From NCBI GenBank assembly GCA_047495785.1, contig JBLDXI010000007.1, positions 1,612,001 to 1,676,000 on the forward strand: a DNA stretch of 64,000 nt, in the 5' to 3' direction. Position numbers and translations under genes: made by a program. Below, one piece after another: positions 1 through 64,000 of this stretch; the first letter of the stretch is position 1, and each line of letters starts with the position of its first letter. Source of the stretch: Lepidodermella squamata. Its lineage: Eukaryota; Animalia; Gastrotricha. The notes beneath the pieces were generated by a model. It saw nothing but the letters and a program-made list of their open reading frames with translations, did not search any database and was not told the DNA's origin.

Positions 1-1059
1 AGGAAGTTCGTGAAAGGCCTTTAACCGAACTGGCCATCCCCGGATCACATGATTCCTTCTCCGCAGAGTTGTCTGTCGAAGATGGATTCAGCCCCGATAC
101 CAGCATGGAAGTTTTCGCAGTACAAAAACAGACAAATGCCAGTGATGATAAGTTCCTGTGCAAAATGCGTAAATGGGCAATCACGCAAGAACTCAGCCTT
201 GTCGACCAACTCAATATTGGCATGCGTTATTTTGTCCTGTTCATCGCTCCATTCGGCGAACAATTCCGCTTCGTTCACTACCTGTACGGCCGCGAGGTTT
301 TCGCTGATCTCGAGGCTATGAATACATTCTTGGACGAAAACCCGGATGAAGTCATCATTCTGAACTTCGAACATACCTACGCAATGTCGGCCGAGCAACA
401 TGCAACAGTTTTGAAGAATCTACGTGAAATTTTCGGTGCGAGACTTGCGACTCCTCTTGATTACCCCGAAGGCCCGAGATCGATGACTTTGAACGATTTG
501 AGCATTGCCGATCAGCAGGTCATTGTTATCTATGACGAAGCTTCCGGACCAGCTGCTGATATTGCCTGGGGACGCCGCCACATCTGGAACCCGTGGCCCA
601 ATACCGCGAACAGGACTGTCTTGGAAGGATTCTGGCCTAGGGTTTAGTTCAACTTGGAACCATCTTTAATCATTAACTAGTGTTATTTTTTAGGTCTTGA
701 ACTCCAGAAATATCAATGACACGAATTTCTTCGTTCTTCAAGGCATCATGTCAGCTGGGCCAGCTCAATTCCGCGAGGGAATGACGAAAACAGGTGGGTT
801 CAGGGAACGTGTCGGACTCTGCGCTGCGAGCACCTTTGTTCGCTGGATCCGCCGTAACCAGTTCAAGTCGAGCAATGGCCGTGTCAACATTTTCATGACG
901 AGCTACGCGAATAACTACAACTTTGTCGAAGAAGTTATTGCGTTGAACTATGACGACGTGACCGAGCCTATTGTAGCTATGGAGCCGTCTTTGGAGTTCT
1001 GCTACTACCAGGGCGCGGATCGCGATGAGTGCTCGGACTTCACACCAGCGGAATACTGA
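1..1059 (+). CDS. PI-PLC X domain-containing protein (PLCXD family), 5'-truncated; exons <1-641 and 694-1059
   Basis: The frame from nt 3 reads EVRERPLTELAIPGSHDSF (LxIPGSHDS signature), then WAITQ..DQLNIGMRYF, FVH and PDEVIILNF. A GT(642)..AG(693) 52-bp phase-0 intron joins ORF 69-647 to ORF 697-1059 in frame. Confidence 0.88.
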
Positions 1060-1153
1060 GCTGAATTGTTCACAAAATAACATTTAAAACTTGAAAACTT
1101 GAAAAAACAGTAAATTTTATTGTAAAATCTGGTTGATCAACAATATCATAGCT

Positions 1154-1603
1154 TTATAATAATGGCTGTGGTCTTGGTATCGGAATAAATTTGCCAACCG
1201 GGATCTTCCGTTTGTGAAGTTCATTTACCCTCTCACGGCTGAGATGAAAGCGAGGCGCCGATTTCGACCTTAGGATCGATAAGTCGTCGCCCAGATCTGG
1301 AAGCTGAGGCGATTGCTTTGGTCTAGGGTTTTCTTCAACCCTGATCAATCGGCTTGTCTTGACCCATGGCGAGGAGTGGTGATAGTAGCCGCCGTTGTAG
1401 CCGTAGTTTGAACCGTAAGGTCGATGATGATTGTGATGGTGATGATGGTGGTTGTGGTGGCTGTGGTGATGGCCGTGATGAGCGCGAGGAGGCCGAATGA
1501 GCTGGCTTGATTGATAATGGTGAAAGTGACCTCGTTCACCTTGAGTGCTCATCATTAACCAATCAAAAAGCGCAAAAGAAAATAATAAAATTCGAACAAT
1601 CAT
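1154..1603 (-). CDS. Secreted His-rich, Gly/Tyr-rich small protein (149 aa)
   Basis: ATG at 1603; hydrophobic signal-like N-terminus (MIVRILLFSFALFDWLMMSTQG); HHGHHHSHHNHHHHHHNHH tract and YGSNYGYNGGYY; minus-strand AATAAA at ~1116-1121. Confidence 0.7.
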   Translation of the reverse strand: MIVRILLFSFALFDWLMMSTQGERGHFHHYQSSQLIRPPRAHHGHHHSHHNHHHHHHNHHRPYGSNYGYNGGYYHHSSPWVKTSRLIRVEENPRPKQSPQLPDLGDDLSILRSKSAPRFHLSRERVNELHKRKIPVGKFIPIPRPQPLL

Positions 1604-2964
1604 TTTTAACAATTTCTGGATTTTATCAACTTTGAGCTTTGCGTGCTAAACCATGCGAACGATGACGTGATTTGTTTGCTTGGCGCCATTTGCAATAAAA
1701 TCTAGTTGTGGTAAACATTGCTTTGCTGAAAATGGGGATAACGTTATCTGTAGTTGGACTGATGGAATGGTAGGTTTCACAAATTAGATTAGGTGAAAAA
1801 TTCCAGGAAAATGATTGGCACATTATTGACTGAAATTTCGGTGAATTCTAGAAAAAATAAAAAAAAACCCGTAAGATCAGGTGAACGAGAAAGGTCGTAA
1901 TCCAGCGGCGCCATTATTATGAATAATTAGTTCGACCTGAGCCCTGAACCGCCTTATTAAATTTCGGGAATTCACGATAAATTGAACGAATTCCTAAAAA
2001 AAACCGCCATAAAATGTCCGTAATTATGGTCTATTAGGAAGGCTACAATAAATGGTGGCTTATCCATTTCACAATGCTCATTTCGACCGGCGTACCTAAT
2101 CATGTGTTTTTTACTGTTCAGTACTAAAAATAAGGGGGATAATTATCAGCATGCGCCCTGCTACATGAAGTTTCAAGGCGGCGTTCAAAGATGGTTCAGC
2201 ACTTGGAAATCCTAAAACCTGTTTACCTGGAATCTGGAATGGAGCTTTTTACATTTTCTATTCAACCTGGACAAAAGCCTGGATTTATTTAAGCTTTCTT
2301 TTCATGCAAATATGAATCCACCTGTGTGGGGAGATGCAGGTGCTTGATTTTGGCTTTTATTAGAATTTTAATGGATCGAAGATCACCGATCAATGATTGA
2401 CTCGAATTCGAAAATTCGAAATCGATAGCTTGGGAGTAACAAATTGTTGCGAAACGTTTTGTAGGAAATTCAAGTAATTTTTTTAAATTAAACCCACCGA
2501 GAGAATATTCCAAATTTTATTCGCAATTTACCAGAAGAAATAAAAAATTTACCGGAGAAAACCCGGAAAATCCCGATTGTAACTGGTTCGGTAATTTTCG
2601 GTATTTTACCCGGTTTTGGGCCAAATTTCTCCGGACTTTTTAATCCCGTTAACAAGTGACATACTTGATATCTATTCTCGTGATATTTCGAACGATTTTT
2701 CGTGCATTTTCTTTGCCTGCGTTATTTATGGGACAAGCTGTGCAAGATTCCGCAAAATTAGGAAATTTTATAGTCATTTCAGACTTCGCATTTGCCTTCG
2801 CTTGAAGATCAGTTCAAGTCGGGCTGTCATTATTATGTTATCAAAATGCGCATTTCTATCGTCATTATTTTCTAATCGAAGCTGCAATTATTTCGGCGTA
2901 TAAGAAGGATGAATTGTGGCGAAGTCCTCTCATTAAAAAAAAATCAGATTTTTTCCGAGCAAAA

Positions 2965-4063
2965 ATGTACGGCAAACTTGTCCAAGGCTATGCTAACCCT
3001 GCGTTCGCCCCGCCACATTTGGGACATTCTCATGGCGGCATGTTCCCATCAATGAGCACGAAAAGCTACCCTAACGTTGGCTCATCCGCCTGGTATCAAG
3101 GTGCTACGTCCATGCCGCCGAGTTATAGCGACACAATGGCTCCAACCTACCTGCCGACCTCGCCAACAATGCCCGGAGCCATGGCAACGGCCTGGCCAAG
3201 CGCCTGCCCCTTCATCAGCTCGCCAATCACCGGCGGCATTTCCTCGAATCCAGCCGCAATCGCCGCGCGATCTGAACAAGTCAACCGTGAACTGGCGACC
3301 ATGCGCCAAGTCATGCATGACATCTACGCCGGTTACGAACGCGCCATGACGCCGGCTCAGTTGACGGAAATTCCGATGCGTCCGAAAAACAGCCTGGAGC
3401 TCATGTCGTTGACGTCGCCCATCCGCCCGTTGAACAGCTACTTCCCAACATCGGCCGGGACGAGTCACCTTATGACGCTCTGGCTGTGCTTTGACATGTC
3501 GGGCTTCCGACCAGATGAGATCAACGTCATGTTCAACAGGGCGGAGCGATCGATTACTATCGAGGCTGGGTTCGATACGAAGGACGGCAAAACCTTCCAA
3601 ATTACTAGGCAATTTCGCCGCAAATTCCCTCTTCCCGAAGTGAGTAATAAATATCACTAGGTCAAAATATTAGCACACGATTTCAAAATTATTATAAAAA
3701 ATTATTTCAAAATTTAGATTTTATTTATTAAATTTCAAATTTCAAAATTTAAATTTAAATTTAAATTATTCAAATTTAATTAATTTTAATTAATTTATAT
3801 TTCAATATTGTTATTTTTTCCTATGTGTTTAGGCCTTGAAAAGCATCGACACTTCTAAAATGGAGATAGCTTCCCACATCACTCCGGCTGGTATGCTGGT
3901 TATTGAATCGATCCTACCTCCGATGACTCGTGAAGACCGCCAACGTTACATCGACGCTGTCAAGCATCATGAAACTGGCGGTGGTGATTACATCACAGCT
4001 ACGAGTCCGTTCGGATCTTGGCCGCCGAATATGACTCCGATCACGGTTAACATCGCTGCCTAA
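2965..4063 (+). CDS. Small heat-shock (alpha-crystallin/HSP20 domain) protein with long Pro/Ser/Met-rich N-terminus; exons 2965-3639 and 3833-4063 (301 aa)
   Basis: FDMSGFRPDEINV..ITIEA..ITRQFRRKFPLPE|ALKSID..IASHITPAGMLVIE matches an alpha-crystallin domain; phase-0 intron GTGAGT(3640)..AG(3832). Confidence 0.85.
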
Positions 4064-4508
4064 ATCTTAAGAGAAACCAACTCAAATTTCATGATTACAT
4101 CGAATTTCTTTAACTGAATAACTTTTGCAATATTTGGAGTTTTGATGAGAGTGAATATATCTTCGTTTTAATTTGCTGTAAACTCACATGATTCTATCAG
4201 CAATCAATGTATTCATAATTTTGAATTTTGAATAAACTTCGACTAAGATTTAAATAATTTTCGATGTTTTTAATTTTAATTAGAAAATAGCTAGAGATGG
4301 CACTTCTCATTAGTACACTGAAGCGAAGAGTGATGCACTATCGAATAATTAAAATGAAATTGCGCACTCATCGACTCTATTCCAGACATCACCTAACCTA
4401 CGTACTCAAATCACATAAACAAATCCTCACTTTCGACAAGACAAAATTTGTCGCCTCTGCTGTCAAGGAGTTGTCTCGAACAGTTTCGTCCCAGCGCATA
4501 CCGATCAA

Positions 4509-6827
4509 ATGAAAGTAGCGTTGCTAATTTTACTTTCCTTCATCCCTGCGAAATCAGCAGCTGATAAGCCATTCATTTTGAAAATTCCAATGACAATGCC
4601 ATTAGGAGGTCGAGTCAACCCAATGGGCGCAATGTGTACTGAAGCCGTCAATTTTGTACTCGGAGCAATCAATTCAAATCCGAATTTCCTTCCGAATTAC
4701 AAAATTCAAGTTGATTTGGGCGACGATCAGTGTTCAGCCGCCGATGCAACTATGATGTCACTTCAGATTTACGAAAACATCAAGCCAGTTCTACCAGCAT
4801 CTCAAGTGCTTGGGACATTGACTTTGCCGGCTAATAATTTCAGTGAAGCAAGCGAGGCTTATGTCCCACCGATAATCATCGGAGGACTTTGCACTCCAAC
4901 TTGTTCAGCCACAGCGCGATTGCCGCAGCAGTATGGTTTCATCAATATTCTGATCGGTTGTGCTGAAGTTCGTTTTACGAACCGTAAAGTCTACCCGAAT
5001 TTCTACCGCTTCGTGCCCTCTTTCGCCGAAATCGAGAAATTCCGTGCAAAATTCATGACCTACATGGGCTGGAACAAAATCGGCTTCCTGGCTGATGCGG
5101 TCCAACTCACCCCCGAGGATGCTGTGTACTTTTTTAGGGCGGTCCTCGCAGCTGGGAAGAATCTCGCGGCTGAGGAGTTTTTCGTTGACAACCCAGCCGA
5201 ATCTTTAGCCAGGCTGAAATCAGCCGATGTCCGAGTAATCTGGGGAAACTGCTATTTCAACAACTGCCCTTTAGTTGCTTGCGAAGCTCACAGAATCGGT
5301 CTTTTCGGTCCTAAAATTGTCTGGATGTTCAACACCTGGATTGATTTCACCAATTCTGCTATACCAAATGGATGCAGCAAGAATATTATCCAGGAATTCG
5401 CCGATCTGTCGATATACCTTGGTCAGGATATGAGTGGCGAATTTCGCCCAGCTGATGCGCCAACTGAGGTTGGAATAACGCGAGGTCAATTGTTGTCCCA
5501 TATGAGGTCAAAAATTCCGGGATTCGAGCGCCACAATGCTTACTCTATGCGACTTATATGCGCTGAGGATGTAATTATTGCGGCGTTTGTTCTAAACAGA
5601 ACGGAGGTTCAACTGAACGTTCAAAACGAAACGCTTAAAGATTTAATTTCAAATCCCGATCGAGCTTTGGAGCTGCGAGAGTTGATTCGAAGGAATACGG
5701 AGAATCTCAAAGCTGCCGGACTTCGATACGACATAGGATTTGTCGATAGGCAGTTTGAAGTGATTGGTCCGCCTTTGGTTGTTGAACAAATGAGAAATGG
5801 ACCTCGAGTGACTGCTGTGGTCACAAGAAATCGCAGTGAGGAAAACATGGACAAATATTTCGAGATTTTATCCCCTTTGAAATGGTCCACGTTGGATGGT
5901 AAACCCCCAAGGACAGAACCAGTCGAAATTGTAATACTGAGGCAATCGGATTCTAAGGTTATTACAGCAATGATAGCTTCAACTGCCGTTTGCTTAGCCG
6001 CAGTTTGGACAATTCGATTGATTCGATGGATTCGAAAAGTCGACCATTTCGCCGTGATTAATACGCTGGCTTGTGTTGGCTCTACCCTCAGTTCAGTATC
6101 TGTTTTCACTTACCCTCTGAACGACTCAGTCCTGTCTAATTTGAAAATATTCTGTGGGGCCCTTGGTCCACTGATAACGCTTGGATTTTCCCTATTAATC
6201 GGTTCCTTAATTGTGAAGCTTACCCTGATCAAATTTGACGCTGAAAATAAGTTAAGGAATTATGGGTATTGCTTTCTCATCATGATTCTCATGGCAGATA
6301 CTTGTCTACTGGAAGCTTGGTACTTCGCCGAGTTCACGCCAACTGTGACAACCGTCAGGAAGGTTTGGGACGATGACGCATATGACGCTAATATTGTCGA
6401 GGTGGTCATTCGCTGCTCTTTCACGTCGCAGGATAGACCGGCTTCTTATTCTGGGATCACTCTGATGTGTCTACAGGCTGTTTTGATTCTATTAGCTGTC
6501 ATTCTCGCGGTTATTTCTCTTCGTAAAAATGTCTCGCAGAGGCAGAGTGTTACAAACAGGATAACCAATATATTTGTTCAGGAGTACCAACTACCGCCAA
6601 CTGTGATGTTGCCGAGTGTTCGAAAGGAGCTAACTGCTAAAGGAAATGCGTTCACGGTATTAGGCATGACAGCGATTGTTGTCATCATGGCGTTTGCGTT
6701 ATCAGGTTTTCTGGCCAATCAATTTGCTTTATTCATTGTAGTGGCGGTATATGCGATCGCGACTAATGCGATGGTAATATTCATGTTCCATCGAGAGATG
6801 CGTGCGGCAACTAAGGTTAAAGATTAG
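4509..6827 (+). CDS. GABA-B-like class C GPCR, copy 1 (intronless, 772 aa, tail type A)
   Basis: Signal peptide; Venus flytrap motifs DDQC, GGLCxPTC, NRKxYPNFYR, LKSADVRVI, ACEAHRIGLFGPKIVWMFNTW; W..DGKPP joined directly to 7 hydrophobic helices with no Cys-rich domain. Confidence 0.9.
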   Translation: MKVALLILLSFIPAKSAADKPFILKIPMTMPLGGRVNPMGAMCTEAVNFVLGAINSNPNFLPNYKIQVDLGDDQCSAADATMMSLQIYENIKPVLPASQVLGTLTLPANNFSEASEAYVPPIIIGGLCTPTCSATARLPQQYGFINILIGCAEVRFTNRKVYPNFYRFVPSFAEIEKFRAKFMTYMGWNKIGFLADAVQLTPEDAVYFFRAVLAAGKNLAAEEFFVDNPAESLARLKSADVRVIWGNCYFNNCPLVACEAHRIGLFGPKIVWMFNTWIDFTNSAIPNGCSKNIIQEFADLSIYLGQDMSGEFRPADAPTEVGITRGQLLSHMRSKIPGFERHNAYSMRLICAEDVIIAAFVLNRTEVQLNVQNETLKDLISNPDRALELRELIRRNTENLKAAGLRYDIGFVDRQFEVIGPPLVVEQMRNGPRVTAVVTRNRSEENMDKYFEILSPLKWSTLDGKPPRTEPVEIVILRQSDSKVITAMIASTAVCLAAVWTIRLIRWIRKVDHFAVINTLACVGSTLSSVSVFTYPLNDSVLSNLKIFCGALGPLITLGFSLLIGSLIVKLTLIKFDAENKLRNYGYCFLIMILMADTCLLEAWYFAEFTPTVTTVRKVWDDDAYDANIVEVVIRCSFTSQDRPASYSGITLMCLQAVLILLAVILAVISLRKNVSQRQSVTNRITNIFVQEYQLPPTVMLPSVRKELTAKGNAFTVLGMTAIVVIMAFALSGFLANQFALFIVVAVYAIATNAMVIFMFHREMRAATKVKD

Positions 6828-7076
6828 CTGAAAGACCATTTAAGAGAAATGATCGGGACCAAAGATTACCGCAAACTGAGAATATTGCTCCTTGTATTGA
6901 ATAGTTTCATCTTGCCATGGTATCCAATAAATCAATGAATTTCATTTTTTGCTTTGCTATATACATAGGAAGAAGGAACTTTCCGGCAACTTCCATGATT
7001 GGTAATGGGGCTGCTACTCAAGCCATGAGACGTAGCTAGGACGCCGAAGCTTGAATCCCGCCATACAACGTGACAC

Positions 7077-8690
7077 GTTCTCGCAGCAGGTAGAACGTCG
7101 CTGCTGAGGAGTTTTTAGTTGATAACCAAGCTGAATCTTTAGCCAGGCTGAAGTCCCTAGAATTGTGTGGATGTTCAACACCTGGACAGATTTCGCCAAC
7201 CTTCCCGTATCCGCTGACTGCTCCAGAAAAACTCTACTTGAATTTGCTGAGCTATCGATGTATATTATGGGAGATTTGAGTGGGCAGTTTCGAGCAGCCG
7301 AATCGGGATAACCCGAGGGGAATTCCTAAACAATATGAGGTCTAAAATTTCTGAATTTGAACGGCACAACGCTTCGCTTGATGACTTATCTGCGCTGAGG
7401 ATGTCATTGTTGCGAACTTCGTCCTACATCGAGTTGAGATTCAAATGAACAGTCAAAACAAAACTCTTAAGTATTTGATCACGAATTCAAGCCGAACTTT
7501 GGAGCTTCGTGAGTTGATCCGAAGCAAAACGGAGAGTGCAGGGTTTCTCTTCGATATTGGATTTGTTGATGGGCAGTTTGAAGCCGTTGGCCCTCCTATG
7601 GTTGTTGAACAACTGAGAAATAATGGCTCCCGTTTGACTGCTCACAAGGAATCGGAGTGAAGAAAATATGGACAAATATTTCGAGATTTTATCACCGATA
7701 AAATGGGCCACTCGCGATGGCAAACGCCCAAGAACAGAACTAGTCGATATCATACGATTGTGAAAATCAAACCCTAAGATTATTACATGATAGCATCTGC
7801 TTTCTGCTTTCAGCTTAGCTGCAGTTTGGCTAATTCGATTATTCGTGAGATTACGGAGAATCGAAAAGTTCGCAACTCTCAATATGCGGATTTGTATTGG
7901 TTCGATTTCTGTTTTCACTTTTTACCCTCTAAACGGCTCAATCCCGTCTGATTTGGCGATTTTCTGTACAGCGCTTGGTCCTCTGATCACGATTGGATTT
8001 TCCGTCATAATCGCACTTCTAATCATCTAGCTTTGCCTGATCAAGTTTGATGCTGAAAATAAGTGTAGAAATTACGGATATTGCTTTCTGATCATGATTC
8101 TCTTGGCAGATTCTTGCCTAATTGAAGCTTGATACCTCGGCGAGTTCAAGCCAACTGGTACAACTCTGAGGAAAATTTGGTGCGATGAGGCTGCCGACGC
8201 AAACATCGTTGAGTTGGTCCATCGATGCTCTTTCACATCACAGCTTTCTTTTTCCGCGATCGCTCTGATGTGTATTTTTCTGATGTGTATTTTCGCTCTA
8301 TCAGCTGTTAGCGGTTCTTGCTTGCGGTTCTTATTCTTGCGGTTATTTCTCTTCGCAAAAATGTCTCGCAGAAGCAGAGTGTTACAAACAGGATAATCCA
8401 TCGATTCTTTCAGGATTACCAACACAAAACGTATCTATCTACCATACCAGCAAACTGTGGTGGCGCCGAGTGCGCGAAAGGAACGAAATGCTAAAGGGAA
8501 TGCTGTCACGGTATATGGCTTGACAGCCAAAGTTTTCATCACAACATGTGCGCTATCAGGTTTTGTGGCCAACCAACTTTCGCTATTTATTGCGGTAGCT
8601 GTATGTGCGATCGCGATCTATTGCGATGGTAATCTTCATGCTTCAGCGAGAGATGCTCGCCGCAATCAAGGTTAAAAATCAGCTGAATTA
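7077..8690 (+). pseudogene. GABA-B-like GPCR pseudogene, copy 2 (5'-truncated; its last ~70 bp are displaced to ~9613-9690 by a MITE)
   Basis: Colinear similarity to neighbouring copies, with frameshifts, deletions and in-frame stops. Confidence 0.9.
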
Positions 8691-9612
8691 CCGTCATTTG
8701 GGGCTATTTGGTATGCGTCAAAAAATGACCCCCTGATTTTTTTGCTTTTTTACACGTTTCCAAGGGTCCTGATTCGAATGGCACCCGTATTCCGAATAGC
8801 CCCACGGATGGGGCTATTCGGAAAGGTGTGGGGCTATTATTTACACATATATAGACATCTTAATATTAGTAAATAAGCAAGGACGTGTGGCCGAGTGGTT
8901 TTTTATCACAGTTGTCTATGGCGAGATCATTAAAAGGTCAGCGGTTCGATTCCACAAGGGTTCATTTTTTAGCTTTTTTGCCTAAATTATTTTTTTCTAC
9001 AGCAAAATAACAGCCGTTTTTATGCTAACAAACTTAATTCGCAGTAAATCAATTAATTTTTAATTTTCATTGCCAAATGCATTATCAGCCTTTCCCCGAT
9101 AAAGCTTAATTACATGTTTATCAAGCCTCTTAAATTCAAAGTCCGCGTAATTTACCGAGAAACATACCAACAACCCAGCTCATTAGAATATTCAATCATG
9201 TTAAAAGAATTACCCTTCAACTTCGCTTTTCGATGGGGCTATTCGGTATCAATTAATTTGACAAAAGTATGCATCGGATCGGGGAGTTTCAAATTTTCCA
9301 AAGGTCCTAAGCGTCCGTAGATTCAGAAGAAATTGGTCCAGAGCCTTGCAATGATCTATTCCGGTCCAGGTAATTCAATGCAACACAGGGGTTTTCTTGA
9401 GTTAAACTTACACCTGAAAGGTGAGTCTGCAGCTTCAGAACCGTTTACTCTTTGAACTCATACTTTTGATAGAATAAGTGTCATCTATCGAGGTAGCTCC
9501 CTGCAAAAATTTATCGACTTTGACTTTATAGTTTTTGAGTAAGCTTTATTCTACTAATTGAATAAACTTTTTACCGAATAGCCCCGTATCCCGCGATAGC
9601 CCGGAATGACGG
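8691..9612. mobile_element. Non-autonomous Tc1/mariner-type element (922 bp) with TA target duplication
   Basis: Ends TA|CCGTCATTTGGGGCTAT and ATAGCCCGGAATGACGG|TA; removing it restores the GPCR 3' end seen in paralogs; GGGCTATTCGG motif is repeated internally. Confidence 0.8.
8881..8964 (+). repeat. tRNA-derived Pol III promoter-like segment inside the MITE
   Basis: A box TGGCCGAGTGG (8888-8898) and B box GGTTCGATTCC (8943-8953); stems are degenerate. Confidence 0.55.
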
Positions 9613-10022
9613 TATGATGCGAAGCAGGGAAATGATCGAGAATCGAGAGATCGGGACCAAAGATAACCGCCAACTGAGAATATTGCTCTGAGAATGTATT
9701 TATACTGAGGATACTGCTCCGAGTTTCAGCTTGGCTTTCGGCGGGAATTCTGTAAATTCAGTGTCATTATGCTTGGTCTTGGATTTTAGAAACGCCATTT
9801 TTCAACTCTTTCTTCATCGTCAAAATATATAAGTCCACCAATATTTGCAGGTAGATTATGTGAAAATGTCCCCATCCGATGACATATAATACATGTTAGC
9901 ATCTATAACTGAAATTGACGGTGGTTAGCAATAAATCGATCTTATTGATTTTTTCCAATCAGTGGAGGTTTGAATCCGAAAATGACGCGGTTGTAAGCTT
10001 CTTTTGGTAATACAATATTATC

Positions 10023-10365
10023 GTAGTTAGGATGGGGAGGGGTGATTCCACCGGGGCCAGGAGCGAAGTGACGGTTAGAGCTTGGGGAAGAGCTTACAGA
10101 CATAGTTGGGGCGATTCAACTCCTCCAGACAGCGTGGGACGATTCAAACCCTCCAGACACCGTGGGAACATTTCAACCCCGCTAACTGTGGGGGTGAATT
10201 CAAATTTGAAAGCTATCCCCGGAGGGGCAATTCTTCCCCCAAGCTCTTCCCCCAAGCTCTTCCCCCAAGCTCTTCCCCCAAGCTCTTCCCCCAAGCTCTT
10301 CCCCCAAGCTCTAACCGTCACTTCGCTCCTGGCCCCGGTGGAATCACCCCTCCCCTCATGACTAC
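10023..10365. mobile_element. Fold-back MITE (343 bp) with ~62-bp near-perfect inverted repeats and 7-bp TSD
   Basis: TATTATC at 10016-10022 and 10366-10372; termini GTAGT..ACTAC; 10034-10095 is the reverse complement of ~10293-10355; six tandem 13-mers TCTTCCCCCAAGC at 10232-10309. Confidence 0.85.
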
Positions 10366-10970
10366 TATTATCATGTATGGCAGATTTATGTTAGATAGAT
10401 ACCATGCGGTTGTCAGTTTGAGCGAATTTCGCTTCACTCGGAGCACGGCGGAGAACAAACAACAATGGGAACCGGGACTATTGCTAAGCGCTTAAGCGCG
10501 GCGCACTCAGGCCGCCAGGTTTGGGCTGTCAAATGTCAATTATCAATTGTCGATTGCAGTCATTTCGCTTGGAAATTGCCCTCATCCTTCTTACTGTCTT
10601 ACTGACGTGCCAGGACGATGCGCTTCGTTCCAACTAATTGCCTCTTGTCGAATTAGGCCCAATTATGGTTTGTTGAGTCACTCAGCTATGCGAATCAAGC
10701 CGAAACATTAAAATGACGTGTTGATCGTTACACATTCCATGTGAGGTCTATATGGCTTCATTTTTTTAGGCTAATTATTTAATTAGCCGATAATATATAA
10801 TAATAATATATTATATAGTACGTCAATTCACAGCAGTTCCTCAACTTTTGACATACCCACGACGAGCAGCATGTCAAAGCTGATATGTGGTGATTGATCG
10901 CTAGGGTAATTAAGCTTTCTTGAGGAAAAGTGCCCACCTGATATTGCCTTCTACAAGCTTTTACAGAGAA

Positions 10971-13298
10971 ATGAAAGTATCTTCATCGACCTTCCTTGTT
11001 TTAATAGCTATCGCAGCTGGCGAAAAACCTTTTATTCTAAAAATTCCAATGACAATGCCCCTAGAAGGGCAAGTCTTCCCAATGGGTCCAGTGTGCACCG
11101 AAGCTGTGAGCTTCGTTCTGGAGGCGATCAACTCAAACCCGAATTTCCTGCCAAATTATAAAATTCAAATAGATCTAGGAGATGACCAGTGCTCAGCCGC
11201 CGACGCTGCAAGGATGTCACTTCAGATTTACGAAAATATCAAGCCAGTTCTACCAGCATCTCAAGTACTTGGAACATTGACTATACCGGCTTACGATTTC
11301 AGTGAATCGAGCGAGGCTTTTGTCCCGCCGATATACATAGGAGGGCTTTGCTCTCCAACTTGTTCAGCGGCATCTAGATTCGCTCAGCAGTATGGTTTCA
11401 TCAATATTCTGATCGGCTGTGCTGAAGTTCGTTACACAAACAGAAAACTTTACCCGAATTTATATCGATTCACAGCCTCTTTCTCGGAAATTGAAAAATT
11501 TCGAGCGAAATTCATGACGTACATGGGCTGGAACAAAATCGGCTACTTGGCTGATGCGGTCCAGCTCACCCCTGAGGATGCTGTCTACTTTTTCAGGGCT
11601 GTTTTAGCTGCTGGGAAAAAGGTTGCGGCTGAAGAGTTCTTCGTTGATAACCCTGCTGAATCGTTAGCCAGGCTGAAATCAGCCGATGTCCGAGTAATCT
11701 GGGGCAACTGCTATTTCAACAACTGCCCTTTAGTTGCTTGCGAGGCCCACCGAATCGGCCTTTTCGGCCCTAGAATTGTGTGGATGTTCAATACCTGGAT
11801 AGATTTATCGATTTCTCCAATACCGAATGGTTGTAGCAGGAAGATTATCCAAGAATTCGCTAATTTATCGATTTACCTAGGTCAAGATGTAAGTGGAGAA
11901 TTTCGCCCAGCTGATGCGCCAACTGATATTGGCTTTACAAGGGGTCAATTTTTGTCATATATGAGGTCAAAGATTTCCGGATTTGAACGGCACAACGCTT
12001 ACGCATTAAGGCTGACTTGCGCGGAAAATGTCATCATTGCCGGATCAATTATACACCAAACGGAGCTTCAACTGATTGGTCGAAAAGAAACACTCAAAGA
12101 TTTGATAGCGAATCGCAGTCGAGCTACGGAGCTTCGAGAGTTGATCCGGAGCAATACAGAGAACATCAAAGCATTTGGATTTTACGAAGTAGGATTTTTT
12201 GACAGGCAGTTTGAATCTATTAATCCACCGATGGTTGTCGAACAACTTAGAGATGGATCTCGTTTTACTGCTCTTGTCACGAGAAATCGTAGTGAGGAAA
12301 ATATGGAAAAATATTTCCAGATTTTATCACCGCTAAAATGGGCCACATCTGATGGTAAACCCCCCAGGACTGAACATGTCAAAATTGCTCGCTTAAAGCA
12401 ATCAGACGGTAGAATTATTGCAGCATTGATAGCTTTATCTGCTTTTAGCTTGGCTGGAGTTTGGCTGATTCGATTAATCATGAAGATATGGAAAATCGAA
12501 AAGTACGCCCCTATAAATACTCTGATTTGTTTTGGCTCGACCCTCAGTTCGATTTCTGTTTTTACTTACCCTTTGGACGACTCTATCCAGTCGAATTTGA
12601 CAATCTATTGCACAGCCCTTTTTCCACTGAATACATTTGAGTTGTCTATCTTATTCGGATCGTTAATTGCCAAGCTTTGGCTCAACAGGTTCGATACTGA
12701 TAACAAGTATAAGTATCGCGGATATTTTTTCCTGATGATGATCCTTTTGGTAGATGCTTTTCTAATTGCAGCCTGGTATTTAGGTGAATTTAAGCCGTCC
12801 GTTACAGCTTTCAAAAATGTTTGGACTAATGAGAATTCCGATGCACAGATTACAGAGTCTGTTCATCAGTGCTCCTTCACAACGCGGGAGAAACCGTTAT
12901 CTTACTCCGCAATCGCTATCCTCGCTATACATGTTTTCCTAATTTTGTCAGCTGTTATCCTTGCCTTCGTCTCTCTTCGAAAGAAATTACTATCGAGGAC
13001 CGTTACAAGCAGGTTGACAAACAGATCAAACCACTCTTTAATAGCTGCAAAAGCTCTAAATCATCGCCTTGAGAAAGTCCGGGCCAAAGGAAATTCTTTC
13101 ACCGTATGTGGCCTGCTCTCAATTGTTCTCATCTCATCTTTTGCATTCTCAGTTTTCAATGCAGACGGATTCGCGTTGTTTATTGTCATGTCTATATACA
13201 CAGCCACCAGTAATTCAATAGTTACAGTCATGCTTTTGTACGAGTTGCTTGCAACTTGTGCAACTTTGAAAGATAATTCAAAACGAAAACATCGATAA
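10971..13298 (+). CDS. GABA-B-like class C GPCR, copy 3 (775 aa, tail type B)
   Basis: First ATG at 10971 is followed by a signal peptide; same flytrap + 7TM motifs; ends KDNSKRKHR. Confidence 0.9.
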   Translation: MKVSSSTFLVLIAIAAGEKPFILKIPMTMPLEGQVFPMGPVCTEAVSFVLEAINSNPNFLPNYKIQIDLGDDQCSAADAARMSLQIYENIKPVLPASQVLGTLTIPAYDFSESSEAFVPPIYIGGLCSPTCSAASRFAQQYGFINILIGCAEVRYTNRKLYPNLYRFTASFSEIEKFRAKFMTYMGWNKIGYLADAVQLTPEDAVYFFRAVLAAGKKVAAEEFFVDNPAESLARLKSADVRVIWGNCYFNNCPLVACEAHRIGLFGPRIVWMFNTWIDLSISPIPNGCSRKIIQEFANLSIYLGQDVSGEFRPADAPTDIGFTRGQFLSYMRSKISGFERHNAYALRLTCAENVIIAGSIIHQTELQLIGRKETLKDLIANRSRATELRELIRSNTENIKAFGFYEVGFFDRQFESINPPMVVEQLRDGSRFTALVTRNRSEENMEKYFQILSPLKWATSDGKPPRTEHVKIARLKQSDGRIIAALIALSAFSLAGVWLIRLIMKIWKIEKYAPINTLICFGSTLSSISVFTYPLDDSIQSNLTIYCTALFPLNTFELSILFGSLIAKLWLNRFDTDNKYKYRGYFFLMMILLVDAFLIAAWYLGEFKPSVTAFKNVWTNENSDAQITESVHQCSFTTREKPLSYSAIAILAIHVFLILSAVILAFVSLRKKLLSRTVTSRLTNRSNHSLIAAKALNHRLEKVRAKGNSFTVCGLLSIVLISSFAFSVFNADGFALFIVMSIYTATSNSIVTVMLLYELLATCATLKDNSKRKHR

Positions 13299-13453
13299 CG
13301 GGCTAAAAGCATAATATTGTTAGTGTCGCTGAATAACTCTGATTCAGGCTTTAAGTTGACGGGTGACAAGTAAAAAGCGGCGTTTTTTCACATAAATACA
13401 AGGCCAAAAACGAATGACTTTACAAAAGACATTGCGACTACAATATCAATATA

Positions 13454-13874
13454 CCGTATTTTATGAATTTTTAGGTAGGACCCAAATATAGGGCAGAACC
13501 TGAATAAAGGGCGGAGGGTAATGGTCAGTCATTTGAAATAATAAATGACAGAACTGTATTAATAGGCAGGGTCTTGTATGAAGTGGCTTACATGAGCGCC
13601 TGCTCGGTAAATGGTTAAAATTGGATAGGTTGCGATTTTTTGTCAGTAAGTGTAATAATCGTCCTTTATCCACCGTAATCCACTTGAGCAATCACTTCAA
13701 GCGTGTAGTCACAGGTTCTATAGTCGTTATTCGGCGGTTTTAACAGTTGGTCCATGTACTCTTCAGGTGACTGATTAGGTTCGAAAAATTAGAGGGCATA
13801 GCCTAAATACAGGGCAGAACTTGAACTTCGTTTGAAAAAATACAAGGCAGGGTCTTATAATTCGTTAAATACGG
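13454..13874. mobile_element. pogo/Tigger-like MITE (421 bp) with TA TSD
   Basis: Ends TA|CCGTATTTTATGAATT and AATTCGTTAAATACGG|TA; repeated internal AGGGCAG motifs. Confidence 0.75.
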
Positions 13875-14269
13875 TATTATACTATTGCACCGTTCTTAGC
13901 CTGCCCTGGGCAGTCTTGGCCTTATACTTTCCAGCCTTAAAGAATGTACCACTCAAAGGTAGCCTAGATGACGCTACCTGACTGGTAACTGGTAACGTTG
14001 CTCCAATGCGCTAACAAGGACACGGTTGTCGCGACGAACATTCAATAGCACAGGAAGGCAGTCGTTATATGGATGGCCAGGTGATTAAGCTGCTATTTTA
14101 ACGCTATTGCTTAATGACCCATTGGAGCGTACATATACGTGAATTTTACTGCGGTTAGGATCATCCCAAACAGTGAAAGGACCAGGACCAAAAATTACCG
14201 CAAACTGAGAATATTCCATGTATTGAATATAGCTTCATCATATAAAATGTGTCAAATAAATAGTTCATA

Positions 14270-14390
14270 CAGCAAAACCTGTTATCTCGAAACTCTCTCT
14301 ATGTCGAACACTTTTCGACGAACCGAGTAAAGCACGCACAGAATTATCTTTCATGTCGAACTCTCTAGACTCGAAAGTCGAACGGCTGTG
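14270..14390. mobile_element. Probable single end of a Tc1/mariner-pogo element
   Basis: TA|CAGCAAAACCTGTTATCTCGAA followed by repeated (TG)TCGAA motifs; no matching right end found. Confidence 0.45.
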
Positions 14391-14994
14391 GCCGGACCGG
14401 TGGACACGTGCCACAGTGTAAACACATTTGCGGAATTAAATTGTTAATTTTCAAATTTTAGGTTCAGTCAGCAGTATTTGAAATGTACAAATTCGGTATA
14501 AGGTAAAAATACACGATCTACATACGTATAAACATGTAAAAACATCTAAAAGCATGTAAATTGCTCCGGAAACCGGAATTTATACAACCCACCTGTATAA
14601 ATTCAACTTTTTAACGCTAAGGAATTTTATTGGCAAATAGAAGATTTTACGTGGCCTCGGTTTTCATGTATCGTTCTTCTGAAATATGTGAATCGTCGAA
14701 GCTAAAAGGAACCCATATAACAGTTTTTCAAAAATGAACTTTTTCACCAAACATCACAAGAAGCATTTTCATCACCAATTTCTCAAATTGTATCCCAATT
14801 TAACGAGGATTTAAGGAAAGTTTACAACAGACTAGATCTATCGACTGCTGAAACCCGCTCCAAACAATTCCTCATGGTTACGGAGTTATTAAAAAAATTC
14901 GAGGCAAAAAAAGTTATCATCCGTACTTTATTTAATTTAATTACATGTAATTAATTTAGATTTCAATATTTTTATTTTTTTCCAATGTGTTTAG

Positions 14995-15225
14995 GCCTTA
15001 AAAAGCATCGACACTTCTAAGATGGAGATAGCTTCCCACATCACTCCGGCTGGAATGCCGGTTATTGAATCGATCCTTCCCCCGATGTCTCGTGAAGACC
15101 GGCAACGCTACCTCGACGCTGTCAAGCATCACGAAACTGGCGGCGGCGATTACATAACAGCTACGAGTCCGTTCGGATCTTGGCCGCCGAATATGACTCC
15201 GATCACGGTTAACATCGCTGCTTAA
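14995..15225 (+). pseudogene. Orphan duplicate of sHSP exon 2 with its upstream intron acceptor
   Basis: Near-identical to 3833-4063 including the ATGTGTTTAG acceptor; no exon 1 copy upstream. Confidence 0.85.
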
Positions 15226-15682
15226 ATCTTGAGAATAACTGATTCAGTCTTACCTAACGATTTCTTCAAATGGTCAAAGATAAGGAGTGAGTCTCTAAAT
15301 TTTAAATTCGATGCATAAAATGTTTTGAAATTTTCGGATGATTCTATAACAATGTCAAATGAATTCCATATCGATTGCAAGACGGCAGGGGTTAGCTTTT
15401 CCAACTTATCTTTGCGATTCACAAGCAAGCAAATGGAGCGAAATGTCCAATTTTAAACATAAATCGAAGGACAATCTCACGTGAATCCTTGCGTTTTATC
15501 GCCTAATTATGACGTCCATTCGCACTGTAATCCGTCATTACGCATAGACACACCTACATGCTAAACCTTCTGTCCACTAAAAAGTCACGTTTCGCACGAA
15601 ACAGTTCATCGCCTGAATAACAGAGACTGTTTTTAAGGAGAAATTTGTCCATCAGTTTTAGTGCCACAGCATAAAAGATAGA

Positions 15683-18046
15683 ATGGACATTTCTTCGATA
15701 ATTTCACTTGCGTTCATTCTTGCGACATCGGCAGCAGAAAAGCCGTTCACATTGAAGATCCCGATGGCAATGCCGTTGGGTGGCAGAATCAACCCAATGG
15801 GCCCGATGTGCACCGAAGCTGTGAGCTTCGTTCTGGAGGCGATCAATTCAAATCCGAATTTCCTGCCTAATTACAAAATTCAAATCGATTTAGGTGACGA
15901 TCAGTGTTCAGCCGCGGCCGCTGCAAGGATGTCACTTCAGATCTACGAAAATATCAAGCCAGTTCTACCAGCATCTCAAGTACTTGGAACATTGACTATA
16001 CCGGCTTACGATTTCAGTGAATCGAGCGAGGCTTTTGTCCCGCCGATATACATAGGAGGGCTTTGCTCTCCAACTTGTTCAGCGGCATCTAGATTCGCTC
16101 AGCAGTATGGTTTCATCAATATTCTGATCGGCTGTGCTGAAGTTCGTTACACAAACAGAAAACTTTACCCGAATTTCTACCGCTTCGCGCCCTCTTTCGC
16201 CGAAATTGAAAAATTCCGAGCGAAATTCATGACCTACATGGGCTGGAACAAAATCGGCTACCTGGCTGATGCGGTCCAGCTCACCCCTGAGGATGCTGTC
16301 CACTTTTTCAGGGCTGTTCTCGCTGCTGGGAAGAAAGTCGCTGCCGAGGAGTTTTTCGTCGATAACCCTGCTGAATCACTGGCTAGGCTGAAATCAGCCG
16401 ATGTCCGAGTAATCTGGGGCAACTGCTATTTCAACAACTGCCCTTTAGTTGCTTGCGAGGCCCACCGAATCGGCCTTTTCGGTCCTAAAATTGCCTGGAT
16501 GTTCAACGTTTGGATCGACTTCGTCAACTCTCCAATAGTACCAAATGGATGTAGCAAGAAAATCATCCAGGAATTTGCCGATTCATCGATATACCTTGGT
16601 CAGGATATGAGTGGGGAATTTCGCCCAGCTGATGCGCCAAGTGAGGTTGGAATAACGCGAGGTCAATATTTGTCGCATATGAGGTCAAAAATTCCGGGAT
16701 TTGAGCGCCACAATTCCTACGCTATGCGACTTTTATGCGCTGAGGATGTAATAATCGCGGCGTCAGTTCTAAACAGAACGGAGGTTCAATTGAACAGTCA
16801 AAACGAAACACTTACAAGTTTAATTTCAAACCCTAATCGAGCTTCAGAGCTCCGAGAGTTGATTCGAAGAAATACGGAGAATCTCAAAGCTTCCGGACTT
16901 CTCTACGACATAGGATTTGCAGATAAGCAGTTTGAAGGGATTGGACCGCCTTTGGTTGTTGAGCAACTAAGAATTGGAACTCGAGTGATTGCTGTGGTCA
17001 CAAGAAATCGTAGTGAGGAAATTATGGACAAATATTTCGAGATTTTATCCCCGTTGAAATGGTCCACGTATGATGGCAAACCCCCAAGGACAGAACCAAT
17101 AGAAATTATAAGGTTAAGACAATCAGGTTCTAGAACTATTACGGCATTTCTACCTTTAACTGCCGTTTGCTTAGCCGCAGTTTGGATAATGCGATTGATC
17201 GTGTGGATACGAAAAATCGAAAATTTCGCATTGATTAACACGCTGGTTTGTGTTGGCTCGACGCTTAGTTCGATCTCCGTTTTTACTTATCCTCTGAACG
17301 ACTCAATCCAGTCTAATTTGACGATCTTCTGTGAGGCCCTCGGTCCACTGATAACGTTTGGATTTTCCCTTTTAATCGGTTCCTTGATTGTCAAGCTATG
17401 CCTAATCAAGTTTGATGCTGAAAATAAGTACAGGAATTACGGTTATTGCTTTCTGATCATGATTCTTATGGCAGATACTTGCCTAATTGAAGCTTGGTAC
17501 CTCGGCGAGTTCAAGCCAACTGGGACAACTGTCAGGAAGATCTGGTACGATGACGCATACGACGCTAATATTATTGAGGTGGTCTATCGCTGCTCTTTCA
17601 CATCATCGCAGGTTTCTTACTCCGCAATTGCTCTGATGTGTCTGCAGGCTGTTTTGATTCTATCAGCTGTTATTCTTGCGGTTATTTCTCTTCGCAAAAA
17701 TGTCTCACAGAAGCACAGTGCTACGAACAGGATAATCCATAGATTCGTTCAGGGCTACCAAATACCACCAACTGCGATGGCGGCGATTACGCGAAAGGAA
17801 CGAAATGCTAAAGGGAATGCCTTCACGGTATATGGATTGTCAGCGATCGTTTTCATCACGGCATTTGCGTTATCAGGCTTTGTGGCCAACCCATTTTCGT
17901 TATTTATTGTGGTGGCAGTGTATGCGATCGCGACTAATGCGATGGTAATATTCTTGTTCCAGCAAGAGATGCGCGCCGCAATCAAGGTTAAAAATCAGTT
18001 GAAAGATCAAGAGAAAAGATCGGGGCCAAAGGTTACCGCAAACTAA
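15683..18046 (+). CDS. GABA-B-like class C GPCR, copy 4 (787 aa, tail type A)
   Basis: Intact ORF with signal peptide, flytrap domain and 7TM. Confidence 0.9.
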   Translation: MDISSIISLAFILATSAAEKPFTLKIPMAMPLGGRINPMGPMCTEAVSFVLEAINSNPNFLPNYKIQIDLGDDQCSAAAAARMSLQIYENIKPVLPASQVLGTLTIPAYDFSESSEAFVPPIYIGGLCSPTCSAASRFAQQYGFINILIGCAEVRYTNRKLYPNFYRFAPSFAEIEKFRAKFMTYMGWNKIGYLADAVQLTPEDAVHFFRAVLAAGKKVAAEEFFVDNPAESLARLKSADVRVIWGNCYFNNCPLVACEAHRIGLFGPKIAWMFNVWIDFVNSPIVPNGCSKKIIQEFADSSIYLGQDMSGEFRPADAPSEVGITRGQYLSHMRSKIPGFERHNSYAMRLLCAEDVIIAASVLNRTEVQLNSQNETLTSLISNPNRASELRELIRRNTENLKASGLLYDIGFADKQFEGIGPPLVVEQLRIGTRVIAVVTRNRSEEIMDKYFEILSPLKWSTYDGKPPRTEPIEIIRLRQSGSRTITAFLPLTAVCLAAVWIMRLIVWIRKIENFALINTLVCVGSTLSSISVFTYPLNDSIQSNLTIFCEALGPLITFGFSLLIGSLIVKLCLIKFDAENKYRNYGYCFLIMILMADTCLIEAWYLGEFKPTGTTVRKIWYDDAYDANIIEVVYRCSFTSSQVSYSAIALMCLQAVLILSAVILAVISLRKNVSQKHSATNRIIHRFVQGYQIPPTAMAAITRKERNAKGNAFTVYGLSAIVFITAFALSGFVANPFSLFIVVAVYAIATNAMVIFLFQQEMRAAIKVKNQLKDQEKRSGPKVTAN

Positions 18047-18901
18047 GAATATTGCTTGTATTGAATAGCTTCATCTTGCCATGGTATCCAATAAACCAAT
18101 GAATTTCAAATTTTTGCTTTGCTTTTAAATTTCAGGAAGAAGGAACTCGAATACGTTTCCGGCATTACTACTCCTTATGGATATCCATGATTGGTAAATC
18201 GGGCTGTTACTCAAGCCAAAGGCACTGATAGCCCTTGATATAAACCCTACTAATGCTGTTGTGAGGTGCACAAATAAGGAAGTTACTATAACTAAAAGCT
18301 GCCAGTTGTCGAAGTCGTCCGCCGTCTCTTGCCGAGATCATTCGAGCCCGTTACATAAGCAGGAAGCAGGCTATTCTGTAAATTCAGTGTCATTATTATA
18401 TATGGCTTGCATTTTTTTAATACGATGCAGTTGTCATCTCGTGTACCGGAGTACAGAAAGCATTTACAAATCAGCACAGCTTGTTGCATTGCGTCGATAA
18501 AGCAGAGCGGGCGCGTGGAGGAAACTTGGGTGGGCCTGATGATGTGCATTTTCCGTTGAGGTCACTTCGCTTGGTAATTGTTCTCCTTCTTACTGGCGAC
18601 GAGCTTCGTTCTGATACTTTTCTCCCTCCTGATTGCTTGTCTCTGGCGAATTAGGCCTAATTATGATTTGATGAGTGACGCAACAAAGCGAAGCGTGCCA
18701 CATCCTAGGTGAAATATATGTGGCTTCATAATATCGGCTAATTATACTGCGTCATTTTACAGGAGTTCCCTATCTTCTGACACGCCCACGGCATAGTGCA
18801 ACATGCTAAGACTGATGTGAGATAGCTGACGCCGAGGTAATTAAGTAATCTTAAGAAAGGATTTCCCTCTGATTTTGAATTGTCATAGCTTCTACGAAAA
18901 A

Positions 18902-21232
18902 ATGAATGTTTCTTTAGTGAGCCTTCTTGTTTTGATAGCAAGCGCAGGTGGGGAAAAGCCTTTTATTCTAAAAATTCCAATGACAATGCCATTAGGCGGC
19001 CGAGTCAACCCAATGGGCCCGATGTGCACCGAAGCTGTGAGCTTCGTACTCGAGGCGATAAACTCAAATCCGAATTTCCTGCCTAATTACAAAATTCAAA
19101 TCGATTTAGGTGACGATCAGTGTTCAGCCGCAGCTGCGGCCAAAATGTCACTTCAGATCTACGAAAATATCAAGCCAGTTCTTCCAGCATCTCAAGTGCT
19201 TGGAACATTGACCCTGCCTGCGAATAATTTCAGTGAATCTGTCGAAGCCTATGTCCCACCCCTGTATCTCGGCGGCATTTGTTCGCCAACTTGTATAACA
19301 TCAGCCCGCCTGCCTCAGCAGTATGGTTTCATCAACATCCTGGTCGGATGCAATGAGCCTCGCTTCACAAATCGAAAGCTATACCCGAATTTCTACCGCT
19401 TCTCGCCCTCTTTCGCTGAGGTGGAAAAATTCAGAGCTAAATTTATGACCTACATGGGTTGGAATAAAATCGGCTACCTTGCTGATGCAGTTCAAACAAC
19501 ACCTGAAGATGCTGTTTTTTTCATGAGAGCTGTTCTAGCTGCTGGAAAGAAGGTTGCGGCAGAGGAGTTCTTTGTAGATAGCCCAGCTGAATCTTTAGCC
19601 CGGCTGAAATCAGCCGATGTCAGAGTAATCTGGGGAAACTGCTATTTCAACAATTGCCCGTTAGTTGCTTGCGAAGCTCACCGAATCGGTCTTTTCGGTC
19701 CTAAAATTGTCTGGATGTTCAACACCTGGATCGATTTCAGCAATTCTCCTACAGTACCAAATGGATGTAGCAGGAATATTATTCTAGAATTCGCTGATTC
19801 ATCCATATACCTTGGTCTGGATATGAATGGAGAATTTCGCCCAGATGATGCGCTAAATGATATTGGTTTTACAAGGAGACAATACTTGTCCCATATGCGG
19901 TCGAAAATTCCTGATTTTGAACGGCACAGCGCGTACCCATTAAGGCTTGCATGCGCCGAAAACGTCGTTATTGCTGCATTCATTTTAAACCAAACGGAGG
20001 TCCAACTGAACAGTGAAAACGAAACATTAATAGATTTGATAGCGAATTCTAGCCGAGCTTCAGAACTTCGAGTGTTGATCCGAAGCAATACTGAGAACAT
20101 CAGAGCATTCGGATTTAACGAAGTTCGATTTGTTGATAGGCAGTTCGAATCGATTAACCCACCTCTGGTTGTTGAGCAGCCGAGAAATGGGACTCGTTTT
20201 ACTGCTCTTGTAACAAGAAATCGAAGTGAGGAAAATATGGACAAATATTTCGAGATTTTGTCCCCGCTAAAATGGGCCACTTTTGATGGTAAGCCACCCA
20301 GGGCGGAACCAGTCAAAATTGCACGCCTGAAACAATCAGATGATAGGATTACTACGGCATTTATAGCTTCTTCTGCTTTAAGCTTCACCGGAGTTTGGCT
20401 GGTTCGATTAATCATGAATATAAGGAAAATCGAAAAGTTTGCCGCAATGAATACCCTGATTTGTTTTGGCTCGACCCTCAGTTCGATTTCTGTTTTTACT
20501 TACCCTCTTAACGACTCGATCCAGTCGAATTTGACAATCTATTGCACAGCTCTTTGCCCTCTGATTATATTCGAGTTATCCATCGTCTTCGGATCTTTAA
20601 TTGTCAAGCTTTGCCTCAACAGGTTTGATACTGATGACAAGTATAAATATCACGGATATTTTTTCCTGATCGTGATCCTCATGGCAGATGCTTGTCTTAT
20701 TGAAGCCTGGTATTTAGGTGAATTTAAGCCGACTGTTACGGCTTTCCAAAATGTTTGGACTGATGAAGTTTTCGATGCGCAAATTACAGAGTCGGTCAAT
20801 AGATGTTCTTTCTCATCGCGAGAAAAACCGGTATCTTACTCGGCAATCGCAACTTTTGTTATTCATGCTCTCCTAATTTTGTCAGCTGTTATCCTTGCGT
20901 TTGTTGCTCGTCGAAAAAAAGTCCTGCAGAGGAATGTTACTAGCAGGTTGACAAACAGATCAAACGACTCTTTTGTAGCTACAAAAACCCAAAAGCATCG
21001 CCTGGAAAAAGTCCGCGCGAAAGGAAACTCTCTCACCGTATGTGGCCTGGTCTCAATCGTTCTCATCTCGTCTTTCGCCTTCTCAGTTTTCAATACAGAC
21101 GCATTCGCGTTGTTTATTGTCATGTCGCTATACACAGTCGCAAGCAATTTAATAGTTACATTCATGTTTTCGTACGAACTGCTTGCAACTTCTGCAGCTT
21201 TAAAAGATAATTCGAAACGGAAATATCGATAA
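18902..21232 (+). CDS. GABA-B-like class C GPCR, copy 5 (776 aa, tail type B)
   Basis: ATG at 18902; intact ORF; ends KDNSKRKYR. Confidence 0.9.
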   Translation: MNVSLVSLLVLIASAGGEKPFILKIPMTMPLGGRVNPMGPMCTEAVSFVLEAINSNPNFLPNYKIQIDLGDDQCSAAAAAKMSLQIYENIKPVLPASQVLGTLTLPANNFSESVEAYVPPLYLGGICSPTCITSARLPQQYGFINILVGCNEPRFTNRKLYPNFYRFSPSFAEVEKFRAKFMTYMGWNKIGYLADAVQTTPEDAVFFMRAVLAAGKKVAAEEFFVDSPAESLARLKSADVRVIWGNCYFNNCPLVACEAHRIGLFGPKIVWMFNTWIDFSNSPTVPNGCSRNIILEFADSSIYLGLDMNGEFRPDDALNDIGFTRRQYLSHMRSKIPDFERHSAYPLRLACAENVVIAAFILNQTEVQLNSENETLIDLIANSSRASELRVLIRSNTENIRAFGFNEVRFVDRQFESINPPLVVEQPRNGTRFTALVTRNRSEENMDKYFEILSPLKWATFDGKPPRAEPVKIARLKQSDDRITTAFIASSALSFTGVWLVRLIMNIRKIEKFAAMNTLICFGSTLSSISVFTYPLNDSIQSNLTIYCTALCPLIIFELSIVFGSLIVKLCLNRFDTDDKYKYHGYFFLIVILMADACLIEAWYLGEFKPTVTAFQNVWTDEVFDAQITESVNRCSFSSREKPVSYSAIATFVIHALLILSAVILAFVARRKKVLQRNVTSRLTNRSNDSFVATKTQKHRLEKVRAKGNSLTVCGLVSIVLISSFAFSVFNTDAFALFIVMSLYTVASNLIVTFMFSYELLATSAALKDNSKRKYR

Positions 21233-21579
21233 CGGGCTTGAAACATGATATGATAATTGTCGAATATTGTCAAGCCAGCCGCGATTGAGGCTATGAATAA
21301 TTTGCATAATAATTGGAACGGAGAAATGATAACGTGATGATAGTAAAAATAGAGATTTTTTATATATATATATATATTTATTTATTTATTCAAGAGCTAT
21401 GCGGTTAGATACAAAAAAGATGAAATAATAACAAAACCATTTCAGACATCAAGAAAACAGGTTTCCAATCAATTTTGTCCATGTGCTCTACCCAGTATGA
21501 CCCAACTTTGAGATTGTAGCCGATGATCAAAAATCATCATAATTTACAAGCCTTGAATTGTCAAAAATCTGGCCAAGAA

Positions 21580-21796
21580 TTCTGGCCAAGGGTTTATTTC
21601 AACTTGGATTCGTCTTTCAAACTAATTTTTTTTATTTAGGTCATTAAATCCACAGTCGCGAATGACCCGCAATTCTTTGTCCTTCAAGGCGTCATGTCAG
21701 CTGGGCAATTTCGCGATGGAATGACGAAAACTGGTGGCTTCAAGGAACGCTTGGCCGCCGAATATGACTCCGATCACGGTTAACATTGCGACTTGA
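21580..21796 (+). pseudogene. Chimeric relic: PLCXD exon/intron/exon fragment fused to the sHSP 3' end
   Basis: 21580-21749 matches 630-809; from 21750 onward it matches 4017-4066. Confidence 0.85.
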
Positions 21797-22242
21797 AATC
21801 GCAAGACGAACTAACTTTGTTGTTCATGATAATATCTTATATCGAATATCTTAAATTGATTAAATTCTGTAGCTTGGATGAAAATGAATCTCTTTGTTTT
21901 AAATTTCTTCAAACTGATGTACCTGATGTTTTCAACTGTATCTACTTGCAATGGATATTAGATAATTTACGTATCGAAAATAGCAGGGGGAAAACAAAAT
22001 TCAGTAAACGTCTGGCATTGGCACTTTTCATTTGTCTACTGACGATAAAAGGGTACTTCAATAAGTAAAACTTCCATCCCACTCACCCATCCTATCTCAG
22101 ACATCACCTACGTGCTCAAATCATATAAACAAATCGTCACGTTCCACGATAGATAATTTATCGCCTCGATAATATAGACTGTTTTCAAGATGTTTTTTCG
22201 AGTAGTCTTCGTCCCAGTACATATTATGGTAACACAGATCAA

Positions 22243-24633
22243 ATGAACGTAGCGTCGTTAATTTTACTCTCCCTCATCCCTGCGAAATCAGCAGCTGATA
22301 AGCCATTCATTCTGAAAATTCCAATGACAATGCCACTGGGTGGCCGAGTCAACCCAATGGGCCCAATGTGTACCGAAGCTGTCAGCTTCGTTCTCGACGC
22401 GATCAATTCAAATCCGAATTTCCTGCCAAATTACAAAATTCAAATCGATTTAGGCGATGACCAGTGTTCAGCCGCGGCCGCCGCCAAAATGTCACTTCAG
22501 ATTTAGGAAAATATTAAGCCAGTTCTACCAGCTTCACAGGTCCTGGGCACATTGACCCTACCAGCAAATAATTTCAGTGAATCGGCCGAAGCTTACGTCC
22601 CGCCCCTTTATATCGGCGGCGTCTGTTCGCCAACGTGTATAACATCAGCCCGCCTGCCACAGCAATATGGCTTCATCAACATTTTGATTGGCTGTGCTGA
22701 AGGTCGTTACACTAACCGGAAACTCTACCCGAATTTCTACCGGTTTGCCCCGTCTTTTCTCGAGGTGGAAAAATTCAGAGCTAAATTTATGGCCTACATG
22801 GGTTGGAATAAAATCGGCTACCTTGCTGATGCAGTTCAACTTAACCCTGAAGATGCCGTTTACTTCTTTCGGGCTGTTTTAGCTGCTGGGAAAAAGGTTG
22901 CGGCTGAAGAGTTTTTCGTTGATAACCCTGCTGATTCACTGGCTAGGCTGAAATCATCTGATGTCCGGGTAATCTGGGGCAACTGCTATTTCAACAATTG
23001 CCCGGCAGTTGCTTGCGAGGCCCATCGAATCGGTCTTTACGGCCCTAAAATCGTATGGATGTTTAACACCTGGATCGACTTCACCAATTCTCCTATAGTA
23101 CCGAATGGTTGTAGCAGGAAAATGATTCTAGAATTTGCTGATTCATCGATATACCTTGGTCAAGATGTGAGCGGGGAATTTCGAGCAGCTGATGCACCGA
23201 CCGATATTGGCTTTACAAGGAGTCAATTTTTGTCCTATATGAGGTCGAAAATTCCTGGTTTTGAACGGCACAACGCTTACGCCTGGAGGCTTCTATGCGC
23301 TGAGGATGTTATTATTGCCGGATCCATTTTACACCGAACAGAGCTTCAACTGAATGGCCACAACGAAACACTCAAAGATTTGATAGCGAATCCCAGTCGA
23401 GCCGTGGAGCTTCGCGAGTTGATCCGGAGCAATACAGAGAACATCAAAGCTTTTGGACTTAATGAAATAGGATTTGTTGATAAAAACTTTGAAGCTATTA
23501 GTCCGCCAATGGCTGTCGAACAACTGAGAAATGGGACTCGTTTTACGGCTCTGGTCACAAGAAATCGAAGCGTGGAGAATATTGATAGGTATTTCGAGAT
23601 TTTATCACCGCTAAAATGGGCCACTCGCGATGCCAAACCCGCAAGGACAGAACCAGTCGATATCATGCGATTAGGACAATCAAACCCTAAACTTATTTCA
23701 GGAATGATAGCTTCAACTGCTATTAGCTTAGCTGCAGTTTGGATAATTCGATTAATCTTGAGGTTTCGGGGAATCCAAAAGTCCGCAACTCTCAATACGC
23801 TGATTTGTATTGGCTCGACCCTCAGTTCGATTTCTGTGTTTACTTACCCTCTGAATGACTCAATCCAGCCTAATTTGACTATCTTCTGTACAGCCCTTGG
23901 TCCTCTGATCACGTTTGGATTTTCCATCTCAATCGGATCTTTAATTGTCAAGCTTTGCCTGATCAAGTTTGATGCTGATAACAAGTACAGGAATTACGGA
24001 TATTGCTTCCTTATCATGATTCTCATGGCAGATGCTTGTCTAATCGAAGCTTGGTACCTTGGCGAGTTCAAACCAACTGCTACCACTTTGAAGAAAGTTT
24101 GGTACGATGAGGCTGACGAGGCTAATGTCATCGAGTTGGCCAATCGATGCTCCTTCACATCACAGATTTCCTATTCCGCGATCGCTCTGATGTGTCTACA
24201 GGCTGGTCTGATTCTATCAGCTGTTATTATTGCAGTTATTTCTCTTCGTAAAAATGTCTCGCAGAAGCAGGTTTTTCCAAATACAATGATCAGTAGATTT
24301 ATTCAGGACTACCAAATACCGCCAAATGTGATGACGCCGAGTACTCGAAAGGAACGAAATGCTAAAGGGAATGCCTTCACGGTATATGGATTGTCAGCGA
24401 TCGTTTTCATCACGGCATTTGCGTTATCAGGCTTTGTTTCCAATCAATTTTCGTTATTTATTGTGGTAGCGGTATATGCGATCGCGACTAATGCCATGAT
24501 AATATTCATGTTTCAACAAGAGATGCGCGCAGCAATTAAGGTTGGAAATAAGTTGAAACATCATCCGAAACAAAGAAATGATCGGGGCCAAAGATCACAG
24601 CAAACTGAGAATATTGCTCCTTGTAGTGAATAG
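22243..24633 (+). pseudogene. GABA-B-like GPCR copy 6 (tail type A), full length with one in-frame TAG at 22504-22506
   Basis: ORFs 22243-22506 and 22552-24633 share a frame; ATT TAG GAA where copies 1, 3, 4, 5 and 8 read I-Y(TAC)-E. Confidence 0.8.
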
Positions 24634-25103
24634 TATAGTGAGTCTTGCCAGTGTATCCAATAAATTCAATGAATTTCAATTTGTTGCTTTGTTACAGGAA
24701 ACAATATGGTCCGAAATCAGGGGATGCTTCATTTGAATTTAGGACTCGAATTCGGACAATTTTTTTCTTGTGTACCTACAGAAAGCATATTTACAAATAA
24801 GCACATCTTGGTGCATTTGCGCGAATGCCAGTTGTCAATTGGGGGTCATTTCGTCTGGTAATCATCCTCCTTCTTACTTCCGTCTCGGGGCGATGCGCTT
24901 CGTTGTATGAATGCTTGTCTCTGGTTGAATTAGGCATAATTATGTTAGCTGAGTCACGCAGCAATGCGAATCATACTACGTCAGTTTACAGCAGTTTCCT
25001 AACTTATGACACCTACAGCATAGTGCAGCATGATATGAGATGAATGATCACCGATCGCCGTCGTAATTATGCATTCTTAAAGAAAACTGTCGCTCTCATA
25101 GAA

Positions 25104-25814
25104 ATGAAAGTATCTTTGGTGATATCAGCTGCTGTTCGCATTTTCAGCGGCACCAGATCTCGTTTCTGCCTTCAACACCGGAAAGAATCCCTTAATTAGC
25201 TGCTTCTAGCCTCTCACATTTCTGATTTAATTAGGCACAATGATGAGTAGCTATGCCGCCGAGTCATGCAACCCGAGCCGAAACAATTAAGAAGGCATGT
25301 TGATCGAGTACACACTGCTCCCACGGGAAGCCTAACCGTCTTCGAAGACGTTATCCATAGGATCAATCGTTTATCCATAGGATCAATTATTTCAGTTACG
25401 TCGTTCCTGGCATGTGTCGAATTGTGTCGTAGGTGTTTCAAGCATCAGACAGTCGCACGACGCATGTGTATATAATTGGCCGAAACTACGAAAAAAGTCC
25501 TGACGAGGAATTCTACAAGTAGATTGGTTGACAAGCAGATCAAACCGTCTCTTTAAGCTGCAATAGCTCTCAATCATCGCCTGGAAAAAGTCCGGAAAAA
25601 GAAAAAGGAGATTCTTTGACCTTTGACCGTGCTCTCAATCTTTCTCATCTCGTCTTTTGCATTCTCAGTTTTCAATGCAGACAATTTCGCGTTGTTTGTT
25701 GTCATGTCGGTATACACAGTCGCAAGTAATTTAATAGTTTAATTCATGATTTCGTACGAGTTACTTGCAACTTGTGCAACTTTGAGAGATGATTCGAAAA
25801 GGAAATATCGATAA
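25104..25814 (+). pseudogene. Rearranged GPCR remnant, copy 7: start fragment at 25104 and type-B 3' end at 25489-25814
   Basis: ATGAAAGTATCT resembles the copy 3 start; 25489-25814 aligns with the last ~330 bp of copies 3 and 5, with indels. Confidence 0.8.
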
Positions 25815-26144
25815 CGGGCTAGAAACATGATATGATAATTTCAGAGAATCCCTTAATCATCACCTGCTTCTTGCCTCAAACATTTCTGATTGAATTAGGC
25901 CTAATAATGAGTTGCTATGCCACCAAGTCATGCAACTGCAATTAATTCGGCATATTGATCGAGTGCACACTCCCACGTGAAGCCTACTTCTCCTCGTAGT
26001 TTCGGCCAATTATATACATATGCGCCTTGCGAATGTCTGATGTTTGAAGCGAAATATGCCAAGAACGACGTAACTGAAATAATTGATCGTCGCGGTATTA
26101 AAGCAATCTTATGGAATGATTATGGCTTGCCATAGCTTCGAAGA

Positions 26145-28463
26145 ATGTATGCTTTTTTAGCTATTTTACTTATATTGACAGCCATCACTGCTGGCGAAAA
26201 GCGTTTTATTTTGAAAATCCCTATGACGATGCCATTGGGTGGCCGAGTCAACCCAATGGGCCCAATGTGTACCGAAGCCCTTAAATTCGTTCTTGAGGCA
26301 ATCAACTCAAATCCGAATTTCTTGCCAAATTACAAAATTCAAATAGATTTAGGCGACGATCAGTGTTCAGCCGCCGCCGCTGCTAAGATGTCTATTCAGA
26401 TATACGAGAACATTAAACCAGTTCTACCAGCATCTCAAGTGCTGGGAACGTTGACCCTACCAGAGAATTTCACTGAGTCGAGCGAAGCTTATGTTCCTCC
26501 CATATACATTGGAGGAATTTGCTCCCCTACATGTTCAGCCTCAGCTCGCCTGCCCCAGCAATACGGCTTCATCAATATACTGATTGGGTGCAATGAGCCA
26601 CGCTACACAAATCGAAAGCTATACCCGAATTTCTATAGGTTCGCGCCATCTTTTATTGAGGTTGAAAAATTCAGAGCAAAACTGTTGACCCACATGGGCT
26701 GGAATAAAATCGGATACTTGGCTGATGCCGTTCAAACGACACCTGAGGATGCTGTCTACTTTTTCAGGGCTGTTCTAGCTGCTGGGAAGAAAGTTGCGGC
26801 TGAGGAGTTCTTCGTAGATAGCCCAGCTGAGTCTTTAGCCAGGCTGCAATCTGCCGATGTCCGAGTAATCTGGGCAAACTGCTATTTTAATAACTGCCCG
26901 GCAGTTGCTTGCGAAGCTCACCGAATCGGTCTTTTCGGCCCTAAGTATGTTTGGATGTTCAACATCTGGATTGATTTCACCAACCTTCCCGCATCAACTA
27001 GCTGCTCGAGGAAAATACTACTCGAATTCGCTGAGTTCTCGATATATATTGGTCAAGATGTGAGTGGGGAATCTCGACCAGATGATACTCGAACTGGAAT
27101 AGGAGTAACTCGAGGTGAATTCCTAAACCATATGAGGACTAAAATTCCTGAATTTGAACGTCACAACGCTTACGCTTGGCGATTAGTATGCGCCGAGGAT
27201 GTCATTATCGCGGCCTCAGTTCTGCACCAAGTTGAGATGCAACTAATAAGTGACAATGAAACGCTTAAAGATCTGATCACAAATTCAAGCCGAAGTTCGG
27301 AGCTTCGGGAGTTGATCCGAGTCAACACGGAGAACATTAAAGCTACTGGCCTTCTGTATGATGCTGGATTTGTCGATAGACAGTTTGAGTCGATTGGCCC
27401 ACCTCTTGTCATTGTGCAACAAGTGAAAGGAACTCGTTTTACTGCTCTGGTCACAACAAATCGAAGTGAGGAAAATATGGATAGGTATTTTCAGATTTTA
27501 TCACCGCTAAAATGGGCCACCGTTGACGGCAAACCCCCGATGACAGAGCCTGTCGAAATCATACGATTGAAAAAATCGAGCTCCAAAATTATTACTGGAG
27601 TGATAACTTCATCTGCTATTAGCTTAGCCGCAGTTTGGATGGTTCGATTAATCATGAAGTTACGGAAAATCGATAAGTCCGCAACTCTCAATACGCTGAT
27701 TTGTATTGGCCCGACCCTGGGTTCAATTTCTGTTTTCACTTACCCTCTGGACGATTCGATTCAGCCTAATTTGACGCTCTTCTGTACAGCTCTTGGTCCT
27801 CTAATATCGTTTGGATTTTCCATCTCAATCGGATCTTTAATTGTCAAGCTTTGCCTGATCAAGTTTGATGCCGGAAATAAGTATAGGAATTACGGTTATT
27901 GCTTCCTTATCATGATTCTCATGGCAGATGCTTGTCTACTTGAAGCTTGGTACCTCAGCAAATTCAAACCAACTGCTACAACTATGAGAAAAATTTGGTA
28001 CGATGAGGCATATGACGCTAACATCACCGAGGTGGCCAATCGATGCTCTTTCACATCATCGCAGGTTTCCTATTCCGCGATCGCTCTGATGTGTCTACAG
28101 GCAGTTTTGATTATATCAGCTGTTATTCTTGCGGTCGCCTCGTTTCGAACAAAGGATCAGCCGAGGTCCGTTGCAAGCAGGTTGACAAACAGATCCAATC
28201 GCCCGTATATTGTTGAAACCACGTTAACTCATCGCATGGAACAAGCGCTGACAAAAGGAAATGCGTTGGCCGTATATGGCCTGGTATCGATTGTTCTCAT
28301 CTCGTCATTTGCATTTTCCGGTTTCCATTCAAATGACTCGGCGTTGTTTATTATTATATCTGTATACGTAATCGCGACTAATTTGATACTTATATCGATG
28401 TTTTTGTATGAGTCAATCGCAACTTGCGTCAAGCCGAGAGGCAATTCTAATCTGAGATGTTGA
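26145..28463 (+). CDS. GABA-B-like class C GPCR, copy 8 (772 aa; A-type TM3-5, B-type ICL3 to TM7)
   Basis: Intact ORF with the same motifs. Confidence 0.9.
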   Translation: MYAFLAILLILTAITAGEKRFILKIPMTMPLGGRVNPMGPMCTEALKFVLEAINSNPNFLPNYKIQIDLGDDQCSAAAAAKMSIQIYENIKPVLPASQVLGTLTLPENFTESSEAYVPPIYIGGICSPTCSASARLPQQYGFINILIGCNEPRYTNRKLYPNFYRFAPSFIEVEKFRAKLLTHMGWNKIGYLADAVQTTPEDAVYFFRAVLAAGKKVAAEEFFVDSPAESLARLQSADVRVIWANCYFNNCPAVACEAHRIGLFGPKYVWMFNIWIDFTNLPASTSCSRKILLEFAEFSIYIGQDVSGESRPDDTRTGIGVTRGEFLNHMRTKIPEFERHNAYAWRLVCAEDVIIAASVLHQVEMQLISDNETLKDLITNSSRSSELRELIRVNTENIKATGLLYDAGFVDRQFESIGPPLVIVQQVKGTRFTALVTTNRSEENMDRYFQILSPLKWATVDGKPPMTEPVEIIRLKKSSSKIITGVITSSAISLAAVWMVRLIMKLRKIDKSATLNTLICIGPTLGSISVFTYPLDDSIQPNLTLFCTALGPLISFGFSISIGSLIVKLCLIKFDAGNKYRNYGYCFLIMILMADACLLEAWYLSKFKPTATTMRKIWYDEAYDANITEVANRCSFTSSQVSYSAIALMCLQAVLIISAVILAVASFRTKDQPRSVASRLTNRSNRPYIVETTLTHRMEQALTKGNALAVYGLVSIVLISSFAFSGFHSNDSALFIIISVYVIATNLILISMFLYESIATCVKPRGNSNLRC

Positions 28464-29211
28464 TACCGGGCCAGAACCGATGTTTTGTATGTAGAGGCAA
28501 CGATGGCTAAAAAATTAGAAGCAAGATTTTTGGAAACGGGGAAATGATCGAGAGCAAAGATTAAGGCTTAATACTGCTGTTCCTTGCCGTGAACCGTTTT
28601 ATCTTTTCATAATACAGTGTGTCCAATAAATGTCAACTAAGTCGTCGATTCGTGAAATGTTTCCACGATGCTACATCCGTTCGCTGGGGGACTCGAGCCC
28701 GATTTTTTAGCCATCGCCATTGTTACGCGATCAACTGTTAGCAAGCAGCAGGTCAGCGACATCATGTTTGCGTTCACGTTTTGTATGCAGCAACAAATGA
28801 TATATATTACTCTTCGGGCCCATCAGAATGTTGACTACAGGCTGGACGCAGAAATGTACTGTGAATGACTCGATTTACCAAGTGCACATTTACATGATGA
28901 ATTGTCGTCAATGATCTATATCCGAAAGGCGATGCCAGTATCGTATTACATTGAGCAGCCGCGCTTCGCAGCAATCACTCTTTAATGCTGTCTGGGACAA
29001 CCCTGCAAGGAGTATTCCTCAGTTAATTTAGCCCAAAATATATCAGTATCACTTTGCAAAAATTGAAAGCTTCAGCGAATTTTTCTATGAGTTTTCATTA
29101 ACAGAGTGAATCGGCTAGGATTAAAATTTACTGAACCTACCCTACAATAATCTAATACTGCTGACTTCCCGGACCATAATGTTTTCTTTATTTTATCAAT
29201 TTAGAGCTAAT

Positions 29212-31701
29212 ATGAGAAGCTTGATAACAAGCCTTTTCCAGGACTGGTTAGGCCGCAAAATGATTCTGGGACTGATGCTCGTGATCATGAAAGGAACAAT
29301 AGCCGATAAGCTGTACACCCTTAAGATTCCGATGAATGCTCCGCTAGGCGGCCCGGTTAATCCGATGGGCAACATGTGCACGGAAGCTTCAACCATCGCT
29401 TTGGAGGCTATCAACGCTAACCCTGATATCCTGCCGGATTACAAAATTCAAATAGATATGGCCGACGACCAGTGCCTAGCAGTTGCCGCTCTGAAAACCA
29501 CGATAAACATGTACGATAACCTGAAACCTGTCGTCCCGAGCTCGAAGACGTTCGGAGTCGCCTCGTTGCCAGTGAACGAAACCTTCGCAAGTGAAGCGTA
29601 TGTCCCGCCGATTTATCTCGGCGGCATCTGTTCGCCGACATGCACAACAGCCTCAAGAATGCCGCAGAGTTATGGCTTTATCAACGTTGTAGTTGGGTGC
29701 ACGGAACCTCAGTTCACTAATCGAAAACGATTCGCAAATTTCTACCGTTTCGCCCCGTCGTTCCTTGAGGTGGAGAAGTTCCGCGCGAAAATCATGAACC
29801 TAGTCGGCTGGAACCGCATCGGGTACCTCGCTGATGCCGTACAAACAACGTATGACGACTTTATCTACTTCGCTAAGGCAGAACTAGCCGCCGGGAAGAA
29901 GATCGCGGCGGAAGAGTTCTACTTCGATAATCCGGCAGAATCGCTGCGCCGGTTGAAAGCTGCCGATGTAAGGGTAATCTACGCCAATTGCTACGTCAAC
30001 CTATGCCCGGCTATGGCTTGCGAAGCTCATCGCCAAGGGTTGTATGGGCCTCATATCATATGGATGTTCAACTCATGGATCGATGTCGCAAATACGGCGG
30101 TCCTACCACCGAATTGCACTCGTAAGATGTTGCAAGAATTTGCCGAAAGTTCGCTGTACATCGGGCCTGACTTCCAAGCAACTTCAGTGCCAATGGACTC
30201 GGTGAATACGATTGGATTCACGCTGCGTCAATTCAATGATTTGATGATGAAACGAGTTCCGGACTTCGCAAGTCGAATGGGTGCCTATGCTTGGAGAATC
30301 TTTTGTTTCCAAGACGTCATTCTGGGTGCTCGAATTCTCCACAACGCCGAATTGGAGCTTAATCGACAAAATGAAACTTTGAAAGACCTGATAGCCGATC
30401 CGAGTCGGAAAGAAGAGCTCACAGAGCTTATTCGGAGAAACACGAAACAGCTTGATACTTCCGGAGTTTTTGGCCGAGATGCTTTTGTCAACGGGACAGA
30501 TGAAGGTCTCAACCCTCCAATCGTTGCACTGCAAGTTGCGAAGGGCTCTCGGAAGCCTGTTCTAGTTTCAAGGGAGCTTGATCGCTACAACAGTGACATC
30601 AACAAATTTTTCACGAGGCTGAATCCGATGCAATGGGCCACCCCTGATGGCAGGCCTCCTCTAACCGAGCCGTTGGAAGTTGAAATCAGAAGACATGTAG
30701 GACCAGACATCGTATTGGGCATGATTATCGCTACGGCGGTTTTTGTCTTTTTGAACTGGGTGGTTGGGTTTTTGACCTGGCATAGCTCGCCTACGTTCAA
30801 TTGGTTCAATCTTCTGGCAACACTAGGGGCGACGGCTATTTCGGTATCAGTTTTTCTATTCCCTTTAGACAGCTCGGATCACGAGAACCTTTCCATTTTT
30901 TGCATTGGTGTTCCGCCGTTGTTTCTTCTTGGATTTTCGGCGATGATCGGAGCTTTATTCCTCAAGTTGTGGGGGTTCAGGCACCGACCTGAGGACCGGA
31001 ACGAAAAGCTTCATTATTCGATATTTGCGAGTCTTCTGTTTGTCGACACCTGTCTGCTTGAAGGATGGTACCTCACAGAATTTATGCCGAAATCTATTGT
31101 TGTCACGAAAAGTTCGTACAACGAAATTTCCGATACGATACTCAATGAATATACGTACATTTGCTCCTTCGACAGCGGAGATGTCCATCCGAAATCTGCG
31201 ATTGTTCTAGTTTCCCTTCAGGGCTTGCTGCTGTTTGCTTCTGTCATCGCAGCTATCGGATCCTTCAAAAAGCGAGGACGTCCGCCTAATTCCGCCGCTG
31301 TCTCGCAAAATGTGAATCGAAAAAGTTCCAATAACACACGCAATTCTGTCGCGAGGCTATCCATTGCTGCTAATCAACGCGAATCAAATGCTCATCACAT
31401 TAATTTCGGCGAAGCTCTTATCGAGGAGTTGAGCCATCAGGAGGTGAAAAACATTGCCCTGACGTTGTATTTCCTAGCGTCCATCGCTCTGCTCTGTGCA
31501 TTTGCGTTGGCTGTTTTCGAAATGTCTCCTGTTGGGCTAATCGCGATAATGACAACTTACGCGCTTGCGAGTAATTTCGGGCTGATCATGCTTTTCCAGC
31601 GGCGCACGATAATGATGGGTTTGTCTAAGATTGGTCTGGTTAAGGATGTCAGTCTTAGTAGTAGCGTCAGCATCGCCGTTGGAACTGATGCTCCCAATTA
31701 G
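29212..31701 (+). CDS. GABA-B-like class C GPCR, divergent copy 9 (start at 29212 or 29260)
   Basis: Same motifs but much more diverged; a splice-acceptor-like TTTTATCAATTTAG at 29191-29204 argues against the 29179 start. Confidence 0.88.
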   Translation: MRSLITSLFQDWLGRKMILGLMLVIMKGTIADKLYTLKIPMNAPLGGPVNPMGNMCTEASTIALEAINANPDILPDYKIQIDMADDQCLAVAALKTTINMYDNLKPVVPSSKTFGVASLPVNETFASEAYVPPIYLGGICSPTCTTASRMPQSYGFINVVVGCTEPQFTNRKRFANFYRFAPSFLEVEKFRAKIMNLVGWNRIGYLADAVQTTYDDFIYFAKAELAAGKKIAAEEFYFDNPAESLRRLKAADVRVIYANCYVNLCPAMACEAHRQGLYGPHIIWMFNSWIDVANTAVLPPNCTRKMLQEFAESSLYIGPDFQATSVPMDSVNTIGFTLRQFNDLMMKRVPDFASRMGAYAWRIFCFQDVILGARILHNAELELNRQNETLKDLIADPSRKEELTELIRRNTKQLDTSGVFGRDAFVNGTDEGLNPPIVALQVAKGSRKPVLVSRELDRYNSDINKFFTRLNPMQWATPDGRPPLTEPLEVEIRRHVGPDIVLGMIIATAVFVFLNWVVGFLTWHSSPTFNWFNLLATLGATAISVSVFLFPLDSSDHENLSIFCIGVPPLFLLGFSAMIGALFLKLWGFRHRPEDRNEKLHYSIFASLLFVDTCLLEGWYLTEFMPKSIVVTKSSYNEISDTILNEYTYICSFDSGDVHPKSAIVLVSLQGLLLFASVIAAIGSFKKRGRPPNSAAVSQNVNRKSSNNTRNSVARLSIAANQRESNAHHINFGEALIEELSHQEVKNIALTLYFLASIALLCAFALAVFEMSPVGLIAIMTTYALASNFGLIMLFQRRTIMMGLSKIGLVKDVSLSSSVSIAVGTDAPN

Positions 31702-32583
31702 AGACCAAGCGTTCCAAGTTAATTACTACCGTTATGAACTGTTGTAAGTCTTAGAAAAGCAAGACTTGAAAGTTATATATCCGACATAATCACTTTAATC
31801 GATTTTGCAAAATGTAACAAATCGTAACTGCACCATATGAATAAATTTGCAATAATAGTGATCTGTCGGTGAATTTGAGAAGAATCAGGTTACTCCGGCC
31901 TTGAGATAGCCACCTAATAACGACTGAGCTGATAGATGACTAAGGACTAAGTTCTACATCTGCCCGAATAGCAATAGAGTTTCGTCCACAGTTAAAGGAT
32001 TTTTTGCATGAGATTAGAGAATTGGAGCCAGTCGCAGGCTTCTATCGCAAGACGATAAAATGTGACTATTTACAGGCTAAATTCGGTCCATAATGCTACT
32101 CGTAGTATGATCGTCTTAAATGACAAAAAGAGCCCTGTCGTGTGGCTATAAAAAGACTGGTGTTATTCTGAATTATTGCGATTCTGTAATTTAGTGTCCT
32201 CGCACACTCCAGAAGTCAGAGTGATGTTCCAACATACTTAGCTTGGAGGAGCTGAGATTGAGGATTGAGTGCTTATGGCGATTCGCCAAAGCACGCGACC
32301 ATGAATATTCTCGTGACTCGATTTGCGTTACAATCACCACGTGGCGATTTTGCGTCGAAATAATAAATAATATGCTTTCTCAGAAAGGGGGTCCCCCATA
32401 TTTCATAAAGTAACAGTCTCCCTTAAAATGTTCTCCCTTATCTGCCTTATGACCAATTAACTAAGTTCACGGGCCGAGCGACGCCTGTTTTGACTACAGC
32501 AAAAGCTAATTCACTGTTTTTATATGCAGAATATTATCCATAAAGTAAATTGATCACCAGATCTATTCAAGAACAAGCTGATA

Positions 32584-33285
32584 ATGTCCTACACTTTGCA
32601 TTACTTCAACGGCCGTGGTCGAGCTGAAGTCATTCGTTACATGTTCGTCCTAAGCAAGACTCCTTACACTGACCATCGTTTCAACGGCGAGGAATGGACC
32701 AAGACGATTAAGGCTACAATGCCATTGGGCCAAGTTCCTGCCCTTGAGGTCACTAAGGACGGCAAAACGTTTCACATTGTTCAAAGCGGGGCCATTGCCC
32801 GCTATGTTGGCCGAGTAACTGGTATGGCTGGGAAATCGCCCGAAGAGACAGCTAGAGCTGACGAAGCCTTCGAAAGCCTACGCGAACTTTTGGACTTCTT
32901 CGGGAAAGTTTATGGTGAAAGCGATGCGGAGAAGAAGGCCAAGTTGTTAACGCAGCTTACCGACGAATTAATTCCTCGCATTTTCGGGTTCTTGGAACGT
33001 CGCGTCAAAGAGAACGGCGGTAGAAACCTTGCCGGTGGTGACGGGGTAAATAAACTCTTTTTTCATTCCTTTTACTGAAAATTATCGAGTTATCGTGTAT
33101 TTTAGTACACTTATGCTGACGCTTTTTTGGCACAAATTTACGACGCTGCACCGCGAGACAAAATTGTAGATGCCCAGAAAATATGGGAGAAATTTCCAGG
33201 ACTAACTGCTCTGGCCAAGGCTATCAATGAGTCGCCGGAAATTTCAGCCTACATCGCCACTCGCGACAACAACACTCCGTTTTAA
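32584..33285 (+). CDS. Glutathione S-transferase, sigma class; exons 32584-33045 and 33106-33285 (213 aa)
   Basis: YTLHYFNGRGRAEVIR, PLGQVPALE, QSGAIARY; 60-bp phase-0 intron; exon 2 reads YTYAD..FPGL..PEISAYIATRDNNTPF*. Confidence 0.93.
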
Positions 33286-33598
33286 TACGGCGCATGCTGA
33301 CGAGTTATGCACGATGTCGCTTGAAAGAGAATAAAGATAAGCAATATTATTTTTAAGGTGGCGTTTTTTCCTTTATCGGCCACGCTTATTTTATTTGACC
33401 TATGCCGCTCATTAGTACCGTCATCCGGGCTTTTCAGATAATGAGTATTCGGTGACACGTTCGTTCAATATGAGTTCTTACATCTAGATCACCATGTAAA
33501 AATGAAGGCAAACGCAACAAAACAATTTATTCAATATCTGATCCAGAGTGATTCAATTTAACAAAGTAACCGGTATTTTACAACAACGATTACACGAT

Positions 33599-36500
33599 TT
33601 AGACAAGGTGATGCTTACAGTTATTGAAAATCACACGCCACTCTTCGCCGCATTTCCGCGACGCTACCTGAGCGGGACATTGGCCATTCGCATCGCTAAT
33701 CGCCGGGTTCGCCCCAGCTTGAAGCAGCAACTCAGCCGCTTCCAAATCACCCCGCAAAACCGCCACCATCAACGCGGTATAACCATGCGTATTCGTCGCA
33801 TTTATATCAATGCCGCGATCGATTAAAATCCGTGCAGTTGCGGTGTCGTGATTTTTCACCGCCAACATCAATCCGTTGTAGCCATCGGCATCTTTTGCTT
33901 CGATATCAGCACCGGCATCGAGTAACAGCTTCGCCATCAAGCTATTCGCCTTCCATACGCTGATAAGCAGGGCGTTGTAGCCGTGCTGGTCTTTCTGGTC
34001 GACGTTGGCACCTCTTTCGAGCAAAAGGCGGACTAGGGCCATGTCTTCATTTCGAGTAGCGGCAATAAGAGCGGTTTCTTTGTAGACATTTTGATGATTC
34101 ATCTCCACCCCGGCGTCAATTAATAATCTCGCAATTTTCGCGCGTCTATTTTTAGCAGCCACGATTAAAGCTGAATTTTTTAATTCGTCAGTCTGGTGAA
34201 GGGAGGCGCCGTTCCGAATCAAGAGCCTGAAAATTTTAAAATTTTAATTTTAATTAATTTTGATTTTAACTAATTTTAATTTTAATTAATTTTGATTTTA
34301 ACCAATTTTAATTTTAATTAATTTTGATTTTAATTTTAAATTAACTAATTACCTAGCGATTTCAATGTGGCCCTCTCTTGCGGCGATGATAAGTGGCGTG
34401 TAGCCTTGATTCCCACTCAAATTCACATCAGCCCGATTTTCAACAAGAATCCGGGTCATTTCGATGTTGCCATCTTCGACGGCCATTATCAGCGCAATAT
34501 TGCCCTCGCTGTCTCTCGAATTCGGGTCAATTGCGCGTTTTTTCACTAGATACTCGACAACTTGTTGTTGATCACTGCGAATCGCTTCGAATAACGCGTC
34601 GATTGATGTTTGCGGCATTATATCAGCATCGAGGCCGCAGTTGAAGAGCAGCTCTAACACTTCGACATGGCCATTTGAAGCGGCTGATAGAATTGCCGAG
34701 GATACGCCGTCACGAGCACCAAACAATAGCAAAATTTTCACTGTGAAAATTTTAAAATTTCATATAATTATTTGTCAATTTTCAGCCAATAAATGAGCTT
34801 ACCTGAAGCGACATGGCCATTTTCAGCAGCCTTAACGAGGGCAGTTTTCCCACGCTGATCAGTTTGGTCGATCAGACATTCGATGTCTGTTTTAGCTGAA
34901 GATTTCAGAAGCATCTGGATGACTGAGATGTGGCCATTCGAAGCTGCGCGCATCAAGGCAGTCCTTGATTATGCAAAATATTATAATAAATTTGTTGCCT
35001 TTCGAATAAATTCAGGTCCGGCAGCCTTTTACCTGTGGCTATCATCGAATAGCATCGGATTGGCCTTAAATTGCAGCAAAATTTTGACAAGATTAGAGCA
35101 ACCATTTTTTGCCGCTATCATGAGAGATGTGAATCCTCCTTAATAAATAATTAAATTAAAAAAATGATGACCATTGAAAGATAGCTTACGATTATCCCGC
35201 GAATTAACGTTCGCTCCGCTATTCAGCAAAAACTGAGCAATCATCGTGTGTCCGAAGCAAGCAGTCAGAACTGTGAAATTGAAAAAATAGTGTTGGGCCA
35301 TGGGTCATGGGTGTAATCGAATTACTCAATGCACTAGCCCCAGTTTTTCGATACTTCATTTCGATATCCGCGCCAAATTCAACCAATAATTGAACCGCGG
35401 CGATATGGTTATTCTTGACAGCCATCATCAACGCAGTGAGGCCGTCATTAGTCGTCGCATTAATGTCTAGGAGACCCGTCGAAAGCAACAACTTTGACAT
35501 TAACACATCACCTATATTTCAATTTAAAAAAAAATCAGAATTCGGAGAAAAGATAAAAAATCGAGCTATACCTCGATGAGAACTCATCATCAACGCATTT
35601 CGGCCGTAGTTATCCGCAACGGAAATCAGTGACTGTTTGGACCTAGCGAGCAACAGCTTCGCAATGTCGATGAACCCATTTTCGCACGCAGTTTTAAGAA
35701 TTGTCGAGTTACACTCGTCAACTAAACCCGGGTCAGCGCCGTAATTTTCAAGAAGCGCCTTGGCAACATGGCTCTGCCCAGCCTCGGCAGCAAGATGTAA
35801 AGCGGTCAGACCGCAGTGGTCGGTTTTATTGACATTCGCTCCGAGTTGTATCAAGACTTGGCAAGTTTCGAGATGGCCGTTTTCGGCCGCTCTCATTAAA
35901 CCTGTTCTCCCGTTTTCATCCTGAGCATCGACTACGGCACCTTTTTCTATCAGCAATCGAATGATAGGAACGTTGCCCTTCTCAGCTGCGGCAATTCTAG
36001 AGGAAAAATCGTTCGAAATTTCCAGAAAAAAATGAAAAATAAATAGAATGATAACAGTTTTGGATCATTTTCAAATTTCAAATTTCAAAATTTGAGTTTT
36101 TAAATTTTGAATTTTCAAATTTGAATATCGAATATTGAATTTTGAATTTTGAATTTTGAATTTTTAAATTTTTAAAATTTCGAATGTTTGAATTTTTGAA
36201 TTTTTGAATTTTGAATTTTGAATTTTGAATTTTTGAATTTTTGAATTTTGAATTTTGAATTTTGAATCTTGAATTTTGAATTAATTTTGAATATTAAACT
36301 TTTAAATTGTTAAATTTTCGATTTTCAATCTAATTTTTTTTTTAATTTCGGCAACCTAGGACTTACAGCGCTGATACGCCATTATTATCCTTGAAATTGA
36401 GAGTCGCTGGACAAGCCAGAAGAAGCATTTCAACAGCTGGAAGCTGGTTATTCCAAGCTGCGATTTGCAAGGCACTTCTTCCATGCTTATCAACAGCTTT

Positions 36501-39500
36501 TAGGCCCGAAACAGCGCTGCTCTGAAGTAGCATCAGCCGTAGAATTTCCACGTTATCGCCAGTGGCTGCTAACATAAGCGGCGATCGGCCATTTTTATCG
36601 CGCGAATTTACATCGGCGCCGCGATCTAGTAAAATCTTCACGATTTCCGTATTGGAATCGTAAACTGCTCGGCTGTGATAAAAGAAAAAAAATTAACTAT
36701 TATTTTTCCACTCTCAAAAAAGTCCCGTACCCCACTTTTCGGTCCCATTCTAAACGCAAATGTCACTTTATATTTTCATAAATGTCCTTTAATGGGTAAA
36801 GGAACGTGTACATTTTGAAATCTTGCCACTTGTCCCTTTATCGGCTTTAATTGTCCCTTAGTAGGCTAAAGGGACAGTTTCAATGCAAAACAAAACCCGA
36901 ATCAGAGAGAAATTTTGCCAATTGACAAAGGGACATTTTCAGTGCTCAAAAACTAACATATTTTTTAGGTAAAACTAAAAATGTCACTTTGTCATAAAGG
37001 CTGATAAATTTTGTGCATATGCAAATAAATTGGCTGGAATACACGCTGATTACTCAGGAGTGGGGTCAAAGAATAATTTTCAGTGAAATTCCATCTCGCG
37101 TCGATCTTCAATTTGAACCTTGGACTCCATCTACTACCCATGACCACCTTCATCTACCTTTGCTCTTACCACTTCCCTGACACCTCACTTGACGCCCTTC
37201 TAATAGATAATAGATTGTATTAGATTCTGAGCGTTGAAGTTGAGAGGATCTTCTGAACTCAGAAGATCGATAGATCAACAATATGAATAAAAATAATGAA
37301 TGAACCCACGGATGGACTACAAACGTCACTGATAATCATCGAAATAACGGGACCTTTGCGTTTTATCAATCAATATTACGATGAAACGAAGATAAATTTA
37401 ACATTATAGTTGTCTTTGTTCTCCTCCATTGCGTAGAGGAGAATGGGTACGCGGGAAGAACTTTGTCACGTTCTAAGTAAGGGACAATTACTCGATGACA
37501 AAGGGACATTTTAGAAGCTTTTATCACTGCTCGCGGCTAATTTGTCCCTTTATCCCAAAAGAAAGTGACAAAGTTCTTCCCGCGTCTTTATTCTTTTTGT
37601 ATAGGGCTATAACGGGACTTTTATGAGAGTGTTCAGATTCAATAAAAAACCTCAAGGCAGTTTTGCCGAATTCATCAATTGCGTTCAAATCCGCACCAGC
37701 TTCGATAATAAGTTGAACAACTGTCGGATTTCGACTCCAAACAGCCGCCATGAGGGCAGTCCTTCGATGATCATCCACAGCATTGATTTCAAACTCCTTC
37801 TGCTCCAACACAAATTTCACCAAATCCGATTTCCCACTCAAAGCCGCGCTGATTAGAGGTATCAGGGTAGCGTGGCCATTTTTAGGCTGATGAACTTTGG
37901 TTTCTTTGTACAACATTTTCGCTACTTCGAGATGGCCATGTTCCAATGCGATGATTAGCGCTGTTTTCCCATGAGCATCCTTAGTACCAGGATGGGCACC
38001 TGAGTCGAGTAAAAACCGGGTTAAATCAGGCAAACCTCGAGCTGCGGCCATTACCAACGCAGTTCGCCCGAATCTTGGCTCATTCGCGGTTAAAAGACCC
38101 TTCCGATACGGCGCAATTTGTTGACTTTCAATCAACATTTTAACCAAGTCAAAACCGTCGTAAGATGTCGAGTAGACGAAAGATTGGCGGATGAAGGCCT
38201 CCGCGACCTTTGACCTCGCGCAAATTAGACCAAAAGACTTGACTATACCAAATGATCGACGTTCATCCTTAGCCAGGGTGTTCACAAATCGGCTGAATAA
38301 TTCTAACCACGTCGATTCGAAAATTGGCGATTCGTTGTGAGGATTTTGATCTTCGAGTAAGAAGCCGTAAGCGTGTTGAAAAAAATAGTCGCATAAATTG
38401 ATGACGATTAGCTGGCACTCGGAAAATCGCCACAAATAATCGGCTGATTCGACAATGGCGATGATCTTCGTTAGTAGCCGCTTCCTGCCAAGTCGGAGTG
38501 CCTCGTGGAATGTCGACTCGATATTTCCGTTTTCGGCGATAAACGCGGCGGATATCATTGCACATCGCATTTCAGAAACATTTTCACTAAAATTAAAAAT
38601 AACGATAAAAACTAAAAATTTAAATTTAAATTCAACTTTTTCAATTACCCTAATAGAAAATTTCCTAAAAATCAATAATTAATGAGAAAATTATTATCAA
38701 CTGTCAAAACTGTAGTTCTCCAGAAATTCGTATAAAATGGAAAATTTTAATTTCAATTTTCAAATTTCTCAAAATTATAATTCTTATAAGTTTCCTGGTT
38801 TTCGGAATAAAATACCTATTCAAGTTGAGATTTTGACGCTTAGCAGCGAGGCGAAGGGTAGCATTGAATACGATCGAGTGAACGCAGAACAACTTGTTGT
38901 TAGCTTTGTCAGTTGATTCGGATGAAATGAATTCGCCATCGATAAGTGGCCTGATTAGGGATTTTCGACAAAATTCCTGGCAACGTCGTTCAGCTTCAGG
39001 TCGTCCAACTTTCCTATTGAACAAAGCTTTCGAATTTCAAATTTTTTCAGAGATATTTCGAGTCTATACCAAATAAGCATTAAATCATCGATATCAACAG
39101 CTTCACCGGGTTCGAACAGTAGAAAAGATCGCCAAAACGAATTCCCAACCAAAATCGAATCCAGCAATTTCAGAGCAAGTGAATCGATCGAATCATCGCT
39201 GAATTGCATCAAATCTTCCCCGCCCGTGTTATCAATCTCGAATTTACTTTTTATCAGCGAAGCAATCAAAGGCGATCCTTTGCATAATTTCGCTAGTTTT
39301 GGGACATCGCTTTGATTCGGCAATGATTTTTCCAATATTTGAGCCATTTGCGAATCGGGAATTTTCGAAATTTCAATGCAATTTAGCGGCAATTTTTCGT
39401 CCGTATGCAACCCAACTTTTTTGTTTAAAATTGCGACGCAACGAACTACAGGATTCAGATTGGCCATAACGTAGGACAAGGCCTCGATATCCGTAACACT

Positions 39501-40844
39501 GTCGACAACGATTAATATCGACTGATCGGGTAGGAGGCATACATTTCGAGCAATGTGATCGTTGATTTTCGCGAGTAGTGTCTGGTTAATCAGGGCCGAT
39601 GCTGGGCTGTCAAGGTCCAGGCTATCAATGCCGAAAGCTGTCACCTGATCGGTGCCAAGCAATAACCGGCCAATTTCGGTGATTAAGGAGTTACTTGAAG
39701 CTCGAGTTCCGCTAGATGGGGGCGATAGTTGTTGCATATCGAGCCAAATTAAACTGGCAACTCGACATTTTTCGGCGAGAAATTTCGAATCGTAAGCGAT
39801 AGTTGTAACCAGCGATGTAGTGCCAAGGCCAGCATCCCCAACTAGCCACAGAACTTTTTCTACAGCAAAAAAATTGTGAAATTGATCATGAAATAATCCT
39901 GAAAAATTCTTCACCAGTATTAAGCCTTGTAGATTGGTCCAACAATTTTTCAACAGCACTGTAAATCGCGCTTTGTTCGATGCGTTGTAGTCTGAAATCG
40001 GCACTTATAGTCGGAAATTTCCCCAGCCGAGGAATTCTTGAAACAATAAAAATGCACATTGAATCTTGAAGGGTGCCAATTAGACACCCTAAGAGTGTGG
40101 AGCAAAGTCGATATCGATTTCCTGTATCGATTTTTGATTTTACAAAGCAGTGATTTCCGATATCCGATATCAGAGCCCTATAGTTATCTAACGGTACCAG
40201 GAAGCTGAAGAAAAAACCGCAGGGTGAATCATTATTGATCAGGAAATTGAAACAAAATGGGAAAATGTATCGCTGGAACCTCAATTTTAGCCATTTATTA
40301 AGCGATTGGACCCAAGGTAAAAATTAAAAAATTGCAAACCTTGTATTTTCGACGAGGCATTCTGTTATCGTGTCGATAATGCCCTGGTCCGCCTTTGGCA
40401 ATAAATTATGATCATCAATCAAAGCCCGAATTCCATGTGTTCGCAAATCCCTGAAATACATGTTTTGCCATTAATTAATTAAAAAAAATAAAAACCCCAC
40501 CTTAAAAAATCGAAATTTCGAATTTCGTCATGCAATGCCAGAGTTTGAAACATTTTCTCGAGTCGCGTTTCAGGACTGACTTCTTTAGTGATTTGAAGGC
40601 ATTCGGCCGGTGTCAAAGCGCCTGATCGGCAAATGACGCCGAGTAGTCGCTCCATAACGGCGCTGTCTACCGGTCCATGACTCAAATCGAATAGCTTCGT
40701 GATTGCTCGTAAAAAGTCAGCCATTGATAAATTCGGCTGCCCGGTAGTTTTCAAGGATTCAGATTCGTACTTGGCAAAATCAGGCGTTGAAGTTAGCCAA
40801 ACCGGCAGGAAATTTCGATAATAACTAGAATCAATATTATCCAT
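33599..40844 (-). CDS. Apaf-1-like CARD + NB-ARC + ~25 ankyrin repeats (~1649 aa). Exons 40844-40501, 40450-40340, 40204-39915, 39859-39070, 39013-38816, 38586-37651, 36672-36367, 35996-35572, 35511-35326, 35270-35190, 35138-35033, 34963-34803, 34740-34353, 34226-33599
   Basis: All 13 introns are GT-AG and phase-consistent, giving 4950 nt. Motifs: CARD (GALTPAE..R..D..F..L..G..L), P-loop GDAGLGTT, Walker B ILIVVDSV, CKGSPLIASLI, QEFCRKSLI, VHS, then G-TAL-A---GH ankyrin units. A further in-frame 51-bp intron may lie in exon 3. Confidence 0.82.
36070..36300. repeat. Intronic (TTTTGAA)n-type tandem repeat
   Basis: More than 20 imperfect 7-8 bp units within intron 35997-36366. Confidence 0.9.
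36709..37631. mobile_element. Non-autonomous CACTA/CMC-like element (923 bp) in intron 36673-37650
   Basis: TIR CACTCTCA(A/T)AAAAGTCCCGT at both ends; 3-bp TSD TTC (36706-36708, 37632-37634); subterminal AAGGGACA/TGTCCCTT repeats. Confidence 0.8.
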
Positions 40845-41377
40845 GATGTTCAGTCAAGCGTAAAACCAAGGTGCGCATAAATCTGAGAAAATTTCTGCTA
40901 TGCTATTTTGGTGCTATTTCGATGCTATTCATATGCTATGCCGAGTGGTAATTCAAGGGGAAAATTTACCTAGAGTGTTCTGCATAAATGAGCCGTAACC
41001 CTCAGGGCATATAAAGGCTACAAAATCGATTAATTAGATCGGAGTCTCTATAAATTCTAAAGAATAGCACTGAATTCTCTCTTCAAATGTCGAGTTAGAT
41101 TTGCCACAGGTGTTTGTTATTTTAAACTGATTATAAGTCAAGACAACATTACACGTTCATAATATCGCCTGAATAATGTCTGAAACGAGTGAGCAGGTTC
41201 AGTTGTTTTTTTCAACACGTGCATCTCATTCAGAAAACTAGCTGCGCCATATTACGAAAATACCGCTCGACAGAGCACGTGCTCCCGTCAGGTGGTCTAA
41301 TGCTCGTTGAATTAAAATTCTGTATCAAGCTTGTCAAGTAAAAGCATTTTAACCTCACTAAAAATTATAAGAAATTT

Positions 41378-42229
41378 TTATTGAACCTCTTTGCGCATTT
41401 TAGTAAGAATTAGGTCATAGATGGGCAATAAAAGCGCGGCCCCGACAGTTCGAATTGCACTTGAGCCGACCCCGCGATAAAACCCAGCCACGCCGTTTTT
41501 CCGCCAAATTTTGACCCAGCATTGCCACAACGTCAACCCAGACCCATACCTAACTGACAGCCGATGTCGAACAATGTCAAAAGGATAGGCAATAAAACTG
41601 GCTGTTAGCGTTGTTGTTTGCGCAATAGCCCATGAGAAGAAAAACCCGGGCGGGTCGAGTTTGTTCTGTGAAAAAGCTGATATCAGGGTTTCATACAGGC
41701 CAAAATAACACGCTCGCTACACGGTCACGCATTGAAGCGACGGTAAAAAGCCGCGATACCAGCCTCGAAAACTTCGCGTGTAATTACTCTCTGTTAGACT
41801 TGTCAGCTTTTCGCCAATATCCGTCGCGGAAAAACTTGCGCCAAACGCCGAGTACATCGGGTAGAGCGTAACCACAGTTGTCGCGCCAGCCAAAGCTCCG
41901 GCGGCTAGGTTAATCGCGAAAATTCGCTTCGGTGAATGGGGAAAATCTGTCATTTGATCGTCGGTTTGGCGAAGGAGAGCTGCGCGAAATTTCGAGTTGA
42001 AAGCGAACGTAAAACCTTCGATAGGCACGCCACGCATGATGTTGAGGACATTTCCGGACCAGTAGGCCATGTAACGGTTTTGACTGAGTTCTGTTGCCAT
42101 TTCGACGTAATTCGCTACGGGAGAAATTACAGTTTTAGCCGCCACAGTCGCCAGACCAGCCGCCATAAAATCACGTGCAAAATCATTGAAATAAACACTT
42201 CTTTTCAAATCTAAATTCGAGTTTTCCAT
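41378..42229 (-). CDS. Divergent ADP/ATP carrier (SLC25/ANT)-like paralog A, intronless, with one in-frame TAG at 41719-41717 (readthrough, null allele or young pseudogene)
   Basis: DFMAAG..AKT, WSGN, NLAAGALAGATT..YP, YRGFLPS; after the TAG the frame continues RACYFGLYET..SWAIAQ..AYPFDIVRHRL..FYRG..RTVGAALLLPIYD..Q to TAA. Confidence 0.75.
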
Positions 42230-42290
42230 ATTTTTTCTATGAAAAATGAAAAAAATACCATTGGATTTGTGTTTTAATTTTTTTTAAATT

Positions 42291-43404
42291 TTAGGCACTG
42301 TGCCTTTGGTCTTCAAAAGCCTCGTGTTGTTTCATGTTTTTCTTGACAATTCCGTAAAAAACGAGAGTCAGAGACGCGCCAATATTGCGCATGCCACTAG
42401 CCAGGCCGCCCTTGTAAAAACCGCCCTCATTTCGGACACTTTCAACAGCGCGCCACAAGGAAGGCTGGCGATGCAGGCCCCTACCCTCAGCGTGCATGCC
42501 GATGTAATGACGGCGAACCATGTCGAGCGGGTAGACGAAGTAGGCTGTTGCGGTTGTAGTCAGCCAGGCAATGGTCCAGTCAGTGATGAAATTCGAGTTG
42601 CCAGGGTACGTGTTCAGGTAGCTTTGGGCTGTGTCGTAGAAACCGAAATAACCGGCGCGATACAGGGCGGAGCAGCCGAGGGAAGGCAACAGGCCACGGT
42701 AAACCCCGAAAAAACCATGCGATCGAAGTTTAGCTGAAACAATTCCAAAAATAAAAAATTTGAAAATTGGGTGAAACTTTTAAATTCATAAAATTCATTG
42801 TAAAATTAAAATTAAAATTGAATAAAATTAAATTAAAAAAATAAATTAAATTAAAAATAAATTTATAAAATTTCAAATTTAACTAAATTTTGAAAATTTA
42901 ATTTAATTCAATTTGAATTATACCGAGAACAGCTTTTTGGTAAGTTTTGAGGCGATGATGGCCAATAGGCTTCGTCTCGTCTAGCTCCAATATTGGCGAT
43001 GTAACAGGATAGACAATCAGAACCGTGCTCAAACCAGCCGCAGCTCCGGCCGCTAAGTTGGCCCCGGCAAATTTGTAAAAATCAACGCCAGAATCCGTGC
43101 TTTGCGTTGTTTGAAACGCGCGTTTGTAGTGGTCGTAGAAAGAAAATGCGATGCCGTCGATGAACATTGTTCGGGGCAGGCTGCGTAGGTTATCTGACCA
43201 GAAGTAGCGGTCGTAGTGCGGCTGGGAAACCAGGCTGCCGTATAGCTTCACGCGTTCAACGCCGGCAAACATGAATTTACCGACCCCGGTGGCTAGGGCG
43301 CCGGCGAGAAAGTCACGTGACATGGCGTGGGCCATGTCGAACTGCGAGCCTTCCGGCGCATGGGGAACGACTGAATCTAGGTTTGAAGCTGCTGTAGAAT
43401 TCAT
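42291..43404 (-). CDS. Divergent ADP/ATP carrier (SLC25/ANT)-like paralog B; exons 43404-42924 and 42733-42291 (307 aa)
   Basis: DFLAG..ERVKL, NLAAGAAAG..VYP, YRG..YRAGYFGFYDTA, YPLDMVRR, FYKG; phase-1 GT-AG intron joins in frame. Confidence 0.85.
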
Positions 43405-44446
43405 GACTGTAAAGCAAACAATTATAAACAGAGCTCGAAGTTGAACTGAGACTGAGACGTGAGGCCATAGGTTACGCAATTGATTGCCTAACAAACGGAA
43501 AAATCAGAGAAAACGTGTCGGTTTTTTCAGGACAAAATGAAAATAATTTGCGCGAGTGTCTGAATTGTCGAAACTGCCGATACTGGCTGAATAAACCTTC
43601 GAGGAGGTAGCAAAAGTTTTTTCATAATTTTTTCCATCGGACCACCTTTCGTCCTGCACAAACCTCACGGCGATCGGAATTTGAATTAATTTTTGGAAAA
43701 TCTTCCAAGCGGATTTCAACGTAGCGTGTGCATTTCAAACAAAAATCTTATTCGGATTATTAAATAGCCAAGAATAGATAAAATCACTTTTGGTCTCAAA
43801 TTTCAAAACCTTCCAAGGAAAGGCAGACTGTGAATGGCGGAAAAGATGTAGTTTTTTTACCAAGAATTTATCCTTCGTTACGGGTTACGGTACCCTGACC
43901 AGGTTTTTTCCATCTTTAATCTTCAATTTCATGTAAAAATTTGTGAGGAAATTCCGTCTGACTCTTTCATGTCACTTGTTAACGAAACTCCAGCCGTGGT
44001 AAATAGTCATGAATTTTCCTCATTCGATATTCGATCGAACTCCGCCTTATAAATTGTTTGCAAAAGTTGCATTCAGGCGGTCGTATTTTTTATGCCTCGG
44101 GAGTTCGAAGACATTATTCTTCGACCTCATCGCAGCAAAATCGGCGACGCAACGCGCGCTACGGCGCATAAAAAACAGCACACGTGTGATAATCGCTAAT
44201 CATGCGAAATAAGACAGAGGTAATAAAAATTAACGGGTTGCCGCTCATTTTTCTGCTATAACGCAATTTCCACGCCGCATAAAGCGGCGAAGATAAATGG
44301 TCACCTGTCAAGAAGTGGAATCACTGGTTCGGAAGAGCTGCGAATCACCCTAATTAGTACATGTCCTCGGTATAAAATGGCGAGAAAAGTCTCTAGAACC
44401 ACACATTTTCGCGCAGTCTTTCTACTTGCATTTTTTTATTCGCATA

Positions 44447-45196
44447 ATGACAAACCTCAACATTTTCGGCGCTGTCCTAATGGCTGTGTTGGCCATCGTC
44501 GTTGCAAGACCTAGCCGTATTAGGTCGATCCGTGACGATTGGGGCAATTCGGCAGAATTCGCAAAATGCTCCACGCCTGAAGTTGCGAAAAAGAACTGCC
44601 CGGAAGATCTGTGCCCTCTCATGTTGAAATCAGCGTTCGTTCTTCAAAGCCCTATTTGCTCAAGTAAGAATTTCTTATAATTTTTATAAATATAATCTGG
44701 TTTTACCCCCTGGTTTACAGAGGAATTGAAGAAGCTGAACTGCACTGTAGTTCAATGCTTCGGCAAATGCGATGTTAAGTTCAGCCGTGATGGCAAGGCC
44801 GTCGATTGCTGGGGCGATTTCGATGATGTCCAATTTGAGGAGGATAAACAGAGTCAGAAGGAAGAAGAGCCACTCGAGTTGGGCTTCAACGACGACGAGG
44901 AGGAAGAACAAGATCAGGACACCAAGTTCGACATTGTTAACGACGACATTTACTACGATCAAGAGGACGAGCTGGAAAAGCGGGTCACCCGTAGCAACAT
45001 CGAAAAGCGGGGCACGAGGTTCGCGGACATGCAAAAACGGGGTGTCACTCGTAGCAGCATCGAAAAGCGCGGCACGAGGTTCGCGAACATCGAAAAGCGG
45101 GGCACAAGGTTCGCGGACATGCAAAAACGGGGTGTCACTCCTAGCGGCATCCAAAAGCTGTCGCCTGCAAAATTTGCCTTTCGTCAGTACTACTGA
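44447..45196 (+). CDS. Secreted prepropeptide: signal + 8-Cys domain + acidic spacer + KR-flanked repeat peptides; exons 44447-44663 and 44721-45196 (230 aa)
   Basis: TATAAAA at ~44371; signal peptide; phase-1 57-bp intron; six KR sites mostly at 10-aa (30-bp) spacing. Confidence 0.85.
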
Positions 45197-45482
45197 AGAC
45201 ATCGAGGGGATAATTGAATTTTTCTACCCAGACTAAGCAATGATTTTTAACAATAATTATACTAATACATCATGCAAATTGACGAGAGAATCTTTCTTCG
45301 AATTTCCGTGAATAAAATGTTTAATTTGGACGAATATGAAATCCTTCGATGGAACTCGCTCATGAGAACAGAAAAATTCGGCGCCAGGCAAAATATTGAA
45401 AAGTACCAAACCATTTACGATCCGGAACCATCCGGTCTGCCATTTTCCGATGGGGCAGACCGTAAAAACAGAAAATAGCCAA

Positions 45483-45630
45483 AACAGCAAATGCGACAAA
45501 ACAGCAAATTTTTTAACTTGCATTTTAACACAATGCATTTTTTCCATTGTACTTTTTTGCTGTTTTGTTGCAAAATAAAAATATTTTGTTTCGTCGCATT
45601 TGCTGTTCTGCGAAGTTGCTGTTTTGTCGC
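45483..45630. repeat. Inverted-repeat (fold-back) tract
   Basis: AACAGCAAATGCGACAAAACA (~45483-45503) pairs with TGTTTCGTCGCATTTGCTGTT (~45587-45607); further TTGCTGTTTTGT copies nearby. Confidence 0.6.
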
Positions 45631-46188
45631 CGTACCCGGAACAATTGTCCGTAAATATTTTGATTTGAAAAGGTGTTCACCCAAGGTATTTTGACCATTT
45701 TGTTGAGAGCTCGGGATACGGAATCTTTGCATCCCATTACTTCAAGAAAGGAATAGTAATATTCTATTTCATTATTCTATTATTCATTATTCTATTTCGA
45801 TTAATTTTCCATTAATTTTAATCTTTATTTTACGTAAATAAAATCAAGTAATTTCAAGGTACAGTTTTCGGCTAAATCCTTATAACAGGAGTAATGGACG
45901 AATTTTCCTCAAAGATTTGAGCCACAAATGGCGTCAGAACATAACTTGGCGTAACTTGGCTAATAAACAGAAAAATTTCGCGTTTGACTCCACTTGGCGC
46001 GTAATACCAGAATCGGAATCCGAACAAATAACAAAGTGGTAACATGCTATAGAAGGCAAATATTGAGAGCTTTGTTTTCATTGTGCTCCTAGCTTCATCC
46101 TTTTTCAAGACACCCTAAACTTTCAAGATGAATTTTCAAGAAAAAAATCCTTTTATTGAACTCTTTTTTTCTAGATCGGAATTAATTT

Positions 46189-47667
46189 ATGGCTGTGAAC
46201 CCTATTCATCAGCTGTTTATTTGCCGTGGAAAATGCCAACTCTCCTCGCGCGGCTACGATCAGCAGCTATTCCGACTGGCTCGAAGAATTATTGACAAAA
46301 CTAACGGCCAACTTGCAAGTATGACAAAAATGGAACCCGAATCTGAACCGAACACAATCGATCTCGAGCCTCTGAAGCTACAACTACCTCTATTCGACCA
46401 CGAGCTCCATCTTGATATGCCTAAACACGATCGCCTGGTCATCAAAATGCCTCTCGATCGACATAACCAACGCGTCTATCCGATAATTATTGAAATTATT
46501 GCGAAATTTCTGGAAAAGTCCAGAAAAACTTATTTCAGTCCTCAAACCGAAATTTTACTCTGCTGCTACGTCATGGAGCAAGATTCGACAAATTTGGAAA
46601 AAATCTTGGCTGAAATGTCCGATATTCCAAGTTGCATAAAAACTTCGTTGGTTCGATTGTCAATTCAACAGCAATTTTTCGCCGGACTTGAAGTTCTGCT
46701 GAAAAATGGCGCATCGCCCCATTCCAGCCTAAGAATCACCGAAAAAGCTGGTTTAGTTGGTTATGTGATCGACTGCTTCGAAGATCGATTTCCATCAAGG
46801 CCTGACGGGCCGTTCTTGAGCCAAGTTCTCAAATTCCTGATCAAGAACGGCGCGAAAAAACCTGATAGCTCCATCTTCGAGAATCGGACTAAATCAAATT
46901 CTGACCAGCCGAAAATTGTTGACAGAATTCTTGAAAATCGCCAAAAAAAATGCCGATTTTTCTATAAAATTAACGAAAAATCGCCTCGAGATCATGCAGT
47001 TCGGAATACGATCATGCTAGCGATGATGTTCGACGCCGAGGGGGCTGAATTATTTCTATCAGCAACTCCAAAATCGGAATTGAACACGGCTCTCAGGGCT
47101 TGTTTCGACCCATTGCTTATGTACATGTTGGACACTCAAATATTCAACAGCGTAATGGCGTTCGCAATTCTACCGCTACTTAGAGCCGGTGCTGTGCTAC
47201 CCGGCGATTTAACTGGAATTTCGCCGATTTTATCGAAAAATCCGTTTCTTCAATGCTTCGAACGGGCTAAAAATGACTTCTCAATCGCGAAAAGGCCGCA
47301 TTTTATCATCTCATTTTTGTTGGAAATTTGCTCGTCGAATTCGTTTGACCGTAACAAGTTATTGGACACCCTGAACCGTGAAGTAACTTCCAGCTCGCAG
47401 ACCAACCGCCGCCGGCCTGAAATCGCGAATTCGATTGTACTCGAGACTAAATTGACTGCCGTCAAAAACCTGGTCGAATTTCTTCATTTCTGTTTCCCGC
47501 GGCGATTGCAGGCTTTGGCTCGTTCAAAAGTGCTGGAAAATCTGCCAATCGGGGTTCCGGACCGGAAAAATGCCGTGAAAAGTCTGGACCTGCCGAGATG
47601 CCTTGAAGATTACTTGTTGCTGAACGATTTGGAGGAAATTATTAAATTTTCCATGATAAGGCGATAG
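46189..47667 (+). CDS. SOCS-box protein with degenerate ankyrin-like segments (ASB-like E3 adaptor), intronless
   Basis: C-terminal PRRLQALARSKV..VKSLDLPRCLEDYL is a SOCS box; LLKNGASP, LIKNGA and LLRAGA resemble ankyrin ends. The start could be a later Met. Confidence 0.75.
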   Translation: MAVNPIHQLFICRGKCQLSSRGYDQQLFRLARRIIDKTNGQLASMTKMEPESEPNTIDLEPLKLQLPLFDHELHLDMPKHDRLVIKMPLDRHNQRVYPIIIEIIAKFLEKSRKTYFSPQTEILLCCYVMEQDSTNLEKILAEMSDIPSCIKTSLVRLSIQQQFFAGLEVLLKNGASPHSSLRITEKAGLVGYVIDCFEDRFPSRPDGPFLSQVLKFLIKNGAKKPDSSIFENRTKSNSDQPKIVDRILENRQKKCRFFYKINEKSPRDHAVRNTIMLAMMFDAEGAELFLSATPKSELNTALRACFDPLLMYMLDTQIFNSVMAFAILPLLRAGAVLPGDLTGISPILSKNPFLQCFERAKNDFSIAKRPHFIISFLLEICSSNSFDRNKLLDTLNREVTSSSQTNRRRPEIANSIVLETKLTAVKNLVEFLHFCFPRRLQALARSKVLENLPIGVPDRKNAVKSLDLPRCLEDYLLLNDLEEIIKFSMIRR

Positions 47668-47997
47668 CTCATTGATTTCAAATCCTTTGTTGCTTGTTTC
47701 GATAAATGTATCTGCTCGCACCTTAATTTTTGCTAACCAAATCCAATTTTTTGTTGTGTTTTAAATAAAATAATAATTAATGTCAGCCCTGGTGCTATCG
47801 ATGTCTGAATGTCTGATTGGCTGATGTCTGACAAAGTCTGAGGTAAATTTGGTCGATTTTTATGGTGTATCACCTATTCTACATATATCGGAACAGAGTC
47901 TATCACCAATCTTGTCCATCAAGCTTGAAGCCGAGGGAAAGTGACAAGTAAATCGCATTGTTAGACCGACTCACTTTTTATTTGAGCCAATTAAATA

Positions 47998-50680
47998 ATG
48001 TTCGCTTTATTTCTCGCAATCATCACATCATCACCTGCAAATTGCCAGGATTATGTTGCCCAGTTGCAAGCAAATTTCGCAAATTTACCGAAACCCGTGG
48101 CTTACTGGCCGATGAACAGCTTGTTTGGTTTACGAGACATTTCTGACAACAAGATGGATATCACTTTCAAAACAACGGCCCCCGTTTTAGTAACTGGACC
48201 GTTCGGCACGCCAAATAGTAGCTATGAGACAAATAAAGCTGACAATACGAGTTGGTTCGAAACGAAATCACCAAAAATTGCTGCGTTGACGTCGTTCACA
48301 GTGGCGGGTCACGTGATCATCAAGTCGAGAGTGCAAATTTTCGAATTTTTCAATGGGACGACTTTTATGTCATTCCTGTGGCGATTTAAATCTGACGATG
48401 CGGCTAATATGTACCCGAATTTTTTGGGCGCCCAAGTTGGCGATGTGCCAGTGCTGCAAGTCGCTTGCGATTTTTCGACCTGGCGCTTCGTGGCATTTAC
48501 TTACAATGCGGCGAATAAAACGGTTACAACGCTATGCGATAACGTTGTTAGCCCGCCTCTGGTGAAGACTGACACACCTCTGCCAGCTGATACATTGCTA
48601 ATGGGCAGAAGGTATACGATTAACATACGGGAAAATCTATAATTAAAAAAATGTCCCAATATAAAAAAATGTTCTTTTCTTCAAAAATTAAACGAAACTA
48701 AAGAAACTGCAGGTTAAAAAGAAATCCGGTTTAGCCTCGATAATTGCCAAGCTATTCAAATCGGGTTTTTATCGGGTTTTCTTTTCATTCTTCATTCATA
48801 CTCAACCCTTTTTCACGTTTTGTAGAGAAGAGTAAGATTACCCAAATATGCTTAAAAATTGTCGAGTTTTTCAAACACTTGCTGTTCCTTAACCATGAGA
48901 TTCCCCTGGCTCAATTGTTGACCATCAATAGAGCAGGAATCCTAGGAATCCCTAATTTCTGCCTAATTTCGGTCATTGCCTAACAGTAAATGTGCTTTGT
49001 CGAGCCAATCTGTTTCATGATTTTTCAAGCACGTGATCGCAAACAATGATTCTAAATGCGGGCGAGGGGGTCATGCTTCTCGAGTGCTTTGTTACCTTAA
49101 ACCATAAACACCAGAGTTTCAGGCATCACATCGTAACGAAAAGCTCCCAGGTAAAGCAGCAAAGGCGATTTCCTTACTAAGCTTGCCGAGACGAATTCAA
49201 CGGTATCAAACTTAAGGTATTAGCGTAACTGGATGAGGTGGATTCTAATAGGTGACTAGGTCTAGGTGAATAAAAAATTAGGCATAAATCAAGGTGAAAT
49301 TGCCCGAGCTAGCGGAAACCGGCATACGATAGCCAGATATAACTCCTCTGCAATTCTGTATTTGCCGAATAGTTTCTAAAAATTCACCTGACTGGCAAAG
49401 TAGGAAAAACCCGAATTTAGGGCGGGATGCTCTAGTCCGAACCCATATGAGTTGGCTAGCAAAACTGCAAGAGCCATTTCCTCACCGTTACCGAGCCATC
49501 GCTGCTCAAAGTTGAAAAAGGGAACAATTGAAAACCTTTCGACGGTGCCCTAAATTTGCATAAAAGCTTCACTTCTGAACCTAAACTGCATAGGTACTCT
49601 CTCAATTTTGGGCGATTTTAGGCTACCGCGCTTTGACCACTCTGGGCTACCGCAAGTACTGTGGATACTTTGAAAAGTATATCCCAAACGATTATCTCAC
49701 TATAATCGAACTTTGCCAACCCTCTATTTTTCCCCGACATCGGCATTTCTCGAGATTTTCATATTTTTAAGGAAATATGTTTTAATTTTCCTTAGGTTAG
49801 GAGGACCTCTGGACGCCGCATTCAACAATCTGTACGCCTGTGTCTCAATATTCAACACTGCATTGTCAGCAGGCGATCTTGCTACACTTCGATCGCAGTG
49901 CCAACTCATTAATCGTATATGCTCATTCAAATTCCACTTATAACTTTGATCATTTTCACCAATTTGCGCCAGAAATAACCTGCCCCTCAAAATGTATCGC
50001 TGGAAGTTGCGTACCCGACTTCAATGCTATGGGAGGATATCGGTGCACGTGTCAGAACGGTTGGATAGGTTGGGATTGTTCTGTTCGTAAGTTTCCATCG
50101 CTACATAGTCATTGTTTATGGATTAGGGATTCATCTTTTTCTAGCTACTTGTTCACCTCCATGTGGTCTCGGCGGCGTTTGCGTCAGCGCTAACGTTTGC
50201 CAGTGCGCTCCAGGCTGGACCGGCAATCAGTGCGATACGCGTATGAGAATTATTGAAATTCATTTTTTTATTATTACTGTATCCAATGTTCAGCTTTTTG
50301 CCCGATGGGCTGCGCCAATGGCGGTACTTGCTTGCGGCCTAATAGATGCAGCTGTGGCAACGACTGGCTGCCGCCCGATTGCTCGATGCGTATGCCTTTG
50401 TTCATGAATTACAGAAAATGACGTATGATCTTGCAATAGCTAACTGCAGCAACTGCGAAAGGCGTGGCAAATGCATCGCTCCACGAACCTGCGAGTGCAA
50501 TGCAGGGTGGACTGGATCAGACTGCTTCATCAGTGAGTTGAAGCGCGAGAATAAAGATGAAACAAAGATTATTTATTGTTTTCTCAGGGATTCAACGTGA
50601 GTAGACACGCATCCATTATTGTCATTGAATTCAACTATTTCACGTCAGGCTGTTTGCACGGCGAATGGTTGCAGTTGAAT
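47998..50680 (+). CDS. Secreted LamG/concanavalin-like + 4 EGF protein; exons 47998-48611, 49796-49914, 49973-50086, 50145-50240, 50294-50389, 50440-50532, then an uncertain 3' end
   Basis: Signal peptide; AYWPMN, SFTVAG, WRFVAFTYN, IFNTALS; one EGF per exon (CxCxxGWxGxxC); GT-AG introns in phase. Confidence 0.8.
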
Positions 50681-51095
50681 AAGCCTCATATTCGAATTAT
50701 CAAGAACTGGCTTGAATAGCTGCTTCTCGTTAAATTCGTTGACGACAGATCTCAATAAAAATCGTTTTTGATGTGTTTTACCTTTGATCTGAAAATACCC
50801 GAAAGGACACCCTAGGTCCTACTGGGATTTATCTTAAAGCTATAATATCAATCCTTAGCTGATGGCTCAAGCTAACTTAAATCAATCAGAAAAACGGCAT
50901 TAACCAGTTTCCATCCGGTCTATTCATTCATTGACACGAATGGTCAGCTCGGCCTAGAACAGTAAATAAACGGAGTCAAATACGGCCTATTGTCCAGCGT
51001 CCAGTGTCTACGCAGGAGCCAAAAGTGCTCTGCACCTACGTCATGTTACTGGACGTAATCAGGAATCGGCTGCTTAGCTGGACCTGAATATAGCT

Positions 51096-54000
51096 ATGGC
51101 TAAACGCAGGAACGTCGCGATTTTAGCATTGGCATTACTTCTGCTTGAAATCTGCTACACAGCTTTGGCTCTTTCGCGTTACAAAAACTATACAGATGCT
51201 AGCAAATTCAAACGACCAAGGACAGGTGATGGTGACTCACCCGAATGTCTGCCATATGAATATTTCTGCAAAGCTACTTCAACTTGTTTGCCCATACGAG
51301 CAGTATGTGATGGCGCATCGGATTGCCCTGATGGTCAAGATGAAACTAACTGTAGATGTAAGCTTTCCCAAAACCTCGGCACATTAATTCTATTTAGGAA
51401 TTACTTTCCAGGCTGTGATGGAGCTTGTGACTGCACTGTAGCGAAATGTGTGAAAGAAACCTGGCTGTGTGACGGCCAACTAGACTGCCCAGATGGGACA
51501 GATGAGAATCCTTTAAGCTGCCCATCAGGGACAAAGCTCAACTGTGGACGAAATCTGTACCCATGTCAAAGTATTAAAAAATGTATCGACGATGGTTGGG
51601 TCTGCGACGGAGATTTCGATTGCCCAGATGGGGCTGACGAAATGGAATGTCCGGGAGTTAATGTTACCTGCTCTTATGGAATGTTCTCTTGCAAGGATGG
51701 ATCGAGATGCATCCGCAAAAGTTGGCTTTGCGATGGAACTAGTGACTGCACTGATGGCTCAGATGAAAGCGATTGCGTTGTATCCATTAGTCCACCAAAT
51801 TGCGGCCCGACGAGGTTTCTATGCCAAAACGGCTTGAAATGCATAGATTCGAGTCGGATTTGCAACGGCCAGAACGATTGCTCAGACGGTTCGGACGAAA
51901 TGTCATGCAAAACCTGCCACAAACGGTTTCAATTCCAATGTAAAACCAATGGGCAATGCATTCCCATAAATGGACGATGTGATAGGATTATCGATTGCAA
52001 AGATGGATCGGATGAAAGCGACTGTCCGTCAAGGTGCCCCTACTTTTGCTTGAATGGTATATCAACAGGCAACGAGAATTGCTTCGGAGAGGCTCAAAGG
52101 TGCGACGGCATAATCGACTGTGTCCTTGGTAACGATGAAGCGAATTGTACAAGTAAATTGCTTCGTAATTTGTGTGAAAATGCAATTTTAATCAGCAATT
52201 TAGCTTGCAAATCTGGGGCGAGAAAATGCGCAACTTCGAATCGATGCATCCCGAGATCTCGAGTGGTATATTACTTGTCCTAAGAATGAGGTCAAATATG
52301 ATTTGTGTTTTTTATAGTGCGATGGAATAACGGATTGTGACGAAATCTCGAAAGACACAACCGATGAGCAGAACTGTCCGTGTAACTCTGAGTCCTTTCT
52401 CTGCTCAGATGGGTCATGCGTTCGGAGAAATCGGGTTTGCGATGGTCGGTGGGATTGCTCTAATGACGAACTGCAAAACTGCCCATGCCTGAGCCATCAA
52501 CTGAGCTGCGACAATGGCGAATGTGTGAAGCATTTTGACGCGAGGTTTGGATGGGACCATCTCAGCACAATTCAAGGTTTTTGCGATGGGAAGTTGGATT
52601 GTCATGATCGGAGTGACGAAACTCATTGTCAAAAGGTGAGCAGAAAATCTTCTAAATTATGCTAGATCCCAAATGTATCCCAACTTTTCAGTGCCCGAGC
52701 GATCGTCCTGTTAAATGCGGAAATTCAAGCATCTGCATCCATCGTAAGTTTCTGCCTTAATCTAAACCTTCCACAACTTTCCTTAATCTTAGAACATAAA
52801 CAATGCGATGGCTTCGTCGATTGTCCTGATGAAACGGATGAATCAGACTGTCCAAACTGTAACCGGGAACAATTCAAATGCATCGATATTAGAACTGGTT
52901 ACTTCCGATGTATCCCCTTGGACAAACATTGTGATGGCTTTGCCGACTGCCGCGATGCTGTGGACGAATACGGATGTACCGAATGTAACATATGTATATA
53001 TTAGTGAGCATATTAGTGTTTCGCGCCGCTTGGTTGCGCGCCCGCCTCGGAGTGGCGCGCACGCTATAATTGCGCCTGTTCGCTATTGGTGCGCTCTATA
53101 ATTGTACAGCGTTATGATTGGTTAGAACCGTTCTAGAAACTTCTATACCCTTGTTCTAGTATATTCGATTCCCGCCATATAACCATATATAAAGTCACTA
53201 ATTTATGGGAATAAAGAAGATTGAAGTTTGCTCACTAGTCTCGTGTTTGATTCTTACATTTTGGTGGCCACTGCCCCGAATCTCGCCTTCGTTCTTTTGT
53301 CACTAGTATGCCGCTCAAGCCGAAACCGCCCGTTTTCTCTGCCGGCTGCAACATCCGCGAGTTTGTGCAGCAATTTAATCGTTACCTGGACCTCGCGGGG
53401 GTCAACCTCTCTCAGGCGCAACGCCTTCAACACCTGTCCGTCGCGCTTCCCACGGACCTCTACCGCTTGTTGGATGTCGAGATTACTGCCGCCGCTCCGG
53501 CCGACAATTTCAACACCGTCACCGAGCGCTTTTTGCTGGCCGCCGGCGCCCCGCCACCCGATCCCGCTACCGAGCAGGCTGCCTTCGAGGCTGCGAAGCC
53601 GAAGTCCGGCGAGAACATGGCCGCGTTCGCTGGTCGCCTCGGTGTGCTGGCTTCAACCGCCTACTCGACGATGGACGCAGCCGCTCGCGCCCTGCTGGTC
53701 AAACGCCGTTTCATCGCCGCGATGGCCGCCGATCACCCGGACGTCTACAAGGCGCTCGAAGTCGCCCAGCCCGCCACTGTCGCCGATGCTGTCAAGATCG
53801 CGACCGCTCACTTCCGCGCTGACGAGCTGATCAACGCCGCCAAGTCGAGCAACGGCAAACCGCTTGCGCCTGGTGCTGTTCCGCAAGCGGCAGGTACTGT
53901 CACTCTTAATTCTACTTCTCACTCGGCGGCTAGTGCCCCGCCTGTAGCCCCGGCCCCAGCTAGTGCGCCTCCGGGGGGGTGCGAATAGCTCTGCACTGCC

Positions 54001-57000
54001 TAGCTCGAGTTTGACTAGCAATATCTCTGATCTCGTTAGTTTTGCTCGTGCCTTGCGCATTGCTGATCGCCGTGGTAGGGGCCCTAGGCCTAGCTTTCAG
54101 TCTTACCATGCGCGACGAGGCATGGCCCCCTCGTTTGCCATGCGTGGCTCAGGTAGACAATCGCGCGGCTTTCCGAATCAGCGTAGAAACAATCAGCGCT
54201 CTGCTTCTGCTTTTTCTGCGCCTGATAGTCGCAATGCGCCGTTCGAACGTCCGCATGGACAAGCGTGCTTCACTTGCCAAGGCGTAGGACATTTCGCTCG
54301 TGACTGCCCAAACGGGCAGAGGCCGGCCAGCCGTTTCTAAGCTGGTCGGCCAGGCCACAATTAGCGGCAGTTAGTACACGCCAGCGCGACTGTCGCATAG
54401 CTGTTAAAGTCGCTGGTCGTCAGGTGCTCGCTTTAGTTGACACGGGTGCAACTGTGAGTGTGCTGTCTGAGCGATTTGTGCAGTGGTTGAATGATGTGCA
54501 GTTGGACGATGTTGACGTAGAGCCTCTGTTAGGCGCAGATAAGTCGCTGCTTTCGGTCACCGCTGCTACAACAGTCGATGTAGTATTTCCGCCTGCGTTC
54601 TCGGTCGCACACCGCTTTCTTGTGAGCCCTGATATCATGACTGATGTGACCCTTGGTTATGACTTTATGACAATGCATGGTGTATGTTTGGATGCCGCAA
54701 GTAACTCGTTCATTATAGCTAATCAAAATTATCCTATCATCGGTGGGAGTGTGACGAGTTCTGTGAGGAGTGTGGTGCGCGCTGATGAGCATATTTTGGC
54801 GCCTGCACAACTAGAGGCACGCGACGCGCTGCTGCGCCAATATTCTTTTCTTTTTGACGGTAAACCAGGTTCTACGCACCTTGCCGAACATTCGATCGAC
54901 ACTGGCGACGCGCCGCCGTGCCGTGCTTACCGCCGACCTCGTTCTCCCGCCGAGCTTGCTGAAATCGACCGACAGATCGACGAAATGCTCGCCAACGGCA
55001 TCATCGAGCCGTCGACCTCGCCGTGGTCCTCAGCGATAGTTCTCACCAACAAATCTGATGGTACCAAACGCTTTGCCATCGACTACCGTCGCCTCAATGC
55101 TGTTACTCGAAAGACCGTCACGCCGTTGCCACTTCACGTCGAATTCTTCGATCGCCTCGCGGGTGCTCAGCTGTTTTCAGTGCTCGACCTAAAATCGGGA
55201 TATTGGCAAATTCCGATCAACCCTCGCGACCGCCACAAGACCGCGTTCGAAAGTCATCGAGGCCTGTTCCAGTTTCGGTACATGGCATTCGGCCTGTGCA
55301 ATGCCCCGTTTTCGTTCCAGACGCTGATGAACAACGTTCTTGGTGACCTGATCTACCGTCGCAAAGTGCTCGTCTTTCTCGATGACATCATCATTTGGTC
55401 GTCGTCAGTCGAAGAACATCTACAACTGCTGGAAGAAGTCTTCATTCGTCTCCGTGATGCTGGTCTCAAGCTGAATCTCAAGAAGTGCAAGCTGTTCGCG
55501 AAGCAAGTCAAGTACCTTGGCTTCATCGTCGACGAAAACGGAATTCGCCCTGATCCTGCGAAAGTCCGTGCAATCGAACACTTCCCGCGCCCGGCTACCG
55601 CTTCGGAGCTACGTCGCTTTTTCGGCATGGCAAGTTATCTACGTCGACACGTTCGCAATTTCGCCCAGCTGGCCGCGCCGTTCTGCGATTTGCTCAACGC
55701 CAAGGACGACGAGTTCTTCTGGACCAAGGCTCAGGAAGACGCGTTTCAAGGACTGAAGGCTGCAATCATCGAAGCTGTCGCGCTCGCTCACCCTCGGTTC
55801 GATCTACCGTTTCGAATCTCTGCCGATGCGTCAGACACTGCTGTTGGTGCCGTGCTCGCTCAGGTTCAAGATGGCATCGAGACGCCGATCGCCTTCGCAA
55901 GCCGCAAGCTCAATCAAGCCGAACAGCGTTACCCGACCACGGAGAAAGAAGCACTCGCTCTTGTTTTCGCAACGCAGCAGTTTCGTCACTACATCCACGG
56001 CGCTCCTGTCGTTTTGCTGTCAGATCACAAGCCGCTCAAGGGTCTGCGCACGTCGCCGAAATTGTCGCCGCGCATGCAACGCTGGGTAATCTGGCTGGAG
56101 CAGTTCAACTTCGACATCGAGTACGTGCCTGGTTCGCAGCAAATCGTCGCCGACGCTCTCTCTCGTGCTCCTGTCGACAGCGCCGATGACCGTTTCGACG
56201 ATCTCGCGTTTCCGCCGCTCGTTCGCCAAATCGACATCACCCGCGATTGCCAGCTGGAGGACGCTTATGTTCGACAACTTCAGCTCAACGACCCGGTGCT
56301 CGGACCCGTTCTACAACAGCTCGACGCCGACCGCCGTCGCCGCCCGACCGCTGACAACGAACAAGGCCGCCGCTTCGCCGCGAAGTTTCGTCAGATCCGC
56401 CAAATAAGTGGACTCTTCTACCTGTGCGTCAATGGTCGCAATTTGCTGATTGTTCCCGAGGCATTACGTTCTGAAGTCTTGTACTACTGCCACACGTGCA
56501 CAATGGCCGCTCACCCTGGTATCGCTGGAACGATGGATCGCTTGCGTACGTCTTACTACTGGCCTACGATGGGCAACGATGTTCGACGATTCGTGCTCGC
56601 CTGTTCGTCGTGTGGTCAAGCCAAGCCGTTCAATCAACGCCGCTCAGCGCCGCTTCAGTCGATCGAAGCCTCGTTTCCGCTCGAGTACGTCTCGATGGAC
56701 GTCGTCTCGTTGCCGTGGACGCCTCGTGGGCACATGGGCTGCCTCGTCATCACCGATCTCTTCACCAAGTGGGCCGAAGTTTACCCGCTGCTCAATCACA
56801 CCGCGGAGGAAATCGCACCAAAGGTTGTCGATTTTATTGCTCGTTACGGTATTCCGTCTTTTTTGCTTTCAGATCAAGGAGCTGAGTTCGAATCCGCGTT
56901 GCTCGAGAAGTTGTACAATCATCTTGGCCTTAGGAAGATCCGCACGGCAGGTCATCATCCGAAAACTGACGGTCAGGCCGAACGCTGCAACCGCTGTCTC

Positions 57001-58422
57001 ATCGAAATGCTCCGGGCGACTACAAACGATCGCCGTTGTCATTGGGACGAAGTGCTGCCCGCCGTTCTCTTCGCCTACCGCTCCGCTGTCAACTCGTCGA
57101 CCGGTTTCAGCCCGTACGAGCTGCTCTACGGCCGTCCGCCCAGGCTGCCCGGTCACTTGATCCTCGCCGAGTTCACGCCCGCTCGTCGCCCGCCGGAAGC
57201 TCACCTGGCTCAGCTTCAACACATTCTGCAACGCCAGTGGGAGCAGGCCCGCGCCAACCTCGACGAAGCCCGGCTACGTCAAAAGCGCTACTACGACCGC
57301 TACGCCAGCACTCGTCAGTTCGAGAAGGGCGATCTTGTTTGGATAACCGCTCCGACTCGCACGGCCAAGCTGCTTCCGGTGTTTCTGGGACCGTACCGCG
57401 TTGAAGACCGCCTCGCCAACAACGTCAACTACCGACTTCGAAAGCTGCCCGCCGAACAGAACGCGAACACCATCGTCGTCAACATCGACCGTCTCAAACC
57501 GTGTGGCCAGTTCGAGGACTGGATGTCTCGACCAACTACGCTGCCGCCTGCGCCAGCGCCCGCCAACGCACCGTCTCGCGTCATGACTCGTGCCTCGAAG
57601 CAACCGCAACGTTACGGCTACGTCGACACCGATTTCGCTCTGCGCGGCCTGGTTCGAAGCGTCGACTCACCCGTCTCGTTCGACTACGACTTCATCGTCT
57701 TTACGCTTATCTGTTTTGTGTTAACGCTTCTTTCGAGTTTCTGATAATGTTTGATGATTTCTGATATAATTTCCACTGTTCCTGATATTTGAACTTGAAA
57801 TTTGAGTATATTTGGCCTCACTGTTTTTTTTGGAGAGGGAGAGAGTGTTGCTGTTGTCTGTTATATTTTCAGTTGGCATTTCTTGTTGTCTGTTATATTT
57901 TCAGTTGGCATTTCTGTTTGATGTCCCTTGTATTATCAGTTGTCCTTGTACTATCTTATGCTACCGTCTTTGATATTTGTCTTTTGTTGCAAATTTCGAA
58001 AAATGTCTATTGTATTTTTGTGTTTGCGCTCATCGCCTCACCCCAGTAGCTTTTCCTAAAAGGGGGAGGTATGTAACATATGTATATATTAGTGAGCATA
58101 TTAGTGTTTCGCGCCGCTTGGTTGCGCGCCCGCCTCGGAGTGGCGCGCACGCTATAATTGCGCCTGTTCGCTATTGGTGCGCTCTATAATTGTACAGCGT
58201 TATGATTGGTTAGAACCGTTCTAGAAACTTCTATACCCTTGTTCTAGTATATTCGATTCCCGCCATATAACCATATATAAAGTCACTAATTTATGGGAAT
58301 AAAGAAGATTGAAGTTTGCTCACTAGTCTCGTGTTTGATTCTTACACGAATGCAAAGAAGGAGCCAAGAAATGCGCTGGATATCAGAGATGTTTCATGAA
58401 TGATAAGCAATGCGATGAGTAG
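51096..58422 (+). CDS. Secreted LDL-receptor class A repeat protein (12 repeats + partial 13th), interrupted at 52983 by a Gypsy element; remainder at 58351-58422
   Basis: Signal peptide; repeated CDGxxDCxDGxDE; short introns (e.g. 52266-52317, 52636-52691, 52745-52792); the empty site reads DEYGCTE|CKEGAKKCAGYQRCFMNDKQCDE*. Confidence 0.8.
53131..53143 (+). promoter_or_regulatory. Heat-shock element in the LTR (second copy at 58219-58231)
   Basis: TTCtaGAAacTTC gives three alternating nGAAn units, between an ATTGG and TATATAA (~53186). Confidence 0.55.
53308..54340 (+). CDS. gag: Gag with CCHC knuckle; frame break at a G7 run (53973-53979)
   Basis: PPVFS capsid-like N-terminus; CFTCQGVGHFARDC lies in the +1 frame; deleting one G fuses the two ORFs. 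Confidence 0.85.
54304..57744 (+). CDS. pol: Pol (PR-RT-RNase H-IN), probably expressed by -1 frameshift
   Basis: LVDTGA, LDLKSGYWQI, FGLCNAP, FLDD, DAS..AVGAVL, HHCC, SDQG.EF, GQAER, GPYRV; frame is open from 54304. Confidence 0.95.
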   Translation: MPKRAEAGQPFLSWSARPQLAAVSTRQRDCRIAVKVAGRQVLALVDTGATVSVLSERFVQWLNDVQLDDVDVEPLLGADKSLLSVTAATTVDVVFPPAFSVAHRFLVSPDIMTDVTLGYDFMTMHGVCLDAASNSFIIANQNYPIIGGSVTSSVRSVVRADEHILAPAQLEARDALLRQYSFLFDGKPGSTHLAEHSIDTGDAPPCRAYRRPRSPAELAEIDRQIDEMLANGIIEPSTSPWSSAIVLTNKSDGTKRFAIDYRRLNAVTRKTVTPLPLHVEFFDRLAGAQLFSVLDLKSGYWQIPINPRDRHKTAFESHRGLFQFRYMAFGLCNAPFSFQTLMNNVLGDLIYRRKVLVFLDDIIIWSSSVEEHLQLLEEVFIRLRDAGLKLNLKKCKLFAKQVKYLGFIVDENGIRPDPAKVRAIEHFPRPATASELRRFFGMASYLRRHVRNFAQLAAPFCDLLNAKDDEFFWTKAQEDAFQGLKAAIIEAVALAHPRFDLPFRISADASDTAVGAVLAQVQDGIETPIAFASRKLNQAEQRYPTTEKEALALVFATQQFRHYIHGAPVVLLSDHKPLKGLRTSPKLSPRMQRWVIWLEQFNFDIEYVPGSQQIVADALSRAPVDSADDRFDDLAFPPLVRQIDITRDCQLEDAYVRQLQLNDPVLGPVLQQLDADRRRRPTADNEQGRRFAAKFRQIRQISGLFYLCVNGRNLLIVPEALRSEVLYYCHTCTMAAHPGIAGTMDRLRTSYYWPTMGNDVRRFVLACSSCGQAKPFNQRRSAPLQSIEASFPLEYVSMDVVSLPWTPRGHMGCLVITDLFTKWAEVYPLLNHTAEEIAPKVVDFIARYGIPSFLLSDQGAEFESALLEKLYNHLGLRKIRTAGHHPKTDGQAERCNRCLIEMLRATTNDRRCHWDEVLPAVLFAYRSAVNSSTGFSPYELLYGRPPRLPGHLILAEFTPARRPPEAHLAQLQHILQRQWEQARANLDEARLRQKRYYDRYASTRQFEKGDLVWITAPTRTAKLLPVFLGPYRVEDRLANNVNYRLRKLPAEQNANTIVVNIDRLKPCGQFEDWMSRPTTLPPAPAPANAPSRVMTRASKQPQRYGYVDTDFALRGLVRSVDSPVSFDYDFIVFTLICFVLTLLSSF
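54307..54351 (+). promoter_or_regulatory. -1 ribosomal frameshift signal
   Basis: C CCA AAC slippery heptamer in the gag frame, 7-nt spacer, then the 11-bp stem GGCCGGCCAGC/GCTGGTCGGCC. Confidence 0.8.
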
Positions 58423-58510
58423 TTCGCGAAACTTATCAAGCAAATAAACCTGAGTAAACATCGACTCATCTACATACTGATGTGTTAAACTAGGTATATT
58501 GCCTGCCAAT

Positions 58511-59695
58511 ATGCTTCTAAAATTGCTGCTAACTTGCTCGATTAGCGTTATATATGAGGCAAGGGCTGTCAATAAAACTGTAGCAGAGCGATTGCGTGTT
58601 GGATTACTTGAAGTATGCCCTGCCGCCGCCTCCAGCTATCTGCCAAGTGAATTCGTGGCCAGAAAGATCCATCCAGTTCAAGTCGAAGTTGCATTTTCGC
58701 TTTTCAGATTCATCAAAATTGATGACATCGATCAAAGACTCTCTATGCTAGTTGGTATGAGATACTCGTGGCCCTTCCCATGTGACGCCCTTTCTTGTAC
58801 TCAATTACTATCAGAAGAAGAATGTGCCGGGGTAGAACCTTATGAATTTGTCACGCTCCTCCCCCACGAATCGATATGGCACCCGGTTATGAACCATCTG
58901 ACTCTGTTCGAAGATCCCTTCCCGAAGAAGGCTGGTTACAGCGACATTCATGTGTATCCATTTTACTCAATGTCGGGAGTTTGGGGTTCAAGCGGACGAA
59001 TTGATGTTCTATGCTCAAATTTCTCCTTCCAGACATTCCCCTTCGATCTTTTGCATTGCGAATTGGTGTTTAGCTCGCTGGAATGGGCTGAGCTTGTCAC
59101 TTATTACCCGTTTAACTTCGAGATCGACGCTTCGGCTAGGAACAATTTTATCGACGACTCGGAAATTTGGGAAGTAGCAGAGCCGTTCACAGCGCGGCGA
59201 GAATTCGTCATCGAAACTAATGGCTCCCCTCTAAATATCACACGGCTCATTTACACGGTTCGATTCAGGCGCAAATATAACTATTACGTCTACAACGTAT
59301 TCCTACCAACTGTTGGGCTGTTTGCATTGCAAGTTTGCGGCTTGCTCTTGAGCCCTTTCACAGTGGAGAGGCCGAGTTTCGCAATGACAGTTGTACTCGC
59401 CTGTGCTGTTAATTTGAGTTTGGTCACCAGTATGTTACCGATAACATCCGAGCCAGTCTATTTGATTTACATGGTAACAGCTAAATTTCTGGCAGGCATT
59501 CTAGTGACTTTCTACACGCTGCTATTAAGCTCCATGGATCGGAAACTTCTCAGGCAGGAGAAGAAGATTTTCGGATGGTACCTCGGCGTTAGTTGTGCGA
59601 GATTTTATGACTTTGTAGCTGCTTCTATTGTAGTTTCTTGCATTACTCTTTTTGATATCGCACTCGTTATGTTAATGATTCAAGCATATGAATAA
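58511..59695 (+). CDS. Cys-loop ligand-gated ion channel subunit, divergent and intronless (394 aa)
   Basis: Signal peptide; IDDIDQRL, IWHP, C..FPFD...C, RRKYNYYVYNVFLP, ER before M2, LPITSE, four TM helices. Confidence 0.9.
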   Translation: MLLKLLLTCSISVIYEARAVNKTVAERLRVGLLEVCPAAASSYLPSEFVARKIHPVQVEVAFSLFRFIKIDDIDQRLSMLVGMRYSWPFPCDALSCTQLLSEEECAGVEPYEFVTLLPHESIWHPVMNHLTLFEDPFPKKAGYSDIHVYPFYSMSGVWGSSGRIDVLCSNFSFQTFPFDLLHCELVFSSLEWAELVTYYPFNFEIDASARNNFIDDSEIWEVAEPFTARREFVIETNGSPLNITRLIYTVRFRRKYNYYVYNVFLPTVGLFALQVCGLLLSPFTVERPSFAMTVVLACAVNLSLVTSMLPITSEPVYLIYMVTAKFLAGILVTFYTLLLSSMDRKLLRQEKKIFGWYLGVSCARFYDFVAASIVVSCITLFDIALVMLMIQAYE

Positions 59696-61112
59696 AATCA
59701 GGCGCGGCCATAAATTTCTCGTTATGCCTTTCCTGCAACGGATAGTAATTTCCTCGAGAAGGTTGGAGTAAGGTCTCGAAAAAACAATCTATGCCTGGAG
59801 TTTCATACTTGGATGAAGACCAAAATAAGGAATAAGGACTTACACAGGAGCAGCGGGCCCTGTGAAGCTAAATTCAATTACCATAAATTCCCAAATTTAC
59901 AACAAGCTGGATTTTCCAAGGATTGCTTGACTGACCGAAAAATCAGCAATCAGCAAACTTGTTGGGCTGGATCAAACGTTCGTGTACTCCTTTATTGCTT
60001 ATTGTTTTTCAATCTCAAACCAGCGTCCAAAGTTTCTCTGATTGCAATGATGATTTCTTTCTTTGAATATGTAATTCGACATTTTGGTACACGATTTCCG
60101 TCACATGCTTCACTTTGATTTAAAAAAATGGCCAAGGAAATCCCAGGAACCTAACAAGTTACGTCTGTGTCCCTAAAAATTAGGCATAAAAGCAATTAGA
60201 AGGTGTTTACAAAAAACGGCGTTCCAGTTTTTAACCAGCTTTCATTTCCTGTTATTTTTAATTAATCGAATTATAAGTATGCTGTCCCTGATTATGATTG
60301 ATGATGTGGAACGTGTCTCGCCGAAATCGGGCAATTTTCTTCCGCCTTTCCGATAGCAAACAATATATTCACGCCATCTGTAGGCGAATTGAGAAATATA
60401 ACCCGTCTGTCACTCTTGATTTCCGCCTCGTTTCAGCCAAACAATAGTCAAGGGCTCTCGCTTACCGCCCCTCAAAATAACAATCGGTGTACACCGGTGT
60501 TTGCCTGGCCTGGCGGTTCGCTTTCAGTCACGCAATCTCTTCCGCCAGGCGCTTTGTTTTACCAAGAAAAAAAACGCTCTCACACGCGGCATGGCGCACT
60601 ACGCAGCATCTGTTGTATAGTATGAAACCATAAAAAAACGTGGGCTTAATAAAGAACACAGGTACGCACGTACCACAACGCGCGATTACCTGAAACAGCG
60701 CTTTATTATAATACCCGGCAAGAAAGAAGAAGAATTGGCAGGGTTGAGAACGAGTGAATCAGAGCATTATTGCAATAATGCGCTGATTGCTTTTCGCTTT
60801 ATATGCCACACCTTATTCCATAATTCTTTTTCTGTGGGCTGATTGATTTGAACATGTGCCTGAAACCAAAGCCAAGTAAAACATGTCCTACTTACCGACT
60901 TCCAGTTTTTTCCTGGGTTTCCTTGGTTGGCTGATTTTTTCTAGAATCTAGAATGTCAGTAATCAATGATCGCAGACCCATTTTTCATTTCTTAACGAGA
61001 GCGCCCATAGTCATGCGTGACACATGAATGCAATGAAAAGAGACTATTCTAGCATTTGAAAAAATTCAAAGCATGCGTAATTTACCCCCAACCCATCAGA
61101 AGTTATGTGAAC

Positions 61113-61135
61113 CCAATAATGACGTCAGGGGCGGG
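61113..61135 (+). promoter_or_regulatory. CCAAT + CRE + GC-box cluster (second CRE at 61450-61457)
   Basis: CCAATaaTGACGTCAGGGGCGGG. Confidence 0.45.
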
Positions 61136-61739
61136 AAAAAAATATCGGTTTTTTTCATTCAGCGCGCGAGGAAAATTTTCTTACTTTTCACGGGTGATTA
61201 ATAATTTATCAGTACAGCAAAAAAAACATAGGTGTGGTAGATCAATTTTTGGCGAAAATCTTGAATGCCAAAACAACTCACAAGTTTTTTATTGATGTTT
61301 TACGTGACTGCCTATCCTATTGTATTTTTGGCTTATCCTTAGGAACACACCACCTTTCTTAGGCAAATATGTTGAACAAACGTGTTCAGCTAATTTCACG
61401 TGTATTAGGTGTTATTTACTATGGGAGCTAGTTCAAACTTAGTTTAATCTGACGTCAATGAATGCACATGGGAGCACACTCGGCTCTAAAATGCGTCATT
61501 TGGAGCCAGAAAATTCCCCCAAGCTAGTTATGCGGCCTTCATCCTTTTGTTTCGAAATCTTTATTGAAGTTACCCCAGTTATTCATCTTAGCTTATAAGT
61601 TGCAGAATCTCCAGAGATTTCAATCTTTATGTCATTTTCTAGACAAATTAAAGGCGGGAGTTACCTCCTTACAATCGCCCTCAAGCGGCTGATTGCTTAA
61701 AACAAGAACATCTTGTCGTGCTAGTCAACATCAGTCATC

Positions 61740-62060
61740 ATGGAAAGAAGTTGCCGCATCGACTACGATGGCCATCACTACTTCATCAACGGGCTGAAAG
61801 TGCCGCAGCAATCTATGGACTCGGACGATCTTAGCAGCAGCTGTAGCAGCACAAGCAGTGATGGTGGTAAAATGATGGAGGGCGTTGTCTTCAACTCGGG
61901 CGCCGTGCAACCCTTGCAACCTTCGAACAACAATCAAAACAATCCCCCAACGCCGGAAGAAATGCTGTGGAAGAAGCGGCAACTGGCGGAAGTTCGCATG
62001 CTCGAAGAGTGCCGCCAGTTCGAATTTCGCGGCGGTTCTTCGCGGTCGTTTTGTTTCTGA
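61740..62060 (+). CDS. Hypothetical 106-aa Ser/Asn-rich protein
   Basis: ATG in a good context (atcATGG); GC-richer and more coding-like than its flanks; no family recognised. Confidence 0.55.
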   Translation: MERSCRIDYDGHHYFINGLKVPQQSMDSDDLSSSCSSTSSDGGKMMEGVVFNSGAVQPLQPSNNNQNNPPTPEEMLWKKRQLAEVRMLEECRQFEFRGGSSRSFCF

Positions 62061-62474
62061 GAAAAGTATTACGAATCGGCAAATAACCTTCACAATCCCG
62101 ATAACATCGACTTAGCCTGGTGTCATTTTATTTCGCATCTCTTTTAGAACATCTGTTCTTGTCTTATTATTTCGACTATCTATTCAACAACAGGAGCGCC
62201 TTTTGTTCTGATTGTTTCTCTTCTTATTGATTTCTTTCTCCTGTAAAAAGGACCGGAAAATGACTGCTTTGAGTTAGGAAACAGACGGATAACATCTTGT
62301 TGAATGCGTTCAAAAAATCCTTGAAGGAACTTAAAACAGAAAGCTACTTTACTTTTTTGCAAGCACTTGTCGTTAAAAACAACAATAAATTACGACATTT
62401 TTTGTATTTATTTTTTATGTCAGCTGTGAATATATTACTAGGATTAACAGGACGAATCCAGAGTTCAGATTTCT

Positions 62475-64000
62475 TCATTTACAGCCATTCGCCGAGCAAA
62501 CAGCTAATCTGGGAAAAGGATAGAGGAATAGTTATGATCCTGAAGAAAGAACTGCTCACATTCAATCCCTCAAGTTGAAAGAGATAAGCATTCATTTGTT
62601 AAATTGTTGTATTCACTTACTGTTGAAGCAATCTGGGCCCGTCCATCCTGCTTTGCAATCGCAAGTTCCAGGAGCTTTACAGCTGCCTCGGTTTTCGCAA
62701 TTCTTGCAGTTAGCTGTTCATTCAATGGGTAACAATGAATTCCTACTAAATTGATCTTACGCATGGTGCAATCGGGTGGCAGCCAATTATTGCTGCAATT
62801 GCATCGATTCGGTCGAACGCAAGTGCCACCGTTCGAGCAGCCAGTAGGACACAATGCTAAAAAGGGGATATCGAATTAAAGAATAAATAAACCTTTATGG
62901 TTCCGCACGCGTTTCACACTGGCTACCAATCCAGCCTGGAGAACATCTGCAGGTACTATTAGGGCTGACGCAGCTACCACCAAGACCACAAGGTGGCGAG
63001 CAGATGGCTATTCAGATAACATAAGCTGGGAATTATTTTTAATAACCATGAAAACTAACGGACAGAACAATCCCAACCTATCCAACCGTCTTGGCAAGTG
63101 CAACGATACCCACCCATAGCGTTCAAGTCTCCGACGCAACTGCCAGCGATGCATTTTGAAGGGCAGGTGATCTCTGAAATCACTCTCAAAAACAGTTGAG
63201 AATATGCGAAATTTGAAGATTACGGTTGATAAGTTGACACTGTGATCGTAAAGTGGCAAGCTCCGCCTGGCTCAGCGCTGTGTTGAATACTGAAACACAG
63301 GCGTAAAGATTGTTGAACCCGCCGTCCAAAACACTTCCGTAGCTAAACAAGAGGTTTTTATGCATTTAGCAGTAGGTTTCTGTTAACAGTTCACATACCG
63401 CCTGCCCATAAGCAATGTATCTGCCAGTGGTGGTAAAGCAGCCTTTACCAGGGGCGAGCTGAACACATCATCGCAAACAGCCGTGATGGTTCTATTCGCT
63501 GCATTGAATGTAAACGCGACAAAACGCCAGTCGGAAAAGTCGCAAGGTAGTTGTAAGTAGGGCGTACTCCCGGCATACGCGCCTAAAAGGTTTGGATAAA
63601 GGCTATTCAGATTAGACGCATTGAATCGCCATAGAATCGAAAAATAGCTTGTTCCATTGGCGAATTCAAATATTTGCGCCCTCGATTTTATGATGGCATG
63701 ACCAGCCACAGTAAAAGAAGTCAGGGCGAGAAAGCCGGGCGATTTCGTCTCGAACCAACTCGTGTTGTCAGCTTTATTCGTCTCATATGCAGTATTCGGC
63801 ATTCCAAACGGTCCAGCAGCCAATACTGGGGCCGTTGTTTGGAAAGTCGCGTCTATCTTGTTGTCAGAAATGTCGCGAAAGCCGAACAAATTGTTCATTG
63901 GCCAATAAAGCAAAGGTGTCGGTAAAGCGGCGAAGTTGGATCGCACTTGTGCCAGATATTCCTGAGACTCTGTCGACGAGACCAGAGCTTCCAACAGTAT
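62475..64000 (-). CDS. LamG + 4 EGF protein, paralog of 47998-50680, 5'-truncated by the window end
   Basis: Shares YWPMN.LFG.RDISDNK, NKADNTSWFETKSP and CPSKCIAGSCV; same intron positions (first intron 63398-63343). Confidence 0.82.

What the first reader, a model, noticed from the sequence alone, without database searches (positions are those of the whole stretch)
33599..40844. Apaf-1-like CARD-NB-ARC protein with an ankyrin array replacing the WD40 sensor
Seen: 14 exons splice in phase into one ~1649-aa ORF. The N-terminus aligns without gaps to my recollection of the human Apaf-1 CARD (G-LT--E------E-----R-----------D------F---L---G---L). CKGSPLIASLI and QEFCRKSLI closely resemble Apaf-1 CKGSPLVVSLI and QEFVNKSLL. 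About 25 ankyrin repeats follow. Known: Apaf-1 and Dark use WD40 propellers, CED-4 has no repeat sensor, and NTPase-ankyrin NLRs are best known from fungi. Inference: a caspase-recruiting apoptosome/NLR-like receptor rewired to an input other than cytochrome c. I do not know a described animal CARD-NB-ARC-ANK protein, but I cannot search to confirm novelty.
Basis: partly seen in the sequence, partly recalled or inferred. Interest (0 to 1): 0.92.

Follow-up and report, generated by a model that had tools for sequence, protein, structure and literature searches.

The report
Divergent CARD-like NB-ARC ankyrin protein
This is a real, intact gene for a large signalling-scaffold protein whose central ATPase-type module folds like that of the cell-death adaptor Apaf-1 and plant immune receptors. 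It carries about 26 ankyrin repeats instead of WD40 propellers, a probable but unproven CARD at the front, and a conserved broken nucleotide-binding loop, so it is an unusual variant of a known receptor class rather than a rewired Apaf-1.

Summary

**Gene model.** The only relative found in 1.84 billion representative proteins is a metagenome gene (P0001/L001). It carries the same P-loop-to-ankyrin region as one uninterrupted 1,376-codon ORF and aligns colinearly at 41% identity. This validates the junctions from E4/E5 onward and shows that the NTPase and ankyrin halves are one gene. The same comparison favours a shorter exon 3 starting at 40036 (1,593 aa) and perhaps a start at Met41.

**Domains.**
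- About 26 ankyrin repeats, one-to-one orthologous between the two homologs.
- The NTPase module gets no significant Pfam or PDB sequence hit. Its AlphaFold model matches NB-ARC proteins best: Apaf-1, plant NRC1/2, CED-4 and Dark.
- CARD is probable but not proven. Language-model neighbours are dominated by CARD families and the Foldseek list is CARD-enriched but insignificant. No profile hit exists.

**Nucleotide switch.** Walker A Lys is Thr, Walker B is "DS", and no sensor-1 Arg is evident. All three states are conserved in both homologs.

**Context.** STAND-ankyrin architectures are already catalogued in corals, sponges and fungi. Unchecked first-reader notes flag similar CARD/TIR-NB-ARC-ankyrin genes elsewhere in this genome.

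**Verdict.** A new variant of a known kind, of moderate interest.

The parts
33599..40844 (-). Whole coding region of the gene (14 exons, stop codon at 33601-33599)
   Evidence: the in-phase splice gives 1,649 aa; the revised model gives 1,593 aa; it is colinear with homolog P0001/L001.
40501..40844 (-). Exon 1 (ATG at 40844; alternative start Met41 at 40724)
   Evidence: Its counterpart, L001 exon 1 (911-1143), ends at the same ...DFL|GT position with phase 2.
40340..40450 (-). Exon 2 (111 nt, phase 2 to 2)
   Evidence: L001 exon 2 is 114 nt with the same phases.
39915..40036 (-). Exon 3, homolog-supported version (122 nt).
   Evidence: the acceptor TTTTTATTGTTTCAAG|A is used and the exon begins RIPRLGKFP, against L001 RIEYHGTFP. 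L001 exon 3 is 125 nt.
39070..39859 (-). Exon 4: NBD and HD1 of the NB-ARC-like module
38816..39013 (-). Exon 5: winged-helix domain
   Evidence: 58% identity to the homolog
37651..38586 (-). Exon 6: HD2-like helical domain (38586-38082) and the first ankyrin repeats
36367..36672 (-). Exon 7 (ankyrin)
35572..35996 (-). Exon 8 (ankyrin)
35326..35511 (-). Exon 9 (ankyrin)
35190..35270 (-). Exon 10 (ankyrin)
35033..35138 (-). Exon 11 (ankyrin)
34803..34963 (-). Exon 12 (ankyrin)
34353..34740 (-). Exon 13 (ankyrin)
33599..34226 (-). Exon 14 (ankyrin repeats, short tail, stop)
40390..40724 (-). CARD-like helical domain (aa 41-135 of the revised model, interrupted by intron 1)
   Evidence: 79 of the 100 nearest Atlas clusters are CARD families; five helices, pLDDT 78.7. 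CARD-enriched but insignificant Foldseek lists. Searches are negative or non-specific.
39813..39839 (-). Walker A variant GDAGLGTTS (Lys replaced by Thr)
   Evidence: Read directly from the sequence. The homolog has the same change (GNPGQGTTT).
39498..39515 (-). Walker B variant LIVVDS (second acidic residue replaced by Ser)
   Evidence: conserved in L001. The strand assignment comes from the model.
39267..39278 (-). GSPL (the GxP/GLPL motif of NB-ARC), retained
   Evidence: conserved in both homologs
39078..39125 (-). FLLFEPGEAVDIDDLM, resembling the RNBS-D motif. It is the longest identical stretch between the two homologs.
   Evidence: The motif assignment is from my own knowledge of NB-ARC motifs.
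38875..38886 (-). CVHS, at the MHD position of the winged helix, with the His retained
   Evidence: The position is inferred from domain order in the model.
33683..38081 (-). Array of about 26 ankyrin repeats (aa ~691-1566), spread over exons 6-14
   Evidence: on-register identity to the homolog is 44.5%, against 20% or less off register.

Best explanation
The locus is a single, intact, intron-containing animal gene. It encodes a protein of about 1,590-1,650 aa made of a roughly 95-aa six-helix CARD-like head, a very divergent NB-ARC-clade STAND module (NBD-HD1-WHD-HD2) and a rigid solenoid of about 26 ankyrin repeats.

Shown: the gene model, the fused architecture, the NB-ARC-type fold, the ankyrin array and the altered nucleotide motifs.

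Inferred: it works as an NLR/apoptosome-like signalling scaffold. The ankyrin solenoid takes the place of WD40, LRR or TPR as the ligand- or partner-binding and autoinhibitory module. The head recruits a death-fold partner by homotypic interaction once molecules are brought together.

Walker A Lys, the second Walker B acidic residue and the sensor-1 Arg are all missing, whereas the GxP motif and the MHD-type His are kept, and this state is conserved in a 41%-identical homolog. I therefore infer that the module no longer cycles ATP. Either it holds a nucleotide statically or it acts without one. It would then be a non-switching adaptor, or a sensor/regulator partner of P-loop-competent paralogs, as in plant paired NLRs whose sensor P-loops are dispensable (my own knowledge).

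The repeat-by-repeat conservation of the ankyrin array suggests a conserved endogenous partner rather than a fast-evolving pathogen ligand.
For: Gene model and fusion.
- reproduces the 14 exons in phase.
- the only relative, P0001, is one uninterrupted 1,376-codon ORF from P-loop to the last ankyrin repeat. It aligns colinearly with window aa 253-1642 at 41% identity.
- all 13 junctions lie in near gap-free alignment. No in-frame Met precedes the P-loop in either genome, so the NTPase exon must be spliced to the N-terminal exons.
- the three N-terminal introns have conserved phases (2, 2, 1).

NB-ARC fold.
- the model shows the order NBD, helical domain, winged helix, helical domain.
- Apaf-1 is the top Foldseek match (E 5e-9 to 1e-9; query 2-457 against Apaf-1 148-586).
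- the best twelve entries by Z are all NB-ARC proteins (NRC2 14.3, NRC1 13.9, Apaf-1 13.0 with 356 aligned residues, CED-4 11.8, Dark 11.4). ORC/Cdc6 rank below them. NLRP3 was rank 41 in the Foldseek PDB list.
- Atlas neighbours are NB-ARC/STAND families.

CARD-like head.

Ankyrin array.

Motif states.
Against: - No profile or pairwise sequence method recognises CARD or NB-ARC at significance.
- Both AlphaFold models rest on alignments of only two sequences. The NTPase model has pLDDT 67 and pTM 0.50.
- Apaf-1 is also the best template for STAND proteins of other families, such as TANC.
- No expression or junction reads were obtained. The only expression hint is that a probable RNA run holds 27% of the sampled words.
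- Function, partner and oligomerisation are entirely inferred.
Confidence: 0.55

Rival explanations
1. The gene is this animal's Apaf-1 ortholog. It would be a caspase-recruiting apoptosome protein whose WD40 cytochrome-c sensor was replaced by ankyrin repeats, and which still works by nucleotide-driven oligomerisation.
For: Apaf-1 is the first Foldseek hit in two libraries and gives the longest alignment, including HD2. The CARD-like head sits in the Apaf-1 position.
Against: - There is no detectable sequence homology to Apaf-1, CED-4 or Dark, even with a profile.
- Plant NRC proteins match equally well by Z.
- The Walker A Lys, which Apaf-1 and CED-4 need (my own knowledge), is Thr in both homologs.
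- Unchecked notes report many NB-ARC-ankyrin paralogs with CARD or TIR heads in this genome. That fits an expanded receptor family better than a single-copy apoptosome gene.
Confidence: 0.15
2. The N-terminal domain is an unrelated small helical bundle, and the protein is a STAND-derived pseudo-ATPase ankyrin scaffold with a structural or trafficking role. It would resemble TANC1/2 or nephrocystin-3 and have nothing to do with caspases or cell death.
For: - No CARD profile hit exists, and the structural matches for the head are non-specific.
- The P-loop is degenerate.
- The 26 repeats are conserved one to one, as expected for a fixed scaffold surface.
- There is a weak NPHP3_N hit (E 0.006), and nephrocystin-3 appears among the Swiss-Prot fold hits.
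- TANC proteins are a precedent for STAND-ANK scaffolds in bilaterians.
Against: 79 of the 100 nearest language-model clusters for the head are CARD families, and the remaining annotated ones are other death folds. CARDs dominate the top Foldseek hits, with TM 0.54-0.59. TANC does not appear among the top 30 Swiss-Prot fold matches, and there are no TPRs.
Confidence: 0.25
3. The model is an artefact. It could be two adjacent genes (an NTPase gene and an ankyrin gene) or a decaying pseudogene stitched together by permissive splice choices.
For: No transcript reads were examined. A length-maximising DP readily invents extra exons in this region.
Against: The homolog has the whole P-loop-to-ankyrin region as a single uninterrupted ORF. 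All junctions align without gaps. There is no stop or frameshift across 4.8 kb of CDS. A probable RNA run holds 27% of the sampled words of the locus.
Confidence: 0.03

Closest known systems
Apaf-1 (vertebrates), with Dark (Drosophila) and CED-4 (C. elegans)
   Same: The layout is an N-terminal small helical (CARD-type) head followed by NBD-HD1-WHD-HD2. Apaf-1 is the best Foldseek match and gives the longest structural alignment. The GxP motif and the His at the MHD position are retained.
   Different: - No significant sequence similarity.
- An ankyrin solenoid replaces the WD40 propellers (CED-4 has no repeats at all).
- Walker A Lys is Thr, Walker B reads DS, and no sensor-1 Arg is evident.
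- The CARD is unproven.
Plant NB-ARC immune receptors (NRC1/NRC2, CNL/TNL), including P-loop-independent 'sensor' NLRs
   Different: Ankyrin repeats replace the LRR. The head is CARD-like rather than CC or TIR. The host is an animal. No sequence-level homology is detectable.
Fungal NLRs with NB-ARC or NACHT plus ANK, TPR or WD40 repeats
   Different: Fungal repeats are typically hypervariable, whereas here the 26 repeats are one-to-one conserved. The head is CARD-like and the host is an animal.
Coral, sponge and ctenophore NACHT/NB-ARC-Ank loci
   Same: These are animal STAND proteins with ankyrin repeats. In Acropora they carry CARD, DED or Death heads (PMC4083563). NACHT-Ank proteins are reported in early-diverging metazoans with unknown function (PMC12909245).
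   Different: Those are mostly NACHT and are recognised by Pfam. This protein is of the NB-ARC type by fold, invisible to profiles, and has a degenerate nucleotide switch. The exact CARD-NB-ARC-ANK combination was not found in the papers I could read.
TANC1/TANC2 (rolling pebbles)
   Same: They are bilaterian STAND NTPase-ankyrin scaffolds, and Apaf-1 (1z6t) is their best modelling template at about 12% identity (PMC5533708).
   Different: TANC proteins have 11 ANK repeats plus TPRs and a coiled coil, conserved Walker motifs and no death-fold head. They are not among the top 30 fold matches here.

Membership tests
Apaf-1/CED-4/Dark apoptosome adaptors | Detectable sequence homology or orthology of the NB-ARC region | tested here: not met
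   phmmer and a profile hmmsearch against all PDB chains at E<=10 return no Apaf-1, CED-4 or Dark. The exhaustive phmmer search of 1.84e9 proteins finds only P0001.
Apaf-1/CED-4/Dark apoptosome adaptors | NBD-HD1-WHD(-HD2) fold | tested here: met
   The model of P0001:1-470 has the expected domain order. Apaf-1 is the top Foldseek match. By Z, Apaf-1 scores 13.0 over 356 residues, CED-4 11.8 and Dark 11.4. Model confidence is only moderate (pLDDT 67).
Apaf-1/CED-4/Dark apoptosome adaptors | Functional Walker A (GxxxxGK[ST]) and Walker B (hhhhDD/E) for (d)ATP binding and exchange | tested here: not met
   Walker A reads GDAGLGTTS and Walker B reads LIVVDS in the window. The homolog has GNPGQGTTT and LIVIDS.
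Apaf-1/CED-4/Dark apoptosome adaptors | N-terminal CARD that binds an initiator-caspase CARD | tested here: inconclusive
Apaf-1/CED-4/Dark apoptosome adaptors | C-terminal WD40 propellers (Apaf-1, Dark) | tested here: not met
   The C-terminal 870 aa are about 26 ankyrin repeats. There is no WD40 hit.
Pfam NB-ARC (PF00931) | Score above the gathering threshold | tested here: not met
   The score is 11.8-12 bits against a cutoff of 23.5, covering only the P-loop region. NACHT scores 14.2 against 26.7. P0001:1-520 gives only NPHP3_N at E 0.006.
NB-ARC / AP-ATPase clade of STAND (structural sense) | Best structural neighbours are NB-ARC proteins rather than NACHT, ORC or MalT types; GxP and MHD-position His are present | tested here: met
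   The top twelve entries by Z are all NB-ARC proteins. NLRP3 is rank 41 in the Foldseek PDB list. GSPL and CVHS are conserved in both homologs.
CARD (PF00619) / death-fold superfamily | Six-helix death fold recognised by profile or structure | tested here: inconclusive
   Five helices are modelled from exon 1 at pLDDT 78.7. The sixth would lie in exon 2 and could not be modelled jointly. See the CARD row above for the mixed search results.
Ankyrin repeat proteins | Tandem 33-residue ANK repeats above Pfam thresholds | tested here: met
   Ank_2 reaches E=1.5e-50 on exon 14 alone and is strong on all the ANK exons scanned. About 26 repeats are counted.
Animal NLRs (NACHT-LRR) | NACHT NTPase plus C-terminal LRRs | tested here: not met
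   No LRR is present. NACHT is sub-threshold, and NACHT structures rank well below NB-ARC structures.
TANC family | STAND NTPase plus ANK plus TPR plus coiled coil, with conserved Walker motifs | tested here: not met
   No TPR or coiled-coil domains appear in the Pfam scans. The Walker motifs are degenerate. TANC is absent from the top 30 fold hits.

The most novel reading that the evidence does not exclude
This gene is the CARD-headed member of a lineage-specific animal receptor repertoire built on an Apaf-1/plant-R-type NB-ARC module with ankyrin sensors and interchangeable CARD, TIR or SAM-TIR heads. That would be an independent, plant-like and fungus-like invention of NLRs in an animal. 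This member signals without a nucleotide switch, because its K-to-T P-loop has been conserved over deep divergence.
Probability: 0.3. Interest if true: 0.8.

Novelty: new variant of a known kind. Interest (0 to 1): 0.55.

Why it matters
Apaf-1-type NB-ARC modules in animals are usually thought of as single-copy apoptosome adaptors with WD40 sensors. Animal NLR repertoires, by contrast, are built on NACHT-LRR.

Here an NB-ARC-fold protein has an ankyrin solenoid, a probable CARD and a conserved inactivated nucleotide switch. It belongs to a family so isolated that only one relative exists among about 1.8 billion representative proteins. This shows that the scaffold can change both its sensor and its switching chemistry while staying under purifying selection.

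If the unchecked notes of CARD- and TIR-headed paralogs in the same genome hold, the animal would carry a convergent, plant-like NLR system. That would be directly testable by domain swaps, cell-death assays and nucleotide-binding assays.

The case also shows that profile-based censuses (Pfam CARD, NB-ARC) would miss this family entirely.

Tried and rejected
- **Length-maximising splice DP.** It produced a 19-exon, 1,919-aa model with spurious low-complexity exons and weak sites.
- **TALE-repeat resemblance of exon 1, aa 62-99.** The whole-sequence E of 1e-24 is an artefact of one query stretch matching 22 repeats. Single stretches have i-Evalue 7 or higher, and the hit disappears with the two-sequence profile. 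I rejected it as chance.
- **Widening the family.** An exhaustive phmmer search, two word-indexed searches with the NTPase and WHD-HD2 regions of P0001 and a JGI metagenome scan (a first attempt failed for lack of conserved columns) returned only P0001.
- **Other profile libraries.** PADLOC and NCBIfam gave nothing.
- **Host identification.** Rfam found no families. The Atlas neighbours of the adjacent class-C GPCR are diatom-labelled clusters. However, the SOCS box, Cys-loop receptor and LDLa neighbours keep an animal host as the best reading. The phylum was not determined.
- **Spliced proteins.** Joined exon sequences could not be passed to the external tools because only references are allowed. 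The CARD-like domain was therefore modelled without its predicted sixth helix.
Full report
**Observation**

The region contains exon-like ORF blocks on the minus strand. Every intron is GT-AG and mostly 50-135 nt long, with larger introns of 229, 370 and 978 nt. A length-maximising dynamic program over-extends the model and was discarded. The quoted strings CKGSPLIASLI and QEFCRKSLI are present.

**Independent validation of the gene model**

An exhaustive phmmer search with the NTPase exon (window 39072-39857, minus strand) against 1.84 billion representative proteins found one relative. This is P0001, 1,376 aa, E=5.6e-37.

P0001 lies on an 8.1-kb metagenome scaffold (L001). There it is a single uninterrupted ORF running from the P-loop to the last ankyrin repeat. 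The spliced window protein aligns to it colinearly over aa 253-1642, with 41% identity and 33 gap positions.

All 13 exon junctions of the model lie in near gap-free alignment with the homolog. Eleven have zero gaps within ±10 residues. These include 39070/39013, 38816/38586 and 37651/36672. The NTPase and ankyrin halves are therefore one gene.

In both genomes the ORF carrying the P-loop has no in-frame Met upstream of the P-loop. Upstream of P0001, L001 has three short exons whose intron phases (2, 2, 1) match the window's. The N-terminal exons therefore belong to the same gene.

- **Exon 3.** The revised product is 1,593 aa.
- **Start codon.** L001's start Met aligns with window Met41.

Both alternatives stay in frame, and only RNA data can decide between them.

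A probable RNA run holds 27% of the locus's sampled words, which is a weak hint of expression.

**Ankyrin array**

Pfam ankyrin families are very strong on every scanned C-terminal exon. I count about 26 repeats over aa ~691-1566 of the revised model.

Position-matched identity to the homolog is 44.5%. Shifting by one or more repeats gives 20% or less. The repeats are therefore one-to-one orthologous, and their number and order are conserved. The array (45% identity) is better conserved than the NBD (31%). The winged helix is the best-conserved domain at 58%.

**NTPase module**

Sequence methods do not recognise it:
- Pfam NB-ARC scores 12 bits against a cutoff of 23.5, and NACHT 14 bits against 26.7. 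Both matches cover the P-loop only.
- The NTPase half of P0001 gives only a weak NPHP3_N hit.
- phmmer and a profile hmmsearch against all PDB chains find no Apaf-1, CED-4 or Dark at E<=10.
- PADLOC and NCBIfam give nothing.

Language-model features place the module among STAND NTPases of the NB-ARC, AAA_16 and nSTAND kinds.

An AlphaFold model of P0001:1-470 has pLDDT 67 and pTM 0.50, built from a two-species alignment. Its domain order is α/β NTPase, helical domain, winged helix, second helical domain. Comparisons of this model gave:

| Library | Best matches |
|---|---|
| Foldseek, PDB | Apaf-1 first (3shf, 1z6t; E 5e-9); NLRP3 at rank 41 |
| Foldseek, Swiss-Prot AFDB | Apaf-1 first (E 1e-9; query 2-457 against Apaf-1 148-586), then Dark and plant R proteins |
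| ESM Atlas, by shape | Bacterial NB-ARC/TPR regulators and plant NB-ARC proteins |

The module therefore belongs structurally to the NB-ARC (AP-ATPase) clade. A specific affinity to Apaf-1 over plant NB-ARC proteins is not resolved. Apaf-1 is also the best template for STAND proteins of other families, such as TANC (PMC5533708), so a top hit to Apaf-1 is not proof of orthology.

**Motif states**

| Motif | Window | Homolog (L001) |
|---|---|---|
| Walker A | GDAGLGTTS | GNPGQGTTT |
| Walker B | LIVVDS | LIVIDS |
| End of the sensor-1 strand | AILNKK (no Arg) | GICNSS (no Arg) |
| GxP | GSPL (kept) | GSPL (kept) |
| MHD position of the winged helix | CVHS (His kept) | CVHS (His kept) |
| RNBS-D-like stretch | FLLFEPGEAVDIDDLM | identical |

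Assigning these strings to the named NB-ARC motifs rests on my own knowledge of Apaf-1 and plant NB-ARC motifs, and on strand positions in the model.

The altered state is shared by two sequences that are only 31% identical in the NBD. It is therefore old and maintained, not recent decay. This agrees with first-reader note s1-379805.

**N-terminal domain**

There is no Pfam, NCBIfam or PDB sequence hit. The resemblance of aa 62-99 to a single TALE repeat is not significant per stretch and vanishes with the profile.

Evidence pointing to CARD:
- 79 of the 100 nearest Atlas clusters by language-model features are CARD families. The best scores 0.89 with 182 of 256 shared features. The other annotated clusters are DED and PYRIN.
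- AlphaFold on exon 1 from Met41 (74 aa, two sequences) gives five helices at pLDDT 78.7. A sixth helix is expected in exon 2 but could not be modelled jointly.
- Foldseek lists are rich in CARDs: a design based on the Apaf-1 CARD, CED-3, RIP2, caspase-1, NLRP1, NOD1 and CARD8. TM scores are 0.54-0.59, but no E is below 0.56.

Evidence that is neutral or negative:
- The Atlas shape search shows no CARD.

I rate a CARD-type death fold at roughly 55-60%.

**Context**

Neighbouring genes:
- a SOCS-box protein, a Cys-loop receptor, an LDLa-repeat protein, an Hsp20, a GST and two mitochondrial-carrier-like genes;
- an intact Ty3/gypsy pol;
- a tandem array of at least seven intronless class-C GPCR genes.

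The host is most likely an animal with roughly 50-60-nt introns. Its phylum was not determined.

Unchecked first-reader notes list further CARD-, TIR-, SAM-TIR- and TIR-TIR-headed NB-ARC-ankyrin genes, and an "expanded family", elsewhere in this genome. I could not test these. If they are true, they favour an NLR-like repertoire over a single Apaf-1 ortholog.

**Comparison with the literature**

- Apaf-1 is defined by CARD plus NB-ARC, usually with WD40. "Apaf-1-like" paralogs with unconventional domains occur in cnidarians and echinoderms (PMC10959488).
- Corals encode NACHT/NB-ARC loci with WD40, LRR, Ank or TPR repeats and CARD, DED or Death heads (PMC4083563).
- NACHT-Ank proteins occur in sponges, ctenophores and cnidarians with unknown function (PMC12909245).
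- Fungal NLRs commonly combine NB-ARC or NACHT with ankyrin repeats (papers listed).
- Flatworms have ankyrin-prodomain caspases, for which an ankyrin-containing activator has been postulated (PMC11463336). This is context only.

I found no explicit description of an animal CARD-NB-ARC-ankyrin protein. The architecture class, however, is not new.

**Mechanism (inferred)**

The protein is most likely an NLR/apoptosome-like scaffold:
- **Ankyrin solenoid.** It would bind a conserved partner or ligand and hold the NB-ARC module closed.
- **Head.** It would recruit a death-fold partner when molecules are brought together.
- **Nucleotide switch.** Without the Walker A Lys, the catalytic acidic residue and the sensor-1 Arg, but with GxP and the MHD-type His, the module probably does not cycle ATP. 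It may hold a nucleotide statically, or work without one as an adaptor or as a sensor/regulator for P-loop-competent paralogs.

**Verdict**

This is a new variant of a known kind, namely a STAND/NLR-like receptor, and is remarkable for three things:
- its extreme sequence isolation;
- its conserved degenerate switch;
- its conserved 26-repeat solenoid.

Interest is 0.55.

Noticed in passing
window 4509-31701 (+): Tandem array of at least seven intronless class-C (7tm_3 / ANF_receptor type) GPCR paralogs of about 770-840 aa. The ORFs are at 4509-6827, 10920-13298, 15683-18046, 18875-21232, 22552-24633, 26145-28463 and 29179-31701. The nearest Atlas clusters for the first one are labelled mostly Bacillariophyta (diatoms), not animals.
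   Followed up: partly
window 53228-57744 (+): A GC-rich (51-55%) Ty3/gypsy-type retrotransposon. It has an uninterrupted 1,106-aa pol ORF (RT, RNase H, integrase) and an upstream gag-like ORF.
   Followed up: partly
window 41378-43494 (-): Two divergent mitochondrial-carrier-like genes lie directly upstream of the gene on the same strand. Pfam Mito_carr matches are only partial. They were also flagged by another first-reader note.
   Followed up: partly
window 47998-48642 (+) and 63383-63994 (-): Two clearly paralogous ORFs of about 200-215 aa, probably secreted, with no Pfam hit for the one scanned. They share long similar stretches by eye.
   Followed up: no
window 46189-47667 (+): A 492-aa intronless ORF ending in a SOCS box (E 1.9e-6). 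The remainder of the protein is unrecognised.
   Followed up: no
window 40548-40661 (-), aa 62-99 of exon 1: One stretch resembles a single TALE repeat. The phmmer whole-sequence E-value is inflated by 22 repeats. Each stretch alone is insignificant, and the hit is lost when the homolog is added.
   Followed up: yes
window about 36080-36310, intron 7 of the gene: A low-complexity tandem-repeat stretch inside the 370-nt intron.
   Followed up: no
L001 5871-7654 (-): On the metagenome scaffold, the neighbour of the homolog is a ubiquitin-specific protease gene (zf-UBP + UCH) that the caller split into pieces, probably because of introns. Synteny with the window is not conserved.
   Followed up: no
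P0001 (L001 1562-5692): The precomputed Pfam list for P0001 includes PF28177.1, a family absent from the local Pfam copy. I could not look up what it is.
   Followed up: no

Follow-up and report, generated by a model that had tools for sequence, protein, structure and literature searches.

Switch proteins of the STAND class, including Apaf-1, NLRs and plant R proteins, are regarded as reliant on ADP/ATP exchange, and the 64-kb stretch of DNA analysed here (the window) raises the question of what an NB-ARC protein may do when the residues serving this exchange have been replaced in an otherwise intact gene. That the gene is intact, as the initial annotation had claimed, is borne out by its structure: on the minus strand between 40844 and 33599 there are 14 exons, separated by GT-AG introns only, with 1593 codons and one terminal stop, and the product is colinear from end to end with a 1544-residue homologue. 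Its layout comprises an N-terminal helical head that may be CARD-like, an NB-ARC region (NBD-HD1-WHD), an HD2-like helical region and ~27 ankyrin repeats, which run from around residue 690 to the C-terminal end (Table 1).

The first ATG to follow a stop lies at 40844, and the start of the homologue aligns with Met41 (40724). Introns 1–3 are common in position and phase to the window gene and the homologue's locus (L002), the third being in phase 1 and three residues ahead of a conserved Trp, while exon 5 is reached from exon 4 across a 56-nt GT-AG intron. The donor of exon 6 at 37651 was picked by its fit to the homologue. We rejected a shorter gene of 875 residues with a stop at 37524, because splicing 37651 to 36672 yields a perfect ankyrin repeat again and agrees with the homologue. 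An Rfam scan of the 64-kb window gave no match.

Table 1. Exons and motif places of the gene in window coordinates, with predicted domain content.
Feature	Position	Strand	Description
Exon 1	40501..40844	-	N-terminal helical domain; AF2 pLDDT 68; CARD-type matches weak
Exon 2	40340..40450	-	End of head domain and linker; preceding intron as in homologue locus L002 (position and phase)
Exon 3	39915..40036	-	Linker into NBD strand 1
Exon 4	39070..39859	-	NBD, HD1 and first half of WHD
Exon 5	38816..39013	-	Second half of WHD; carries the MHD-equivalent VHS
Exon 6	37651..38586	-	HD2-like helical region and first ankyrin repeats (basis: Pfam Ank families)
Exons 7-14	33599..36672	-	Ankyrin array and stop codon
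Exons 7-10	36672-36367, 35996-35572, 35511-35326, 35270-35190	-	Ankyrin array
Exons 11-14	35138-35033, 34963-34803, 34740-34353, 34226-33599	-	Ankyrin array, stop
Walker A / P-loop, GDAGLGTT	39839-39816 (aa 200-207)	-	Thr206 (codon ACT) at the Lys place; homologue GNPGQGTT
Walker B, LIVVDSVT	39515-39492 (aa 308-315)	-	Asp312-Ser313, with Ser codon AGT at the second acidic place; homologue LIVIDSVT
Sensor-I place, strand 4, AILNKK	39417..39434	-	No Arg (LNK); homologue GICNSS (CNS)
GxP of HD1, CKGSPLIA	39284-39261 (aa 385-392)	-	Kept; homologue CQGSPLVA
WHD block, FLLFEPGEAVDIDDLM	39078..39125	-	16 residues, invariant against the homologue
MHD place, CVHS	38883-38875 (VHS)	-	His kept, Asp to Ser; VHS in the homologue too

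By sequence comparison the domain stays below the thresholds of all three Pfam families that it resembles. The NB-ARC profile (PF00931) scores 11.8 bits (E 0.14) against a gathering cut-off of 23.5 bits, with the P-loop stretch alone matching, and has no match in residues 1-520 of the homologue proteins P0001 and P0002. Likewise, NACHT (E 0.098, 12.9 bits; cut-off 26.7) and NPHP3_N (E 0.002-0.006, 17-19 bits; cut-off 24.8) remain below their gathering scores, and sequence and profile searches of the PDB returned chance-level rows only, with no detectable similarity to Apaf-1. Structural comparison used an AF2 prediction of the homologue's domain rather than that of the window protein (pLDDT 69, lowest around the P-loop). 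With this model Foldseek places Apaf-1 first (1z6t, 3shf and 3sfz; E 4e-11 to 1e-10), followed by NRC2 and CED-4, and VIA aligns 285 residues with Apaf-1 at Z 15.4, setting model residues 1-340 on Apaf-1 149-467, with the NRC1 NB-ARC at Z 15.1 and Orc/Cdc6 chains at Z ~11. The best structural matches are resting, ADP-bound forms.

The sub-threshold Pfam matches, the empty PDB sequence and profile searches and the Orc/Cdc6 scores would also suit a domain of another STAND or AAA+ lineage, either NACHT/NPHP3_N-like or Orc/Cdc6-like, in which the 'altered motifs' had been misassigned. We consider such an origin quite improbable, as Apaf-1, NRC1 and NRC2 outscore the other STAND proteins and Orc/Cdc6 by 3 Z units while spanning NBD, HD1 and WHD together, and the GxP and the WHD His occupy their NB-ARC places; the P-loop and Walker B assignments would, moreover, be valid for any P-loop NTPase regardless of lineage. 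For the window domain, the homologue's model supports the three-subdomain NBD-HD1-WHD fold of an Apaf-1-type NB-ARC.

Both of the Walker replacements that had been annotated, Thr for Lys in GDAGLGTT and Ser for the second Asp in IVVDSV, were read on the minus strand where they had been placed, and neither the window gene nor the homologue conforms to the consensus GxxxxGK[ST] of Walker A (GDAGLGTT and GNPGQGTT, respectively) or hhhhDD/DE of Walker B (LIVVDS and LIVIDS, respectively). The sensor-I arginine, at the 'TTR' place of RNBS-B after strand 4, is absent from both genes, this place being set by strand 4 of the homologue's model rather than by a residue-level structural alignment. The GxP of HD1, annotated as kept, is present as GSP in both. 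At the hHD (MHD/LHD) motif of the WHD both sequences read VHS, and here the earlier claim of an altered MHD stands for the Asp, which is replaced by Ser, and is refined for the remainder, since the His is retained and the first position is variable in the family (LHD in Apaf-1). In the homologue's model the P-loop lies between strand 1 and helix 1, the Asp-Ser pair ends strand 3, GSP opens an HD1 helix and the His-Ser pair lies between the WHD hairpin and the last WHD helix, a predicted secondary structure that fits the motif assignments. Retained, on the other side, are the P-loop's glycine frame, the first Asp of Walker B, the proline of GxP and the His of the WHD. To arrive at any of the replacements from codons for Lys or Asp takes 2 or 3 base changes, which is more than one base-call error could produce.

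A search of 1.84 billion representatives recovered one relative, an animal gene from a metagenome (P0001, E 5.6e-37). Word searches with exon 4 and with P0001 residues 1-340 gave no relative besides P0001 itself, and an alignment-based scan of metagenome contigs gave 585 pattern matches, with 0 confirmed. The relative is 41% identical overall to the window protein and its gene is open over 1544 codons. Comparison with orthologues had been proposed as a check on the motif changes, and P0001 carries the same GTT, DS, GSP and VHS states (GNPGQGTT, IVIDSV, GSP and VHS), with neither GKT nor DD. As the same replacements occur in a distant relative, they represent a maintained feature and not decay or sequencing error.

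Conservation is compared here across two lineages only, the two metagenomic loci being one species; these differ by 6 codons (2 synonymous, 4 nonsynonymous), too few for a selection test. Between the window gene and its relative pS is 0.80, which is saturated and beyond correction, so that dN/dS is not computable. A dN/dS near 1 had been named as evidence that would speak against the claim, and the pN of 0.41 lies far below this saturated pS. The altered-motif windows are 64% identical, compared with 35% in the remaining NB-ARC (p 5e-5), and by part the identity is 57% in the WHD, 44% in the ankyrin array, 35% in the NBD and 28% in HD1; in the 16-residue WHD block, 8 of the 16 codons carry synonymous differences, and the amino acids are identical to those of the homologue. 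Judged from sequence, this order (WHD > ANK > NBD > HD1) is the opposite of that of an arms-race receptor. Within the domain the altered motifs stand out as the most strongly conserved islands, which suggests that the pocket still does something, and argues against a mere dead relic.

Broken catalytic motifs could also mark a pseudogene in decay or an artefact of assembly or sequencing, and we give this next to no credence. Sequencing error was rejected because every replacement is multi-base and all are common to the relative, which is independent, metagenomic and itself open throughout, and a pseudogene was rejected because the reading frames are open, with 1593 codons in correct phase over 14 exons, and pN is well under pS. 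In addition, a second public data set contains 95% of the words sampled along the stretch, although it may be the source sample. On these sequence comparisons the replacements are old and conserved, and the domain is a selected pseudo-switch rather than a pseudogene or an error.

Our main reading, to which we assign a probability of roughly 60%, is that the locus is a genuine animal gene, intact and kept by selection, for a protein of ~1590 residues consisting of a helical (possibly death-fold) head, an Apaf-1-type NB-ARC pseudo-switch and ~27 ankyrin repeats. The NBD lacks all the residues on which the canonical cycle runs, namely the P-loop Lys (to Thr), the second Walker B acid (to Ser) and the sensor-I Arg (replaced by Lys in this gene and by Ser in the relative), and the MHD Asp is gone too (to Ser). 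ATP hydrolysis and the usual ADP/ATP exchange would no longer be possible, and the NB-ARC module would form a structural pseudo-switch that is fixed and probably closed. The pocket of this module, still constrained, may act as a latch among NBD, HD1 and WHD or may bind a ligand that is not turned over, and the interactions of the protein would be carried by the well-conserved ankyrin array and the WHD. With the motifs in these states, a canonical cycle of nucleotide-dependent oligomerisation and caspase activation is disfavoured, and we infer that catalysis has been lost and that the protein acts as a scaffold or adaptor. The earlier description as a 'pseudo-ATPase' is a fair one for a predicted Apaf-1-type fold in which the nucleotide residues are replaced and their states conserved across saturated synonymous divergence. 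Putative roles proposed along with it were those of a constitutive scaffold, a sensor partner and a dominant-negative decoy.

The plant rule that a change of the MHD Asp causes autoactivation presupposes a working P-loop, which the window protein does not have. With regard to binding, a passage in PMC10698375, citing Hanson and Whiteheart (2005), states that ATPases of this class no longer bind nucleotide once their Walker A lysine is replaced. Nonetheless, the kept P-loop glycines, Thr-Thr pair, GxP Pro and WHD His may still be enough to hold a nucleotide, which makes loss of binding a prediction only.

Pfam gave no domain match on the N-terminal head. A CARD identity is hinted at by weak matches, the folded piece of the head ending ahead of the exon 2 part: atlas features reach 0.79 to CARD clusters, which is under the lead threshold, the atlas shape search has CARD clusters in 5 of 10 rows (TM 0.40-0.44), Foldseek against the PDB gives a best E of ~1 with several CARDs at E 2-6, and a wide VIA search has a best Z of 6.3, with the NOD1 CARD at Z 4.3 and rank 49. 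This recurrence of CARDs, together with dead motifs that are consistent with an inability to activate, would be in keeping with a dominant-negative decoy or inhibitor of a true apoptosome, whose head binds a CARD caspase or an Apaf-1-like protein while the protein itself cannot oligomerise. Such a role seems very unlikely to us, given that none of the CARD matches is significant, the NOD1 CARD ranking as low as it does, and that a CARD-only decoy would not need ~1500 more conserved residues.

Compared with Apaf-1, Dark and CED-4, the window protein is alike in its small helical head ahead of the NB-ARC, in the HD2-like helical region past the WHD, in the GxP (CKGSPL here) and WHD His at matching places and, through the homologue's model, in the best structural match of the NBD-HD1-WHD. 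It differs from them in showing no detectable sequence similarity and in its replaced P-loop Lys, second Walker B acid, sensor-I Arg and MHD Asp; furthermore, it has ~27 ankyrin repeats and no WD40 propellers, which in Apaf-1 are the cytochrome c sensor, while CED-4 is without repeats.

Plant NLRs with dispensable or degenerate P-loops include the sensors of sensor-helper pairs (RGA5, RRS1) and rice Pb1, and they resemble the window protein in having an NB-ARC for which the canonical nucleotide cycle is unneeded or impossible, inside a larger family in which other members are competent. However, the window gene belongs to an animal and its sensor is made of ankyrin repeats, not of LRRs; all of its NBD catalytic elements have been lost together and this loss is conserved over deep divergence, and unlike the plant paired NLRs it has no linked helper gene and a sensor array that evolves more slowly than the NBD. 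The protein might still act as the sensor in a pair or network of sensors and helpers, in which the ankyrin array detects a ligand and the dead-switch protein activates or seeds an ATP-competent CARD/TIR-NB-ARC-ankyrin paralogue that oligomerises and signals. Plant sensor NLRs tolerate or carry defective P-loops, and the WHD surface, 57% identical and with its invariant 16-mer, could be the partner interface. We give this a low probability, since no second NB-ARC gene is present in the 64-kb window or on the 8-kb and 25-kb contigs of the homologue, a comparison that bears on linked partners only, and since the greater conservation of the ankyrin array relative to the NBD is easier to reconcile with a constant endogenous partner than with a pathogen sensor that evolves fast.

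NB-ARC proteins that carry ANK, TPR or WD40 repeats have been described in fungi and early animals, for instance among Sordariales NLRs (PMC12258605) and in a placozoan NB-ARC expansion (PMC6321704), and share with the window protein a modular STAND design with non-LRR repeats. These are recognised by Pfam and have canonical Walker motifs as far as described, whereas the window protein lies under every Pfam threshold and carries a fixed set of dead motifs. A bolder and rather doubtful proposal is that there may be an ancient animal NB-ARC clade without a nucleotide cycle, its pocket selected for another purpose (a permanent inter-domain latch or a different ligand), and that the protein would be the arm that senses or adapts without nucleotide in a sensor-helper NLR network of animals, one that arose from CARD/TIR-NB-ARC-ankyrin genes separately from its plant counterpart.

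The pseudo-switch reading of the selectively maintained gene bears on the STAND family as a whole. Neither Pfam nor sequence searches reveal the protein, so genes of this kind are missed by standard NLR and apoptosis surveys. The gene also enlarges the NB-ARC-ankyrin repertoire, putatively lineage-specific, of a little-studied group of invertebrates. Natural STAND members without the cycle can reveal which functions of the fold need no nucleotide, and a complete and old loss (Lys, acid, Arg and MHD Asp), in which the altered motifs are the most conserved of the domain, would offer a natural test case of a repurposed nucleotide pocket in an animal.

The switch-bearing gene lies on the minus strand and comprises 14 exons (40844-33599; 4782 nt, 1593 codons) with one terminal stop and 13 GT-AG introns, four of which are longer (229, 303, 370 and 978 nt) and the rest 50-126 nt. 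The N-terminal 875 residues were assembled from six exons in three minus-strand frames, spliced at GT-AG sites, and the remainder was modelled using the only known homologue as a guide. The reading of an otherwise intact gene in the initial annotation is thus borne out. The first ATG is at 40844, whereas the start Met of the homologue aligns with Met41 (40724), and because of this the second ATG may be the true start; the first 40 residues also have low confidence in the structure model. Intron 7 contains a low-complexity, microsatellite-like repeat (~36080-36310), whose translation gives FKIQNSK-type runs. In addition, 18% of sampled words from 36500-41000 were found in a 2015 run labelled as another organism (possibly RNA), for which transcripts or a related strain are both conceivable. 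An Rfam scan of the whole window gave no matches.

Translation of the minus strand reproduced exactly the altered Walker A, Walker B and MHD-place motifs described initially, along with the retained GxP. The replacement codons (Thr ACT, Ser AGT and Ser TCG) are 2-3 substitutions from Lys or Asp codons, and in VHS only the Asp is replaced, with the His retained. We also detected a fourth loss, as LNK stands after strand 4 where the sensor-I arginine is expected.

Switch motifs of the NB-ARC domain and neighbouring loci in the window
Feature	Position	Strand	Basis
Walker A GDAGLGTT	aa 200-207, 39839-39816	-	direct reading
Walker B LIVVDSVT	aa 308-315, 39515-39492	-	direct reading
GxP CKGSPLIA	aa 385-392, 39284-39261	-	direct reading
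MHD place CVHS (exon 5)	VHS at 38883-38875	-	direct reading
Class-C GPCR-type tandem array, at least 6-7 intronless genes of 690-840 codons each	4509-31701	+	ANF_receptor domain
Mitochondrial-carrier exons	41717-43494	-	Pfam E 9.8e-06 for 42898-43494
SOCS-box protein	46189-47667	+	neighbour gene
ORF rich in Cys and DxSDE-type repeats, LDL-receptor class A by eye only	51096-52283	+	translation
GC-rich island (51-55% vs ~42% background) with gag-like ORF and 1106-codon ORF	~53228-57744	+	translation
Cys-loop receptor ligand-binding domain	58499-59695	+	neighbour gene

A word search with exon 4 found no relatives, and exhaustive phmmer against 1.84 billion representatives returned a single match, the metagenomic protein P0001 (1376 aa, E 5.6e-37, 38% identity), which together with the near-identical P0002 is encoded on two ENA metagenome contigs from one species. 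At this locus the NB-ARC-ankyrin part is one unbroken 4.1-kb reading frame, to which three short upstream exons can be joined to give a 1544-residue protein. Its motifs are GNPGQGTT, LIVIDSVT, CQGSPLVA and CVHS, so that GTT, DS, GSP and VHS are all present as in the window gene. When 9350-14140 of the homologue's contig (L002) was compared with 33599-40844 of the window, introns 1-3 were shared in position and phase while none of the ten later introns (4-13) was present in the homologue. This pattern implies that introns were gained or lost on a massive scale in this single gene between the two lineages.

The window protein aligns end to end with the 1544-residue homologue at 41% identity (head 30%, NBD 35%, HD1 28%, WHD 57%, HD2 35%, ankyrin array 44%). 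Long-term purifying selection is clear from this comparison, with pN at 0.41 and pS at 0.80, a value at which synonymous sites are saturated and which bars a ratio; all 16 residues of the WHD block FLLFEPGEAVDIDDLM are invariant, and 8 of its 16 codons differ synonymously. Identity across the four motif windows is 64% (36/56), compared with 35% (91/261) elsewhere in the NB-ARC (hypergeometric p 5e-5). The motifs have thus been kept in their replaced form, which argues that the nucleotide pocket is constrained and not a relic. Conservation of the WHD and ankyrins above that of the NBD reverses the order seen in fast-evolving immune receptors, and for this reason suggests a constant partner.

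Assignment of the domain depended on the level of comparison. By sequence it can hardly be recognised: Pfam matched the P-loop stretch only of the window protein (NACHT E 0.098; NB-ARC E 0.14) and gave NPHP3_N for the homologue (E 0.002-0.006), and neither phmmer nor a profile search against all PDB sequences gave a match. In language-model features, the domain lies with P-loop clusters of the STAND/AAA kind, NB-ARC among them. An AlphaFold2 model of homologue residues 1-340 (pLDDT 69) had its elements in the expected order, and with Foldseek its top matches were ADP-bound and full-length Apaf-1 (E 4e-11 to 1e-10); next came resting NRC2, CED-4 and other plant NLRs. VIA-align likewise gave Z 15.3-15.4 over 283-285 residues with murine Apaf-1 149-467, 15.1 with the NRC1 NB-ARC and 14.7 with 1z6t, with other STAND proteins at ~12 and Orc/Cdc6 at ~11, and an ESM-Atlas shape search returned NB-ARC and STAND-TPR clusters (TM 0.54-0.65). 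The modelled domain therefore belongs with NB-ARC by fold but not by profile, and we call it a highly divergent NB-ARC-type module.

For the N-terminal head, to which exons 1 and 2 both contribute, the exon 1 piece alone was folded together with the homologue (pLDDT 68) and contained helices at 41-55, 61-74, 79-86 and 91-101. Neither Foldseek (best E ~1; several CARDs at E 2-6) nor a wide VIA search (best Z 6.3; NOD1 CARD Z 4.3) gave a significant match with this model. Atlas searches returned CARD clusters by features (0.79) and in 5 of 10 rows by shape (TM 0.40-0.44), and a death fold is no more than a candidate for the head.

The GPCR-type array, whose last gene carries 7tm_3 besides ANF_receptor, looks like a lineage-specific class-C cluster, and the 1106-codon ORF was read by eye as coding, in a putative Ty3/gypsy-type retroelement, for protease, reverse transcriptase, RNase H and integrase. 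The GPCR-type array, the Cys-loop and SOCS-box genes and the LDL-type ORF indicate that the DNA is from an animal. None of the other four neighbours (LDL-type ORF, SOCS-box, Cys-loop and mitochondrial-carrier) is tied to NB-ARC signalling.

[quoted passage not shown] According to PMC10698375, ATPases of this class can no longer bind nucleotide when the Walker A lysine is replaced. Canonical hydrolysis is very unlikely here, since the second acid of Walker B and the Arg of sensor I are lost as well as the Walker A Lys. Apaf-1 contacts ADP through its GxP proline and its WHD histidine. Because both residues and the P-loop glycine frame are retained, either a nucleotide-free latch could keep NBD-HD1-WHD closed, or the pocket could bind a ligand without turnover. 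We consider the domain to be a fixed pseudo-switch with a probability of roughly 0.6. Among the roles first proposed, that of a sensor partner is possible, but no linked partner NB-ARC gene was found in the window (local tblastn, window as subject) or on the homologue's contigs; a decoy is likewise possible. The favoured role for the pseudo-switch protein is that of a scaffold or adaptor, in which the ankyrin array and WHD would serve as the interaction surfaces.
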